From the NCBI GenBank assembly GCA_041659405.1, contig JBAZYK010000013.1, positions 1 through 32,000 on the forward strand: a stretch of DNA of 32,000 nucleotides. The letters are read 5' to 3'. The notes beneath the pieces are model-generated. The model made no database searches, had not been told where the DNA came from, and was given only the letters and a program-made list of their open reading frames with translations. Shown here piece by piece: positions 1 through 32,000 of this stretch. The position numbers and the translations under genes were made by a program. How positions within the stretch are numbered: position 1 is the first letter of the stretch; each line of letters opens with the position of its first letter. The stretch comes from Candidatus Altimarinota bacterium (GTDB lineage Bacteria > Patescibacteriota > Gracilibacteria > UBA1369).

Positions 1-58
1 CCAGGATAACTTTAAGTTTGAACGCTCCATCGTACTGTTTCCGTATACCTTTTGGCAT
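1..58 (-). CDS. 5' end of an ORF that runs off the left edge of the window (MPKGIRKQYDGAFKLKVIL...); possibly an IS3-family OrfA-like transposase N-terminus
   Basis: ATG at 58-56 on the minus strand, open to position 1 (19 codons). The basic start followed by 'FKLKV' resembles N-termini of IS3-type OrfA proteins, but 19 aa is too short for a real call. Confidence 0.2.
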   Translation of the reverse strand, partial: MPKGIRKQYDGAFKLKVIL

Positions 59-161
59 AATTTTTGGGGTTAAAAACCTCTCTTAGCATACCCCATTTTT
101 CTGTCCGATTTTGCGGGACCATTATAGTATTTTGCTAATAAGTCTTTTGATTGAGCCATAA

Positions 162-695
162 TTATATATTTAGGGATTTTTCTTTGATAACAATCCAGCC
201 GGAGTCACCAGGGAGCTGATAGAATAGACCTATTTTATCAATTGTAAATCTAAACTCTGGCTGATAATTTGTTTTAAGATATTTATATGCTTTATCGAAA
301 GTTTCTTCATCAATGTCATCATATGCTAAAGTTGCATGAAAAATCATGTCATCTTTTATAAGTTTAGGATTGCATTTATTTTTAATATCACCAAATATTA
401 TTTCATAAATATCATATAATTTTTGATTATTTTTGACATCTAAATAAATAACTTTTTTTCCAAAAGAGTTAAATCCTTTTAGTTCCACCTCAAATGCCTT
501 AATTTTTCCACATAATTCATCAAGATAATTTTTATATGATGATAATTCTTCAACTTCAAAAGGAGGTTTTATGGTTATATGAGGGGGCTGATAAAGCCCT
601 TTTCGAAGATTGAATTTATTAAATAATAATAGCTCCACCTCTCTCATGAAATTATTTATTTCACCTCCCAGGATGATTCCATATCCAATTTGCAT
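162..695 (-). CDS. 2H phosphoesterase superfamily protein (LigT / 2',3'-cyclic phosphodiesterase-like)
   Basis: 177 aa with the two diagnostic H-x-T/S-x motifs of the 2H fold: 'PPHITIKPPF' and 'IFHATLAY'. Size is typical for LigT/ThpR-like enzymes. ATG start confirmed at 695-693. Very AT-rich gene. Confidence 0.75.
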   Translation of the reverse strand: MQIGYGIILGGEINNFMREVELLLFNKFNLRKGLYQPPHITIKPPFEVEELSSYKNYLDELCGKIKAFEVELKGFNSFGKKVIYLDVKNNQKLYDIYEIIFGDIKNKCNPKLIKDDMIFHATLAYDDIDEETFDKAYKYLKTNYQPEFRFTIDKIGLFYQLPGDSGWIVIKEKSLNI

Positions 696-707
696 AAAAA
701 AGTTTTA

Positions 708-1739
708 TTAAATATCGGTTTGGATAATATCTGATAAATTCACAAATAGTTGTTCCATTTCATCACGACTTCTACAGGAAGCTCTTACCCATTTATCAGC
801 TAGGCCATCTATTGTAGCACAATCTCTCACCAAAAGGCCTCTTTCTTTTAATTTTTTTTCGATTTCTGTACTTGAAATACCTTCCTTAAAACCCAATAAA
901 ACAAAAGGTCCTTCAGGTTTGATAACTTCTACAGTATCTTGTGAAAATGTGTCCATAGCAAGAGCGTAGGTTTGATTTATTCTATCACCGAAAATTTGCC
1001 TGGTAGAATTAACAAAATCTCTGTCCCGCAGTACGTGTTTAATTGCAGGTACGGATATTGGAGATAACGTATAAGGAATCATATTTTCTTCGTAGCTTTG
1101 AATATTATCAGATGATGAGACTAAGATCCCAGTTCTTAAACCAGGAATTGAATAAAATTTTGAAAATGAAATTACTACATATACATTTTCTACAGAGGCT
1201 GCAAAAGCCATAAGACTCCTTTTTTGAAATTCAGGAATAAATAATAAATAAGTTTCATCAATCACAAAATCAACATGGGGATATTCAGCCGCAAGGGTCT
1301 TTATTATTTCGGTATCGTATAGTTTTGAAGTTGGGTTATTTGGATTACAGAGATATACAACTGCAGATTTTTCAATCTCTTTCCTTAGTTCCCCATAATC
1401 AACCTGAAAGTCCGAAGTGGGGCCAATAGGGAAGCGTACGATTTGTTTTTTTTCACGCCGACTTGATGCAGTATATTGCCAGAAAGTGGGGGATGGTATT
1501 AAAACTCGACCCTCATTAAGAATTCTAGGAAGATTATATATGATTTCCGTTGCCCCAGCTCCAAAAGTTACTGTTGAATTATCCAGATTATTTGCTTCAG
1601 CAAAAACCTTTTTCAGATCATCATTTGAATATGCTTCTGGATATTCTGAGCAAAGTTGTATTGAGTCACGAAGGACTTCCATAGTGCCCTCTGGTACACC
1701 TAGAGAATTTAAGTTTTTAGCGAAATCCAATATTTTCAT
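708..1739 (-). CDS. PLP-dependent aminotransferase class I/II fold, HisC / CobD (threonine-phosphate decarboxylase)-like
   Basis: 343 aa. 'LCNPNNPTSKLY' (the N-P-x-N-P-T-G-like motif) and 'SFSKFYSIPGLRTG' (S-x-S-K PLP-lysine motif followed by G-x-R). The short length fits the HisC/CobD subgroup. The ATG at 1739 overlaps the upstream gene's stop by 4 nt. Confidence 0.8.
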   Translation of the reverse strand: MKILDFAKNLNSLGVPEGTMEVLRDSIQLCSEYPEAYSNDDLKKVFAEANNLDNSTVTFGAGATEIIYNLPRILNEGRVLIPSPTFWQYTASSRREKKQIVRFPIGPTSDFQVDYGELRKEIEKSAVVYLCNPNNPTSKLYDTEIIKTLAAEYPHVDFVIDETYLLFIPEFQKRSLMAFAASVENVYVVISFSKFYSIPGLRTGILVSSSDNIQSYEENMIPYTLSPISVPAIKHVLRDRDFVNSTRQIFGDRINQTYALAMDTFSQDTVEVIKPEGPFVLLGFKEGISSTEIEKKLKERGLLVRDCATIDGLADKWVRASCRSRDEMEQLFVNLSDIIQTDI

Positions 1740-2413
1740 ACAGCACTAGGTAATCTAATCTGATCGAACCTGTCTTGAATAATCCTCGTAATATGTGCAA
1801 TAGATTTGGGATTTCTTTTATAACCAAGGAACATTTCTCCCTCTTCTCCTTGTCGATTTTTAAACAGGCTTTCTATAAGAGATTCAACACTTACCACATC
1901 GTAAAGCCCGAGTAAGTCTAAAGCAACTCTTACCAATTGATTTTCAGCAATTGCTCTAAAAGATTCATAAGCTCCAAAGTCTTTCCCGAAAAATTCATGG
2001 GGAGAAGTTAATGCATTAAATAATAAACGATATCGTACCGGTAAAGAGGCTAGAAAACTTGCTTCTTTTATGATTGGAGGGACGATTATTTTACCATTTT
2101 CCTTGCTCAATCCTTTAAGATTAACAGCTTGGCTAATATCATCGTAGGAAACTACCAGTTTATTATTATAAGGCACTTCTTCATCCTGCATTAAGGCATG
2201 ATCAATATGATATTTTACTATAAACTCTGTAAGTGAACTAATGTCATCTGGAGTAACATCTGGAGTAGCAAAAAAGACATCTAAATCTGAATTAGCTTGT
2301 GCGGTTTCACTTGGGTATGATCCATACGCGCATCCAAAGTATGGCCGATCTCGAAAATAATCTTTTGCAGAAGAGGCCAAGTCGTATAATAAATTTTCTT
2401 TAGATAGAGCCAT
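1736..2413 (-). CDS. Pol-beta superfamily nucleotidyltransferase with C-terminal helical domain (KNTase/ANT-like architecture)
   Basis: 225 aa. 'YGSYPSETAQANSDLDVFF' is the G-S-x(n)-D-x-D minimal nucleotidyltransferase signature, followed by a ~130-aa mainly helical region. Overlaps both neighbours (4 nt and 14 nt). Confidence 0.65.
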   Translation of the reverse strand: MALSKENLLYDLASSAKDYFRDRPYFGCAYGSYPSETAQANSDLDVFFATPDVTPDDISSLTEFIVKYHIDHALMQDEEVPYNNKLVVSYDDISQAVNLKGLSKENGKIIVPPIIKEASFLASLPVRYRLLFNALTSPHEFFGKDFGAYESFRAIAENQLVRVALDLLGLYDVVSVESLIESLFKNRQGEEGEMFLGYKRNPKSIAHITRIIQDRFDQIRLPSAV

Positions 2414-3881
2414 CCTCTATGCGTTTAGCGAGTGAAGCAACATATTCCACCATCTCATCAATCAAATCAGTTGTGATCCTCAAGTTACCTGTCATAAATC
2501 TCAGCGGATAGATAATTTCATCTTTTTTAACTTTTCCACTGTCGGGAACACTAAACTGATGAAGATGAAATTTACCTTCGGCCAAGATCATATCATGAAG
2601 TCGTTTATTTAGCTGGTTGATTCCATTGATATTATCTGAATCCATATCTCCCTTATATAAAAAAGCAACAGAGTTTATATCAACATCGTTAATAACTACA
2701 AACCGATTATTCCGTTTTAGTGTTTCTGCGAGATAGATTGCCATATCATGTCTATGCTCAACCATTGCAGCCAATCCTTCTCTCCCAGCATTTTTCATCA
2801 TGAACCATAATTTTAAAGAATTCCATGGTCTGCTGCCCAAAAAAGGAGTTACTTGCCCAAAGGCAAAAGGCTCTTGCATGATTAAATCTGACAAACTTGT
2901 GACAGTTTTTAAAGCACTTGGCTCTCTAACTAGCAATGCACTAACTACATAAGGTGTTGTCATTACCTTATGCGGGTCCATGGTAATACTATCAAATCTT
3001 TCTATTCCTTTTATTTTCCCTTTTAATTTTGGGCTAAAACCTAAACTGAAACCATGACAAGCATCAGCATGTAACCAAATCTCTTCACTGGCTGTTTTTG
3101 CTCTATCGGCCAATGCATTAAAATTATCAACCGTCATAGTCCTACTATCACCACAGTAAGCAACCAAGCACATAATATCATCAGCTCTTTCACGAAGAAC
3201 ACCATCTAATTCGTCTAGGTCATATTTGAAGTCTTTTGTGCCTACTTCGATCAGTCTATTACCAAGACCAGCCCACATTTGTGCGCTTTTTACACTATAA
3301 TGTCCAATTCCTTTAGGAACCACTATGTAGCTTTTATCTAAATCAGTAACACCTTTCTCCATGGCATTCGGAAATTTATGTTCTCTTGCTAGTAAAATTC
3401 CTGTTGCATTACTTCCAGTACCTCCTGGAGTGATGATGCCTCCAACATCCCAAATATCTTTTATTTCCGAGCTAACTTCGTAGCCAACAGTCTCTCTTAG
3501 CCATTGTAAAACTGAAATTTCAGCAAAAGTTCCAACAGGGGAACAAAAACTCTGATTAATTAAATTCTGATTCGTCATTAATTCTGCTATCCCACCAGCA
3601 AGAGCAGCCACAGAGTTTCCAGCATCAGGGAAACCCATAAATTGAGGACTTGAAAAATTAGTACAGTAAGGAAGAAATCTTTCTTTAAATTCTTTTATCA
3701 ACTGTTCAACTGGCACGCCACCTTCAGGAAACGGCTCAATAAACGCTTTTCCCTCCCCAGGTTTAAGAGTTTTTTGAGCAACATTATCTTGAAGCTTAAA
3801 ATCAATCCCGTCCTTAATAACTTGTTGTAATAATTTTTCGACCCCTTCTGCGTTGTCTGGGCCTAGAATTTCAATCGGCAT
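2400..3881 (-). CDS. Group II pyridoxal-dependent amino-acid decarboxylase
   Basis: 493 aa. 'TPGGTGSNATGIL', 'HADACHGF' and 'SITMDPHKVMTTPY' (PLP lysine in the D-P-H-K motif) are characteristic of the Glu/Tyr/Asp/DABA decarboxylase family. Substrate cannot be told from sequence by eye. Confidence 0.85.
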   Translation of the reverse strand: MPIEILGPDNAEGVEKLLQQVIKDGIDFKLQDNVAQKTLKPGEGKAFIEPFPEGGVPVEQLIKEFKERFLPYCTNFSSPQFMGFPDAGNSVAALAGGIAELMTNQNLINQSFCSPVGTFAEISVLQWLRETVGYEVSSEIKDIWDVGGIITPGGTGSNATGILLAREHKFPNAMEKGVTDLDKSYIVVPKGIGHYSVKSAQMWAGLGNRLIEVGTKDFKYDLDELDGVLRERADDIMCLVAYCGDSRTMTVDNFNALADRAKTASEEIWLHADACHGFSLGFSPKLKGKIKGIERFDSITMDPHKVMTTPYVVSALLVREPSALKTVTSLSDLIMQEPFAFGQVTPFLGSRPWNSLKLWFMMKNAGREGLAAMVEHRHDMAIYLAETLKRNNRFVVINDVDINSVAFLYKGDMDSDNINGINQLNKRLHDMILAEGKFHLHQFSVPDSGKVKKDEIIYPLRFMTGNLRITTDLIDEMVEYVASLAKRIEDGSI

Positions 3882-3887
3882 ATGCTA

Positions 3888-5765
3888 TTAGTTGAAGAAG
3901 TCCTTCAAATCTTTCACTGCGGAAAATCTTATACGCATCTCTTCAACTTGCTCATTAGTTAGTTTCACAAATAACATTTGTGGTTTCTTGATTTCTAATT
4001 GGTTTGGCATAGAATCAAAACTTCTAACTTCTGTTAAATTGGCCGGATCAGATGCTTGTCCCTCTAAATTTAATTGATCCCATATTTTAGTTGCAGTATC
4101 TGGAAGGAAAGGTACAAGTAAAGTTGCCAATACTTTACTAATGTATGAACATACAAAAATAACAGCTTTCGCTCTTTCGGGATCGGTCTTGATTGCGCTC
4201 CATGGAGCCGCCTGATCAATGTATTTATTGCCGAGTGATGCAATATCAAAAACTGTTTTAAATGCAGTTTTTATATGTACTTCATCCATACTCTTTTCAT
4301 GTGCATCAACAAGTTCATTAACTTTAGCTATCAAATCTCTTTCTAAGTCAGTTAAATTTTCATTTTTAACTTTCTCCAACTTACCGCCAAATTTCGAGAA
4401 ATTAAATGAAGATGATCGATGTACAAAATTTGATAATACATCACACAGCATTTTGTTATTCGTAATTTGGAATTCGGACCAGCTAAATTCAGTATCTGAT
4501 TTTTCAGGAATGATCAGTGCTAGATATGCTCTAAAAAGATCAGGGTTTACGTCTGAATCTAAGAATGTTTCACAGAAAACACCACGTTTTTTACTCTTTG
4601 AAAATTTTGCTCCTTCATAGGTTAAATATTGCATTCCTTCAACATGGTCAGGCAGTTTATATTTCCCCGCAGCCATTAAAATTGCTGGCCAGAATATTGT
4701 GTGAAATGGAATATTATCTTTACCCAAAAAGTGAAAAACTTCTGTGGCTCCTTCGTTGCCAGCCTCTTTTTCCCAATATTGACGCCAGTTTTCTTCAATT
4801 TCAGCAAGGAAGGAAATATAAGCTATAGGAGCTTCAAACCAAACGTAAAGCACCTTATCCTCCATGCCTTCAGCAGGAACTTGTATTCCATGTTTTAAAT
4901 CTCTTGTAATGCTGCGTTTTTTGAGTCCAGAATCTAACCAGCCAAGAGCCAAGTTTCTAACCTGAGGCCTCCAAGTACTTCTTGTTTCAATCCAACTTCG
5001 TAATTGATCTTCGAATTTTCCCAAATCCAAGAAAAGATGTTCAGTAGTTCTTAACTTCGGTGTAGCACCTGTAAGCTTTGATTTCGGATCAATAATTTCT
5101 TTTGGATCAAGGACATGGGTACAAACTTCACATTGATCACCTGAAGCTTCCTTAAATCCGCAGTTGGCACAAGTTCCTTCAATATATCTGTCCGCCAAAA
5201 ATCTCTGAGCTTCTGGATCATAAAACATCTCGATCGTTTCTTTGGTAATATGTCCAGCTTGAAAAATTTCAGCAAAAACCTGTTGAACAATTTCTTTATG
5301 CTTTGGGGAACTGGTTCTTGAATAGTTGTCATAAGAAATTCCAAACCATTCGTAAATTCTTGCATGTATCCCGTGGATAACATCACAGAAGGTCTTATGA
5401 TCTATCCCCAACTGTTCAGCTGCAAGTTCTGAAGGGGTACCATGTTCATCGGATCCGCCAATAAATAATGTTTTAATACCTTTCTGTCTTGAATGACGAG
5501 CAAAAATATCAGCAGGCAAATGTGATCCCACGATATGTCCCAAATGAGGGACATTATTTATGTATGGTAGTGCAGCCGTAATTAACCTACTTTTAACCGC
5601 CTGAGTGACATCTCCAATTTCTTTGTGTACAGTTCCCTCCGGAACGATCTCATGACCGCCGTCTTCGTCAGTTTCATGATCAACATTCTCACCATCTTGT
5701 TCGGGTTTTCGAGTGGGCTCTAGTGTCGCTCTCAGATTGTCTCCTTGTGAAGTCTCAATTCCCAT
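3888..5765 (-). CDS. metG: Methionyl-tRNA synthetase with an unusual ~55-aa acidic N-terminal extension
   Basis: 'PYINNVPHLGHIVGS' (HIGH motif), 'KFSKSKKRG' (KMSKS motif), zinc knuckle 'CANCGFKEASGDQCEVC'. The ORF track starts at a TTG (5792); I prefer the in-frame ATG at 5765 (MGIETSQ...). Confidence 0.9.
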   Translation of the reverse strand: MGIETSQGDNLRATLEPTRKPEQDGENVDHETDEDGGHEIVPEGTVHKEIGDVTQAVKSRLITAALPYINNVPHLGHIVGSHLPADIFARHSRQKGIKTLFIGGSDEHGTPSELAAEQLGIDHKTFCDVIHGIHARIYEWFGISYDNYSRTSSPKHKEIVQQVFAEIFQAGHITKETIEMFYDPEAQRFLADRYIEGTCANCGFKEASGDQCEVCTHVLDPKEIIDPKSKLTGATPKLRTTEHLFLDLGKFEDQLRSWIETRSTWRPQVRNLALGWLDSGLKKRSITRDLKHGIQVPAEGMEDKVLYVWFEAPIAYISFLAEIEENWRQYWEKEAGNEGATEVFHFLGKDNIPFHTIFWPAILMAAGKYKLPDHVEGMQYLTYEGAKFSKSKKRGVFCETFLDSDVNPDLFRAYLALIIPEKSDTEFSWSEFQITNNKMLCDVLSNFVHRSSSFNFSKFGGKLEKVKNENLTDLERDLIAKVNELVDAHEKSMDEVHIKTAFKTVFDIASLGNKYIDQAAPWSAIKTDPERAKAVIFVCSYISKVLATLLVPFLPDTATKIWDQLNLEGQASDPANLTEVRSFDSMPNQLEIKKPQMLFVKLTNEQVEEMRIRFSAVKDLKDFFN

Positions 5766-5884
5766 ACGTAATTTTATTAAAATAGGGGCCAATTCTGCTA
5801 TAGCAAGTCTTTTTTGTCAAGTAAATTTATTGGAGGGTACTTGTTCGTGAGTCTTTTACGTGTAGCAACCAAAAGGCCAGTACG

Positions 5885-5912
5885 TTGTTTTCTTTATCCA
5901 CTCTGTTACAAT
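5885..5912 (+). promoter_or_regulatory. Candidate sigma70-type promoter with extended -10 (TGtTACAAT) for the Cys-rich protein gene
   Basis: TTGTTT (5885-5890), 16-nt spacer, TG (5904-5905) n TACAAT (5907-5912). Lies 63 nt upstream of the ATG at 5975. The 11-mer TCTGTTACAAT recurs at 8702-8712. Confidence 0.4.
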
Positions 5913-5974
5913 AGACCAGAATAGTCTCAAAATAGTACTAGTCCCTATCAAGCAGCCAGAAAATCTTGAAACTC

Positions 5975-7597
5975 ATGCAAAAAACCTGCACTCAATGCAA
6001 TAAAAGTTACGAAGTTTTCTCTGAAGATCTCGAACTTTATGCAAAAGTATCGCCTGTTTTTGCTGGCAAAAAATATTTGATTCCGGCGCCGGAAATCTGC
6101 CCGCATTGCCGGTTTATTTGCAAAGGGGCGTTTAGAAATGAACACACTTATTACAGGACAAAGTCTTCTTTTTCCGGCAAACCTTTGATTTCGGTTTATG
6201 CGCCAGACAGAGCCTATAAAGTGTTTTCTTATGATGAGTGGTGGGGCGATAAATGGAGCGCGTTGGACTTTGGCAGGGATTTTGATTTTAATCGCGGATT
6301 TTTTGAACAGTTTGCGGAGCTTTTTATGGAAGTTCCTAAAATCAATTTGATACAGGATGGGACTTCCGAGAACTGCGAATATACTAATTTTGGCTCAGAG
6401 AACAAGAATTGTTATTTTACTTTAGGGTTTCACGCTGAGAATGTTTATTATTCAATTGATGCTTTGATGAGCAACGATTGTGTTGATTGTTTGCATATAA
6501 TCGCCGGTGAAAAACTTTATGAATGTGTTAGTTGCCAGCAGTGTTTTAATTCAAAGTATTTGAACCGCTGCAATCAGTGCATTGACAGTTACTTTTTAGA
6601 AAATTGTATTTCATGTAAAGATTGTTTAGGCTGTAAAAACCTTAGGCACAAGCAGTATTATATCTTCAATAAGCCATATTCAAAGGATGAGTATTTTGAA
6701 AAGTTGAAAAGTTACGAATTAAATACTCATGAAGGAGTCACCAAATTCAAAAAAGAATATGAAGAATTTAAATTAAAATTGCCGACTCTTTTTGCGATGC
6801 AAAGGCTTTCGGAAAACAGTACCGGAGAATTTCTTGATGGGGCGAAGAATTGTCATATGTGTTATCTGGTTGTGATGGGTGGGGAAAATTGCCGGCATAG
6901 TTATATGGTTGGTAGAAATTGCAAAGATATGATTGATTGCAGTAATACGGACGGGGAGCTGAACTGTTTTTCTGATGGAATGTTGAATTCGCAAAGAATT
7001 TTATTTTCACATTTTATCAGAAATTGTTCGGAGGTTTTTTATTCCATGTATTGTTACAATTCACAAAATTTATTTGGGTGTACGGGGCTTGTACGAAAGC
7101 AGTACTGTATTTTTAATAAACAATATTCCAGGGAAGAGTATGAAGATCTGGTTCCAAAAATTATTGAAAAAATGACTGAAATGGGCGAATGGGGAAAATA
7201 TTTCCCGTTGAAAATGTCTGCATTCGGGTATAACGAAACTTTTGCTTACGATATGAATCCTTTAAGCAAAGAAGCGGCTTTGAAACTTGGATTTCAGTGG
7301 TCGGATTATCGGCAGGAACTAGAGGTTAGCCAGGGTGAACATGTCATTACCTGTGAAGTGACGGGAAGGAATTTTAAACTGATAAAACAGGAAATTGAGT
7401 TTTATGAAAAACACGGAATTCCTTTGCCAAAAAGGCATCCCAATGTCCGAATCGAGCAAAGATATAGGATCAGAAACCCGAATGAATTTTGGAAAAGAAA
7501 TTGCGCAAAGTGTAGCGCGGAAATTGTGACTACTTATAATCCCAACAAGCCGGGAATCATTTATTGCGAAAAATGTTATCTGGCCGAGGTTTATTGA
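5975..7597 (+). CDS. Cys-rich multi-zinc-ribbon repeat protein, function unknown
   Basis: 540 aa from the ATG at 5975 (the track starts at a TTG at 5966). Many CxxC / C-x-x-x-C pairs. Homologous N- and C-terminal zinc-ribbon modules and an internally duplicated central region ('RHKQYYIFNKPYSKDEY' / 'VRKQYCIFNKQYSREEY'). Confidence 0.7.
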   Translation: MQKTCTQCNKSYEVFSEDLELYAKVSPVFAGKKYLIPAPEICPHCRFICKGAFRNEHTYYRTKSSFSGKPLISVYAPDRAYKVFSYDEWWGDKWSALDFGRDFDFNRGFFEQFAELFMEVPKINLIQDGTSENCEYTNFGSENKNCYFTLGFHAENVYYSIDALMSNDCVDCLHIIAGEKLYECVSCQQCFNSKYLNRCNQCIDSYFLENCISCKDCLGCKNLRHKQYYIFNKPYSKDEYFEKLKSYELNTHEGVTKFKKEYEEFKLKLPTLFAMQRLSENSTGEFLDGAKNCHMCYLVVMGGENCRHSYMVGRNCKDMIDCSNTDGELNCFSDGMLNSQRILFSHFIRNCSEVFYSMYCYNSQNLFGCTGLVRKQYCIFNKQYSREEYEDLVPKIIEKMTEMGEWGKYFPLKMSAFGYNETFAYDMNPLSKEAALKLGFQWSDYRQELEVSQGEHVITCEVTGRNFKLIKQEIEFYEKHGIPLPKRHPNVRIEQRYRIRNPNEFWKRNCAKCSAEIVTTYNPNKPGIIYCEKCYLAEVY

Positions 7598-8595
7598 GAA
7601 CTGAACCCCTCTTTTATTTCCCGAATAGTTAGCCGTTTTTCTTTTTGAAGCTGACGGATTTTCTTAGCTTGTTCGATCATGGTTTCAGCGTAGAGCTGAT
7701 ATCCTCCGGGTGAATATTCGGCTACTTTTAAAAGTCCTTCCTGAGTCCAGTAACGGATAGTGGGAACGTTTTCTTCTGAAGCCCCGGCCAGTTCGCCAAT
7801 TTTTAGAAGTTTTTGTTTTTGTGAATGAGATTTTCCTTTTTGAGCAGGTTCTTTTTGCTCAACCGCTTTGAGGTAAATGTTTAGTGAATTTTCGACACTT
7901 TCATAAATTATCCGATAATAATCATTCATACCTTGCGAAAGTTGGCCTTTTTCTATGGCGTTGATATATTTTAAACGATCTTCTTTTTTGATCAGTGCCG
8001 GAGGATAACCCTCTTGCAAAAGCAGCAGGTTCATCAACAGCCGTGCGGTTCTGCCATTACCGTCCGTAAACGGATGAATGCTCACAAACTTAAAATGAGC
8101 ATCTGCAGCAATCTTCACAGGATGATCGTCGATTTTTCCGTGAAGCCATTTGGTAAACTCTGACATCAATTCTGGGACCTTGAGCGGATTCGGCATGACC
8201 ACCGTTGATCCGGCAATTCGCACGGAAACACTTCGGTATCGTCCCGCATTCGTGTCATCAATTTTGCTCAAAATAATATGATGAATATCAAGAATATCTC
8301 TTTCACTAATGTTTCGCCTCTTTTTTTGGACAAATTTCTTGATGTACTCCAGAGCCTGAGCATGGTTGATGGCTTCCAGATGCTCGTTCATGGACTTGCC
8401 GCCAATTGTTATACCTTTTTCAACCACCAGAGCGGTTTCCTGTCGCGACAAAGTATTTCCTTCTATCGCATTCGATGTGTAGGTCAGTTCAATCTTAAAC
8501 CACTGTTCCAAATTCTTAACCAGTTCCGGCGAAAGAGGACGAAATGATTCGAGTTTTTTTTGTTGGGCCGTAATTTTTTTGAGAACTTTATCCAT
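7591..8595 (-). CDS. Fic-domain protein (AMPylase-type motif) fused to a C-terminal MerR-type HTH
   Basis: Canonical Fic motif 'HPFTDGNGRTARLL' (HxFx[D/E]GNGRxxR). N-terminal inhibitory-helix-type motif 'SNAIEGN' ([S/T]xxxE[G/N]). C-terminal 'LKIGELAGASEENVPTIRYWTQEGLL' matches the MerR-family HTH pattern. Start moved to the ATG at 8595 (MDKVLKK...), which removes a 64-codon low-quality extension overlapping the divergent gene at 8742. Confidence 0.85.
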   Translation of the reverse strand: MDKVLKKITAQQKKLESFRPLSPELVKNLEQWFKIELTYTSNAIEGNTLSRQETALVVEKGITIGGKSMNEHLEAINHAQALEYIKKFVQKKRRNISERDILDIHHIILSKIDDTNAGRYRSVSVRIAGSTVVMPNPLKVPELMSEFTKWLHGKIDDHPVKIAADAHFKFVSIHPFTDGNGRTARLLMNLLLLQEGYPPALIKKEDRLKYINAIEKGQLSQGMNDYYRIIYESVENSLNIYLKAVEQKEPAQKGKSHSQKQKLLKIGELAGASEENVPTIRYWTQEGLLKVAEYSPGGYQLYAETMIEQAKKIRQLQKEKRLTIREIKEGFSSQ

Positions 8596-8701
8596 GTGTA
8601 AAGTATAAAGTATTACTTCATGGTTGTCAATGGGCATTATTTTGATTTCAATGCAGATACAAGTTAACCATCGAATGATGTGTACACAATACGCATGGAA
8701 T

Positions 8702-8712
8702 TCTGTTACAAT
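8702..8712 (+). promoter_or_regulatory. Candidate extended -10 promoter element (TCTGTTACAAT) for the exonuclease gene
   Basis: TGtTACAAT at 8704-8712, 30 nt upstream of the ATG at 8742. Same 11-mer as at 5902-5912. The -35 region is weak, as expected for extended -10 promoters. Confidence 0.4.
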
Positions 8713-8741
8713 CAATTTCGTACAATTTATAAATATCCCCC

Positions 8742-9455
8742 ATGCACCTAATCTACCTCGACACCGAAACCACCGGTCTGGACCCAAACGCCCGACTTGT
8801 TCAGCTAGCCTACAAAACTTCCGCGACCGGCGAAGCGTTGAATGAGTACTTCAAGCCACCAATTCCAATTTCGTTTGGGGCGATGTCCATGCATCATATT
8901 ACCGAAAAAAAGGTCGCCGATAAGCCGGTTTTTAAGGATAGCGCGGCGCAGGCCAGGTTAATTGCGCTGCTTGCGGAAGGCCATATTCTCGTTGCCCACA
9001 ACGCCGCTTTTGATATTCATATTTTGAAAAATGAGGATGTAACAATCGGTCAGCACATTGATACTTTGCGATTGGCCAAACATCTTGTAACAAGCGAACA
9101 GTACAAGCTTCAGTATTTAAGATATTTTTTGGATTTGGATGCAGAGGGTTTGCCGCATGACGCGGAAGGGGACGTGATGGTCTTGGAAGCTTTATTTAAC
9201 CGTTTACGTTCGTTGACCCAGGAAAAATTTACGCTAGCAGGTGATGACGAAGTCCTGACGAAAATGTTGGAACTAAGCCAAACACCGGTTTTACTTAAAA
9301 CTTTTGGTTTTGGAAAACACATCAATAAAACCTTTGAAGAGGTGAGTTTCTCCGATCGCGGTTATTTGGAATGGTTGTACGGCAGCGAATCCAAGAAAAA
9401 CAAATCCGACCAGGACGAAGATCTGGTTCACACTTTGAAGTATTATTTAAAATAG
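8742..9455 (+). CDS. DEDDh 3'-5' exonuclease (DnaQ/epsilon-like) with a C-terminal ExoX-like tail
   Basis: ExoI 'YLDTETTGLD', ExoII 'VAHNAAFDIHIL', ExoIII 'HDAEGDVMVL' (the H-x4-D form defines DEDDh). 237 aa, standalone (not fused to a polymerase). Confidence 0.85.
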   Translation: MHLIYLDTETTGLDPNARLVQLAYKTSATGEALNEYFKPPIPISFGAMSMHHITEKKVADKPVFKDSAAQARLIALLAEGHILVAHNAAFDIHILKNEDVTIGQHIDTLRLAKHLVTSEQYKLQYLRYFLDLDAEGLPHDAEGDVMVLEALFNRLRSLTQEKFTLAGDDEVLTKMLELSQTPVLLKTFGFGKHINKTFEEVSFSDRGYLEWLYGSESKKNKSDQDEDLVHTLKYYLK

Positions 9456-9490
9456 GGCCGATAAACCTTGAAAATCTAAGGAGTTGGGTC

Positions 9491-9553
9491 CAAAACCGTG
9501 AATTTATGGTCATTTTAGCTACATTTTTACGTTTATGTTGTCAAAACCGTGAA
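9491..9553. repeat. Two copies of a 12-bp direct repeat CAAAACCGTGAA in a convergent intergenic region
   Basis: Exact 12-mers at 9491-9502 and 9542-9553, between the exonuclease stop (9455) and the helicase stop (9558). Confidence 0.6.
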
Positions 9554-9557
9554 AAAC

Positions 9558-12500
9558 CTATAATCCTTCCCCCGCCATTTCGTAATCCTGCGCGGTAAAT
9601 TCGGGGGCACCGGCGTCAAAATTATCGGAATCATTTTTTGGCTTGGTCCATTCCGCCAAAAGATTATCAACAAAACACTGGATTCCTTCCACATTTTTTT
9701 CGTAATCGGTCACATCCGGAAAATCCAAATCCACAATCTTGCGATACACCACTTGAATCAGTTTTTTCATTTTCTCGGTTTCTTCTTCCGAAATGTTCAG
9801 CTCTAAAAGTTTGATTTCGTCATTGATCGGTTGCAAAAATTCCAGAAAGCCATTTCTGACCTTATAGCGGCCCTTAAAGTCGCGCGCGTTTTCTACCAGA
9901 ATTTTATAAAAAATCAGCTGATTCCTGTTTTTCCAGGCTTTAATTTTTTCAAAATCCTGTTTGCCCTGCCAATCTTGCAGTGGTTTTCCGGTCTTGTAAT
10001 CAAAAACCAGAATCTCTTTTTTATCTTCGTCGTATCTGATCCTGTCGATTTTACCGGTTATCTCCGCCTTTCCAAGCACGACTCCCTGTTGTTGAAAATC
10101 AAATTCGGCCTGGTCTTTCGCATTAAAATCCGCGCGCCTTTTCTCGTAATAAATTTTCAAATGATCCCGCCCTTTTTCTAATAAATGGGCAAAATCTTTT
10201 TGATTCAGTCTTTGTTTAAGCAATGATTTTTCAAATTCTTGAAGCAAGAATTCGAGTTCGGGAACTTCGTTTGTCCGCTTCATTGTCACCAAAAGTTCCT
10301 GAAGCGCCGCGTGCATGGCCGATCCAAAAGCATTCGATGTAGTCAGTTTTTGCGGAAATTTTAAAAGATTCTGTTCCAAAAATTTTTGCGGGCCGCCATC
10401 AACAATATTCAAAAAATTATTCAAATGCGTAACACTCAATTTGTAGTTTTTGATCAGTCCTTTCAGCAAATCATTCTCATCAATATTTCGCACTTCATGG
10501 CGGGACACCTCAAACTGAAGTTCCAAAAGTTTTTCGAGCCCCTTATTTGCCGCATACTCTTCACGATAACCCTCAACCTGTTCCAGACTGATATTTTCAC
10601 GTTTTTTCTTTTCGAACTCGCCCTCTTCCAAAAATCTTAACCTGATTTGTTCATTTCCTTTTGGACTATAAATGTGACGACACAGGTAAAGATTTCTTTT
10701 GGCACGGGTCAAAGTCACGTAAAAAAGCCGCAAAGGGTCTTCCACACTATCACTTTCCGGCGACAAAGGAATATTTGCCGGAAACGAAAGTTTATCGCTT
10801 TTGCGATCAATCCAAAAATCTTCCTGACAATGCAAAACAAAAACATTTTCAAATTCCAGGCCTTTTGCCTTGTGCGCGGTCATCAAATTAACCGCTTTCT
10901 CCTCATCATTAAAGGCACTCTTGTGATGCATGGAAAGGTGGTGAGTCTCGTGCAGCTCCACAAATTCAACCACATCTTTTACAGTCAAAGTTTCGGTCCC
11001 GCGATGTTGTCTGATTTTTTTAACGAAAGCCTGCAAGCTCTGCAGAAAGTCCAAATAATCCAGTCTGGAATTCTCAAAACGCTCATTGCTGAAATAATAT
11101 TTTTTGTAAGGACTTTGAAATTTCGAGGATGGCTCCGTGAAGCCAGACTCCTCTTTAGGAAGAGCCATCCCATCTTCATCAAGCAAATTCTTTTCCTGCG
11201 TCGATCCCGTAATCAGATCAATAATTTCCTCAGCGGTTCCCGCTTTTGCCGCAATCCCCAGATCAAGAAAAAATTCAGCGATCGCTTTAATCTTTTCATT
11301 ATCGCTGGAAAGCATTACTTCCATCCAAAGTTTGCGCTCATGTGAAGCCTGAACCGAAATTTTCCAGACCTCAAGCCGTTCAATTCCCCAAAACTCAAAA
11401 CTCAAAATCTCCGGCAAAAAATCATCGGCTTCCTTTTGCCCCTTTAAAAGCATGGTACTAACAAAGCGCAGCATCAAAATAATTTCACGCAGATGTTTTT
11501 GCTCGAGCAGATCTTTTTTTCGTTCATAAGCCACCGGTATCCCAAAATAATCCAGTACCTTAGCGGTTTCTTCCAGAATCTTATGTTTTGGCGCGATCAC
11601 CGCAATTTCCGAAGGCGGAACTTTTTCCACCTCAATTTTATGTTTGATAGTTTCGGCGATCCAGGCCAACTCTTCAAACCCAGTCTGGAACTCTTTTTCC
11701 AGGATTTCGCCATTCGTTAATTTGGTATTTGCGGATTGAAGTTCTTTTTTAATCTGATCGGGGAGTCGCGCTTCCAGTCTTTCATTCCCGGTAAGAATAA
11801 TTTTTCGAACAAGGTCAAGGATCGGCTGCGTGGAGCGATAATTCTTCTGCAGCACAACCAGTTCCGGATTCAAATATTTTTGGTGAAAATTCAGAATATT
11901 TTCCAAATTCGCGCCCTGAAACTTATAAATAGCCTGATCATCATCACCAACCGCCAAAATATTTGGCCTTCTTTCATTCACTTCGGCATCCAGCAGCAGA
12001 TCCAAAAGTTGCATCTGCACCGCGTTCGTATCCTGAAATTCATCAACCAAAACATACAAATATCTTTCCTGAAGGTTGTAACGCAGCTCCGGATTTTTAG
12101 CGATAACTTCCGCGGTATCCATCAACATATCATCAAAATCAAAATAGCCTTCTTTGCGCAGCTCCTGCTGATATTTCTCGTAAATCTCACACAGTTCAAA
12201 ATGCTTTTTAATATTTTCCAGTTCTTTCAAAGACGGCAAATTTTGATCGTTCTTTTTTAAATATTCATTTTTCCAAACGGTAATTGGCTTTGTATCGGGC
12301 TTTTCGCCACTCATAGAATCTCCAAAAGCCAGCTCCAGACTGTCAATCAATTGAGTCCCGATTGGTTTATAAGGCAAAACCTTGGTCCTTGGCTGCATTG
12401 GGACATTTTTCAACTTTTCCAGAAGTCCGGCAATTTGTTCGAGTGTCTTTTTGCTCATTCTTGCGCTAAAAATCTCCGGAAAAAATCCATTCACCTGTTC

Positions 12501-13043
12501 CAGATAATTTTTATTTTCTTTCAGAATTTCCCGCAGTGTCTTTGGATCAAGCCCGCCTTTTTTCAGTTCACCGATTTTTTTGATGATGTCACGAAGGTAC
12601 GTATAGCCCTGTTCCGGATTATAGGATCTTAGCAGCGTGTCGTGCTTTAACGCCTCCAAGATTTTTTCCACAATTTTATACTGAACCAGTTCATCGGCAG
12701 GATTAAAAGAAGCCCCCTGATAAAAAAACTCCGGATTTCGGTTAATGATTTCCGAACCAAAACTATGAAAAGTGTGAATGGCCACCCTATAAGCTTCCTG
12801 CCCAATCAGACCGGCAAGCCTTTTGCGCATGTTTACAGCCGCCGAATCGGTAAAAGTAAGACAAAGTATGGAAGAGGGAAGTGTATCCGTAGAACGCAAA
12901 ATATTGGCAACCCTTAAACTTAAAAGCTCCGTTTTGCCGGATCCCGGCCCCGCAATCACCAAAACCGGCCCATCTATTGTATCCACAGCCCTTTTCTGCT
13001 CGGCATTCAGGTTCTGATATCTTTCTGAAAAGTGATTATTCAT
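9558..13043 (-). CDS. UvrD/PcrA/AddA-type SF1 helicase fused to a C-terminal RecB-family PD-(D/E)XK nuclease
   Basis: 1161 aa. Walker A 'AGPGSGKT', motif II 'VDEFQDT', 'NYRSTQPIL', 'AHKAKGLEFENVFV', 'YVTLTRAKRNLYL'. C-terminal 'GKIDRI ... LVFDYKTGK ... NQLIFYKIL' gives the D / D-x-K / QxxxY nuclease motifs. Confidence 0.85.
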   Translation of the reverse strand: MNNHFSERYQNLNAEQKRAVDTIDGPVLVIAGPGSGKTELLSLRVANILRSTDTLPSSILCLTFTDSAAVNMRKRLAGLIGQEAYRVAIHTFHSFGSEIINRNPEFFYQGASFNPADELVQYKIVEKILEALKHDTLLRSYNPEQGYTYLRDIIKKIGELKKGGLDPKTLREILKENKNYLEQVNGFFPEIFSARMSKKTLEQIAGLLEKLKNVPMQPRTKVLPYKPIGTQLIDSLELAFGDSMSGEKPDTKPITVWKNEYLKKNDQNLPSLKELENIKKHFELCEIYEKYQQELRKEGYFDFDDMLMDTAEVIAKNPELRYNLQERYLYVLVDEFQDTNAVQMQLLDLLLDAEVNERRPNILAVGDDDQAIYKFQGANLENILNFHQKYLNPELVVLQKNYRSTQPILDLVRKIILTGNERLEARLPDQIKKELQSANTKLTNGEILEKEFQTGFEELAWIAETIKHKIEVEKVPPSEIAVIAPKHKILEETAKVLDYFGIPVAYERKKDLLEQKHLREIILMLRFVSTMLLKGQKEADDFLPEILSFEFWGIERLEVWKISVQASHERKLWMEVMLSSDNEKIKAIAEFFLDLGIAAKAGTAEEIIDLITGSTQEKNLLDEDGMALPKEESGFTEPSSKFQSPYKKYYFSNERFENSRLDYLDFLQSLQAFVKKIRQHRGTETLTVKDVVEFVELHETHHLSMHHKSAFNDEEKAVNLMTAHKAKGLEFENVFVLHCQEDFWIDRKSDKLSFPANIPLSPESDSVEDPLRLFYVTLTRAKRNLYLCRHIYSPKGNEQIRLRFLEEGEFEKKKRENISLEQVEGYREEYAANKGLEKLLELQFEVSRHEVRNIDENDLLKGLIKNYKLSVTHLNNFLNIVDGGPQKFLEQNLLKFPQKLTTSNAFGSAMHAALQELLVTMKRTNEVPELEFLLQEFEKSLLKQRLNQKDFAHLLEKGRDHLKIYYEKRRADFNAKDQAEFDFQQQGVVLGKAEITGKIDRIRYDEDKKEILVFDYKTGKPLQDWQGKQDFEKIKAWKNRNQLIFYKILVENARDFKGRYKVRNGFLEFLQPINDEIKLLELNISEEETEKMKKLIQVVYRKIVDLDFPDVTDYEKNVEGIQCFVDNLLAEWTKPKNDSDNFDAGAPEFTAQDYEMAGEGL

Positions 13044-13105
13044 TATTTAGTTTAAATTTTGTCGCTACTGGGCTATATTCTATCAGGCTTTTTTGATTAC
13101 TGCAT

Positions 13106-14563
13106 ATGTTTGAACAATCCTTTAAAAATATCGACGATATTCTCCACAAAGATGCCGGTGCATCAAGTGAGCTTGATTACGTAGAACAGACCTCGTGGAT
13201 CCTTTTTTTGAAGTATCTTGATGACCTGGAAAAGGATAAAAAGACCGAAGCATCGCTTGCCGGGAAAAAATATAAAGATATTATTGATCCAAAGTTTCGT
13301 TGGGAAGTTTGGGCTGCGCCAAGAACTACAGATGGTAAATTAGACCATCACAAAGCCCTTTCAGGCGATGATTTAAAAGATTTTGTTGATCACCAGCTTT
13401 TTCCATATCTCAAAAAATTCAAGTCGGAAGCCGAAAGTCCGGACACCATTCAATATAAAATTGGTGAAATTTTTAGTGAGATCAAAAACAAGATCCAGAG
13501 CGGCTACAACCTGCGTGAAGTTTTGAATATTATTGACAGTATGCGCTTTCGTTCGCAGACAGAAAAGCACGAACTTTCGCACCTGTATGAAGGAAAAATT
13601 AAGAATATGGGTAATGCCGGCAGAAATGGCGGAGAATACTACACTCCACGTCCGCTTATTAAAACGATTGTTAAGGTTGTCGCTCCAAAAATCGGCGATA
13701 AAATTTACGATGGAGCCGTTGGTTCCGCGGGATTTTTGGTGGAAGCTTTTGAGTATCTTAAGCAGAGCAAGGATCTTTCCACGCATGACATGGAGATTCT
13801 GCAGAAAAAGACCTTTTACGGCAAAGAGAAAAAGTCCCTCGCTTACGTTATTGGCATCATGAACATGGTTTTGCATGGAATTGAAGCGCCAAACATTATT
13901 CACACCAACACTCTTGCCGAAAACCTAGCCGATATTCAGGAAAAAGATCGTTATGATGTTGTCCTGGCTAATCCGCCATTTGGTGGCAAAGAAAGGGCCG
14001 AAGTCCAACAAAATTTCCCCATAAAAACCGGAGAAACTGCGTTTCTGTTTCTTCAGCATTTTATAAAAATTCTAAAAGCCGGTGGCAAGGCGGGCGTTGT
14101 CATTAAAAATACTTTCCTTTCCAATACGGATAACGCCTCTGTTTCCCTCCGCAAGTTGTTGCTGGAAAGCTGCAATCTGCACAGCGTTCTGGATTTGCCC
14201 GGTGGAACCTTCACAGGCGCAGGCGTAAAAACAGTTATTTTGTTTTTCCAAAAAGGCACACCAACCAAGAAAGTTTGGTTTTACCAGCTAAACCTTGACC
14301 GCAATCTAGGCAAAACCAATCCACTTAACGAAAAAGACCTGGAAAAATTCGTGGAACTGCAAAAGACCAAAGCAGACAGCGAAAATTCATGGACGATAGA
14401 CGTCTCAAAAATTGACCAAAAAACTTTCGATCTATCGGTGAAAAACCCAAACAAAGGCGAAGAAGCCGCTTTGCGTGATCCAAAAGAAATTTTGGAGGAA
14501 ATGGGGAAATTGGATAAAGAAAGTGAGCAGATTTTGAAGAAAATTGAGGGGTTTATTTCGTAG
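13106..14563 (+). CDS. hsdM: Type I restriction-modification system, DNA methyltransferase subunit M (N6-adenine)
   Basis: HsdM N-terminal domain pattern ('ILHKDAG...YVEQTSWILFLKYLDD'), 'GEYYTPRPL', SAM motif 'DGAVGSAGFL', catalytic 'NPPFGG'. Confidence 0.92.
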   Translation: MFEQSFKNIDDILHKDAGASSELDYVEQTSWILFLKYLDDLEKDKKTEASLAGKKYKDIIDPKFRWEVWAAPRTTDGKLDHHKALSGDDLKDFVDHQLFPYLKKFKSEAESPDTIQYKIGEIFSEIKNKIQSGYNLREVLNIIDSMRFRSQTEKHELSHLYEGKIKNMGNAGRNGGEYYTPRPLIKTIVKVVAPKIGDKIYDGAVGSAGFLVEAFEYLKQSKDLSTHDMEILQKKTFYGKEKKSLAYVIGIMNMVLHGIEAPNIIHTNTLAENLADIQEKDRYDVVLANPPFGGKERAEVQQNFPIKTGETAFLFLQHFIKILKAGGKAGVVIKNTFLSNTDNASVSLRKLLLESCNLHSVLDLPGGTFTGAGVKTVILFFQKGTPTKKVWFYQLNLDRNLGKTNPLNEKDLEKFVELQKTKADSENSWTIDVSKIDQKTFDLSVKNPNKGEEAALRDPKEILEEMGKLDKESEQILKKIEGFIS

Positions 14564-14629
14564 AAATCTGGTTTGAAATTGGCTAATTGCGGACTTATAA
14601 TTCATTTTTATACAAAATTTCGTATAATC

Positions 14630-14657
14630 TTGACTTATATTTCTATTTTGATATACT
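14630..14657 (+). promoter_or_regulatory. Candidate internal sigma70-type promoter in the hsdM-ATPase gap
   Basis: TTGACT (14630-14635), 16-nt spacer, TG (14649-14650) a TATACT (14652-14657). Lies 33 nt upstream of the ATG at 14691. A second TATAAT lies at 14623-14628. Confidence 0.4.
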
Positions 14658-14690
14658 GTTTGTGTAATATAAGTAATAACTTATCATCAA

Positions 14691-15893
14691 ATGATACATT
14701 CATTTTCCTGCAAAAATTTCTACTCATTTGCCGAATATGCCAGCGTAAAATTTTTAGTGAACGATAAGGTTCCCGCAAAAGAAGCATATTTAAAATCAGA
14801 ATCAGGCGAACGTGTGTCCAAGGCTATGGTCGTTATAGGTCCAAATGCATCCGGTAAAACCAATTTGCTCAAAATTCCGCCGTTTTTAAAATGGTTGATT
14901 GTGGATTCTTTTAATACTAAGCCGGAAGATGAAATACCAATTAAGCCTTTTTTATTTCGTGATTTAGAAAATAAACCAACTGAGTTGTCCGTTGAATTTG
15001 AAATGAATGGCGATATTTATTCTTACTTTTTTGCTCTTTCCGCAAAACGAATTATCAAAGAGGAGTTAAAGGTGAAAAATAAAACCAAACAGAAAACGAC
15101 CACTAAAACTCTTTTTGTTCGTAACTGGAATGAAAAACAACAACAATATGAGTTAAACGATAAAAATTTTAATTTGCCCAAAGGATTTGAAAATGAAAAC
15201 TTTTTACGCTCCAACGCCAGCCTTATTGGCTCCGCCATGCGCTTAAATCATGAACTTAGCCAGGAGATTGGGAAATATTGGCAAAAAATTGAATCAAATG
15301 TTTATGAAGGTGGTCTTCGCACAAATCATATGCACGATTTTCGTGAAGCATTGTCTTTTTTTAGCGATAACGAACCTTTAAAAAAAGAAGCGGAAAAACT
15401 TTTGGCCCGCTACGATATAGGTTTGGAGGCATTTAATATTACAAAAGAAAAAAAAGAAGGGCGCACGCGCGTCGATGCACGCGCGGTACATTCCTTTTCG
15501 GGTCACAAATATGAGTTGCCGATTGAGTATGAATCGTCCGGAACACGCCAGCTTTTCATTCTTTTAAGTACAATTTTACAGGTTTTATCAAATGGAGGGA
15601 TAGCAGTATTGGATGAATTTGATGTTAATCTTCATCCTGACATGGTGTCGGCCTTATTCGATCTTTTTGTTTCACCAGCTACGAATCCCCATAACGCCCA
15701 AATTATTTTCAGTACGCACAGCCATCGCATTTTGAGCGAATTAGACAAATACCAGATTATTTTGACTGAAAAAAATGAGAATGGCAGCAGTGAAGCTTGG
15801 CGATTGGACGAAATGTCCGGTGTGCGTGCGGATGATAATTATTACACCAAATACATTGCCGGAGCATACGGCGCTATACCAAAAATTGATTAA
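14691..15893 (+). CDS. ABC-type (AAA_21/AAA_15-like, RloA/OLD-ATPase-like) ATPase
   Basis: 400 aa. The 'MIHSFSCKNFYSF' start is typical of this family. Walker A 'GPNASGKTN', signature-like 'ESSGTRQLF', Walker B 'IAVLDEFDVNLHP', H-loop 'IFSTHS'. Confidence 0.8.
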   Translation: MIHSFSCKNFYSFAEYASVKFLVNDKVPAKEAYLKSESGERVSKAMVVIGPNASGKTNLLKIPPFLKWLIVDSFNTKPEDEIPIKPFLFRDLENKPTELSVEFEMNGDIYSYFFALSAKRIIKEELKVKNKTKQKTTTKTLFVRNWNEKQQQYELNDKNFNLPKGFENENFLRSNASLIGSAMRLNHELSQEIGKYWQKIESNVYEGGLRTNHMHDFREALSFFSDNEPLKKEAEKLLARYDIGLEAFNITKEKKEGRTRVDARAVHSFSGHKYELPIEYESSGTRQLFILLSTILQVLSNGGIAVLDEFDVNLHPDMVSALFDLFVSPATNPHNAQIIFSTHSHRILSELDKYQIILTEKNENGSSEAWRLDEMSGVRADDNYYTKYIAGAYGAIPKID

Positions 15894-15904
15894 CCCGCTC
15901 CGTC

Positions 15905-16438
15905 ATGTCCAGATCAAACCCCTACAAGAAGGCAAAAAGAGAAGCAAAGAAAACCATTCTTTTCTATGGTGAAGGAGAGGCGGAAAGCATTTTCTTAAAA
16001 CATTTAAAGAAAATGTACGCCAATAATAGCGGAATTGCGGTAACAATTCGCAATGGACACGGGGGAACAGCCGAAATTATTGTTCATAAAGCCATTCAAT
16101 ATCCTGGTGATTTTGACAGGAGAGTTGTAGTGTTGGACAACGATAAGCTAAAGCAGGAAATGGAGCAGGCCAGAAAGTTAGCAGGGAAATGCGAAATTGA
16201 TTTAATAGAGAACACTCCATGTTTGGAAGCACTACTTCAGTCAATTGTGGACGGTGGTAAGCCAAAAATGAACAAAAGTTCAGCCCAATACAAGAAAAAT
16301 TTTGAAAAAAATCATATCTGCAAAGAAAAGCGTCTTGATCCAAGAGAATATGAAAAATTATTCACTATAAAATTATTGGATAAACGGCGGAAAGAGATAA
16401 AGAATCTGGAGGTGATTATTGGGTTTATGGAGGGGTGA
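15905..16438 (+). CDS. RloB-like (TOPRIM-type) protein
   Basis: 177 aa. Basic N-terminus then 'TILFYGEGEAES' (TOPRIM glutamate; compare the RloB pattern 'ILIVCEGEKTE'), 'VVVLDND' (DxD), 'ENTPCLEALLQ' (compare the RloB pattern 'sNPCFElWlL'). Starts 11 nt after the ATPase stop. Confidence 0.65.
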   Translation: MSRSNPYKKAKREAKKTILFYGEGEAESIFLKHLKKMYANNSGIAVTIRNGHGGTAEIIVHKAIQYPGDFDRRVVVLDNDKLKQEMEQARKLAGKCEIDLIENTPCLEALLQSIVDGGKPKMNKSSAQYKKNFEKNHICKEKRLDPREYEKLFTIKLLDKRRKEIKNLEVIIGFMEG

Positions 16439-16500
16439 TTTGAAGAAAGCAATGAGGATTAATCGCCACACTGAAAAATAAATAATTATTAAAAATTTAC

Positions 16501-17355
16501 ATGAGTAGAATATTTGATTTTAAAAAAAGATTTGGGCAAGAAGTAAATATTGATGACCTCAAAAAAGATTTTATAAACAAGATTAGCCATTTTTTAATGG
16601 AAGAGCTAGATGGAAAAATCGGTTCATTTTATAGTGACAGAACTAAATCTATTTTTGATTTTGTTGCTATGGAGTTTAGCTGTAATCCATCAAATTTGAT
16701 ACAAAAATACAATAGCAATAGTTTTGGCCCTACTCTCTCTAGGCCCACTTTTTCTATATTCTCTGGAAATGATTTTGAAAAAACGCTTTTATTGATTGAA
16801 GTTTTTTATGATTATTTCAGACGTTCTGACGACTATGAAAAAGAATTTTGGATAGAAGAAATCGATAAAACAGTACTATTAGCTCTTAGTCAGCCAATTT
16901 CGCTTGGTATTTCTTGGCGTAATGGTAGATTTTATCCAGAAGGGGTGAAAGAATTCGATGAGAAATTGATTTCAGATGTATTGATATGGCTTGAAAACAA
17001 ACCAAAAATCAAAGCACTTTATCAAAATGCTCTCGATCATTACTCTAAATCGATAAATGATCCAATTAAGAGGAAAGATGTGTTTAGTAATGCTTTTCAG
17101 GCTGTCGAAAAGCTTACAAAAGAATTTCTAGAAACTTCAACGAATGCTTTTGATAACAATTTTAACGCTTTAATAAAAAAACTCGACCTTCATAAAGAAT
17201 GGAGTAAAATATTTAATTCTTACAAGGAATTGAGTAAGGAGTTTGGTAGGCATGGTGGAAATAATGATAATTTTATTCCAGAACAAGCTGATACAGAAGC
17301 CTTTTTATATTTATCAGGATTAATTATGAGGCTAATTCTTCAAAAAATATTATGA
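16501..17355 (+). CDS. Hypothetical protein, 284 aa (possible degenerate Abi_C/HEPN-like C-terminus)
   Basis: Long AT-rich ORF with an ATG start, same strand as the operon. Its stop overlaps the next gene's start (ATGA at 17352-17355). No motif I can assign firmly. The tail 'FGRHGGNN-x10-EAFLYLSGLIMRLIL' is laid out like Abi_C-type tails but lacks a canonical Rx4-6H. Confidence 0.6.
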   Translation: MSRIFDFKKRFGQEVNIDDLKKDFINKISHFLMEELDGKIGSFYSDRTKSIFDFVAMEFSCNPSNLIQKYNSNSFGPTLSRPTFSIFSGNDFEKTLLLIEVFYDYFRRSDDYEKEFWIEEIDKTVLLALSQPISLGISWRNGRFYPEGVKEFDEKLISDVLIWLENKPKIKALYQNALDHYSKSINDPIKRKDVFSNAFQAVEKLTKEFLETSTNAFDNNFNALIKKLDLHKEWSKIFNSYKELSKEFGRHGGNNDNFIPEQADTEAFLYLSGLIMRLILQKIL

Positions 17356-18335
17356 GTGAAAGATCAATTGAAGTAATTTCTATCCATTTCAATGTTCCGA
17401 GTCATTATTTACTGCTTAGTGAATTTATTGAAACAGCAAATGATGTAGAACAAATATTGCAAGAATTTAATTTTAAATTCTTTGATGCCAAACTTAATAT
17501 TCAGATTTTAGTTTTACCTCCAGAGGAGGGGAGTTTTCTTAAAAAACTGGGCATATTTTTTGCATTACCAGTTTGCGTTTTATCATGGGGGTTTCTAGAA
17601 AGCGACATAGGAAAAGCTTACATAAAAGGCCTAACAGGTAATGAACCTGCTTATTGGGCAGAAATTGCCGGTGAAGGTACCGCAAAGGAGTTAATAATTT
17701 TAAAAGAATCAGTTAAGGGGTTTCTAGAAAAAAATAATAACACTTTAGAGCAAGCTGGGATCAAAATTAATGAATTTCCATTTGCTTATAAGGCACGAAA
17801 TAATTTTTACAACATGTGCTTAAAAAGTGAGGAAATCTCAGGAGTAGAATTTAATAATTCTGGTTGTTTCGATATTAAAAGAGTTAATTTCCCTAACTAT
17901 TTTACAAAGGAAATTGATAAGCCAGATGGTAAAAAATCTAAATCTGTATTTAGGCTGCACAGACTAGTAATTGTTGCACCTGTTATAAGTGGAGGTAGTT
18001 CTGCTCAATGGAAGACGCGAGATGCAAAAACACTAAATCCATTAAATTTTTTTCTTAAGGATGAGGATTTTTATGATGGAATTTTATCCGGAAAATATCC
18101 GCTTAAAGAAACAGGAAACGACGATATTATCACAGTATGCATCGAATATAAAATACATGAAGAAAATGGACAAGAAAAAGTTTACGAAAGAAGTGCTATC
18201 AAAGTATACCAATTTAATAATATCAAGATAGCTGAGATTCCTACAGATCTAGAACTCATGGCATTTAAAGAATCAAAACATTTTGAAGATAAAGAAAAAG
18301 AAAATAGAAATGAAAATCAGCCTTCATTATTTTAA
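17352..18335 (+). CDS. Hypothetical protein, 327 aa, one hydrophobic segment, Lys/Glu-rich tail
   Basis: ATG overlaps the upstream stop by 4 nt. Ends 9 nt before hsdS. Hydrophobic stretch 'LGIFFALPVCVLSWGFL'. C-terminal 'KESKHFEDKEKENRNENQ'. No recognisable catalytic motif. Confidence 0.6.
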   Translation: MSERSIEVISIHFNVPSHYLLLSEFIETANDVEQILQEFNFKFFDAKLNIQILVLPPEEGSFLKKLGIFFALPVCVLSWGFLESDIGKAYIKGLTGNEPAYWAEIAGEGTAKELIILKESVKGFLEKNNNTLEQAGIKINEFPFAYKARNNFYNMCLKSEEISGVEFNNSGCFDIKRVNFPNYFTKEIDKPDGKKSKSVFRLHRLVIVAPVISGGSSAQWKTRDAKTLNPLNFFLKDEDFYDGILSGKYPLKETGNDDIITVCIEYKIHEENGQEKVYERSAIKVYQFNNIKIAEIPTDLELMAFKESKHFEDKEKENRNENQPSLF

Positions 18336-18344
18336 CTATAACCT

Positions 18345-19547
18345 ATGGTCAAAAAAACTATCCAGACTAATTGGCAAACCAAAAAACTCGATGAAGTCTG
18401 TGATTTAATAACTTGTGGCGTGGCTGCTAGGCCTAATTATGTTGTGAATGGTACTCCATTTCTTTCTGCAAAAAATGTAAAAAATGGCCAAGTAATTTGG
18501 AATGGTTTTAATTGTATTTCTGAAAGTACTCATAAAGAATTAACGAAAAATAATAAACCCATGGTTGGCGATATATTGTATACACGCGTAGGTAGCTATG
18601 GAGAAGCAGCAGTTGTTGAGGATAATATTGAATTTAGTATATTTGTTAGCCTTACCTTAATTAAGGTAAATAAGAATTTATTAAATAATTATTTTTTAAA
18701 ATATTATCTTAATTCGAGTTATATAAAAAGTTTGGCAAAGAGCAGTATTAGCAGTTCTGGTGTCGGTAATTTAAATGTTGGGTCAGTTCGAGATTTTCCA
18801 ATATCTTTCCCCCCCATTCCCGAACAACGCCGCATCGTAAAAATCCTCGATGAAGCTTTTGAAAAAACCGCAAAAGCCAAAGAAAACGCCGAAAAAAATC
18901 TACAAAATGCCAAAGAGCTTTTTGAATCGTATTTACATAGTGTTTTTACCAATTCGGGAAAGGATTGGGAGGAGGAAGAATTGGGTGATATTTGTGAAGT
19001 TGAGTATGGATACACCGAAAAAGCAAAAAACAACGGTGACTATCGGTTTGTAAGGATCACTGACACAGACGAAAATGGTTTACTGACAAAAGAAAATAAG
19101 ATGTACATAGATTCTTTTGACGGGGCGGATAAATATGTTTTGAATGACGGAGATTTGCTCATGGCTCGAACGGGTGCTTCTGCAGGTAATGTATTATTAT
19201 TTGAGGGTGATGAAGATGCAGTATTTGCATCGTACCTAATTAGAATGAAATTTAAAAAAGAAATATTAAGTAAGCTGTATTGGTATTTCTCAAAATCTAA
19301 AATTTATTGGGATCAAGTTAGCCAACTATCCGCTGGTTCGGCGCAACCTCAATTTAACGGCGGCGCACTAAAGCAGGTCATTTTTTCTTATCCAAAATTT
19401 TTCTCTGAACAAAAGGCCATCGTCGCTCACCTCGACGCCCTCTCCGCCGAAACCAAAAAGCTCGAATCAATTTATAAACAAAAGCTCACTAATCTGGAAG
19501 AGCTCAAGAAATCAGTGCTCAAAAAAGCATTTTCTGGTCAATTGTAG
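18345..19547 (+). CDS. hsdS: Type I restriction-modification system, specificity subunit S
   Basis: 400 aa. Two variable target-recognition regions are separated by the conserved helical spacer 'PPIPEQRRIVKILDEAFEKTAKAKENAEKNLQNAKELFESYL'. The protein ends in the second conserved region 'EQKAIVAHLDALSAETKKLESIYKQKLTNLEELKKSVLKKAFSGQL'. Confidence 0.9.
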   Translation: MVKKTIQTNWQTKKLDEVCDLITCGVAARPNYVVNGTPFLSAKNVKNGQVIWNGFNCISESTHKELTKNNKPMVGDILYTRVGSYGEAAVVEDNIEFSIFVSLTLIKVNKNLLNNYFLKYYLNSSYIKSLAKSSISSSGVGNLNVGSVRDFPISFPPIPEQRRIVKILDEAFEKTAKAKENAEKNLQNAKELFESYLHSVFTNSGKDWEEEELGDICEVEYGYTEKAKNNGDYRFVRITDTDENGLLTKENKMYIDSFDGADKYVLNDGDLLMARTGASAGNVLLFEGDEDAVFASYLIRMKFKKEILSKLYWYFSKSKIYWDQVSQLSAGSAQPQFNGGALKQVIFSYPKFFSEQKAIVAHLDALSAETKKLESIYKQKLTNLEELKKSVLKKAFSGQL

Positions 19548-19570
19548 ATTTTTATAATTAATTTAATTTT

Positions 19571-20140
19571 ATGGCTAATATTATCACAAAAACAGCTGAA
19601 GAATTGTCAGAAACGGATGATCTTGTTATTGATGAGCTATTGCATTCATCAAATGTATTTATTGTGTTACATCCCACTGAGGATAAGGAGGATTTAAATA
19701 TTGTTAAAGAATTGGGAAATGCCTTGAATTATATGGGTAACATGTTTGCATATGAAGAACTAGGGGGAAAAGGAGGTGGGGGTTGTGATTTATTACCATC
19801 CCTTTCAGATGTTATATTTTATTCGGTTGCTTTTGTCGTAACAACATCTGCAACAACTTTTATTACTGAGTTAACAAAAGATATATATAAATCTACATTA
19901 AAAAAGTTGTTTGATAAAAAAAAGAATTCTTCCTATGAAGATGGTAAGTTTGTGCTCAAATTGACAACGTCTGCAGGCTCAACCATTACTTATTATTTCC
20001 AAAAATATTTAACTAATGATGAATTTATTGAAGCATTAGTACTTGTGCGGGATCATTTTATTAATTTTGAAAATAGCCATAAAATTGAATATCTTGATTT
20101 TATATTTGATAGAAAAGAAAATTCCTGGATGCCGCTATAG
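19571..20140 (+). CDS. Hypothetical protein, 189 aa, Gly-run plus one hydrophobic segment
   Basis: Very AT-rich ORF, ATG 23 nt after the hsdS stop. 'GGKGGGGCDLLPSLSDVIFYSVAFVVTTSATTFI' is a glycine run followed by a putative membrane segment. No known motif recognised. Confidence 0.5.
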   Translation: MANIITKTAEELSETDDLVIDELLHSSNVFIVLHPTEDKEDLNIVKELGNALNYMGNMFAYEELGGKGGGGCDLLPSLSDVIFYSVAFVVTTSATTFITELTKDIYKSTLKKLFDKKKNSSYEDGKFVLKLTTSAGSTITYYFQKYLTNDEFIEALVLVRDHFINFENSHKIEYLDFIFDRKENSWMPL

Positions 20141-20198
20141 AATTTTGTAGTTTATATCCATCTGCATAAATATTAAGTTTTCTTATCGGCTTTGTATA

Positions 20199-20317
20199 CT
20201 CGAGCCACGAAATGTCCTCGAACCAAAAAACTCGAAGCAATCTATCGCCAAAAACTCGCAAAGCTGGAAGAACTCAAGAAATCCGTCCTGAAAAAAGCTT
20301 TTGCGGGGGAATTGTAA
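20199..20317 (+). pseudogene. hsdS 3'-terminal remnant (scar 1): ...RTKKLEAIYRQKLAKLEELKKSVLKKAFAGEL*
   Basis: By hand alignment, 20222-20317 matches the intact hsdS end 19452-19547 codon for codon: 76/96 nt and 25/31 aa identical, including the stop position. No TRD and no plausible start. The frame is broken just upstream (about 20219) relative to hsdS. Confidence 0.8.
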
Positions 20318-20336
20318 ATTATGTTACACTTAAAAC

Positions 20337-20507
20337 ATGAGCAAACTATTACCAAAAAAACGAGGCGACACACTGGTTAAAACCATAGAGAAAAAGTATG
20401 GCGTTGATTTAGGGTATCGGTCAGACGCTCAGCTTCATACTGTGCTAAAAAAAGAAGGCCTGCCCTCTCTTTCCAAGCTTTTGAAAATGGTACACAAAGA
20501 GATATAG
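20337..20507 (+). CDS. Small hypothetical protein, 56 aa (MSKLLPKKRGDTLVKTIEKKYGVDLGYRSDAQLHTVLKKEGLPSLSKLLKMVHKEI)
   Basis: ATG at 20337, TAG at 20505-20507. Below the 60-aa cutoff of the ORF track, found by reading. Ends 9 nt before the next gene. Helical, SAP/HTH-like appearance ('LHTVLKKEGLPSLSKLL'), but no firm family. Confidence 0.35.
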   Translation: MSKLLPKKRGDTLVKTIEKKYGVDLGYRSDAQLHTVLKKEGLPSLSKLLKMVHKEI

Positions 20508-20516
20508 CTGAAATAT

Positions 20517-21050
20517 ATGAGCAATTTCGATTTTATTAAAGATGAAAATCTCCGTAACACACTGGATGATGCCATTGAGTTTATTTATGTACTTTTTAAA
20601 AGATCTAAAGAAGAAGGGCAAAAAGAATTATACAAAGAGGAAACACATAGAATAATAATTTTATATGTTGTGTCGGCAATAGAAGCCGTCTTGCTTTACT
20701 TCTATAAAGATCGAGGCGAAAGAATTAAACATCCAGAATATAAGTTTGTTCAGGCATTGTCCCCAAAGTTTGGACACAGCGAGAAAAAGGGTTGCCCTTT
20801 AGTAATCGCGGTTCAAGAAAAAAAAGAGAAAGATCAAATAGGCATGCGCGATCTCGTAACTTTTTTTAAAGCTAAAAAACTCATAGAAGAAAAAATGGCA
20901 AATGACATTTTAGAATTAAATGACGTAAGAAATACATTTCATTTAAGTAAGCCACGAGCTAAAAGTTGCGATGTGAAGCAGGTTGAGGCTGCGCTTCAGT
21001 TATTAGTGCATACAATTGAAAATGCACCAAAGGCATTAGAGAAAAAATAA
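20517..21050 (+). CDS. Hypothetical all-alpha protein, 177 aa, HEPN-like layout with non-canonical 'RNTFH'
   Basis: N-terminal 'FIKDENLRNTLDDAIEFIYVLF ... IILYVVSAIEAVLLYFY' and C-terminal 'ELNDVRNTFHLSK' resemble small HEPN-type proteins seen next to R-M genes. The R-to-H spacing is 3 residues, not the canonical 4-6. Confidence 0.5.
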   Translation: MSNFDFIKDENLRNTLDDAIEFIYVLFKRSKEEGQKELYKEETHRIIILYVVSAIEAVLLYFYKDRGERIKHPEYKFVQALSPKFGHSEKKGCPLVIAVQEKKEKDQIGMRDLVTFFKAKKLIEEKMANDILELNDVRNTFHLSKPRAKSCDVKQVEAALQLLVHTIENAPKALEKK

Positions 21051-21061
21051 AAAACATTACT

Positions 21062-21253
21062 ATGACTGATGAAGAAATAGCTATCAAACAGCAAGCGAAC
21101 GAATTTGCCCAAAAGACCAGGAAGGAAGACACTTCCAGTGATTTTTCCAAGTTTTTTCGTAAAGCGTCTTATGCTCAGAAAAGGAAGGTGTTTTTGGAGG
21201 TAGCCAAGAAGGCAAGCAAGGAACAACTAGAAGTTATTCAGAGTGTTCAATAA
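21062..21253 (+). CDS. Small hypothetical protein, 63 aa, charged/helical
   Basis: ATG 11 nt after the preceding stop. 'MTDEEIAIKQQANEFAQKTRKE...KASKEQLEVIQSVQ'. Its stop codon (21251-21253) sits exactly at the junction with hsdS scar 2. Confidence 0.4.
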   Translation: MTDEEIAIKQQANEFAQKTRKEDTSSDFSKFFRKASYAQKRKVFLEVAKKASKEQLEVIQSVQ

Positions 21254-21290
21254 ATCCATCCTAAAAAAGGCATTTAGCGCTAGCCTATAG
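21252..21290 (+). pseudogene. hsdS 3'-terminal remnant (scar 2): KSILKKAFSASL*
   Basis: 13 codons, AAA TCC ATC CTA AAA AAG GCA TTT AGC GCT AGC CTA TAG. Compare the intact hsdS end KSVLKKAFSGQL* (9/12 aa and 25/39 nt identical by hand count; Ser and Leu use different codon families). Similarity stops abruptly upstream of 21252. Confidence 0.5.
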
Positions 21291-21300
21291 CAATTTCTTT

Positions 21301-21356
21301 AAATAGGTACAATTTAGGTATAAAATAGGTATAATTAGACCTATTTCTACTATAAT
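21301..21356 (+). promoter_or_regulatory. hsdR upstream region: three tandem 11-bp units containing TAGGTA, plus overlapping -10-like hexamers
   Basis: TAGGTA at 21304, 21315 and 21326 (exact 11-bp phasing; units AAATAGGTACA / ATTTAGGTATA / AAATAGGTATA). A partially inverted GACCTA lies at 21338-21343. TACAAT at 21308, TATAAT at 21330 and TATAAT at 21351. The hsdR ATG is at 21371. Confidence 0.4.
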
Positions 21357-21370
21357 TTGAAAAATAACCT

Positions 21371-23722
21371 ATGAACGAATCAGAAACCCGCGCGGAATAT
21401 ATTGACCCCAAGCTTAAACAAAGTGGCTGGGGAGAAATAGAAGGATCAAAAATTCTTCGTGAATTTCGCATTACAGAGGGCAGAATTCAGGTTGGCGGCA
21501 CGCGCATGAAGCCGGAAATTGCCGATTATGTTTTAGTGTACAAAAATGTGAAACTTGCCGTGATTGAGGCTAAAAAAGAAGATTTAAGTGCTACCGAAGG
21601 CGCGGCTCAGGCAAAAGCTTATGCTGAAAAATTGAAGATTGATCATACCTACGCAACTAATGGTAAGAAAATTTACGAGATTTCCATGAAAACCGGCGTG
21701 GAGGGCTATGTGGACTCTTTTCCAACTCCGGAAGAATTATGGAACAAGGTTTTTGCGCGTCACAATGAATGGCGCGAGAAATTTTTGGCAGTTCCGTCGG
21801 AAGGAGAATACGGGAAACGGTATTATCAAGAACTTGCCATTAATAGGGCATTAGAGGCTATTGCTGAAGAAAAGAAACGAATCTTGCTAACTTTAGCCAC
21901 CGGAACCGGCAAGACGATTATCGCCTTCCAGATAGCCTGGAAACTCTTCCAGACCCGTTGGAATATAAAGCGTGATGGAAGCAGAAGACCAAGGGTTCTT
22001 TTTCTTGCGGATCGCAATATTTTGGCAGATCAGGCTTTCAACTCATTTTCATCTTTTGCTGAGGACGCATTGGTGCGCATTAACCCCGCAGACATAAAGA
22101 AAAAGGGGAATGTGCCAACAAATGGCAGTATTTTCTTCACGATTTTCCAGACTTTTATGAGTGGGCCGAATAATACGCCTTATTATGGCGATTATCCTGC
22201 TGATTTCTTTGATTTTATTATTATTGATGAGTGTCACCGTGGCGGTTCAAATGACGAATCAAACTGGCGGGGGATTCTGGAGCATTTTTCTCCGGCTGTT
22301 CAGCTCGGTTTAACCGCAACTCCAAAACGAAAAGATAATATTGATACTTACAAATATTTTGGCGAACCGGTTTACATTTATTCGCTTAAAGAAGGGATCA
22401 ATGATGGCTTTTTAACGCCATTTAAAGTCAAAAGGATTCAAACGACTCTTGATGAGTACGTTTATACTTCCGATGATCAGATTGTTGAGGGCGAGGTGGA
22501 AGAAGGGAAAATTTATGAAGAATCCGATTTTAATAGAATTATCGAGATCAAGGAGCGCGAAGCAAAACGCGTTCAAATCATGCTGGACGAAATCAATCAA
22601 AACGAGAAAACGATTGTGTTCTGCGCGTCGCAGGATCATGCGCTTGCGGTACGGGACTTAATCAATCAAACCAAAAAAAGTTCAGATCCAAATTATTGTG
22701 TGCGTGTAACTGCTAACGATGGTGCGCGCGGTGAGCAGTTTTTACGGGCTTTTCAGGATAATGAAAAAACTATTCCAACAATTCTGACCACTTCCCAAAA
22801 GCTGTCCACGGGTGTTGATGCCCGCAATATTCGCAATATTGTTTTGATGCGTCCGATCAACTCCATGATTGAATTTAAGCAGATTGTAGGGCGCGGAACG
22901 CGTCTTTTTGATGGAAAAGAGTATTTTACGATCTTTGATTTTGTCGATGCCTATAAGCATTTTTCTGATCCACAGTGGGACGGCGAGCCAATCGATGAAA
23001 CAACCGAAAATAAAGAGCCAAAAAATACGAATTATGATGTCGATCCTTCTAAAAACAGTGGATTAGCTTTAGCTGATGGGGATTTTGAAGGTTTTGAACC
23101 AAAGAAAAAATTGAAAATAAAATTGCGGGACGGCAAAGAACGTGAAATCAAACACATGATCTCTACTTCCTTCTGGAGCGCCGACGGCAAGCCAATTTCA
23201 ACGGAAGAGTTTTTGCAAAATATGTTTGGGACTCTGCCGGAGTTTTTTGCCAATGAAGATGAATTGCGGAAAATCTGGTCAAATCCAAAAACAAGAAAAA
23301 TGTTTTTAGAGAAGATTGCGGATCTTGGATACGGGAAAGATCAGCTAATAACATTACAAAAAATGATCGACGCCGAAAAAAGCGATATTTTTGATGTACT
23401 TGCCTATATTTCCTTTGCCACACCGCCAATTTCCAGAAAAGAACGTGTAGATGAAGCAAAAGATGCCATTCTAAAGCCACTTGATGAACAGCAAAAAGAT
23501 TTCTTTGGATTTGTGCTGAACGAATATGTTGAAAATGGAGTAGAAGAGCTCGACGAAGAAAAATTGCCTGATCTGCTAAATCTGAAATATCACGCAATCT
23601 CTGATGCTGAAAAAGCGCTTGGTGGAGTCGAAAAGATCAGGTCGACCTTTTTCAATTTTCAAAAGGATTTATACTTAAACAAGCGTAAAGTTGAGGTGAA
23701 AAATGTGAAGTCGCCAAAGTGA
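21371..23722 (+). CDS. hsdR: Type I restriction enzyme, restriction/translocase subunit R (EcoEI-type C-terminal domain)
   Basis: N-terminal PD-(D/E)XK 'IADYVLVYKNVKLAVIEAKKE'. SF2 motifs 'LATGTGKT', 'IIIDECHR', 'LGLTATPKR', 'QIVGRGTR'. The C-terminal 'SDIFDVLAYISF...' region resembles the EcoEI R-protein C-terminal domain. Confidence 0.92.
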   Translation: MNESETRAEYIDPKLKQSGWGEIEGSKILREFRITEGRIQVGGTRMKPEIADYVLVYKNVKLAVIEAKKEDLSATEGAAQAKAYAEKLKIDHTYATNGKKIYEISMKTGVEGYVDSFPTPEELWNKVFARHNEWREKFLAVPSEGEYGKRYYQELAINRALEAIAEEKKRILLTLATGTGKTIIAFQIAWKLFQTRWNIKRDGSRRPRVLFLADRNILADQAFNSFSSFAEDALVRINPADIKKKGNVPTNGSIFFTIFQTFMSGPNNTPYYGDYPADFFDFIIIDECHRGGSNDESNWRGILEHFSPAVQLGLTATPKRKDNIDTYKYFGEPVYIYSLKEGINDGFLTPFKVKRIQTTLDEYVYTSDDQIVEGEVEEGKIYEESDFNRIIEIKEREAKRVQIMLDEINQNEKTIVFCASQDHALAVRDLINQTKKSSDPNYCVRVTANDGARGEQFLRAFQDNEKTIPTILTTSQKLSTGVDARNIRNIVLMRPINSMIEFKQIVGRGTRLFDGKEYFTIFDFVDAYKHFSDPQWDGEPIDETTENKEPKNTNYDVDPSKNSGLALADGDFEGFEPKKKLKIKLRDGKEREIKHMISTSFWSADGKPISTEEFLQNMFGTLPEFFANEDELRKIWSNPKTRKMFLEKIADLGYGKDQLITLQKMIDAEKSDIFDVLAYISFATPPISRKERVDEAKDAILKPLDEQQKDFFGFVLNEYVENGVEELDEEKLPDLLNLKYHAISDAEKALGGVEKIRSTFFNFQKDLYLNKRKVEVKNVKSPK

Positions 23723-23823
23723 GCATTTTCTTCTTTACACGCCCCTTCCATATTTCGCCAAAATAGGCTAAATTATTGGCCTTGTATTATTTTTGGCCGC
23801 CTGGCCTCTACGCCCCTCACACT

Positions 23824-25287
23824 ATGGCTAACAACGAAACAATCATCAGCTTTGACGCAGTCTCATTTGAATATCTTCATGATAAACCGCTATTAAACGA
23901 AGCCAGCTTTTCTGTCCGCAGAGGGAGCAAAGTGACTTTTATGGGCCAAAACGGCGCCGGTAAAAGTACGATTTTTAAACTTTTGGCTGGAACCTTAAAG
24001 CCTCAATCAGGACACGTAAACGTTGTTCCTCGCCTTACCATCGCCACTGCGCATCAGGTTATGCCGGCAACTGACCGCGAATTAACCGTAAGCGAATTTT
24101 TTCAAAAATGTTTCCACGAAAAAAAGTACGATCTTGATCGCCGCATTGATGAAATTCTTGAAGTGGTAAATCTTCATGCTCCACATGACAAAATCGTTAA
24201 AGCTTTTTCCGGAGGACAGCAGGCCAGATTATTGCTTGCTGCAGCCCTTATTCAGGATCCTGATTTGTTGCTTCTGGATGAACCGACCAATAATCTTGAT
24301 AAAACCGGTATTGAACATTTGACCGACTTTCTAATCAACTACCCAAAAACGTGCATAGTTATTTCCCATGATGAAGACTTTTTGAATGCTTTCACCGAAG
24401 GAGTTTTGTATTTGGATATTTTTACCCGCAAAGTTGAACAGTATGTTGGTAATTATTTTGATGCCGTTGCGGAAATTGCCATTCGTATCGAAAAGGAAAA
24501 TCGCAAAAATGCCCAGCTGGCAAAAGAGATTCAAGAGAACAAAGAGCAGGCCAATGTTTTCGCCCATAAAGGTGGTAAATTAAGACTTGTGGCAAAACGC
24601 ATGCGTGAAAAAGCTGAAGAGTTTGAGGAAAACAAGGTCGATGTCCGTCGTGAAGATCAAACCATTCGCAATTTTACGATCCCCGCGCAGGAAGATCTTT
24701 CCGGTGAAATTTTGAAAATTTCTTCATTGATGGTTATAAAAAATCATCAGCCAACTACAAAAAAGGCCAAAATTTCTTTAAGAAAAAATCAGCATTTGCT
24801 TCTTTCCGGCCCAAACGGAATCGGCAAAAGTACGCTGCTTGAATCTTTGGCGCAGGGGACTGCTACAGGCGCAAAGATCGATCCAAGTGTCAGAGTTGGC
24901 TATTATCGCCAGGATTTTTCCACGCTTAATTTTGAGCACACAGTCCACCAGGCGCTTCACGAAGCCCTAAAGTTGTCAGGAGAAGAACTCCATGAAGAAA
25001 TTCTTCGTTCGGTGGCATCAGGCTTTCTTATCACCAGAGAACTGATTAACAGCAAAATCGGCAACATTTCCGAAGGTCAAAAAGGGCTGGTTGCGTTTGC
25101 CTGTCTGGTTTTGCAAAAGCCGGGACTTTTAATTTTGGATGAGCCGACCAACCATATTAATTTCCGCCATCTTCCGATTATTGCCGCCGCGCTGGACCAA
25201 TATGAAGGAGCCATGATTCTGGTTTCCCACGTGCCGGAATTCGTTGAACAGATCAGAATTGATGAAATTCTTGATCTTAATAAATAA
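23824..25287 (+). CDS. ABC-F family ATPase (two ABC cassettes, no membrane domain)
   Basis: Walker A 'GQNGAGKST' and 'GPNGIGKST'. Signatures 'FSGGQQ' and 'ISEGQK'. Walker B 'LLLLDEPTNNLD' and 'LLILDEPTNHIN'. Charged linker between cassettes. Start moved from the TTG at 23776 to the ATG at 23824 (MANNETIISFD...). Confidence 0.85.
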   Translation: MANNETIISFDAVSFEYLHDKPLLNEASFSVRRGSKVTFMGQNGAGKSTIFKLLAGTLKPQSGHVNVVPRLTIATAHQVMPATDRELTVSEFFQKCFHEKKYDLDRRIDEILEVVNLHAPHDKIVKAFSGGQQARLLLAAALIQDPDLLLLDEPTNNLDKTGIEHLTDFLINYPKTCIVISHDEDFLNAFTEGVLYLDIFTRKVEQYVGNYFDAVAEIAIRIEKENRKNAQLAKEIQENKEQANVFAHKGGKLRLVAKRMREKAEEFEENKVDVRREDQTIRNFTIPAQEDLSGEILKISSLMVIKNHQPTTKKAKISLRKNQHLLLSGPNGIGKSTLLESLAQGTATGAKIDPSVRVGYYRQDFSTLNFEHTVHQALHEALKLSGEELHEEILRSVASGFLITRELINSKIGNISEGQKGLVAFACLVLQKPGLLILDEPTNHINFRHLPIIAAALDQYEGAMILVSHVPEFVEQIRIDEILDLNK

Positions 25288-25332
25288 CCGCTCCGATTTT
25301 GAGCGTTTCGCCAGGCCATAAATCACTTAATC

Positions 25333-25355
25333 GGCCCTTCCAATCCGGAAGAGCC
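25333..25355. terminator. Possible bidirectional hairpin between convergent genes
   Basis: GGCCCTTCC (25333-25341) / loop AATCC / GGAAGAGCC (25347-25355): 8 of 9 pairs. T-rich sequence follows on the + strand. Lies 46 nt after the ABC-F stop and 10 nt after the small minus-strand ORF's stop. Confidence 0.3.
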
Positions 25356-25365
25356 TGAAAATGAT

Positions 25366-25467
25366 TTATTTTCTTGCTGCTTTCTTAGCTCTTTTTGCTT
25401 CCAATCTTTCTTTTGGATTTAGCTTTGGTGCTTTTTTTCCTTCTCTTTTTGGTTTGTCTCCAGCCAT
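25366..25467 (-). CDS. Possible very small basic protein, 33 aa (MAGDKPKREGKKAPKLNPKERLEAKRAKKAARK)
   Basis: ATG at 25467-25465, TAA at 25368-25366. Found by reading; below the ORF-track cutoff. Lys/Arg-rich, downstream of engB on the same strand. Could be spurious. Confidence 0.25.
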   Translation of the reverse strand: MAGDKPKREGKKAPKLNPKERLEAKRAKKAARK

Positions 25468-25583
25468 GGTGAAAAGATTAAAAAATATTTGATGGATAAA
25501 AATCCATTACCAAAATAATAAACCAAATGTCCGTAATTTCATACAAGAAATGAAATTATTTACAGTCAGCCTATGTTCAACAA

Positions 25584-26156
25584 TTAATATTTGGAAATTT
25601 CCTCAGTCAGCGCGCCAATGCCAATGTTTTTTACTGATGAGTATGGGAAAACTTTATGGCCACCAACGGCATCCTGAATTTTTTTAAGCTTCATTTTATA
25701 TTCGGAATTTTTGATTTTGTCGATTTTATTCGCAACAACCACAATGTTTTTTTGAGCTGCTTCCAAACACTCAAGCATCTCTAAATCGTTAGCGGTTACA
25801 CCTATATTCGCATCAATGATCAGTACAATTATTTTTTGCTCATAGCGCGACTCAAACAAATACCAGTTGATCAATTTTTTCAGTTTGTCGCGTCCTGCTC
25901 CGGAAACTCTGGCAAATCCATATCCCGGTAAATCCACCAGATAAAATTTATTATTAATCAAAAATAAATTTATTTGCTGGGTGCGCCCCGGAAAAGCACT
26001 GGTTCTGGCCAAATCTTTCTGTTTGGTCAAAGAATTAATGATACTGGATTTACCCACATTGGACCTGCCAATAAACGCAATTTGTGGCCTGTCGTCGTCC
26101 AAATTCCAATCTTCATCAACTATGCCCTTTAAAAATTTTGCAGATTTTATATTCAT
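25584..26156 (-). CDS. engB: Ribosome-biogenesis GTPase EngB/YihA/YsxC
   Basis: 190 aa. G1 'GRSNVGKSSIIN', G3 'DLPGYGFA', G4 'NKIDK'. Size and order are typical of EngB. Confidence 0.88.
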   Translation of the reverse strand: MNIKSAKFLKGIVDEDWNLDDDRPQIAFIGRSNVGKSSIINSLTKQKDLARTSAFPGRTQQINLFLINNKFYLVDLPGYGFARVSGAGRDKLKKLINWYLFESRYEQKIIVLIIDANIGVTANDLEMLECLEAAQKNIVVVANKIDKIKNSEYKMKLKKIQDAVGGHKVFPYSSVKNIGIGALTEEISKY

Positions 26157-26176
26157 AAATCCATTATATCAGGAAA

Positions 26177-28018
26177 TTACTTTAAAAAGCGGTCTTCCAG
26201 GTTATTAGTCTCGGCGTAAGCCTTAATAATCGCCAAAAAATCCGGCCCATATTCGGCCAATTTCATTCTTCCCACGCCCGTAATAAAGGCAAAAGTGTCA
26301 TTACTTTGCGGCAGATAGAAAGACATTTCCTGCAACGAAACATCGCCAAAAATAATAAATGGCGGAACCCGTTTTTTATCGGCAATACCCTTTCGCAGTA
26401 CGCGCAGTTGTTCAAACAGTGGGCGATGATAATCCAAAACCACAGTGGCCGCATTTTTCTTGACCCTGGCCCTATTTACGGTTGCCACATGCAAAGAATC
26501 CCTTGCCACAGTTGGCCTGCTTAGAAAGATTTTTTCACGCGTGTTCAGGCAAACTCTGCCTTCTTCCGTCACTTTTAACACCGGATATTCTCCGGTAGTT
26601 TTTTGCAGAATTTTATTGGCGATGAGTAGCTCAATAATCTGACGAAGTTCTTCCGCCTTTTCGTCTTTGGCAACCCCAAAAACCGATAATTTTTGATGCT
26701 GGCGTTCACGAGTTTTTTCGGTTTCTTTTCCACGCAAAACATCAACAATATAAGTTAGCCCAAAGCGTTCTTCCGTGCGTAAAATTGCCGAAAGAATTTT
26801 CCAGGATATTCCGGTGGCATCAAAACTTTCCTTTGTAGCAAGGCAATTATCGCAACCCTGACAATTTTCCTGGATCTGATTTTCGCCAAAATATTTCAAA
26901 AGATAAGCGCGCCGGCAAGTTTGAAGCTCGGCATACTGAATAATCTGAGCCAGTTTCTCCGCCGCGCCCTTGCGCTGATCCGGATCCGCAATCTGATTTA
27001 TAAAAAAATTATGTTTGATTTTATCGCCATAGGAATAAAAAAGCACACACTCGCTTGGAAGCCCGTCACGTCCCGCACGGCCCGTTTCCTGATAATAAGA
27101 TTCAACGCTCTTCGGCAAATCAAAATGTACAACTAAACGTACATTTGGCTTGTCTATGCCCATTCCAAAAGCAATCGTGGCCACGATAATTGAAGTTTCA
27201 TCGTGGATAAATTTTTCCTGGGTGTCTTTGCGCTTTTCCGCATCCAGACCTGCATGATAAGGCAAAGCCCGTAAATTTTCTTCCTGCAGTCTTTCCGCAA
27301 TTTCTTCCGTTCTTTTTCGCGAAAAACAGTAAATAATCACCGACTCGTTTTCGTATTTTTTCAACAAAACCACCAGTTCTTCCAGCGCTTTTTTCTTTGG
27401 CCTCATCTGGTACGTAAGATTGCTTCGATTAAAACTGGAAAGAAAAGTTTTAGCTTTAGAAAGTCCCAGTTGTTCAATAATATCCAAACGTACTTTATCC
27501 GTAGCCGTAGCGGTTAGTGCCATCAACGGCACTTTTGGAAAATTCTTCCGTAAAGATTTTAAATTTCGATATTCCGGACGGAAATCATGCCCCCATTCCG
27601 AAATACAATGCGCTTCATCAATCGCGATCAGATCAAGTTTAAGTTTATGCAAAAAATCCTGAAAAGCGGGCAGAGCCAAGCGTTCCGGAGTCACATATAA
27701 AATTTTGATTTGCCCCTTTTTCAATCGAAACTCAATATTTTGATGAGCCTCAAAAGATAAAGTACTATTAATAAAGGCAGCCGGAATACCGTTGCTGTTC
27801 AAGGAATCGACCTGATCCTTCATTAAAGCTATCAAAGGCGAAATCACCAAAGTAAGGCCCGGAAAAGCCAGCGCGGGTAACTGATAGCAAAGTGATTTTC
27901 CTCCACCTGTAGCCATAATTACCAGCGCTTCTTGCTTTTGTAGGATGTGATAAATAATTTCTTCCTGTAAAGGACGGAATTTATCATACCCAAAATGGGT
28001 TTTGAGTAATTTTTGCAT
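26177..28018 (-). CDS. recQ: ATP-dependent DNA helicase RecQ
   Basis: 'ATGGGKSLCYQLPA', 'DEAHCISEWGHDFRPEY', 'LTATA', 'QETGRAGRDG', Zn cluster 'CRRAYLL...CQGCDNC', and a C-terminal HRDC-like region ('LFEQLRVLRKGIADKKRVPPFIIF'). Confidence 0.92.
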   Translation of the reverse strand: MQKLLKTHFGYDKFRPLQEEIIYHILQKQEALVIMATGGGKSLCYQLPALAFPGLTLVISPLIALMKDQVDSLNSNGIPAAFINSTLSFEAHQNIEFRLKKGQIKILYVTPERLALPAFQDFLHKLKLDLIAIDEAHCISEWGHDFRPEYRNLKSLRKNFPKVPLMALTATATDKVRLDIIEQLGLSKAKTFLSSFNRSNLTYQMRPKKKALEELVVLLKKYENESVIIYCFSRKRTEEIAERLQEENLRALPYHAGLDAEKRKDTQEKFIHDETSIIVATIAFGMGIDKPNVRLVVHFDLPKSVESYYQETGRAGRDGLPSECVLFYSYGDKIKHNFFINQIADPDQRKGAAEKLAQIIQYAELQTCRRAYLLKYFGENQIQENCQGCDNCLATKESFDATGISWKILSAILRTEERFGLTYIVDVLRGKETEKTRERQHQKLSVFGVAKDEKAEELRQIIELLIANKILQKTTGEYPVLKVTEEGRVCLNTREKIFLSRPTVARDSLHVATVNRARVKKNAATVVLDYHRPLFEQLRVLRKGIADKKRVPPFIIFGDVSLQEMSFYLPQSNDTFAFITGVGRMKLAEYGPDFLAIIKAYAETNNLEDRFLK

Positions 28019-28027
28019 GAATCAAGT

Positions 28028-28705
28028 CTAAGCTTTAGCCACCTTTTTAGCCTTAGGCTTAGAAGCTTTGACCTTTTTTTCCTCAACCGGTGCTTTTTCA
28101 GTTTCTTTAGGTTGAGCAGTTTCCTTAGCCTGTACCGGTTCTTTTGCCTTAACCGTTTCTTTAGCAGGAGCTGTTCCTTTAGAAGCAGAAGTCATCATCA
28201 TCAAGATTCTATCAAGTTTGATATTTAAGATATCAAGCTGTTCTTTATATTGATCAGGACCTTTGTTGTTGCTGCCGGCATTGCCACCTTTTTTAAAGCA
28301 ATTATTGCAGAAAACTGGCTTATCGCCACTTGGTCTAAAAGGAACTTCACAAGACTCACCGCAATCGGTGCATGTTGCCTCGTGCATTTCAGGTCTTGAA
28401 TCTCTGCCAAAGCCGGAATCCCTGTCTCTGCCAAAACTTCTACCTCTGTCACCACCACGGTCATCTGTTCTGCGTGGGCTGGAATCGCCACCTTTTTTAA
28501 AGCAGTCACTGCAATAAACAGGCCTGTCATTACTTGGCTTGAAAGGAACTTCGCAAGAACTTCCACAGTCGCCACAAGTTGCCTTGTGCATTGTGAAATT
28601 GCTTGGACCTCTGTCGCTAAAGCTTCTTTTACCAAAGTCTCTGTTACCTCCACCAAACGACCTACCGCCGCCACTTCCACCTCTGTTTGATCTGTCGAAT
28701 CCCAT
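28028..28705 (-). CDS. Tandem CxxC-x17-CxxC zinc-ribbon protein with RGG-rich N-terminus and Lys/Ala/Pro-rich tail
   Basis: Two copies of C-x2-C-x17-C-x2-C ('CGDCGSSCEVPFKPSNDRPVYCSDC', 'CTDCGESCEVPFRPSGDKPVFCNNC'; spacing counted by hand). N-terminal 'RGGSGGGRSFGGGNRDFGKRSF'. Tail 'AKETVKAKEPVQAKETAQPKETEKAPVEEKKVKASKPKAKKVAKA'. Ends 9 nt upstream of recQ. Confidence 0.8.
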   Translation of the reverse strand: MGFDRSNRGGSGGGRSFGGGNRDFGKRSFSDRGPSNFTMHKATCGDCGSSCEVPFKPSNDRPVYCSDCFKKGGDSSPRRTDDRGGDRGRSFGRDRDSGFGRDSRPEMHEATCTDCGESCEVPFRPSGDKPVFCNNCFKKGGNAGSNNKGPDQYKEQLDILNIKLDRILMMMTSASKGTAPAKETVKAKEPVQAKETAQPKETEKAPVEEKKVKASKPKAKKVAKA

Positions 28706-28932
28706 AAAAAAAGGATAAAAAATAAATTCCGTTAAGTCTTGGACTGTAGGAATCTACTAAGCACCCTACAAAACTCTACCTATTGGCTTGCGCATATTAC
28801 CTAATATATTCAAATATAACAACCCCATTTTAAAAAACCGCAATTATTAGCCATTATTCCATTTGCGCAAGAGCTCTTTTTAACCTTAGCGGTCATCAAG
28901 GCTGAAACCGATTTTAAGCATCACCAAAACGC

Positions 28933-28961
28933 TTGCAAATGCAATACAGTTGCATTATGAT
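28933..28961 (+). promoter_or_regulatory. Candidate promoter TTGCAA-17-TATGAT with a perfect palindrome ATGCAA-N5-TTGCAT filling the spacer
   Basis: -35 TTGCAA at 28933-28938, -10 TATGAT at 28956-28961. Inverted repeat at 28939-28955 (ATGCAA TACAG TTGCAT). The ATG of the metal-binding protein gene is at 28994. Confidence 0.45.
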
Positions 28962-28993
28962 TGACTCAGTTTTTAACTCTTTTACCGTTCAAA

Positions 28994-29926
28994 ATGAAAA
29001 GACACCTCGCGTACATATTTATGATCCCTGCTTTACTTTTTGTGGGCTGCGGCCAGCCACAGAATGTGCCCGGAAATTCCTCCACCTTAAAAATCATCAC
29101 CAGTTTTTATCCAATTTATGAAATAGTGAAACAGGTTGGGGGAGCCAATGTAACCATTCAAAATCTTGTTCCGGCAGGCGCGGAACCGCACGACTACGAG
29201 CCAACTCCCCAAGAAATTGTGAATCTTAATCAGGCTGATTTGGTGGTTTATAATGGAATGGGCCTGGAACCATGGGCGGACAAAATCATCCCCGAGCTTC
29301 AGCAAAATGGCTCAAAAACTTTAAATCTTTCCGATTATTTTAAAAATAATGCCATTACAAATAGTCCCAAAACACCTGGAGATGCGGAATATCTGCCTTT
29401 TGACCCACATTTATGGCTGGATCCGGTTAATTATCAAAAAGAAGTTCAAACAGTTACGCAAAAATTGGTAGAGATAGATCCAAATCATCAAACAGACTAT
29501 CAACAAAATTCGCAGAAATTTATTAAACAACTTCAGGAGTTGGACCTTGCTTACCAAAATGGCTTTAAAAGCTGCAAATTAAACAGTTTTGTCACAAGTC
29601 ACGCTGCTTTTGCCTATCTTGCCAATCGTTATCATCTAAAGATGGTCGCAATTTCCGGCCTTTCCCCCGATGCCGAGCCTTCTTCCAAAGTTATGGCCGA
29701 ACTGACCAATTTAATCCGGCAAAACAACATTCAATATATTCTTACCGAAAGCCTGGTTAGCCCTAAAATTGCCGATACTTTAGCGCAGGAAACAGGCACC
29801 AAAACTTTAATTTTAAATCCGTTGGAGGGATTAACCGACCAGGAAATCGCCAAAGGTAAAAATTACGTGAGTGTGATGCAGGACAATCTTAGGAGTCTGC
29901 AAACAGCACTTGAGTGCGGAAATTAA
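28994..29926 (+). CDS. Metal (Zn/Mn) ABC-transporter substrate-binding protein, ZnuA/TroA family; probable lipoprotein
   Basis: 'GAEPHDYEPTPQ', 'FDPHLWLDP', 'VTSHAAFAYL' (metal-ligand His/Asp positions of cluster A-I binding proteins). Signal peptide 'MKRHLAYIFMIPALLFVGCG' with a lipobox-like FVGC. Start moved from the TTG at 28961 to the ATG at 28994. No znuB/znuC partner in the window. Confidence 0.85.
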   Translation: MKRHLAYIFMIPALLFVGCGQPQNVPGNSSTLKIITSFYPIYEIVKQVGGANVTIQNLVPAGAEPHDYEPTPQEIVNLNQADLVVYNGMGLEPWADKIIPELQQNGSKTLNLSDYFKNNAITNSPKTPGDAEYLPFDPHLWLDPVNYQKEVQTVTQKLVEIDPNHQTDYQQNSQKFIKQLQELDLAYQNGFKSCKLNSFVTSHAAFAYLANRYHLKMVAISGLSPDAEPSSKVMAELTNLIRQNNIQYILTESLVSPKIADTLAQETGTKTLILNPLEGLTDQEIAKGKNYVSVMQDNLRSLQTALECGN

Positions 29927-29947
29927 TGTGAAATATTTTTAGCCACC

Positions 29948-29966
29948 GGGTGTAATATAGGTGTAC
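29948..29966 (+). promoter_or_regulatory. Motif GGGTGTA-N6-GTGT upstream of the ECF sigma gene (copy A)
   Basis: GGGTGTAATATAGGTGTAC; contains the direct repeat GGTGTA-N5-GGTGTA. TAAAAT (-10-like) at 29970-29975. ATG at 29995. Related copy at 31365-31384. Confidence 0.3.
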
Positions 29967-29994
29967 AGATAAAATTCCCGCTAAATTCTGCTCG

Positions 29995-30570
29995 ATGAAA
30001 ATACCCGAAGCTCAGCTGACTGATGAACAAATAGCGCTATTGGTACAACAAGGAGATAAAGAAAAATTCGGGTTCTTGATGGATCGATACGAACAGAAAC
30101 TTTTCCGCTACGGCAAAAAATTTCTTTTTGATTGGCATAATATTGAGGATCTGATTCAGGAGATCTTTTTAAAAGCTTATCAAAATATTAAAAGTTTTGA
30201 TGTTTCACAAAAGTTTTCTCCCTGGATTTACCGCATTGCCCACAATTCATTTATCAATGCCATCAAGAAAACCAGCAGAAGCCCCCTTTCGTTTTTTGAT
30301 TTTGATACACTGATCCCTCATCCGGAACATATTGATGAAGTAGCTCAGGAACATGATCGTAAAGCGATGCGTAAAATCATTGATCAGGGACTTCAAAAGC
30401 TCTCATCAAACTATCGGGAAATTATTATTTTATTTTATCTTGAAGAACTGAGTTACAAAGAAATCGGAGACATCCTTCATGTTCCACCTGGGACGGTTGG
30501 AATTCGCCTGCAAAGAGCCAAAAAACAGCTTAAAGAAAATTTACCGGCAGATGTAAAACTTCACCTATGA
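29995..30570 (+). CDS. RNA polymerase sigma factor, ECF (sigma-24) subfamily
   Basis: Region 2 'DLIQEIFLKAYQNIKSF...FSPWIYRIAHNSFINAIKK'. Region 4 'YREIIILFYLEELSYKEIGDILHVPPGTVGIRLQRAKKQL'. 191 aa. Confidence 0.88.
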   Translation: MKIPEAQLTDEQIALLVQQGDKEKFGFLMDRYEQKLFRYGKKFLFDWHNIEDLIQEIFLKAYQNIKSFDVSQKFSPWIYRIAHNSFINAIKKTSRSPLSFFDFDTLIPHPEHIDEVAQEHDRKAMRKIIDQGLQKLSSNYREIIILFYLEELSYKEIGDILHVPPGTVGIRLQRAKKQLKENLPADVKLHL

Positions 30571-31340
30571 ATAAAATACCACCACAATCAGACCCAAGCG
30601 CGAGCTCCATTCCTGAAACATTGCACGAGAAATTTAAAAATTCCGTGCTTGATAAAATTAAAAAAGGCGAAGTTCACATGCGTCCCAAAGCTTATTTTGT
30701 GCTCAAATTAATACTTTTGATTACAGTTGGTGTTTTGGCTTTGCTGACATCTTCAGTGCTGATTAGTTTCATTATTTTTAGTGTAAACGTCAGCGGGAAA
30801 ATGTTTTTGTTAGGATTTGGTGCACGCGGAATTAGCATGTTCTTTTTGCTTTTCCCCTGGAAAATTCTGGTAATAAATGTTTTACTTTTATTTTTATTGG
30901 AATGGCTGATTAAACGTTTTCAATTTGGGTATCGCCGACCTTTTATTTATCTTTTATCATGTGCCTTGGCAATCAGCATTGTTGCCGGACTTATCATCAA
31001 TGCAACTCCACTTCATCAAGCTATATTAAAATCAAACGAAGAAAGGCATTTGCCGGTAATTGGATCATTTTATGAACATTTAAGAAGGCCGACCGATGGC
31101 AGAGATGTGGTCAGAGGAGTGGTAATCACCATTTCCGGAAACTCATTAACACTTCAGGCTGATGATCTTGATAACGATCATGATGACGGTATCAGAAAAG
31201 TTATTATGGCACCGCCAATTCAAATTCCAAATTTTATCAAAATTGGGGACTTGATTTTCGTAGCGGGTGATCTTAGGGATGATCAAATTTTTGCCTTTGG
31301 TATAAGAAAAATCGAACCTAATGTGGGTAATCGGAAATAA
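30567..31340 (+). CDS. Multi-pass membrane protein, putative anti-sigma factor (by position only)
   Basis: ATGA overlap with the sigma gene stop. Cytoplasmic N-terminal ~45 aa, then at least four hydrophobic segments ('FVLKLILLITVGVLALLTSSVLISFIIF', 'ISMFFLLFPWKILVINVLLLFLLEWL', 'FIYLLSCALAISIVAGLII'...). No HxxxCxxC zinc anti-sigma motif. Confidence 0.5.
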   Translation: MNKIPPQSDPSASSIPETLHEKFKNSVLDKIKKGEVHMRPKAYFVLKLILLITVGVLALLTSSVLISFIIFSVNVSGKMFLLGFGARGISMFFLLFPWKILVINVLLLFLLEWLIKRFQFGYRRPFIYLLSCALAISIVAGLIINATPLHQAILKSNEERHLPVIGSFYEHLRRPTDGRDVVRGVVITISGNSLTLQADDLDNDHDDGIRKVIMAPPIQIPNFIKIGDLIFVAGDLRDDQIFAFGIRKIEPNVGNRK

Positions 31341-31364
31341 TAAATGAAATAATCTTGTCCGAGA

Positions 31365-31384
31365 GGGTGTAGTAGTAAGTGTCG
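31365..31384 (+). promoter_or_regulatory. Motif GGGTGTA-N7-GTGT upstream of the secreted-protein gene (copy B)
   Basis: GGGTGTAGTAGTAAGTGTCG. AT-rich -10-like GATTAT at 31390-31395. ATG at 31417. Shares the GGGTGTA 7-mer, an (A/G)TA-rich spacer and GTGT with copy A. Confidence 0.3.
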
Positions 31385-31416
31385 CGACTGATTATTATTT
31401 ATTAAACTCAAAATCT

Positions 31417-31974
31417 ATGAATAAGAAATTATTGGCATCCGGAAGTGCGTTTGTAGTTTTACTTATGGTAGGCTCCGGCATCGGTTTTGCCCAAGTGGCT
31501 CCTACAGAATCGTCTACTGCAGATCAAGAAAATACTTCAAAAGGAGCTTGGCATTTTAACCATAACTTTAAGCCAAATTCAAATTCGGACGCAGGTATGA
31601 CTATGCTTGCAACCAAACTTGGCCTTAATGCCGATCAGGTTAAACGGAAGCTGCAATCAGGGAAAAGTTTCAAACAGATTCTTGCTGACCGTGGCATTAC
31701 TCGCAATCGCCATTTTGGCGGTGGATTAATGGCTCCTGAAATGCTTCAGGCACAGGCTAATGCTTTGGGTATTACGGTTGATCAACTAAAACTGGATTTA
31801 AAAAACAAGCAAACTCCACGCCAGATTGCCACCACTCAAGGGCTTACTATCGCGCAATTTAACCAAAAGCTCGCTCAACAACTTCAAACAATGATTCAAA
31901 ATGGAACAATCACCGGCGACAAAGTTACTTTCTTTAACCGCATTATTAAAAGATTGAACCAGCCTAAACAATAA
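31417..31974 (+). CDS. Secreted hypothetical protein with an internal helical repeat
   Basis: Signal peptide 'MNKKLLASGSAFVVLLMVGSGIGFAQVA'. Repeated 'LG(L/I)(N/T)xDQ(V/L)K..L...(K/Q)....I....G(I/L)T' units (residues around 'LGLNADQVKRKLQSGKSFKQILADRGIT' and 'LGITVDQLKLDLKNKQTPRQIATTQGLT'). Confidence 0.6.
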   Translation: MNKKLLASGSAFVVLLMVGSGIGFAQVAPTESSTADQENTSKGAWHFNHNFKPNSNSDAGMTMLATKLGLNADQVKRKLQSGKSFKQILADRGITRNRHFGGGLMAPEMLQAQANALGITVDQLKLDLKNKQTPRQIATTQGLTIAQFNQKLAQQLQTMIQNGTITGDKVTFFNRIIKRLNQPKQ

Positions 31975-32000
31975 CCCGAGCCAACCGCTTGCCCCATATG

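Follow-up and report, generated by a model that had tools for sequence, protein, structure and literature searches.

The locus at 13106-23722 of the window, the whole 32,000-nt stretch analysed here, raises the question of whether the eight ORFs lying between its Type I restriction-modification (R-M) genes form one system coupled to the R-M enzyme or separate modules sharing its operon. Our results showed that the cargo consists of about five independent modules stacked together rather than one system. The locus is probably a working-looking Type I R-M operon which carries these autonomous accessory modules as second-line defence.

The three R-M genes are intact and lie on the forward (+) strand. 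hsdM (13106..14563, 485 aa) encodes a Type I methyltransferase with the Pfam domains HsdM_N and N6_Mtase, and a profile search matched its residues 1-484 to PADLOC MTase_I (E=2.6e-162). The specificity subunit with two target-recognition domains is encoded by hsdS (18345..19547, 400 aa), which matches Pfam Methylase_S in two stretches (2e-37) and PADLOC Specificity_I (1e-50). The restriction/translocase gene hsdR (21371..23722, 783 aa) contains Pfam ResIII, Helicase_C, HSDR_N and EcoEI_R_C and matches PADLOC REase_I (E=1.4e-135). HsdM shares 77-86% identity with the HsdM of 80 loci from many phyla, and residues 1-768 of HsdR share 61-77% with the HsdR of related loci.

The slot between hsdM and hsdS (M-S slot, 3,781 nt) contains four ORFs (14691-15893, 15905-16438, 16501-17355 and 17352-18335), with successive gaps of 127, 11, 62, -4 and 9 nt. 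Another four (19571-20140, 20337-20507, 20517-21050 and 21062-21253) occupy the slot between hsdS and hsdR (S-R slot, 1,823 nt), where the gaps are 23, 196, 9, 11 and 117 nt and the 196-nt and 117-nt gaps each contain an hsdS scar. All eight cargo ORFs are intact and on the same strand as the R-M genes. This layout agrees with the initial annotation, which had described three recognisable, intact and co-oriented R-M genes, 3.8 kb with four genes before hsdS, 1.8 kb with four ORFs and two scars after it, and cargo with these gap sizes on the R-M strand; the gene coordinates were exact. The GC content of ORF4, ORF5 and ORF7 is 0.30-0.31 (ORF4, 0.30), versus 0.41 for hsdM and hsdR.

Transcription signals were searched by consensus scans, and the consensus may not be that of this organism. 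The promoter proposed earlier in the 127-nt gap after hsdM corresponds to a strong promoter-like match, TTGAAA-17-TATAAT (11 of 12 consensus positions, 14573-14601). A second promoter-like site, TTGACT-16-TATACT with an upstream TG (14630-14657), follows in the same gap, so that the pair spans 14573..14657 on the + strand. No intergenic terminator-like site was found between hsdM and hsdR on the + strand; the only one within 13106-23800 is a hairpin at 23765..23782 (+), 3' of hsdR. Gene spacing and this absence of intergenic terminator-like sites suggest that the cargo is co-expressed with the R-M genes. Some members of Gracilibacteria read UGA as Gly, and the source MAG carries the name Candidatus Gracilibacteria. 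Here hsdR, ORF3 and ORF4 stop with TGA at the same point as their homologues, and the long ORFs stay intact under table 11, so the ORF boundaries hold.

The first two cargo genes (both +) had been described as an ATPase and TOPRIM-like pair, and PADLOC identifies them as AbiLi/AbiLii, which are RloAB-like. The 400-aa protein encoded at 14691..15893 is an AbiLi-type ABC/SMC-like ATPase (PADLOC AbiLi, 6.5e-72; Pfam AAA_21, 5.9e-32), and its translation contains a Walker A motif, G50-PNASGK-T57. It also matches the AriA-type ATPase models of PADLOC (2.4e-36), but the AbiLi model fits far better. The 177-aa protein encoded at 15905..16438 is AbiLii/RloB-like (PADLOC AbiLii, 1.1e-8), with a Pfam RloB score of 30.7 bits, slightly below the 31.5-bit cut-off; TOPRIM-type catalytic residues can be read directly at E23-G-E25 and D78-N-D80. 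AbiL and RloAB have been grouped with PARIS as systems combining an ABC ATPase with a TOPRIM/OLD protein (PMC13064643). By analogy with PARIS and OLD-type systems, the ATPase is predicted to hold or regulate the TOPRIM nuclease.

The next two genes (both +) are single-gene cargo. ORF4 (16501..17355, 284 aa) encodes an all-alpha protein distantly related to PDC-S32: 35 of 39 family members match this model (best 2.2e-10), and the match of ORF4 itself is weak (2.4e-5, 22.5 bits). The family comprises 59 clusters, none of them named, and the AF2 model of ORF4 (pLDDT 87.9) found no fold match in a structure search of PDB and BFVD. ORF5 (17352..18335, 327 aa) encodes a distant relative of PDC-S42, again with a weak match (1.7e-9, 35.6 bits; 6 of 20 family members match), and the protein is possibly membrane-associated, with one hydrophobic segment (Kyte-Doolittle 19-residue maximum 1.71, residues 66-84). 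The models PDC-S32 and PDC-S42 derive from genes found nested in BREX, DISARM and Type I R-M loci (bioRxiv 10.1101/2024.01.29.577857). Both are themselves candidate defence families only.

ORF7 (19571..20140, +, 189 aa) belongs to a rare, uncatalogued family with 22 representatives among 1.84 billion proteins. Window ORF7 gave no match in Pfam, PADLOC, NCBIfam or PHROG, and the family gave none in PADLOC below E=0.004. A GGGG motif is followed by a hydrophobic helix (Kyte-Doolittle 1.65 at residues 81-99).

Downstream of ORF7, the two scars proposed from the nucleotide sequence both proved real with an HMM of HsdS C-termini. Remnant 1 (20222..20317, +) is what is left of another hsdS allele, namely its final ~31 codons and stop codon. 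The 100 nt at 20221-20320 share 80% identity with the 3' end of hsdS (19451-19550), and the remnant peptide TKKLEAIYRQKLAKLEELKKSVLKKAFAGEL matches the HMM with E=1.9e-19. Remnant 2 (21246..21290, +) retains the final 12-14 codons and stop, with the peptide FNKSILKKAFSASL followed by TAG (E=1.5e-4). Because its nucleotide identity to the resident hsdS end is 79%, remnant 1 is not a recent duplication. The S-R slot probably arose through two or more distinct recombination events at the conserved hsdS 3' end, each of which would have left a truncated older hsdS end behind, in an order that we infer. The conserved 3' region is present three times in direct order, which would also suit silent shufflon cassettes that switch R-M specificity, with the ORFs between them incidental. 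We disfavour this phase-variation model as highly improbable, since the repeats are direct and not inverted, neither remnant (~31 and 12-14 codons) has a target-recognition domain, the locus contains no recombinase gene, and scar 1 is just 79% identical to the resident end.

Between the two remnants lies a conserved two-gene cassette. s56 (20337..20507, +) encodes a 56-aa protein with 84-92% identity to a small ORF that directly precedes the ORF8 homologue in each of the six other loci examined, which represent two distinct neighbourhoods. ORF8 (20517..21050, +, 177 aa) is predicted to have a HEPN fold: its AF2 model (pLDDT 88.8, pTM 0.80) retrieved HEPN proteins as 31 of the top 32 Foldseek PDB matches, with weak E values (0.01-0.54) and probabilities up to 1.0. 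The matches include YutE, HepT/SO_3166, MntA-HepT, AF_0298 and Csm6, with TM-scores of about 0.5. No sequence-level match to the HEPN Pfam models was found. The motif R138-N-T-F-H142 is invariant in 44 homologues, and this is Rx3H and not the canonical Rx4-6H of HEPN proteins. The model also shows a beta-hairpin insertion (residues 71-104). The family comprises 115 clusters, mostly from Patescibacteria. In the same six loci, the cassette lies outside R-M loci and adjoins toxin-antitoxin genes (RelB/YafQ, SocA-type). ORF8 is most likely a latent RNase, which its small partner would hold inactive. The higher conservation of s56 than of ORF8 speaks against this reading, being unusual for an antitoxin. 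The orphan 63-aa ORF s63 (21062..21253, +), 11 nt after ORF8, is annotated as a gene in the source contig; it had no homologue at E<=0.01 in any fetched locus and no NCBIfam or PHROG match, and may not be a gene.

The initial annotation had left six cargo proteins without an assignable motif. Two of them, ORF4 and ORF5, prove to be distant relatives of candidates that PADLOC already lists, and ORF8 has a HEPN fold. It had also regarded Type I slots as a rational place for undescribed defence systems, and the profile, fold and context evidence supports this; a housekeeping or metabolic assignment, which would have spoken against it, was found for no cargo protein by profile or structure searches. 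Recurrence of homologues within other Type I loci was seen for ORF4, ORF5 and ORF7 but not for s56/ORF8 in the six other loci examined. ORF4 homologues occupy M-S or S-R slots of six Type I loci, ORF5 homologues are embedded in two without ORF4, and an ORF7 homologue lies between hsdS and hsdR of an unrelated Type I locus. In each of these loci, the other cargo genes of the window are missing. Solitary homologues of ORF4, ORF5 or ORF7 also occur outside R-M in three further loci and on a Paracoccus plasmid, where one ORF5 homologue stands alone. No ORF5 homologue was found beside ORF4 homologues in ~28 loci having at least 1.2 kb downstream, and 33 of 38 metagenome contigs with the ORF4 family, many of them short, have no Type I gene nearby. 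Viral contigs in IMG/VR contain no member of the ORF4, ORF5 or ORF8 families.

We then compared 56 complete related loci of this R-M family, counting inserts longer than 300 nt. Inserts were present in one or both slots of 44 loci (79%). Their 88 cargo ORFs form ~62 clusters, and defence genes predominate among those with an annotation, for example SoFic, PDC-S23 (Schlafen-like), PDC-S05 (RhuM), AAA_21 ATPases and PD-(D/E)XK nucleases. No cargo is common to the window and any related locus (0/56), and the window, with about five modules, has the largest load among the 57 related loci. Co-orientation of all eight window cargo ORFs and of 85 of the 88 in relatives is not due to chance. The best explanation is that this R-M family spreads widely by horizontal transfer and that both of its intergenic slots regularly acquire foreign genes.

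In the arrangement that we favour, the hsdM-hsdS-hsdR operon would provide the first line, cleaving unmodified incoming DNA, and the embedded modules, transcribed with it, would work independently as defences of a second-line, abortive-infection or toxin type. ORF4, ORF5, ORF7 and s56/ORF8 are putative defence genes. Sharing the operon would mainly let the modules be transferred and expressed together with the R-M genes, rather than reflect a need for physical coupling to the R-M enzyme. A coupled arrangement, in which the enzyme or its activity silences some or all modules until an anti-restriction protein disables R-M, would have parallels in the PrrC-EcoprrI pair and in the sensing of Ocr by PARIS. 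The tight, same-strand spacing and the AriA-type matches of the ATPase fit such coupling, linkage to R-M loci is known for PrrC and at least 16 HEPN clades (PMC3710099), and whether AbiL/RloAB work like PARIS has been asked in the literature (PMC13064643). However, each cargo family also occurs without a nearby R-M gene or inside unrelated Type I families, which makes obligatory specific contact with this HsdMSR unlikely. There is no AriB/DUF4435 match in the cargo (Pfam, PADLOC) and no PrrC-type ATPase-HEPN fusion, and no cargo of the window recurs in the 56 relatives. The cargo is not a coupled system; sensing of R-M inhibition of the PARIS or PrrC type is not supported by our analysis, and we consider coupling unlikely.

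The cargo could also be toxin-antitoxin addiction cassettes and mobile debris with little or no anti-phage benefit, which build up because the slots tolerate insertions and recombination is frequent at the conserved hsdS and hsdR ends. Two hsdS remnants, low cargo GC, hyper-variable content, a few transposases in relatives' slots and the toxin-antitoxin surroundings of s56/ORF8 elsewhere would all be expected from such passengers. Nevertheless, transposases make up merely 3 of the 88 ORFs, the families found repeatedly are defences, either validated or candidate (SoFic, AbiL-like ATPases, Schlafen-like, RhuM), the window ORFs are all intact, and the strict co-orientation suggests selection for expression with the operon. 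Such a passenger origin is doubtful in our judgement, and it is only partly distinct from second-line defence because toxin-antitoxin and abortive-infection roles overlap.

Nesting of accessory immunity genes in Type I loci, which had been called an established pattern, is indeed already published (rlo genes, PrrC, 'guilt-by-embedding'), and the present locus is an extreme case of it. The first pair resembles RloA/RloB of the Campylobacter jejuni rlo loci and lactococcal AbiL in that a small RloB/TOPRIM protein is encoded after an ABC-type ATPase, and the rlo pair likewise sits inside a Type I locus. It differs in its marginal RloB match, in the very distant organism, and in being merely one of several modules. 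PARIS (AriA-AriB) shares the logic of an ABC ATPase with a TOPRIM nuclease, and the window ATPase matches AriA models weakly, but no AriB/DUF4435 match accompanies it.

Linkage of HEPN genes to R-M loci is likewise well established, PrrC being the model case (PMC3710099). Like the anticodon nucleases PrrC-EcoprrI and RloC, ORF8 is of HEPN type and its gene lies within a Type I operon, which suggests a second defence line. In contrast to them, it is a 177-aa protein without an ABC ATPase domain, has the Rx3H motif and a 56-aa partner, and its relatives are located outside R-M loci. The best structural matches of its model are HepT-MntA (HEPN-MNT) proteins (5yep, 7bxo, 6m6w, 7ae8), with which ORF8 also shares the make-up of a small two-gene cassette found among other toxin-antitoxin genes. 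However, s56 is too short for a nucleotidyltransferase like MntA, and ORF8 has the hairpin insertion, a shorter R-to-H spacing and no HEPN Pfam match.

A close precedent is the guilt-by-embedding set of Payne, Hughes, Fineran and Jackson, also same-strand genes nested between defence-system subunits, whose PDC-S32 and PDC-S42 models match ORF4 and ORF5. In that screen of RefSeq genomes with abundance cut-offs, genes embedded in Type I R-M, BREX, DISARM and Hma included many known defences, and more than half were of unknown function (bioRxiv 10.1101/2024.01.29.577857). The present locus differs in coming from an uncultured Patescibacteria MAG, in having only distant PDC relatives, and in ORF7 and s56/ORF8, which are absent from PADLOC. 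It thus combines about five modules in one operon and adds two candidates outside any searched catalogue, the ORF7 family and the 56-aa/HEPN cassette.

Eleven ORFs stand in a row on the plus strand between 13106 and 23722, and three of them form a Type I restriction-modification (R-M) operon carrying the domains of Type I membership. HsdM (13106-14563, +) has both an N6-adenine methyltransferase domain (Pfam N6_Mtase, 1e-65) and the HsdM N-terminal domain (HsdM_N, 3.5e-9), and matches PADLOC MTase_I over its full length (2.6e-162). HsdS (18345-19547, +) has two target-recognition domains, detected as Methylase_S in two stretches (2e-37) and as Specificity_I over residues 5-400 (1e-50). HsdR (21371-23722, +) contains an N-terminal nuclease region and an SF2 translocase (HSDR_N/HSDR_N_2, ResIII, Helicase_C and EcoEI_R_C; PADLOC REase_I, 1.4e-135). 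The initial annotation had placed three recognisable, co-oriented hsd genes at these positions. The profile matches agreed with it for all three, and its gene-to-gene distances were reproduced when the ORF positions were rechecked. Our results showed an intact hsdM-hsdS-hsdR operon, for which sequence-specific methylation and ATP-dependent restriction are predicted. The other eight ORFs are its cargo. Four of them (abiLi, abiLii or ORF3, ORF4 and ORF5) occupy the 3,781 nt between hsdM and hsdS (M-S slot), and four (ORF7, s56, ORF8 and s63) the 1,823 nt between hsdS and hsdR (S-R slot).

The locus is flanked by ordinary chromosomal genes, for a UvrD/PD-(D/E)XK helicase-nuclease, an ABC-F protein, a YsxC-type GTPase, RecQ and MetRS, and scanning the window for tRNA and Rfam matches gave none. 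Three genes upstream of hsdM lies a Fic domain fused to a MerR-type HTH (7591-8787, minus strand); ORF4 homologues in the comparison loci L003 and L005 also adjoin Fic genes. No Pfam match was obtained for a 543-aa ORF at 5966-7597 (+). On an unrelated contig (L100, 162-1841), its 36%-identical homologue and a homologue of ORF7 are separated by 6 kb. As in the window (genes at 23776-26156), the Type I loci of three further contigs of Patescibacteria type (L005 1103-2566; L021 5445-7076; L036 19619-20167) are accompanied by homologues of ABC-F (58-64% identical) and one of YsxC (55%). The shared neighbourhood may mark a conserved hotspot for insertion, or else an old position that these loci have in common.

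Proteins identical to those of the window occur on metagenome contigs, and the NCBI name of the MAG is 'Candidatus Gracilibacteria bacterium'. UGA encodes glycine in some Gracilibacteria. A code of this kind, fusing ORFs, was ruled out here, since TGA closes hsdR, ORF3 and ORF4 at the ends of their homologues. The ORF boundaries stand because of these matching stops and because ORFs of up to 1,161 aa are unbroken under table 11. With TGA as a stop in these genes and others, the source is therefore a standard-code lineage within the loosely named Gracilibacteria. One ORF5-family homologue (P0067) shows W where all other members have a conserved G (KWLTWHEP, AWENT, ATGWFLEK). Its source is probably an organism with code 25 (UGA=Gly), whose gene was translated with UGA as Trp.

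The first cargo pair consists of an AbiLi-type ATPase with a Walker A motif (14691-15893, +; PADLOC AbiLi, 6.5e-72; Pfam AAA_21, 5.9e-32) and ORF3, an AbiLii/RloB-like protein (15905-16438, +; PADLOC AbiLii, 1.1e-8) with the TOPRIM-type residues E23-G-E25 and D78-x-D80. Against Pfam RloB, ORF3 scored 30.7 bits, just below the 31.5-bit cut-off. A gap of 11 nt separates abiLi from abiLii, with both genes on the plus strand. Our results showed an AbiL pair that appears intact. It would work as a TOPRIM nuclease under ATPase control.

ORF4 (16501-17355, +) and ORF5 (17352-18335, +) resemble PADLOC candidate defence (PDC) models, which came from a screen of genes embedded in defence loci. ORF4 matched PDC-S32 weakly (2.4e-5, 22.5 bits) and ORF5 matched PDC-S42 over residues 125-243 only (1.7e-9, 35.6 bits), while assignments in the source study were made at ≥50 bits. 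Neither model name is mentioned in the searchable literature or supplements. The ORF4 family comprises 59 clusters among 5.8 billion, all unnamed, and 35 of 39 members matched PDC-S32 (best 2.2e-10). Its invariant residues include an E-x-G-R-H-x-G motif. The AlphaFold model of ORF4 is confident (pLDDT 87.9) and all-alpha with one hairpin, and a fold search with it against PDB and the viral structures of BFVD found no match. The ORF5 family is smaller (20 clusters, with PDC-S42 matched by 6 of 20 members), and ORF5 has a single hydrophobic stretch at residues 66-84. PDB sequence searches with ORF4, ORF5, ORF8 and s56, as single proteins and as family profiles, returned nothing, and a Pfam scan of every ORF4- and ORF8-family member gave nothing significant. 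Three ORF4-family members had a weak DUF4145 match (Pfam, E about 0.19) and two matched CARF-HEPN models at about 1e-5 in the PADLOC family scan; these were too weak to class ORF4 among the HEPN proteins. Profile-profile comparison found ORF4 unrelated to ORF8, and ORF5 unrelated to ORF7. ORF4 and ORF5 share a 4-nt ATGA overlap in the window. It does not mark a two-gene system, which was ruled out because the homologues never co-occur: no ORF5 homologue was found in any of the roughly 28 loci that hold an ORF4 homologue and extend far enough downstream.

In ORF7 (19571-20140, +), a conserved E-K-G-G-G-G motif precedes a hydrophobic helix. We found 22 relatives among 1.84 billion representatives, and no significant match in Pfam, PADLOC, NCBIfam or PHROGs. 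The C-terminal part of the family profile (positions 136-187) gave weak PDB matches to ferritin chains (E from 4e-4) and MarR/MepR, which are probably noise from helical composition.

The S-R slot reads hsdS, ORF7, remnant 1, s56-ORF8-s63, remnant 2, hsdR. The two hsdS 3' scars claimed earlier proved to be genuine. Remnant 1 (20221-20320, +) matches the hsdS end with 80% identity over 100 nt and was detected at 20222-20314 (E=1.9e-19) by an HMM of 57 HsdS C-termini, and remnant 2 (21246-21287, +) was detected by the same HsdS C-terminus HMM (E=1.5e-4). Each is terminated by its own stop codon. Remnant 1 shares only 79% identity with the end of the resident hsdS and is about as close to other alleles, so it is a relic of a different or older hsdS and no fresh duplication. 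In the other 55 related loci, remnants were found only in L033, where hsdS is broken. Judged from these loci, the remnants are a peculiarity of the window locus and not a general insertion mechanism. We infer that replacement or insertion took place at least twice in succession; the conserved 3' coding region of hsdS would have provided the homology. Direct repeats (19451-19550 and 20221-20320) flank ORF7, and recombination between them could delete ORF7 and restore a complete hsdS. A phase-variable hsdS shufflon was excluded, as the repeats are direct, about 31 and 12-14 codons long, and without recognition domains; the absence of a recombinase ORF in the locus also contradicts it.

Between the remnants, the conserved 56-aa gene s56 (20337-20507, +) directly precedes ORF8 (20517-21050, +). 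The ORF8 family has 115 clusters, mostly from Patescibacteria. In 6/6 other loci, representing two distinct neighbourhoods, a small ORF 84-92% identical to s56 directly precedes the ORF8 homologue. The ORF8 homologues of these loci (L013-L018) are only 55-61% identical, against 84-92% for s56. The better conservation of s56 is the reverse of the usual toxin/antitoxin pattern. Elsewhere the cassette is found among RelB/YafQ and SocA-type toxin-antitoxin genes. No match was found for s56 in NCBIfam or PHROG. The candidate ORF s63 (63 aa; 21062-21253, +) follows, and its status as a gene is in doubt because no homologue was found in any fetched locus.

The model of ORF8 (177 aa) is a helical bundle with a beta-hairpin insertion (pLDDT 88.8, pTM 0.80). 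HEPN proteins made up 31 of its 32 best Foldseek PDB matches (probability 0.72-1.0), including YutE, HepT/SO_3166, MntA-HepT, AF_0298, cyanobacterial HEPN toxins and Csm6. The E-values were all weak (0.01 to 0.54, none ≤0.001), and the target-normalised TM reached 0.69. HEPN-clan Pfam models found no match at E≤1 in 44 family members. The invariant motif R138-N-T-F-H142 has three residues between R and H, one short of the canonical Rx4-6H (PMC3710099). The predicted structure of ORF8 is thus that of the HEPN four-helix fold, with modest E-values and a non-canonical motif. In HepT-MntA the partner is a nucleotidyltransferase antitoxin; this is absent here, and the conserved neighbour of ORF8 is instead a protein of 56-57 aa. 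The s56/ORF8 cassette would be a HEPN RNase controlled by a small protein.

We then compared where the cargo families occur. Homologues of ORF4 occupy the hsdS-hsdR interval of L005 and the hsdM-hsdS interval of the Magasanikbacteria contig L008, adjoining a Shedu-type SduA_C gene in the latter. Others are directly beside hsdM or hsdS in L104, L105, L116 and L117, whose R-M family is the window's. ORF5 homologues were found between hsdM and hsdS (L010) and between hsdS and hsdM (L011, a Pseudobdellovibrionaceae genome), and an ORF7 homologue in the hsdS-hsdR interval of L101/L102, whose Type I family is an unrelated one. Among the Type I loci holding ORF4, ORF5 or ORF7 homologues, many of them on short contigs, none carried a second window cargo gene. 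Each of these families was also seen away from Type I R-M genes: in L003, L006 and L100, and on a mobilizable plasmid of Paracoccus (12 kb), where an ORF5 relative stands alone with a Type II R-M system nearby. No ORF4, ORF5 or ORF8 family member was found in IMG/VR viral contigs. These results showed that the cargo modules are independent, that their embedding is recurrent, and that four further conserved protein families accompany AbiL. L008/L110 (Ga0172379_10000803) is another heavily loaded locus of the window's R-M family, in the order hsdM, SduA_C (Shedu-type nuclease), ORF4 homologue, hsdS, ParA-like ATPase, hsdR and DUF5655, with SocA_Panacea and RhuM genes downstream.

An HsdM scan of one genome per species yielded 80 related loci (L019-L098), which span more than ten bacterial phyla and two DPANN archaea (Woesearchaeota, L047; Pacearchaeota, L090). 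Their HsdM proteins are 77-86% identical across this range, which points to very broad horizontal transfer of a single Type I family. The M-S-R gene order is kept in all complete loci. Among the 56 related loci complete for hsdM, hsdS and hsdR, inserts of >300 nt were present in the M-S slot of 23 and the S-R slot of 37; 44 loci (79%) had one in at least one slot and 16 in both. The window has the largest total insert (5,604 nt, 3,781 + 1,823), followed by 5,538 and 5,316 nt as the largest among the relatives. The cargo of the 56 relatives amounts to 88 ORFs of ≥60 aa in about 62 sequence clusters, and 85 of the 88 are co-oriented with the R-M genes. Fic/SoFic proteins are the commonest (10/88), followed by PDC-S04/PDC-S24 (9) and Schlafen AlbA_2 + HATPase_c_4 proteins (PDC-S23; 6). 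RhuM (PDC-S05; 4-5), AAA_21 ATPases (3), PD-(D/E)XK nucleases, KilA-N and Bro-N proteins were also found, and transposases account for only 3/88. In this comparison, suggested by the initial annotation, both slots proved variable. The window's own cargo was not shared: no relative of its cargo genes was found in the 80 related loci. L087 (Elusimicrobia; 11440-18210) has a 4-kb M-S insert, two Schlafen-like/HATPase_c_4 cargo copies, one per slot, and one of the rare opposite-strand cargo genes (13646-15103). In the window, the GC content of ORF4, ORF5 and ORF7 is 0.30-0.31, against 0.41 for hsdM and hsdR, and this low cargo GC fits a foreign origin.

Strong promoter-like sites were found in the hsdM-abiLi gap by a generic scan, whose consensus may not be the host's. 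The generic scan also placed no intergenic terminator-like site from hsdM until 23765-23782, after hsdR. The cargo would be transcribed together with the R-M genes, and its modules would serve as independent second-line defences, ORF5 and ORF7 possibly as membrane-acting effectors. Joint carriage and joint expression are favoured over obligatory physical coupling to HsdMSR, because every cargo family has members in unrelated R-M families or away from R-M loci altogether. A guard role like that of PrrC or PARIS for one or more modules seems improbable to us. AbiL, Campylobacter RloAB and PARIS are grouped in the literature as ABC ATPase plus TOPRIM/OLD systems (PMC13064643), of which the mechanism is established only for PARIS. 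The counterpart of PARIS AriB, a DUF4435-type TOPRIM, is missing here: ORF3 gave no AriB/DUF4435 match at E≤0.01 and matched only the RloB and AbiLii models. PrrC and RloC are fusions of an N-terminal ABC ATPase with a C-terminal HEPN domain, whereas ORF8 is without an ATPase domain and the sole cargo ATPase, AbiLi, without a HEPN region.

The genomes of Patescibacteria, the candidate phyla radiation, are tiny, and classical defences are considered scarce in them. Here one such genome commits about 10.6 kb to an R-M operon that holds about five additional modules. The Type I family concerned, a widely transferred one, is a habitual carrier, with 79% of relatives loaded and none sharing the window's cargo. 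The locus extends the published rule that embedded genes are defence genes to uncultured lineages, and supplies short, clonable candidates in the 56-aa/HEPN cassette, the ORF7 family and ORF4. The ORF7 family and the cassette are not yet catalogued: the ORF7 family and ORF8 are missing from Pfam and PADLOC, and s56 was compared with NCBIfam and PHROG. The s56/ORF8 cassette, widespread in Patescibacteria, would represent a HEPN branch so far overlooked, marked by the Rx3H motif and the inserted beta-hairpin. Its control would lie with an ultra-conserved partner of 56 aa, where other systems have a nucleotidyltransferase. The ORF7 family would be a new small membrane-acting abortive-infection effector. 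The conserved hsdS 3' end would be a docking site at which cargo blocks are stacked and excised. That two cargo modules are new defence or toxin families, and the hsdS 3' end a recombination docking site, is a tentative proposal that we hold to be rather doubtful. Validation of the candidates would add new families and no new principle.

Genes nested in Type I loci have been described for the Campylobacter rlo genes and PrrC. The linkage of HEPN proteins to R-M systems was catalogued in 2013 (PMC3710099), and Payne and colleagues built on the embedding rule a method of discovery that was validated by experiment (bioRxiv 10.1101/2024.01.29.577857). ORF4 and ORF5 have their nearest relatives among the PDC models of that work, although PDC-S32 and PDC-S42 are candidates and the matches are weak. 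Because nesting, HEPN linkage and embedding-based discovery are already published, the locus is not new in kind; it is an unusually loaded case of an already known embedding pattern.

Follow-up and report, generated by a model that had tools for sequence, protein, structure and literature searches.

In the window, by which we mean the whole 32,000-nucleotide stretch of DNA analysed here, the overlapping genes ORF284 and ORF327 are probably two independent single-gene accessory modules, stacked with an AbiL module in the hsdM-hsdS slot of a type I restriction-modification (R-M) operon. The two families are independent of each other, recur embedded in R-M operons, are operonically coupled to the adjacent R-M gene and turn over as cargo on one backbone. 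We infer that ORF284 and ORF327 each act as an autonomous anti-phage or R-M-accessory protein. Such cargo genes would be acquired separately and then co-expressed through tight operonic packing. The window is a compact case of a type I R-M operon gathering independent defence cargo, and a sister operon (locus L005) carries Shedu in the slot.

The operon lies on the + strand. Its backbone runs from the methyltransferase gene hsdM (13106-14563; Pfam N6_Mtase, 1e-65, and HsdM_N; PADLOC MTase_I, 2.6e-162) to the restriction subunit gene hsdR (21371-23722; Pfam ResIII, 2.5e-38, and EcoEI_R_C, 4.1e-28; PADLOC REase_I, 1.4e-135). Downstream of hsdM are an AbiLi-like AAA_21 ATPase gene (14691-15893; PADLOC AbiLi, 6.5e-72; Pfam AAA_21, 5.9e-32) and its AbiLii/RloB-like partner (15905-16438; PADLOC AbiLii, 1.1e-8; Pfam RloB, 4.4e-7, slightly below cutoff), an AbiL module that is complete without ORF284 and ORF327. 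Strong promoter-like sites, which are consensus matches only, lie at 14573-14657 upstream of the AbiLi-like gene. ORF284 (284 aa, 16501-17355) and ORF327 (327 aa, 17352-18335) follow, with the end of the first and the start of the second sharing ATGA at 17352-17355. The ORF327 stop ends at 18335, leaving a 9-nt gap before the specificity gene hsdS (18345-19547; Pfam Methylase_S, 2e-37; PADLOC Specificity_I, 1e-50). We found no ORF of at least 80 aa on the opposite strand of 16501-18335. Placed between hsdM and hsdS with all genes on the + strand, both ORFs fit single-gene, same-strand embedding in type I R-M. The original prediction had reported these ORF coordinates, the ATGA overlap and the 9-nt spacing to hsdS, all borne out by the ORF listing; the peptide segments it quoted are present in the two proteins, and its operonic placement holds, both genes being cargo inside the R-M operon.

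Given the ‘Gracilibacteria’ label of P0060, we considered and rejected read-through of the TGA in ATGA under genetic code 25. Both hsdR and other long genes stop at TGA, the long ORFs of the window are intact under table 11 with TGA as a genuine stop, and the label therefore implies no read-through, which would in any case give just 8 extra residues.

The interval between hsdS and hsdR holds two further unannotated cargo genes. ORF189 (19571-20140, + strand) has no match in Pfam, PADLOC, NCBIfam or PHROGs, and ORF177 (20517-21050, + strand) has nothing significant in these databases or in the PDB. Between them, at 20221-20320 on the + strand, is an orphan copy of the hsdS 3′ end, encoding TKKLEAIYRQKLAKLEELKKSVLKKAFAGEL followed by a stop and forming a 100-nt direct repeat that is 80% identical to 19451-19550. 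From its sequence, this copy reads as the scar of recombination at a conserved region of hsdS, and such scars past ORF189 point to cargo turnover driven by recombination. It is the sole strong repeat, and none that flanks ORF284 and ORF327 is convincing.

Base composition separates the interior of the operon from its backbone. ORF284 has 29.9% GC (GC3 22.8%) and ORF327 31.2% (GC3 20.7%), compared to 41% (GC3 40-43%) in hsdM and hsdR; values for the AbiLi/AbiLii genes are 37-38%, for hsdS 35.8% and for ORF189 30.5% (GC3 22.6%). The two ORFs had been singled out as compositionally distinct on hand counts of three 60-nt lines (0.283, 0.467 and 0.533), which are exact. The distinction stands against the R-M backbone and fails as a property of the pair, as low GC spans the whole variable interior (~14.6-21.3 kb); the gene-level values show that the low-GC stretch is real, yet wider than ORF284 and ORF327. 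Their GC3 values fit joint arrival, yet ORF189 has the same value.

Both genes belong to families. ORF284 has 59 close homologues and at least 694 clusters at 50% identity (E<=1e-3), and ORF327 has 73 homologues, showing that both are conserved proteins and not chance ORFs. As had been claimed, neither receives an annotation from Pfam, NCBIfam above cutoff or the PDB, and searches of PHROGs gave nothing above threshold for either protein. The pair had also been called undescribed, which does not wholly hold: PADLOC has single-gene candidate families that match them, PDC-S32 for ORF284 and PDC-S42 for ORF327. These families are phage defence candidates identified by ‘guilt-by-embedding’ and are predictions only; the same work describes the pattern of same-strand defence genes nested in R-M operons with varying cargo (Payne et al. 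2024, bioRxiv 10.1101/2024.01.29.577857). Neither name occurs in the supplements of that paper, and our literature search found no mention of them. The matches, together with the R-M embedding, make both ORFs plausible defence genes, as originally proposed.

Two PDC-S32 profiles align with ORF284. Residues 141-279 match positions 92-229 of 237 in the first (E 2.4e-5, 22.5 bits), and residues 18-121 match positions 30-126 of 285 in the second (E 9.7e-4). Among 126 relatives of ORF284, 79 match PDC-S32, with a best E of 3.9e-19. On these alignments ORF284, a single-gene cargo, is a distant relative within the PDC-S32 superfamily rather than a clear member, and because the function of PDC-S32 is itself only predicted, the match supplies a label and not a mechanism. 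Profile searches of PDB sequences yielded a single result, a marginal match (E 0.019) of the ORF284 N-terminal region to ‘Dandelion’ chains (9wwz, 9wxf); we found no literature on what this protein is.

The AlphaFold2 (AF2) model of ORF284 is all-helical, as had been predicted, with two domains and a pLDDT of 84. H251 is invariant in all 126 relatives, and R250 (120), E203 (123), E266 (125), Y270 (124) and R277 (123) are nearly so. The R250-H251 dyad (codons at 17248-17253, + strand) and the other four residues fall in the C-terminal bundle, where they most likely form a catalytic or ligand-binding pocket. This pocket could belong to an effector or a sensor, possibly a divergent HEPN-like nuclease.

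An Abi_C/HEPN layout had been suggested for ORF284, and we weighed the specific reading of an abortive-infection RNase of the HEPN/Abi_C type. In its favour, a conserved Arg-His sits in a helical C-terminal domain, the same R-M slots often contain HEPN genes (a Ymh gene adjoins the ORF284 homologue in L003), and a few of the 126 relatives have weak matches: four to Pfam HEPN (best E 0.0053), two to Hypoth_Ymh, one to PADLOC AbiJ and one to CARF_HEPN. However, the canonical Rx4-6H spacing is absent, as the original prediction itself had remarked: R250 and H251 adjoin, no conserved His lies 5-7 residues past the Arg, and a His at +8 occurs in just 22/126. Foldseek against the PDB found no fold match (best E 2.3), the profile search of PDB sequences retrieved no HEPN protein, and hhalign gave the ORF284 family a probability of 0.2% against the Ymh HEPN protein, the same as against ORF177 and the ORF327 family. 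The layout is thus unproven, and we consider a HEPN RNase unlikely.

Relatives of ORF284 are embedded in R-M systems at 8 of 20 loci, often through a 4-nt overlap with the neighbouring R-M gene; roughly half of the loci lie away from defence genes. The overlap is with hsdM in L030 (hsdR-HATPase/DUF4325-hsdM-X, where X is the ORF284 relative) and L003 (hsdR-hsdM-X-Ymh), with hsdS in L041 (hsdM-hsdS-X-hsdR), and with an Eco57I-type (type IIG) methyltransferase in L008 (methyltransferase-X-...-DpnII-like). In L012 the order is SNF2-Eco57I methyltransferase-TIR-X, L006 and L007 have hsdS downstream, and L001, L009, L013, L014 and L039 are housekeeping contexts. In L005, hsdM and hsdR are 76% identical to those of the window, but the cargo differs: Shedu (SduA_C), a homologue 63% identical to ORF284, hsdS and a ParA-like ATPase occupy the slot, and AbiL and ORF327 are both absent.

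PDC-S42 profiles match ORF327 with E values of 1.7e-9 (35.6 bits) and 1.2e-8, residues 112-293 being collinear with positions 115-293 of 320. Among 66 relatives, only 11 give a PDC-S42 match. NCBIfam NF053583 (LAPAL_fam) aligns collinearly over residues 47-286 (positions 43-288 of 292) at E 1.3e-5, and its 24.8 bits fall below the curated 60-bit cutoff; 53 of the 66 relatives match at E<=0.01 (best 1.3e-10). Judged by these profiles, LAPAL_fam is a family related to ORF327, of which ORF327 is no member at the curated cutoff, and this single-gene cargo sits as a distant PDC-S42/‘LAPAL’ relative. We found no papers on a ‘LAPAL motif’.

ORF327, whose AF2 model has a pLDDT of 75, would comprise an N-terminal alpha/beta region, then a hydrophobic segment and a helical middle, followed by a C-terminal domain rich in beta structure and an acidic, disordered linker leading to the terminal Qx[D/S]LF peptide. 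For the C-terminal beta domain, Foldseek against the PDB returned OB-fold-like matches that were weak and short of significance (best E 0.04). The Gly-rich hydrophobic segment (residues 66-84; 17547-17603, + strand) holds the 19-residue Kyte-Doolittle maximum in nearly all 66 relatives, reaching at least 1.6 in 34, and AF2 confidence is low over it. It is possibly a membrane-associating or a buried element. This segment and the charged tail had both been noticed in the original prediction, and the former proves to be conserved. A terminator-like hairpin at 17517-17529 falls within the codons of a conserved LPPEEG motif and is probably due to chance.

The extreme C-terminus of ORF327 is QPSLF (18318-18332, + strand), with a pLDDT below 50. 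Aligned family tails keep Q in 42/65, D or S in 40/66, L in 62/66 and F in 62/64, and the motif is flanked by an indel-rich acidic linker without conservation. The pattern Q-x-[DSNE]-[LM]-F is present in 30 of the 66 tails; shuffling the tails yields 0.3 matches on average (maximum 2), and 656 windows from the protein bodies yield one. The bacterial clamp-binding consensus is QL(S/D)LF, usually in a disordered C-terminal region (PMC9690074). Variants among the relatives include QLSLF, QLNLF, QVDLF and QSSLF, and about one third of the tails have no Gln. The family tail therefore resembles the bacterial sliding-clamp-binding motif. Translesion polymerases bind the beta clamp through a C-terminal QL(S/D)LF, and the SocB toxin is likewise a clamp binder.

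We regard clamp binding by ORF327 as a candidate property drawn from a five-residue motif, and the tail as a new lead. We propose that the QPSLF peptide docks on the beta sliding clamp (DnaN), which would bring ORF327 to replicating DNA and might let it sense or block phage replication there. More broadly, and tentatively, the ORF327/PDC-S42-like family may be a hitherto unrecognised clamp-docking class in type I and type III R-M operons that, on DnaN at replication forks, detects or arrests phage DNA replication or couples R-M to replication. A clamp tail is, however, hard to square with a membrane-like segment in the same protein.

R-M embedding is common for ORF327 relatives as well (8 of 12 informative loci, type III included), again often through a 4-nt overlap; these overlaps appear both in independent gene calls and in our own ORF calls. 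With Y for the ORF327 relative, the arrangements are hsdM-Y-hsdS in L016, hsdR-DUF6119-hsdS-Y-HD-hsdM in L020, hsdR-hsdS-Y-hsdM in L022 and L034, the same with PIN_12 in L036, and hsdM-BroN-Y-hsdS in L032, while L025 and L026 carry type III Res/Mod. The overlap is with hsdS in L034, L036, L020 and L022 and with the type III Res gene in L025. This family, too, has solo genes (L033, L035 and L037): one on a small Paracoccus plasmid (L033), one at a locus among housekeeping genes and one adjoining dnaA. The plasmid copy was the sole tblastn match to a plasmid collection.

These contexts bear on whether ORF327-type proteins could instead be R-M accessory adaptors, in which the clamp tail would anchor the methyltransferase or restriction complex at replication forks, to serve maintenance methylation or to alleviate restriction, by analogy to DNMT1, which binds PCNA. 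Such a role would suit the clamp-binding-motif-like tail, the frequency of R-M embedding just described and the gene order in L022, L034 and L036, where the gene is flanked by hsdS and hsdM and has 4-nt overlaps with both neighbours (L022) or with hsdS (L034 and L036). The family, however, serves type I and type III systems with unrelated subunits, an ORF327-like gene is absent from most R-M operons, and the three solo homologues keep the motif. Homologues without an adjoining R-M gene carry MPSLFD (P0108), QLSLFDK (P0117) and RTLFDQ (L033), which favours a general host partner over an R-M subunit. An adaptor role is therefore distinctly doubtful.

A passenger origin would make ORF284 and ORF327 phage- or mobile-element-derived genes with no defence role, such as a captured phage structural protein. 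NF053583 is indeed named ‘LAPAL motif-containing putative phage structural protein’, Foldseek against BFVD matched ORF327 to uncharacterised proteins of a Myoviridae phage (E 2.6e-6) and a mycobacteriophage (E 1.6e-4), and many ORF284 homologues lie among housekeeping genes. On the other side, tblastn of either protein against 50,697 phage genomes found no match, no PHROG was significant, no census locus has phage genes as neighbours, and recurrent same-strand embedding with 4-nt overlaps in several R-M types is unexpected for structural genes. We judge a passenger origin very improbable.

The independence of the two families follows from a census of related loci, 38 of them distinct: an ORF284 relative occurs in 20 and an ORF327 relative in 18. 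Window proteins were compared with 27 loci by tblastn, and profile HMMs of both families were run against six-frame ORFs of 41 loci; flanks extended at least 1 kb downstream in 20/20 ORF284 loci and at least 0.9 kb upstream in 14/18 ORF327 loci. In this small sample, drawn from pattern-seeded scans, none of the 38 related loci carries both families, which were found jointly in the window alone. No AbiLi or AbiLii homologue was detected by tblastn in L001-L027, and the Pfam gene tables of later loci list no AAA_21 or RloB gene adjoining either family. An obligate two-gene system of translationally coupled ORF284 and ORF327, or one of four genes that takes in the AbiL-like ATPase and RloB, is thus extremely improbable. 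The ATGA overlap, the near-identical low GC3 and the adjoining same-strand AbiLi/AbiLii genes do suggest one. In the census, however, the families do not co-occur and no AbiL gene was found beside them; at other loci each family has its 4-nt overlap with unrelated R-M genes; L005 retains an ORF284 homologue but no ORF327 on a matching backbone; and each family also occurs as solo genes. The original prediction of a functional coupled pair, with a possible role as third and fourth AbiL components, fails on these counts; the overlap is not specific to the pair, and each family lies partly outside defence contexts.

An ATGA overlap and shared composition are insufficient to define a system, and the tempting misreading is corrected here. 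Reading ORF284 and ORF327 as independent modules gives two label-only families their first concrete handles, namely the His/Arg and Glu/Tyr/Arg constellation of ORF284 and the clamp-binding-like tail of ORF327. If the tail binds DnaN, R-M-associated immunity would be connected to replication forks in a way open to testing, and a true clamp-docking class would tie a replisome hub directly to bacterial innate immunity.

Compared with known proteins, ORF284 lacks the Rx4-6H and any significant sequence or fold match to HEPN/Abi_C nucleases, but shares with them a helical C-terminal domain, conserved Arg and His and the same kind of neighbourhood. Its low PDC-S32 score indicates a distant branch, chiefly in CPR bacteria, whereas protein size, single-gene organisation, R-M operon embedding and collinear alignment liken it to that family. 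ORF327 scores under the curated thresholds of PDC-S42 and NF053583 (24.8 bits vs 60), and no phage genome match with ORF327 stands behind the ‘phage structural’ name; it is like both families in its collinear alignment and as a single gene nested in R-M operons. Unlike known clamp binders it has no domain of a polymerase, a repair protein or a known toxin, and about a third of its family's tails lack the Gln, but it has the QL(S/D)LF-type peptide at the C-terminus behind a disordered linker. Among restriction-linked ORFs, PrrC, RloA/RloB (AbiL) and Shedu carry recognisable effector domains, whereas ORF284 and ORF327 have none. The window is like all of these, and like the ‘guilt-by-embedding’ set, in nesting same-strand genes between hsd genes, with cargo that varies on a conserved backbone from the window to Shedu in L005, PIN_12 in L036 and an HD protein with DUF6119 in L020.

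Pfam and PADLOC searches show that the window contains a complete type I R-M system plus an AbiL module, made up of an AAA_21 ATPase (AbiLi) and an RloB-like protein (AbiLii). The block is encoded on one strand in the order hsdM (13106-14563), AbiLi (14691-15893; PADLOC, 6.5e-72), AbiLii (15905-16438; PADLOC, 1.1e-8), ORF284 (16501-17355), ORF327 (17352-18335), hsdS (18345-19547), ORF189 (19571-20140), ORF177 (20517-21050) and hsdR (21371-23722). Because one homologue carries the label Candidatus Gracilibacteria, we checked the genetic code. TGA ends hsdR and other long genes and table 11 leaves long ORFs intact, so TGA is a stop in the window. Between hsdM and AbiLi, a 127-nt gap holds the region's two best sigma-70-like promoter matches at 14573-14657 (11/12 and 10/12, by consensus match only; one of them has an extended -10 TG), which suggests that the cargo block may have its own promoter. 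Divergent from the operon, the minus strand carries a 1161-aa ORF (9558-13043), a putative UvrD/AddA-like helicase-nuclease as read from its motifs. In L028, one of the sampled loci, a UvrD-helicase and PDDEXK_1 gene is likewise found close to the ORF284 homologue.

The original prediction took ORF284 and ORF327 for a translationally coupled, compositionally distinct module, perhaps acting with the upstream ATPase and RloB-like genes. The ATGA overlap at 17352-17355 and the 9-nt gap between ORF327 and hsdS were both confirmed, and three hand-counted GC values were exact on recomputation. Per-gene counts likewise bear out the deviating composition of ORF284 (29.9% GC, 22.8% GC3) and ORF327 (31.2% and 20.7%) relative to hsdM and hsdR (41% GC, 40-43% GC3). 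However, this feature is not special to the pair, since ORF189 (30.5% GC), ORF177 (33.7%) and hsdS (35.8%) are also low; the operon interior as a whole is therefore compositionally foreign.

ORF189 and ORF177 match nothing in Pfam, PADLOC, NCBIfam, PHROGs or PDB, and ORF177 contains VRNTFH, whose R-x3-H spacing is near the HEPN motif yet does not fit it. A 100-nt direct repeat (80% identity) links 19451-19550 to 20221-20320. The second copy, directly after ORF189, is an orphan duplicate of the hsdS 3' end that includes the stop (…TKKLEAIYRQKLAKLEELKKSVLKKAFAGEL, then stop), and a more degraded hsdS-tail-like stretch (…KSILKKAFSASL, then stop) lies between ORF177 and hsdR, possibly at ~21200-21290. 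These fragments resemble scars left as serial recombination events at the conserved part of hsdS introduced cargo.

We then asked whether the two genes travel together. Close homologues number 59 for ORF284 and 20 for ORF327, the latter growing to 73 in a profile search. We sampled 15 genome loci seeded by the ORF284 family, 12 metagenome loci seeded by the ORF327 family (together L001-L027), and 11 further distinct loci from exact-protein look-ups and one plasmid match. Both tblastn of all nine window proteins against L001-L027 and profile HMMs of the two families run on six-frame ORFs of every locus found the families together in the window only, which contradicts a coupled module. The proposed link to the ATPase and RloB-like genes fared no better: tblastn detected no AbiLi or AbiLii homologue in L001-L027, and neither family has an AAA_21 or RloB neighbour in the Pfam gene tables of the later loci. 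Nor does the ATGA overlap indicate partnership. The same 4-nt overlap links each family to various R-M genes in many loci, according to independent gene calls (L030, L041, L034 and L036) or our own ORF calls (L003, L005, L008, L020, L022 and L025), and is thus usual packing.

The clearest case is L005, which has hsdM and hsdR 76% identical to those of the window, and therefore the same backbone. Its order is hsdM, Shedu (SduA_C), an ORF284 homologue, hsdS, a ParA-like ATPase and hsdR, and AbiL and ORF327 are both absent, making it a direct example of cargo swap on one R-M backbone. This Magasanikiibacteriota operon spans 7218-16444 of its locus and also has DUF5655 among its cargo. We conclude that the interval, rather than being an undescribed two-gene module, contains two independent single-gene cargo genes belonging to a type I R-M hotspot.

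At 8 of the 20 distinct loci sampled for the ORF284 family, the homologue lies among R-M genes or directly against one. The systems are type I at six of these (L003, L005, L006, L007, L030 and L041); L008 places the homologue after an Eco57I/MmeI-type methyltransferase and L012 inside a SNF2-methyltransferase-TIR cluster. Ten of the 20 sit outside any defence context, for instance by mevalonate genes, Hsp70 or NUDIX. At L003, a Hypoth_Ymh (HEPN) protein (5073-5801) overlaps the homologue. The L007 homologue, on an Ignavibacteriales contig (121-923), is divided between ORFs at 91-423 and 339-920 that overlap each other, probably through a sequencing error or a frameshift that has made it a pseudogene.

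For the ORF327 family, 8 of 12 informative loci are embedded in R-M systems, six of type I (L016, L020, L022, L032, L034 and L036) and two of type III-like Res/Mod (L025 and L026). Solo homologues occur on a 12-kb Paracoccus plasmid and among housekeeping genes in Magnetospira. Another homologue, P0117, directly follows dnaA in the genome of an alphaproteobacterium (L037, 4170-7101), with no R-M genes nearby. DUF6119 and HD/HD_assoc proteins (6799-8445 and 11058-12413) flank the pair of hsdS and ORF327 homologue in L020, and a PIN_12 protein (7096-8217) shares the R-M slot in L036.

Neither gene matches a Pfam family. In PADLOC, ORF284 matches the single-gene phage defence candidate family PDC-S32 in two collinear pieces (2.4e-5 and 9.7e-4), and ORF327 matches PDC-S42, also collinearly (1.7e-9 and 1.2e-8). 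ORF327 additionally has a sub-threshold, near full-length NCBIfam match, 'LAPAL motif-containing putative phage structural protein'. The PDC families originate from Payne et al. 2024 and are predictions, single- or multi-gene, selected for embedding in BREX, DISARM or type I R-M systems (bioRxiv 10.1101/2024.01.29.577857). The names PDC-S32 and PDC-S42 did not appear in the literature searched or in the text supplements of that study. By profile match, each protein is a predicted distant member of a family already on the defence-candidate list.

The best leads on mechanism are a putative Arg-His pocket in ORF284 and a clamp-binding-like tail in ORF327. A scan of 1.84 billion representative proteins placed at least 694 clusters in the ORF284 family at E<=1e-3 and 342 at E<=1e-10, mostly of 250-300 residues among the matches listed. 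Across 126 diverse aligned members, H251 never varies, and R250, E203, E266, Y270, R277, D153, G148 and F144 are each conserved in 90% or more. We infer that R250/H251 lie at the centre of a pocket that is either catalytic or ligand-binding. As predicted, ORF284 is helical; its AF2 model (pLDDT 84) has two domains and is all-helical apart from one beta hairpin. Foldseek against PDB returned nothing at E<1, and PDB sequence profiles gave only a marginal match to chains named 'Dandelion'. PDC-S32 is matched by 79 of the 126 relatives, Pfam HEPN by only four (best E 0.0053), with stray matches to AbiJ (1), CARF_HEPN (1) and Hypoth_Ymh (2). Whereas HEPN proteins are defined by Rx4-6H, the conserved Arg of this family sits directly beside the His, so that spacing is absent, as originally noted. 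A divergent HEPN-like nuclease is a possible identity for ORF284.

The AF2 model of ORF327 (pLDDT 75) begins with an N-terminal alpha/beta part and finishes in a disordered tail. Between them come a hydrophobic stretch modelled at low confidence (residues 66-84), a helical middle section, a beta-rich domain (160-290) and a helix. The hydrophobic segment recognized earlier sits at the same place in almost every one of 66 relatives, and in 34 of them the 19-residue Kyte-Doolittle mean is 1.6 or higher. Foldseek found weak OB-like matches in PDB (best E 0.04) and, among viral models, an uncharacterised protein from Myoviridae (2.6e-6) and one from a mycobacteriophage (1.6e-4); tblastn against 50,697 phage genomes gave no match.

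After an unconserved, indel-rich acidic linker, the family's tails converge on Q-x-[D/S]-L-F (Q 42/65, D or S 40/66, L 62/66, F 62/64), with examples such as QVDLF, QLSLF, QLNLF and QSSLF. The window protein has QPSLF at its extreme C-terminus, and the tail of P0117 carries the canonical QLSLF. Strict matches to the motif are present in 30 of the 66 tails, compared to a mean of 0.3 (maximum 2) in shuffled tails and 1 of 656 sequence windows elsewhere in these proteins. As judged from these alignments, the conserved tail is a new observation on the family. Homologues without an adjacent R-M gene retain it too, a pattern that favours a general partner in the host, such as DnaN, over an R-M subunit. 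We tentatively suggest, as a rather doubtful possibility, that these proteins form a clamp-docking family tied to R-M operons. The bacterial clamp-binding pentapeptide, QL(S/D)LF, is reported to lie at the C-terminus of clamp partners (PMC9690074), and the ORF327-family tail matches it in both consensus and C-terminal place.

Follow-up and report, generated by a model that had tools for sequence, protein, structure and literature searches.

The interval between hsdS and hsdR in a predicted Type I restriction-modification (R-M) operon of Patescibacteria holds, in addition to the end of its intact hsdS, two leftover hsdS 3′ ends. Serial replacement at the hsdS end is supported by these remnants; in the cargo bay of the operon, three blocks that stem from separate ancestral or donor hsd loci are probably stacked one within another, with an illegitimate joint to the left of each remnant. 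The embedded genes probably came in through successive, untidy recombination events, whose traces form an informative fossil record and do not amount to a novel type of mobile element.

The window, a 32-kb stretch of a metagenome-assembled genome, encodes a predicted Type IB (EcoAI-family) hsdM...hsdS...hsdR operon packed with embedded accessory genes (Table 1). The three hsd genes, including an hsdS with two target-recognition domains (TRDs), belong to one operon on the plus strand, and nine non-hsd open reading frames lie co-oriented between them. The hsdR product matched the NCBIfam restrict_EcoAI model (NF046051, EcoAI/FtnUII family) over residues 1–768 with 834.8 bits (cutoff, 550), and the TRD2 region of hsdS (18979–19532) has 82% nucleotide identity with a frameshifted hsdS of locus L112. 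Upstream of hsdS, the 284-aa and 327-aa genes gave weak PADLOC matches, to PDC-S32 (2.4e-5) and PDC-S42 (1.7e-9), and a homologue of the 284-aa protein is found upstream of hsdS in L046/L099 (1.8e-113). The AbiL-like pair and the HEPN-like p177 are candidate defense genes, judging by family resemblance and predicted fold. Scans of the locus and its flanks against Pfam, NCBIfam, and PADLOC returned no integrase or recombinase in the window.

Table 1. Features of the hsd operon, in window coordinates.
Feature	Position	Strand	Description or best match
hsdM, Type I methyltransferase subunit (predicted)	13106–14563	+	Pfam N6_Mtase 1e-65, HsdM_N
AbiL-like pair between hsdM and hsdS	14691–16438	+	PADLOC AbiLi 6.5e-72, AbiLii 1.1e-8
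AAA_21 ATPase of AbiL-like pair	14691–15893	+	Pfam AAA_21
RloB/AbiLii-like protein of AbiL-like pair	15905–16438	+	Pfam RloB
Two more embedded genes	16501–18335	+	284 aa (16501–17355), 327 aa (17352–18335)
Intact hsdS (allele A), two TRDs	18345–19547	+	Methylase_S 2e-37, two stretches; Specificity_I 1e-50
Terminal helix of intact hsdS (copy 1)	19452–19547	+	
p189, 189-aa cargo gene	19571–20140	+	GC 30.5% vs 38% for the window
ParA-like cargo-gene stub	20163–20232	+	Promoter-like region plus ~9 codons; ATG mutated to ACG
hsdS 3′ stub 1 (allele B; copy 2)	20222–20317	+	31 C-terminal codons and stop; lacks a TRD
p56/p177, mobile two-gene module	20337–21050	+	56 aa (20337–20507), 177-aa HEPN-like (20517–21050)
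p63, 63-aa gene	21062–21253	+	~4 C-terminal codons short vs its two homologues
hsdS 3′ stub 2 (allele C; copy 3)	21246–21290	+	Last 14 codons plus stop
Promoter/operator-like element	21303–21345	+	43 nt; TAGGTA(C/T)AA three times at 11-nt spacing; TATAAT
hsdR, EcoAI (Type IB) family	21371–23722	+	NCBIfam restrict_EcoAI; PADLOC REase_I 1.4e-135

Copies 1 and 2 of the hsdS 3′ end run in the same direction, both end with the stop codon, and are identical at 76 of 96 nucleotides and 25 of 31 amino acids, the very figures given by the initial annotation; a repeat search of the window placed them in one family (80% over 100 nt). For comparison with HsdS proteins in general, we used a 40-aa C-terminus profile built from 99 distinct full-length HsdS, drawn from other loci only. 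Copy 2 matched this profile with an E value of 3.6e-20 within the window (1,610 six-frame segments) and 2.8e-18 across all loci (125,146 segments), and it matched a DNA profile of hsdS ends at 8.8e-23. By these sequence comparisons, copy 2 is an unmistakable hsdS 3′ end, with homology breaking off abruptly on its left at 20221/20222. Copy 2 is undecayed and scores like a functional end (65.2 bits against a median of 63.7). Most codon differences from copy 1 had been described as synonymous or conservative, which the count of 9 synonymous and 6 nonsynonymous bears out; the longest exact run in common is 11 nt. Stub 1 is 77–80% identical to hsdS ends of unrelated taxa and 80% identical to its resident neighbor; because it is no closer to the neighbor than to foreign alleles, it is not a recent local duplicate, which agrees with the earlier view that the stubs derive from different alleles. 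Positions 20222–21049 are colinear with the intact hsdS-p57-p179-hsdR arrangement of L148 (70% over 840 nt), and the spacing from stub 1 to p56 is 19 nt, compared with 21 nt in L148.

Copy 3 is real but short. Its core, KSILKKAFSASL followed by a stop codon (21252–21290), agrees with the resident hsdS end at 25 of 39 nucleotides and 9 of 12 amino acids. The profile lengthens this match to FNKSILKKAFSASL (21246–21287, with the stop codon extending to 21290), so the end position first assigned to the copy stands while its start moves from 21252 to about 21246; the left limit of homology is near 21245. The alignment is on the hsdS strand and reaches the last position of the profile, after which comes the stop. 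Within the window, copy 3 scored E values of 2.7e-4 (protein profile) and 0.0049 (DNA profile); over all loci, these became 0.021 and 0.37. The proposal of three direct copies is therefore sustained against the background of the window for both later copies, with copy 3 significant yet weaker than copy 2 and, at only 45 nt, modestly supported on its own. Besides this strand and alignment end, copy 3 draws independent support from the element that follows it and from 28 of 31 nucleotides shared with the hsdS 3′ terminus of L009, which directly adjoins hsdR.

The promoter/operator-like element occupies part of the 80 nt that separate stub 2 from hsdR downstream. This element also holds an inverted repeat (AATAGGT..ACCTATT), and a promoter-like site is predicted at 21298–21326. 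Matches of 81–93% occur downstream of hsdS ends in L025, L102, and L030, where they lie upstream of Fic-wHTH cargo genes (two copies each in L025 and L102). The suggestion that the oldest hsdS terminus is the one nearest hsdR fits both the presence of this element after hsdS ends elsewhere and the greater decay of stub 2.

What had been read as two cargo cassettes are in fact mosaics composed of p189, the 5′ stub of a ParA-like gene, the p56/p177 pair, p63, and the promoter element. For p189, there was no family match, and a word-indexed search returned p189 alone; 21 remote homologues of ~190 aa carry an EKGGGG motif, and the AF2 model (pLDDT 84.5) had no significant fold match. The ParA-like stub is 75% identical over 72 nt to L112 (8924–8995), a profile of eight ParA-like 5′ regions matches 20194–20232 (E value, 2.7e-5), and its TKCPRTKKL resembles MKFPRTKK of L035, while an hsdS 5′ profile found no match in the same stretch. 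Genes of the ParA-like type recur as hsdS/hsdR cargo. Here, the ParA-like stub reads in frame into stub 1, with an overlap at about 20218–20232 through ~10 nt of microhomology, CGAAC(C/A)AAAAA. The stop codon of p63 falls inside stub 2, and its two homologues are located after a Zeta_toxin gene (L176) and between an hsdS stub and hsdR (L177).

The p56/p177 pair is conserved in unrelated contexts and also occurs in the order hsdS-p57-p179-hsdR in L148 and L058. Outside R-M systems, homology to the pair begins at about 20319, just past the stop codon of stub 1, and no hsdS remnant accompanies it there. We found 115 homologue clusters for p177, which had no Pfam or PADLOC match. The best PDB folds retrieved by Foldseek for its AF2 model (pLDDT 88.4) were HEPN toxins (probability ~1.0; E value, 5e-3 or weaker; TM 0.4–0.5). 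The HEPN catalytic motif usually has a spacing of Rx4-6H, and the R-x3-H motif of p177 (R138-N-T-F-H142) is one residue shorter; R138, N139, and T140 are invariant, and F141 and H142 are present in at least 90% of sequences. With its predicted helical fold, R-N-T-F-H motif, and membership in a two-gene mobile module of defense-type neighborhoods, p177 may resemble the HEPN toxins of MNT-HEPN pairs (PDB 6m6w, 7bxo, 7ae8, 1ylm, 2hsb), although its partner is a 56-aa protein and not an MNT nucleotidyltransferase.

True junctions are confined to the left edges of the stubs, where stub 1 meets the first ~9 codons of the ParA-like gene and stub 2 meets p63 lacking ~4 codons. Block A, the newest, would comprise hsdM, the four embedded genes, the intact hsdS_A, p189, and the first 9 codons of the ParA-like gene. 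Block B would consist of the 31 terminal hsdS_B codons followed by the p56/HEPN-like pair and p63, and block C, the oldest, of the 14 terminal hsdS_C codons, the promoter/operator-like element, and hsdR. The right side of each stub would then be no junction but ordinary contiguous sequence, an hsdS end with its original follower. The left sides would be illegitimate, microhomology-type joints that trimmed the right end of the newer block together with the left part of the older hsdS. In each event, one allele could have replaced another through a homologous crossover on the upstream side and an illegitimate join on the downstream side; alternatively, a deletion could have collapsed two neighboring hsd units. 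Under either option, selection would have retained one working M-S-R set with its downstream expression signals and purged leftover pieces still holding a TRD, leaving the stubs as inert scars. Microhomology-mediated deletion is a known process, as is the homology-facilitated illegitimate recombination of naturally transformable bacteria, and junction anatomy suggests something similar here: one side is seamless, and the other is joined at a few to ~10 nt with truncation of both genes. No parental sequences were found, and the make-up of the parental blocks is deduced from distant loci. No close relative with an hsdR above 81% amino acid identity was found, and thus no pre-event or deletion allele was seen.

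Comparison across related loci places these stubs in a wider setting. Cargo of at least 300 nt separates hsdS from hsdR in 94 of 139 hsdR-anchored loci, although duplicates between collections mean that such counts overstate the number of independent lineages. This agrees with the earlier claim that the junction gathers accessory genes. Nearly all called cargo ORFs in the 139 loci are on the plus strand, every multi-locus family included; the cargo of related loci includes Fic, DUF3800, SocA/Panacea, ParA-like, and Schlafen/AlbA_2 genes. Similar hsdS stubs are found in ~10 loci, the short ones in L015–17, L018/19, L041, L069, L090, L093, and L177; several have a common spacer (GGCGAGACAA), so they do not count as independent events. 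Other loci carry hsdM 3′ stubs after cargo (L025, L078, L031, L010/12) or hsdR 5′ stubs (L022/L089 and L157), and in L030, hsdR codons 1–26 run in frame into the 13 terminal codons of hsdS. The C-terminal hsdS motif followed by a stop codon is present in 9 of 2,789 same-strand segments of the hsdS–hsdR interval, compared with 4 chance matches among 107,268 segments elsewhere. All stub breakpoints fall within the last 12–50 codons of the gene, a clustering that a random illegitimate join would not predict; selection and erosion may conjecturally explain it.

In the initial annotation, the conserved hsdS terminal helix served as a de facto attachment site. On this view, an hsdS end with its cargo, on a circular or linear piece, would integrate there by homologous (Campbell-type) recombination, thereby duplicating the hsdS end, and the direct repeats could delete the cassettes again. 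We regard this explanation as unlikely. It would account for cargo bracketed by direct repeats of the hsdS 3′ end and for the occurrence of upstream-gene stubs after cargo at hsdM as well, but the left edges of the stubs meet truncated unrelated genes (the ParA-like gene at codon 9 and p63 minus 4 codons) at differing hsdS positions (codon -31 vs -14). The helix region has ~75–80% nucleotide conservation across some 90 loci; stub 2, however, would offer just ~45 nt of homology at ~65% identity, and the 11-nt exact match between copies 1 and 2 leaves no shared core. Most loci do carry cargo between hsdS and hsdR, and the site is termed a potential recombination hotspot in PMC12255303; against this, the window contains no recombinase, and the p56/p177 pair is found elsewhere without an hsdS piece. 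The ready re-deletion of cassettes likewise finds no evidence, since every contig with the exact proteins has the identical layout and none is a deletion variant. Genomic islands that enter the 3′ end of a gene (e.g., tRNA genes) restore the gene and leave the displaced 3′ end as a direct repeat. The operon is similar in that the 3′ end of the target gene flanks the inserted DNA on both sides in the same orientation, but here there is neither an integrase nor an identical core, the repeats represent distinct alleles, and a truncated cargo gene is joined to the displaced end, with crossover points that vary.

Somewhat less probable again is that the stubs were retained as functional elements, providing ribosome-binding, translational-coupling, or promoter signals for the next gene, such that only insertions sparing them survived. 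Every stub has kept the exact 3′ end and stop codon, and the hsdS end lies -37 to +17 nt from the hsdR frame start in 41 loci, with a predicted overlap of the hsdS stop and hsdR ATG in L009. The similar spacing ahead of p56 and p57 and the two in-frame fusions (stub 1 of the window and L030) could be read in the same way. Stub 2, however, is set well apart from hsdR by a separate promoter-like element, and the ParA-like start before stub 1 is mutated to ACG, making coupling through it unlikely. Moreover, this explanation covers retention and not origin; it complements the stacking of blocks and does not replace it.

That the hsdS end was duplicated locally in tandem and then diverged, or that the metagenome assembly is chimeric, is very improbable. 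A small duplication could yield some of the short stubs that lie 15–60 nt past an intact hsdS stop in other loci, and the window does derive from a short-read metagenome assembly. Stub 1 is nevertheless equidistant from the neighboring and foreign alleles, colinear with L148, and fused to the ParA-like stub, and a separate Logan contig, SRR6484324 (L003), possibly of the same sample, matches it at 100% identity along 1,823 nt across both stubs, as part of the window.

Phase-variable hsdS copies contain TRDs, are mostly inverted, have near-identical repeats, and usually adjoin a recombinase; the stubs described here are direct, 80% and ~64% identical, and situated in a locus without one. Although phase-variable Type I systems (epigenetic invertons) also have duplicated or partial hsdS genes (PMC7672463, PMC7394358), and this locus likewise has more than one hsdS-derived sequence, with conserved repeat regions in common and partial sequences near the intact gene, switching by recombination of silent copies with the expressed hsdS is refuted, as neither stub holds a TRD (31 and 14 C-terminal codons only), their identity to the resident end is 65–80%, and an exchange between them could not alter specificity.

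Type I R-M operons are already known as hosts of embedded defense genes, and the hsdS/hsdR junction is perhaps a hotspot (PMC12255303; PMC11411939; bioRxiv 10.1101/2024.01.29.577857). Examples are PrrC, the rlo genes of Campylobacter jejuni, TgvAB of Vibrio cholerae VPI-2, DarTG2 of EPEC, and the "guilt-by-embedding" candidates of Payne et al. (2024). The operon analyzed here similarly has co-oriented accessory genes between hsdM, hsdS, and hsdR (the AbiL-like pair, PDC-like genes, and the HEPN-like pair), a pattern recurrent across related loci, but its host belongs to an uncultured Patescibacteria lineage. Neither leftover hsd gene ends nor their use in ordering acquisitions is described in the searched text of these three sources, and in the preprint, the terms searched gave no mention of remnants, recombination, or hsdS.

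The route by which cargo arrives has so far been mostly guessed. The stubs here and in ~10 related loci are physical junctions that allow acquisitions to be ordered, and they favor untidy recombination over a dedicated integration system, either with homology at one edge and microhomology at the other or through the collapse of stacked units; no new molecular machine is revealed by them. More tentatively, and with some doubt on our part, hsd end stubs (hsdS 3′, hsdM 3′, and hsdR 5′) could be a widespread, readable fossil record of how embedded defense genes are gathered in two steps in the Type I operons of candidate phyla. Different donors would contribute hsd units, complete or partial, to a stack, and microhomology deletion would then leave a single M-S-R set with both cargos. 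Breakpoint clustering would in that case reflect selection against leftover half-specificity subunits able to create a lethal new restriction specificity. A gene-end stub beside an intact copy is a cheap, searchable signature for dating and tracing cargo turnover in defense loci, perhaps above all in those of uncultured lineages.

[quoted passage not shown] The window was taken from a 54-kb metagenome contig, which carries the NCBI label Gracilibacteria MAG. The nearest hsdR relatives come almost exclusively from Patescibacteria MAGs, at no more than 81% amino acid identity. Gracilibacteria are known as users of genetic code 25. In the window, however, TGA terminates 6 of the 28 long ORFs, and translation with table 11 leaves the large genes unbroken; thus, the gene calls stand. 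The hsdM-hsdS interval (14691-18335) holds four embedded genes, unaccompanied by an hsdM stub. An Rfam scan of 12500-24000 returned no match at E values up to 1, and a promoter/terminator scan of 19300-21500 gave no enrichment relative to shuffled sequences. A few kilobases upstream of the operon, a separate gene encodes a Fic domain fused to a MerR-type DNA-binding domain.

Features of the window and of numbered comparison loci (L); stub, leftover gene end
Feature	Position	Strand	Context	Match
Fic-MerR gene	window 7591-8787	-	7-nt overlap of its end with a 543-aa ORF at 5966-7597	
hsdM	window 13106-14563	+		N6_Mtase 1e-65
AbiL-like ATPase/RloB pair			between hsdM and hsdS	PADLOC AbiLi 6.5e-72, AbiLii 1.1e-8
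Two embedded genes			between hsdM and hsdS, after the AbiL-like pair	weak PADLOC candidate-family matches PDC-S32, PDC-S42
hsdS	window 18345-19547	+		Methylase_S, two stretches
Copy 1	window 19452-19547	+	3' end of intact hsdS	
p189 (189 aa)	window 19571-20140	+	between hsdS and hsdR	
Copy 2 (stub 1)	window 20222-20317	+		
p56 (56 aa)	window 20337-20507	+	between hsdS and hsdR	
p177 (177 aa)	window 20517-21050	+	between hsdS and hsdR	
p63 (63 aa)	window 21062-21253	+	between hsdS and hsdR	
Copy 3 (stub 2)	window 21246-21290	+	annotated initially as 21252-21290	
TAGGTATAA-type element	window 21303-21345; L025 5824-5912; L030 about 480-565; L102 8271-8313 and 8479-8515			
hsdR	window 21371-23722	+	EcoAI (Type IB) family	NCBIfam 834.8 bits (cutoff 550)
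hsdR 5' stub	L022 3280-3308 (also L089)		between ParA-like gene and hsdM	
hsdR 5' stub	L157 8276-8321			
hsdM 3' stub	L025 3211-3303		after cargo downstream of hsdM	E 1e-17
hsdM 3' stub	L078 4951-5060		after cargo downstream of hsdM	E 3e-13
hsdM 3' stub	L031 1673-1823		after cargo downstream of hsdM	E 3e-10
hsdM 3' stub	L010 5197-5261 (L010/12)		after cargo downstream of hsdM	E 6e-6
GGCGAGACAA-spacer unit	L018 160-200; L069 5806-5898 (two stacked copies); L090 975-1016; L004 about 480-540			

The initial annotation proposed three hsdS 3' ends flanking two cargo cassettes, and all three copies were borne out. Copies 1 and 2 align in register, with 76/96 nt and 25/31 aa identical, and each terminates in a stop; a repeat search recovered them at 80% identity over 100 nt. 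A 40-aa HsdS C-terminus profile was built from 99 distinct full-length HsdS proteins of other loci and is therefore independent of the window. Within the window, copy 2 was retrieved with E values of 3.6e-20 (protein profile) and 8.8e-23 (DNA profile) and copy 3 with 2.7e-4 and 0.0049, respectively, confirming above-background similarity for both stubs. With the profile, copy 3 gains two codons on its left and reads FNKSILKKAFSASL (21246-21287). Since copy 3, like several stubs in other loci, is short, its case is partly contextual: it lies on the same strand, its alignment reaches the last profile position and is followed by a stop, and it matches the hsdS end adjoining hsdR in L009 at 28/31 nt. 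A 43-nt element that starts 12 nt 3' of copy 3 likewise follows hsdS ends in L025, L102, and L030.

The stubs derive from different hsdS alleles rather than from local duplication, as first proposed: copy 2 is as near to the hsdS ends of unrelated taxa, including a Brocadia genome (77-80% identity), as to its neighbor copy 1 (80%). Codon differences between copies 1 and 2 comprise nine synonymous and six non-synonymous changes. Copy 2 scores 65.2 bits against a median of 63.7 for true functional ends, indicating no decay. For copy 3, the score of 18.3 bits falls below the median for the same 14 positions (26.0) but stays within the range of true ends; this lower profile score is consistent with copy 3 being older than copy 2. 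As for the intact resident allele (hsdS_A), its second target recognition domain and terminal helix (18979-19532) share 82% nucleotide identity with a frameshifted hsdS of a Peregrinibacteria MAG (L112 6877-7430). The corresponding identities for hsdM (76%) and hsdR (72%) are both lower, which suggests that this recognition domain may be common to several lineages.

To the right of stub 1, window 20222-21049 is colinear with 9156-9987 of L148, a Berkelbacteria MAG locus (70% identity over 840 nt), where the order is intact hsdS end, 57-aa gene, 179-aa gene, and hsdR. Stub 1 and the p56/p177 pair thus represent a single inherited piece. That the pair habitually travels with an hsdS end was considered and rejected: other settings of the 57-aa/180-aa pair include the gap between argS and ileS and the neighborhoods of a Schlafen-like helicase and of a SocA/Panacea gene, and in four unrelated contexts no hsdS remnant lies beside the pair. 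In these non-hsd contexts, nucleotide homology to the window starts at ~20319, right after the stub 1 stop codon. p177 has 115 homologue clusters and a conserved R138-N-T-F-H142 motif; its predicted model (pLDDT 88) gives HEPN toxins as best fold matches. The pair matches no Pfam or PADLOC family, and we infer a toxin-antitoxin-like or abortive-infection-like module. The same compact mobile module (20337-21050) recurs in many unrelated Patescibacteria contexts (L164, L167, L170, L173, L148, and L058).

To the right of stub 2, the 43-nt element is promoter/operator-like: it contains three TAGGTATAA-type direct repeats (TAGGTA(C/T)AA) spaced 11 nt apart, together with an inverted repeat (AATAGGT..ACCTATT) and TATAAT. 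In L025, L030, and L102, the element follows an hsdS end and precedes a cargo gene of the Fic-plus-winged-helix type; in the window, it lies immediately 5' of hsdR and the fic gene is absent. It may be a binding site for the C-terminal winged-helix domain of the Fic protein.

The left edges of the stubs are the sole true junctions. In L112, a ParA-like ATPase gene has a promoter and start that match window positions 20163-20232 (75% identity over 72 nt), and a profile of eight ParA-like 5' regions matches 20194-20232 (E 2.7e-5). This gene recurs as hsdS-hsdR cargo in L004, L046/L099, L069, L105, L112, and L130. The window reads ACG AAA TGT CCT CGA ACC AAA AAA CTC (TKCPRTKKL) against ATG AAA TTT CCT CGA ACA AAA AAG (MKFPRTKK) in L035, indicating that the ParA-like start codon has been lost. 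The remnant of ~9 codons is in frame with hsdS codon -31, counted from the hsdS end, over ~10 nt common to both parents. An internal hsdS deletion between two ACCAAAAAACTCGA motifs (repeat family D3), which would make the stretch left of stub 1 an hsdS 5' end, was rejected; an hsdS 5' profile matches the true hsdS start alone, and the ParA-like profile instead matches this stretch. At stub 2, the truncated partner is p63. Its only two homologues (61 and 62 aa, one located after a Zeta_toxin gene) run 3-4 residues beyond the point where p63 enters stub 2 and stops; p63 was therefore shortened by a few codons. No hsdM 3' or hsdR 5' stubs were found in the window. Neither p63 nor p189 matches a family in Pfam, PADLOC, NCBIfam, or PHROGs, and no PDB fold is a significant match to the predicted p189 structure. 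With 21 remote homologues, p189 belongs to a small, undescribed family of ~190-aa proteins in which an EKGGGG motif is conserved and a C-terminal tryptophan is invariant; the GC content of the p189 gene is markedly low (30.5% versus 38% for the window).

Comparable scars were found among 160 hsdR-anchored loci, some of which are duplicated between collections, so that counts are per locus rather than per lineage. hsdS adjoins or overlaps hsdR in 41 loci, and at least 300 nt of cargo separates them in 94 of the 139 loci with a full hsdS end and hsdR. The common cargo families are Fic (23 loci), DUF3800 (11), HTH plus SocA/Panacea (10), ParA-like (6), and Schlafen/AlbA_2 (5). Further leftover hsdS ends lie in L015-17, L018/19, L041, L069 (two stacked), L090, L093, L010/12, L030, and L177. 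An eight-residue C-terminal motif plus stop was present in 9 of 2,789 same-strand segments of the hsdS-hsdR interval, compared with 0/3,405 on the opposite strand of that interval and 4/107,268 elsewhere, the latter reflecting chance. The clearest parallel to the window stubs is L030, where positions 298-407 hold an in-frame fusion of hsdR codons 1-26 with the final 13 codons of hsdS (MNESETRAEYINPKLKSSGWGTVEKSVLKKAFSGEL and stop); next come the TAGGTATAA element, fic, and the real hsdR. This fusion looks like the scar of a deleted whole second hsd unit. Gene-end scars are not confined to hsdS, given the hsdM 3' and hsdR 5' stubs in other loci. Several short hsdS stubs have a GGCGAGACAA spacer in common and thus shared ancestry. 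The spacer and a (K)KAFxGEL stub with its stop form a ~40-nt unit directly 3' of the hsdS stop, which could be a conserved regulatory piece and not a scar alone.

The hsdS-hsdR interval most likely records three nested blocks. The oldest would comprise the end of hsdS_C (the allele that left stub 2), the promoter element, and hsdR; the second, the end of hsdS_B (the allele that left stub 1), p56/p177, and p63; and the newest, hsdM through hsdS_A, p189, and the ParA-like stub. Trimming would have removed the right end of each newer block and the left part of each older hsdS. Because near-isogenic relatives were not found in the scanned collections, the parental blocks were inferred from distant loci with hsdR about 70-80% identical. 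One putative route is replacement by homologous crossover upstream, plausible given that hsdM is 76% identical even to L112, with an illegitimate microhomology join downstream. Alternatively, two hsd units could have lain in tandem until a deletion reduced them to a single M-S-R set; this tandem-unit route is favored, at least for L030, L022/L089, and L157, by the hsdR 5' stubs found there. Every hsdS stub (12-31 codons) lacks a recognition domain, and hsdM stubs retain at most ~50 codons. Such clustering of breakpoints near gene ends is not predicted by a uniformly random joint. It may reflect selection against leftovers that retain a recognition domain, together with putative erosion bounded on the right by the expression signals of the next gene.

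The serial events of the initial annotation thus stand as nested blocks, with the oldest nearest hsdR. Its further reading, that the conserved helical region of hsdS was the crossover point and acts as a de facto attachment site through recombination between repeats, falls short. The 32 kb encode no integrase or recombinase, the breakpoints of stubs 1 and 2 differ, and the junction partners are truncated genes. Copies 1 and 2 share no identical stretch longer than 11 nt, and copy 3 offers ~45 nt at ~64% identity. Recombination between the repeats, including cassette deletion, finds no support: look-ups of the exact hsdS, p189, p56, and hsdR proteins yielded, beyond the source contig, a single 100% identical Logan contig, which may stem from the same sample; both share one layout, and no population variants without the cassettes were recovered.

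A phase-variable hsdS locus was rejected, as the stubs here are free of recognition domains, the repeats are direct, and a recombinase is absent. Type I operons with embedded genes, such as TgvAB (PMC11411939) and DarTG2 (PMC12255303), are well documented, and genes of this sort have been surveyed by guilt-by-embedding (bioRxiv 10.1101/2024.01.29.577857). The hsdS/hsdR site has already been termed a potential recombination hotspot (PMC12255303); in the searched text of these papers, leftover ends of hsd genes are nowhere described as turnover markers. The window locus belongs with these embedded-gene Type I operons and carries an unusually legible record of their turnover.
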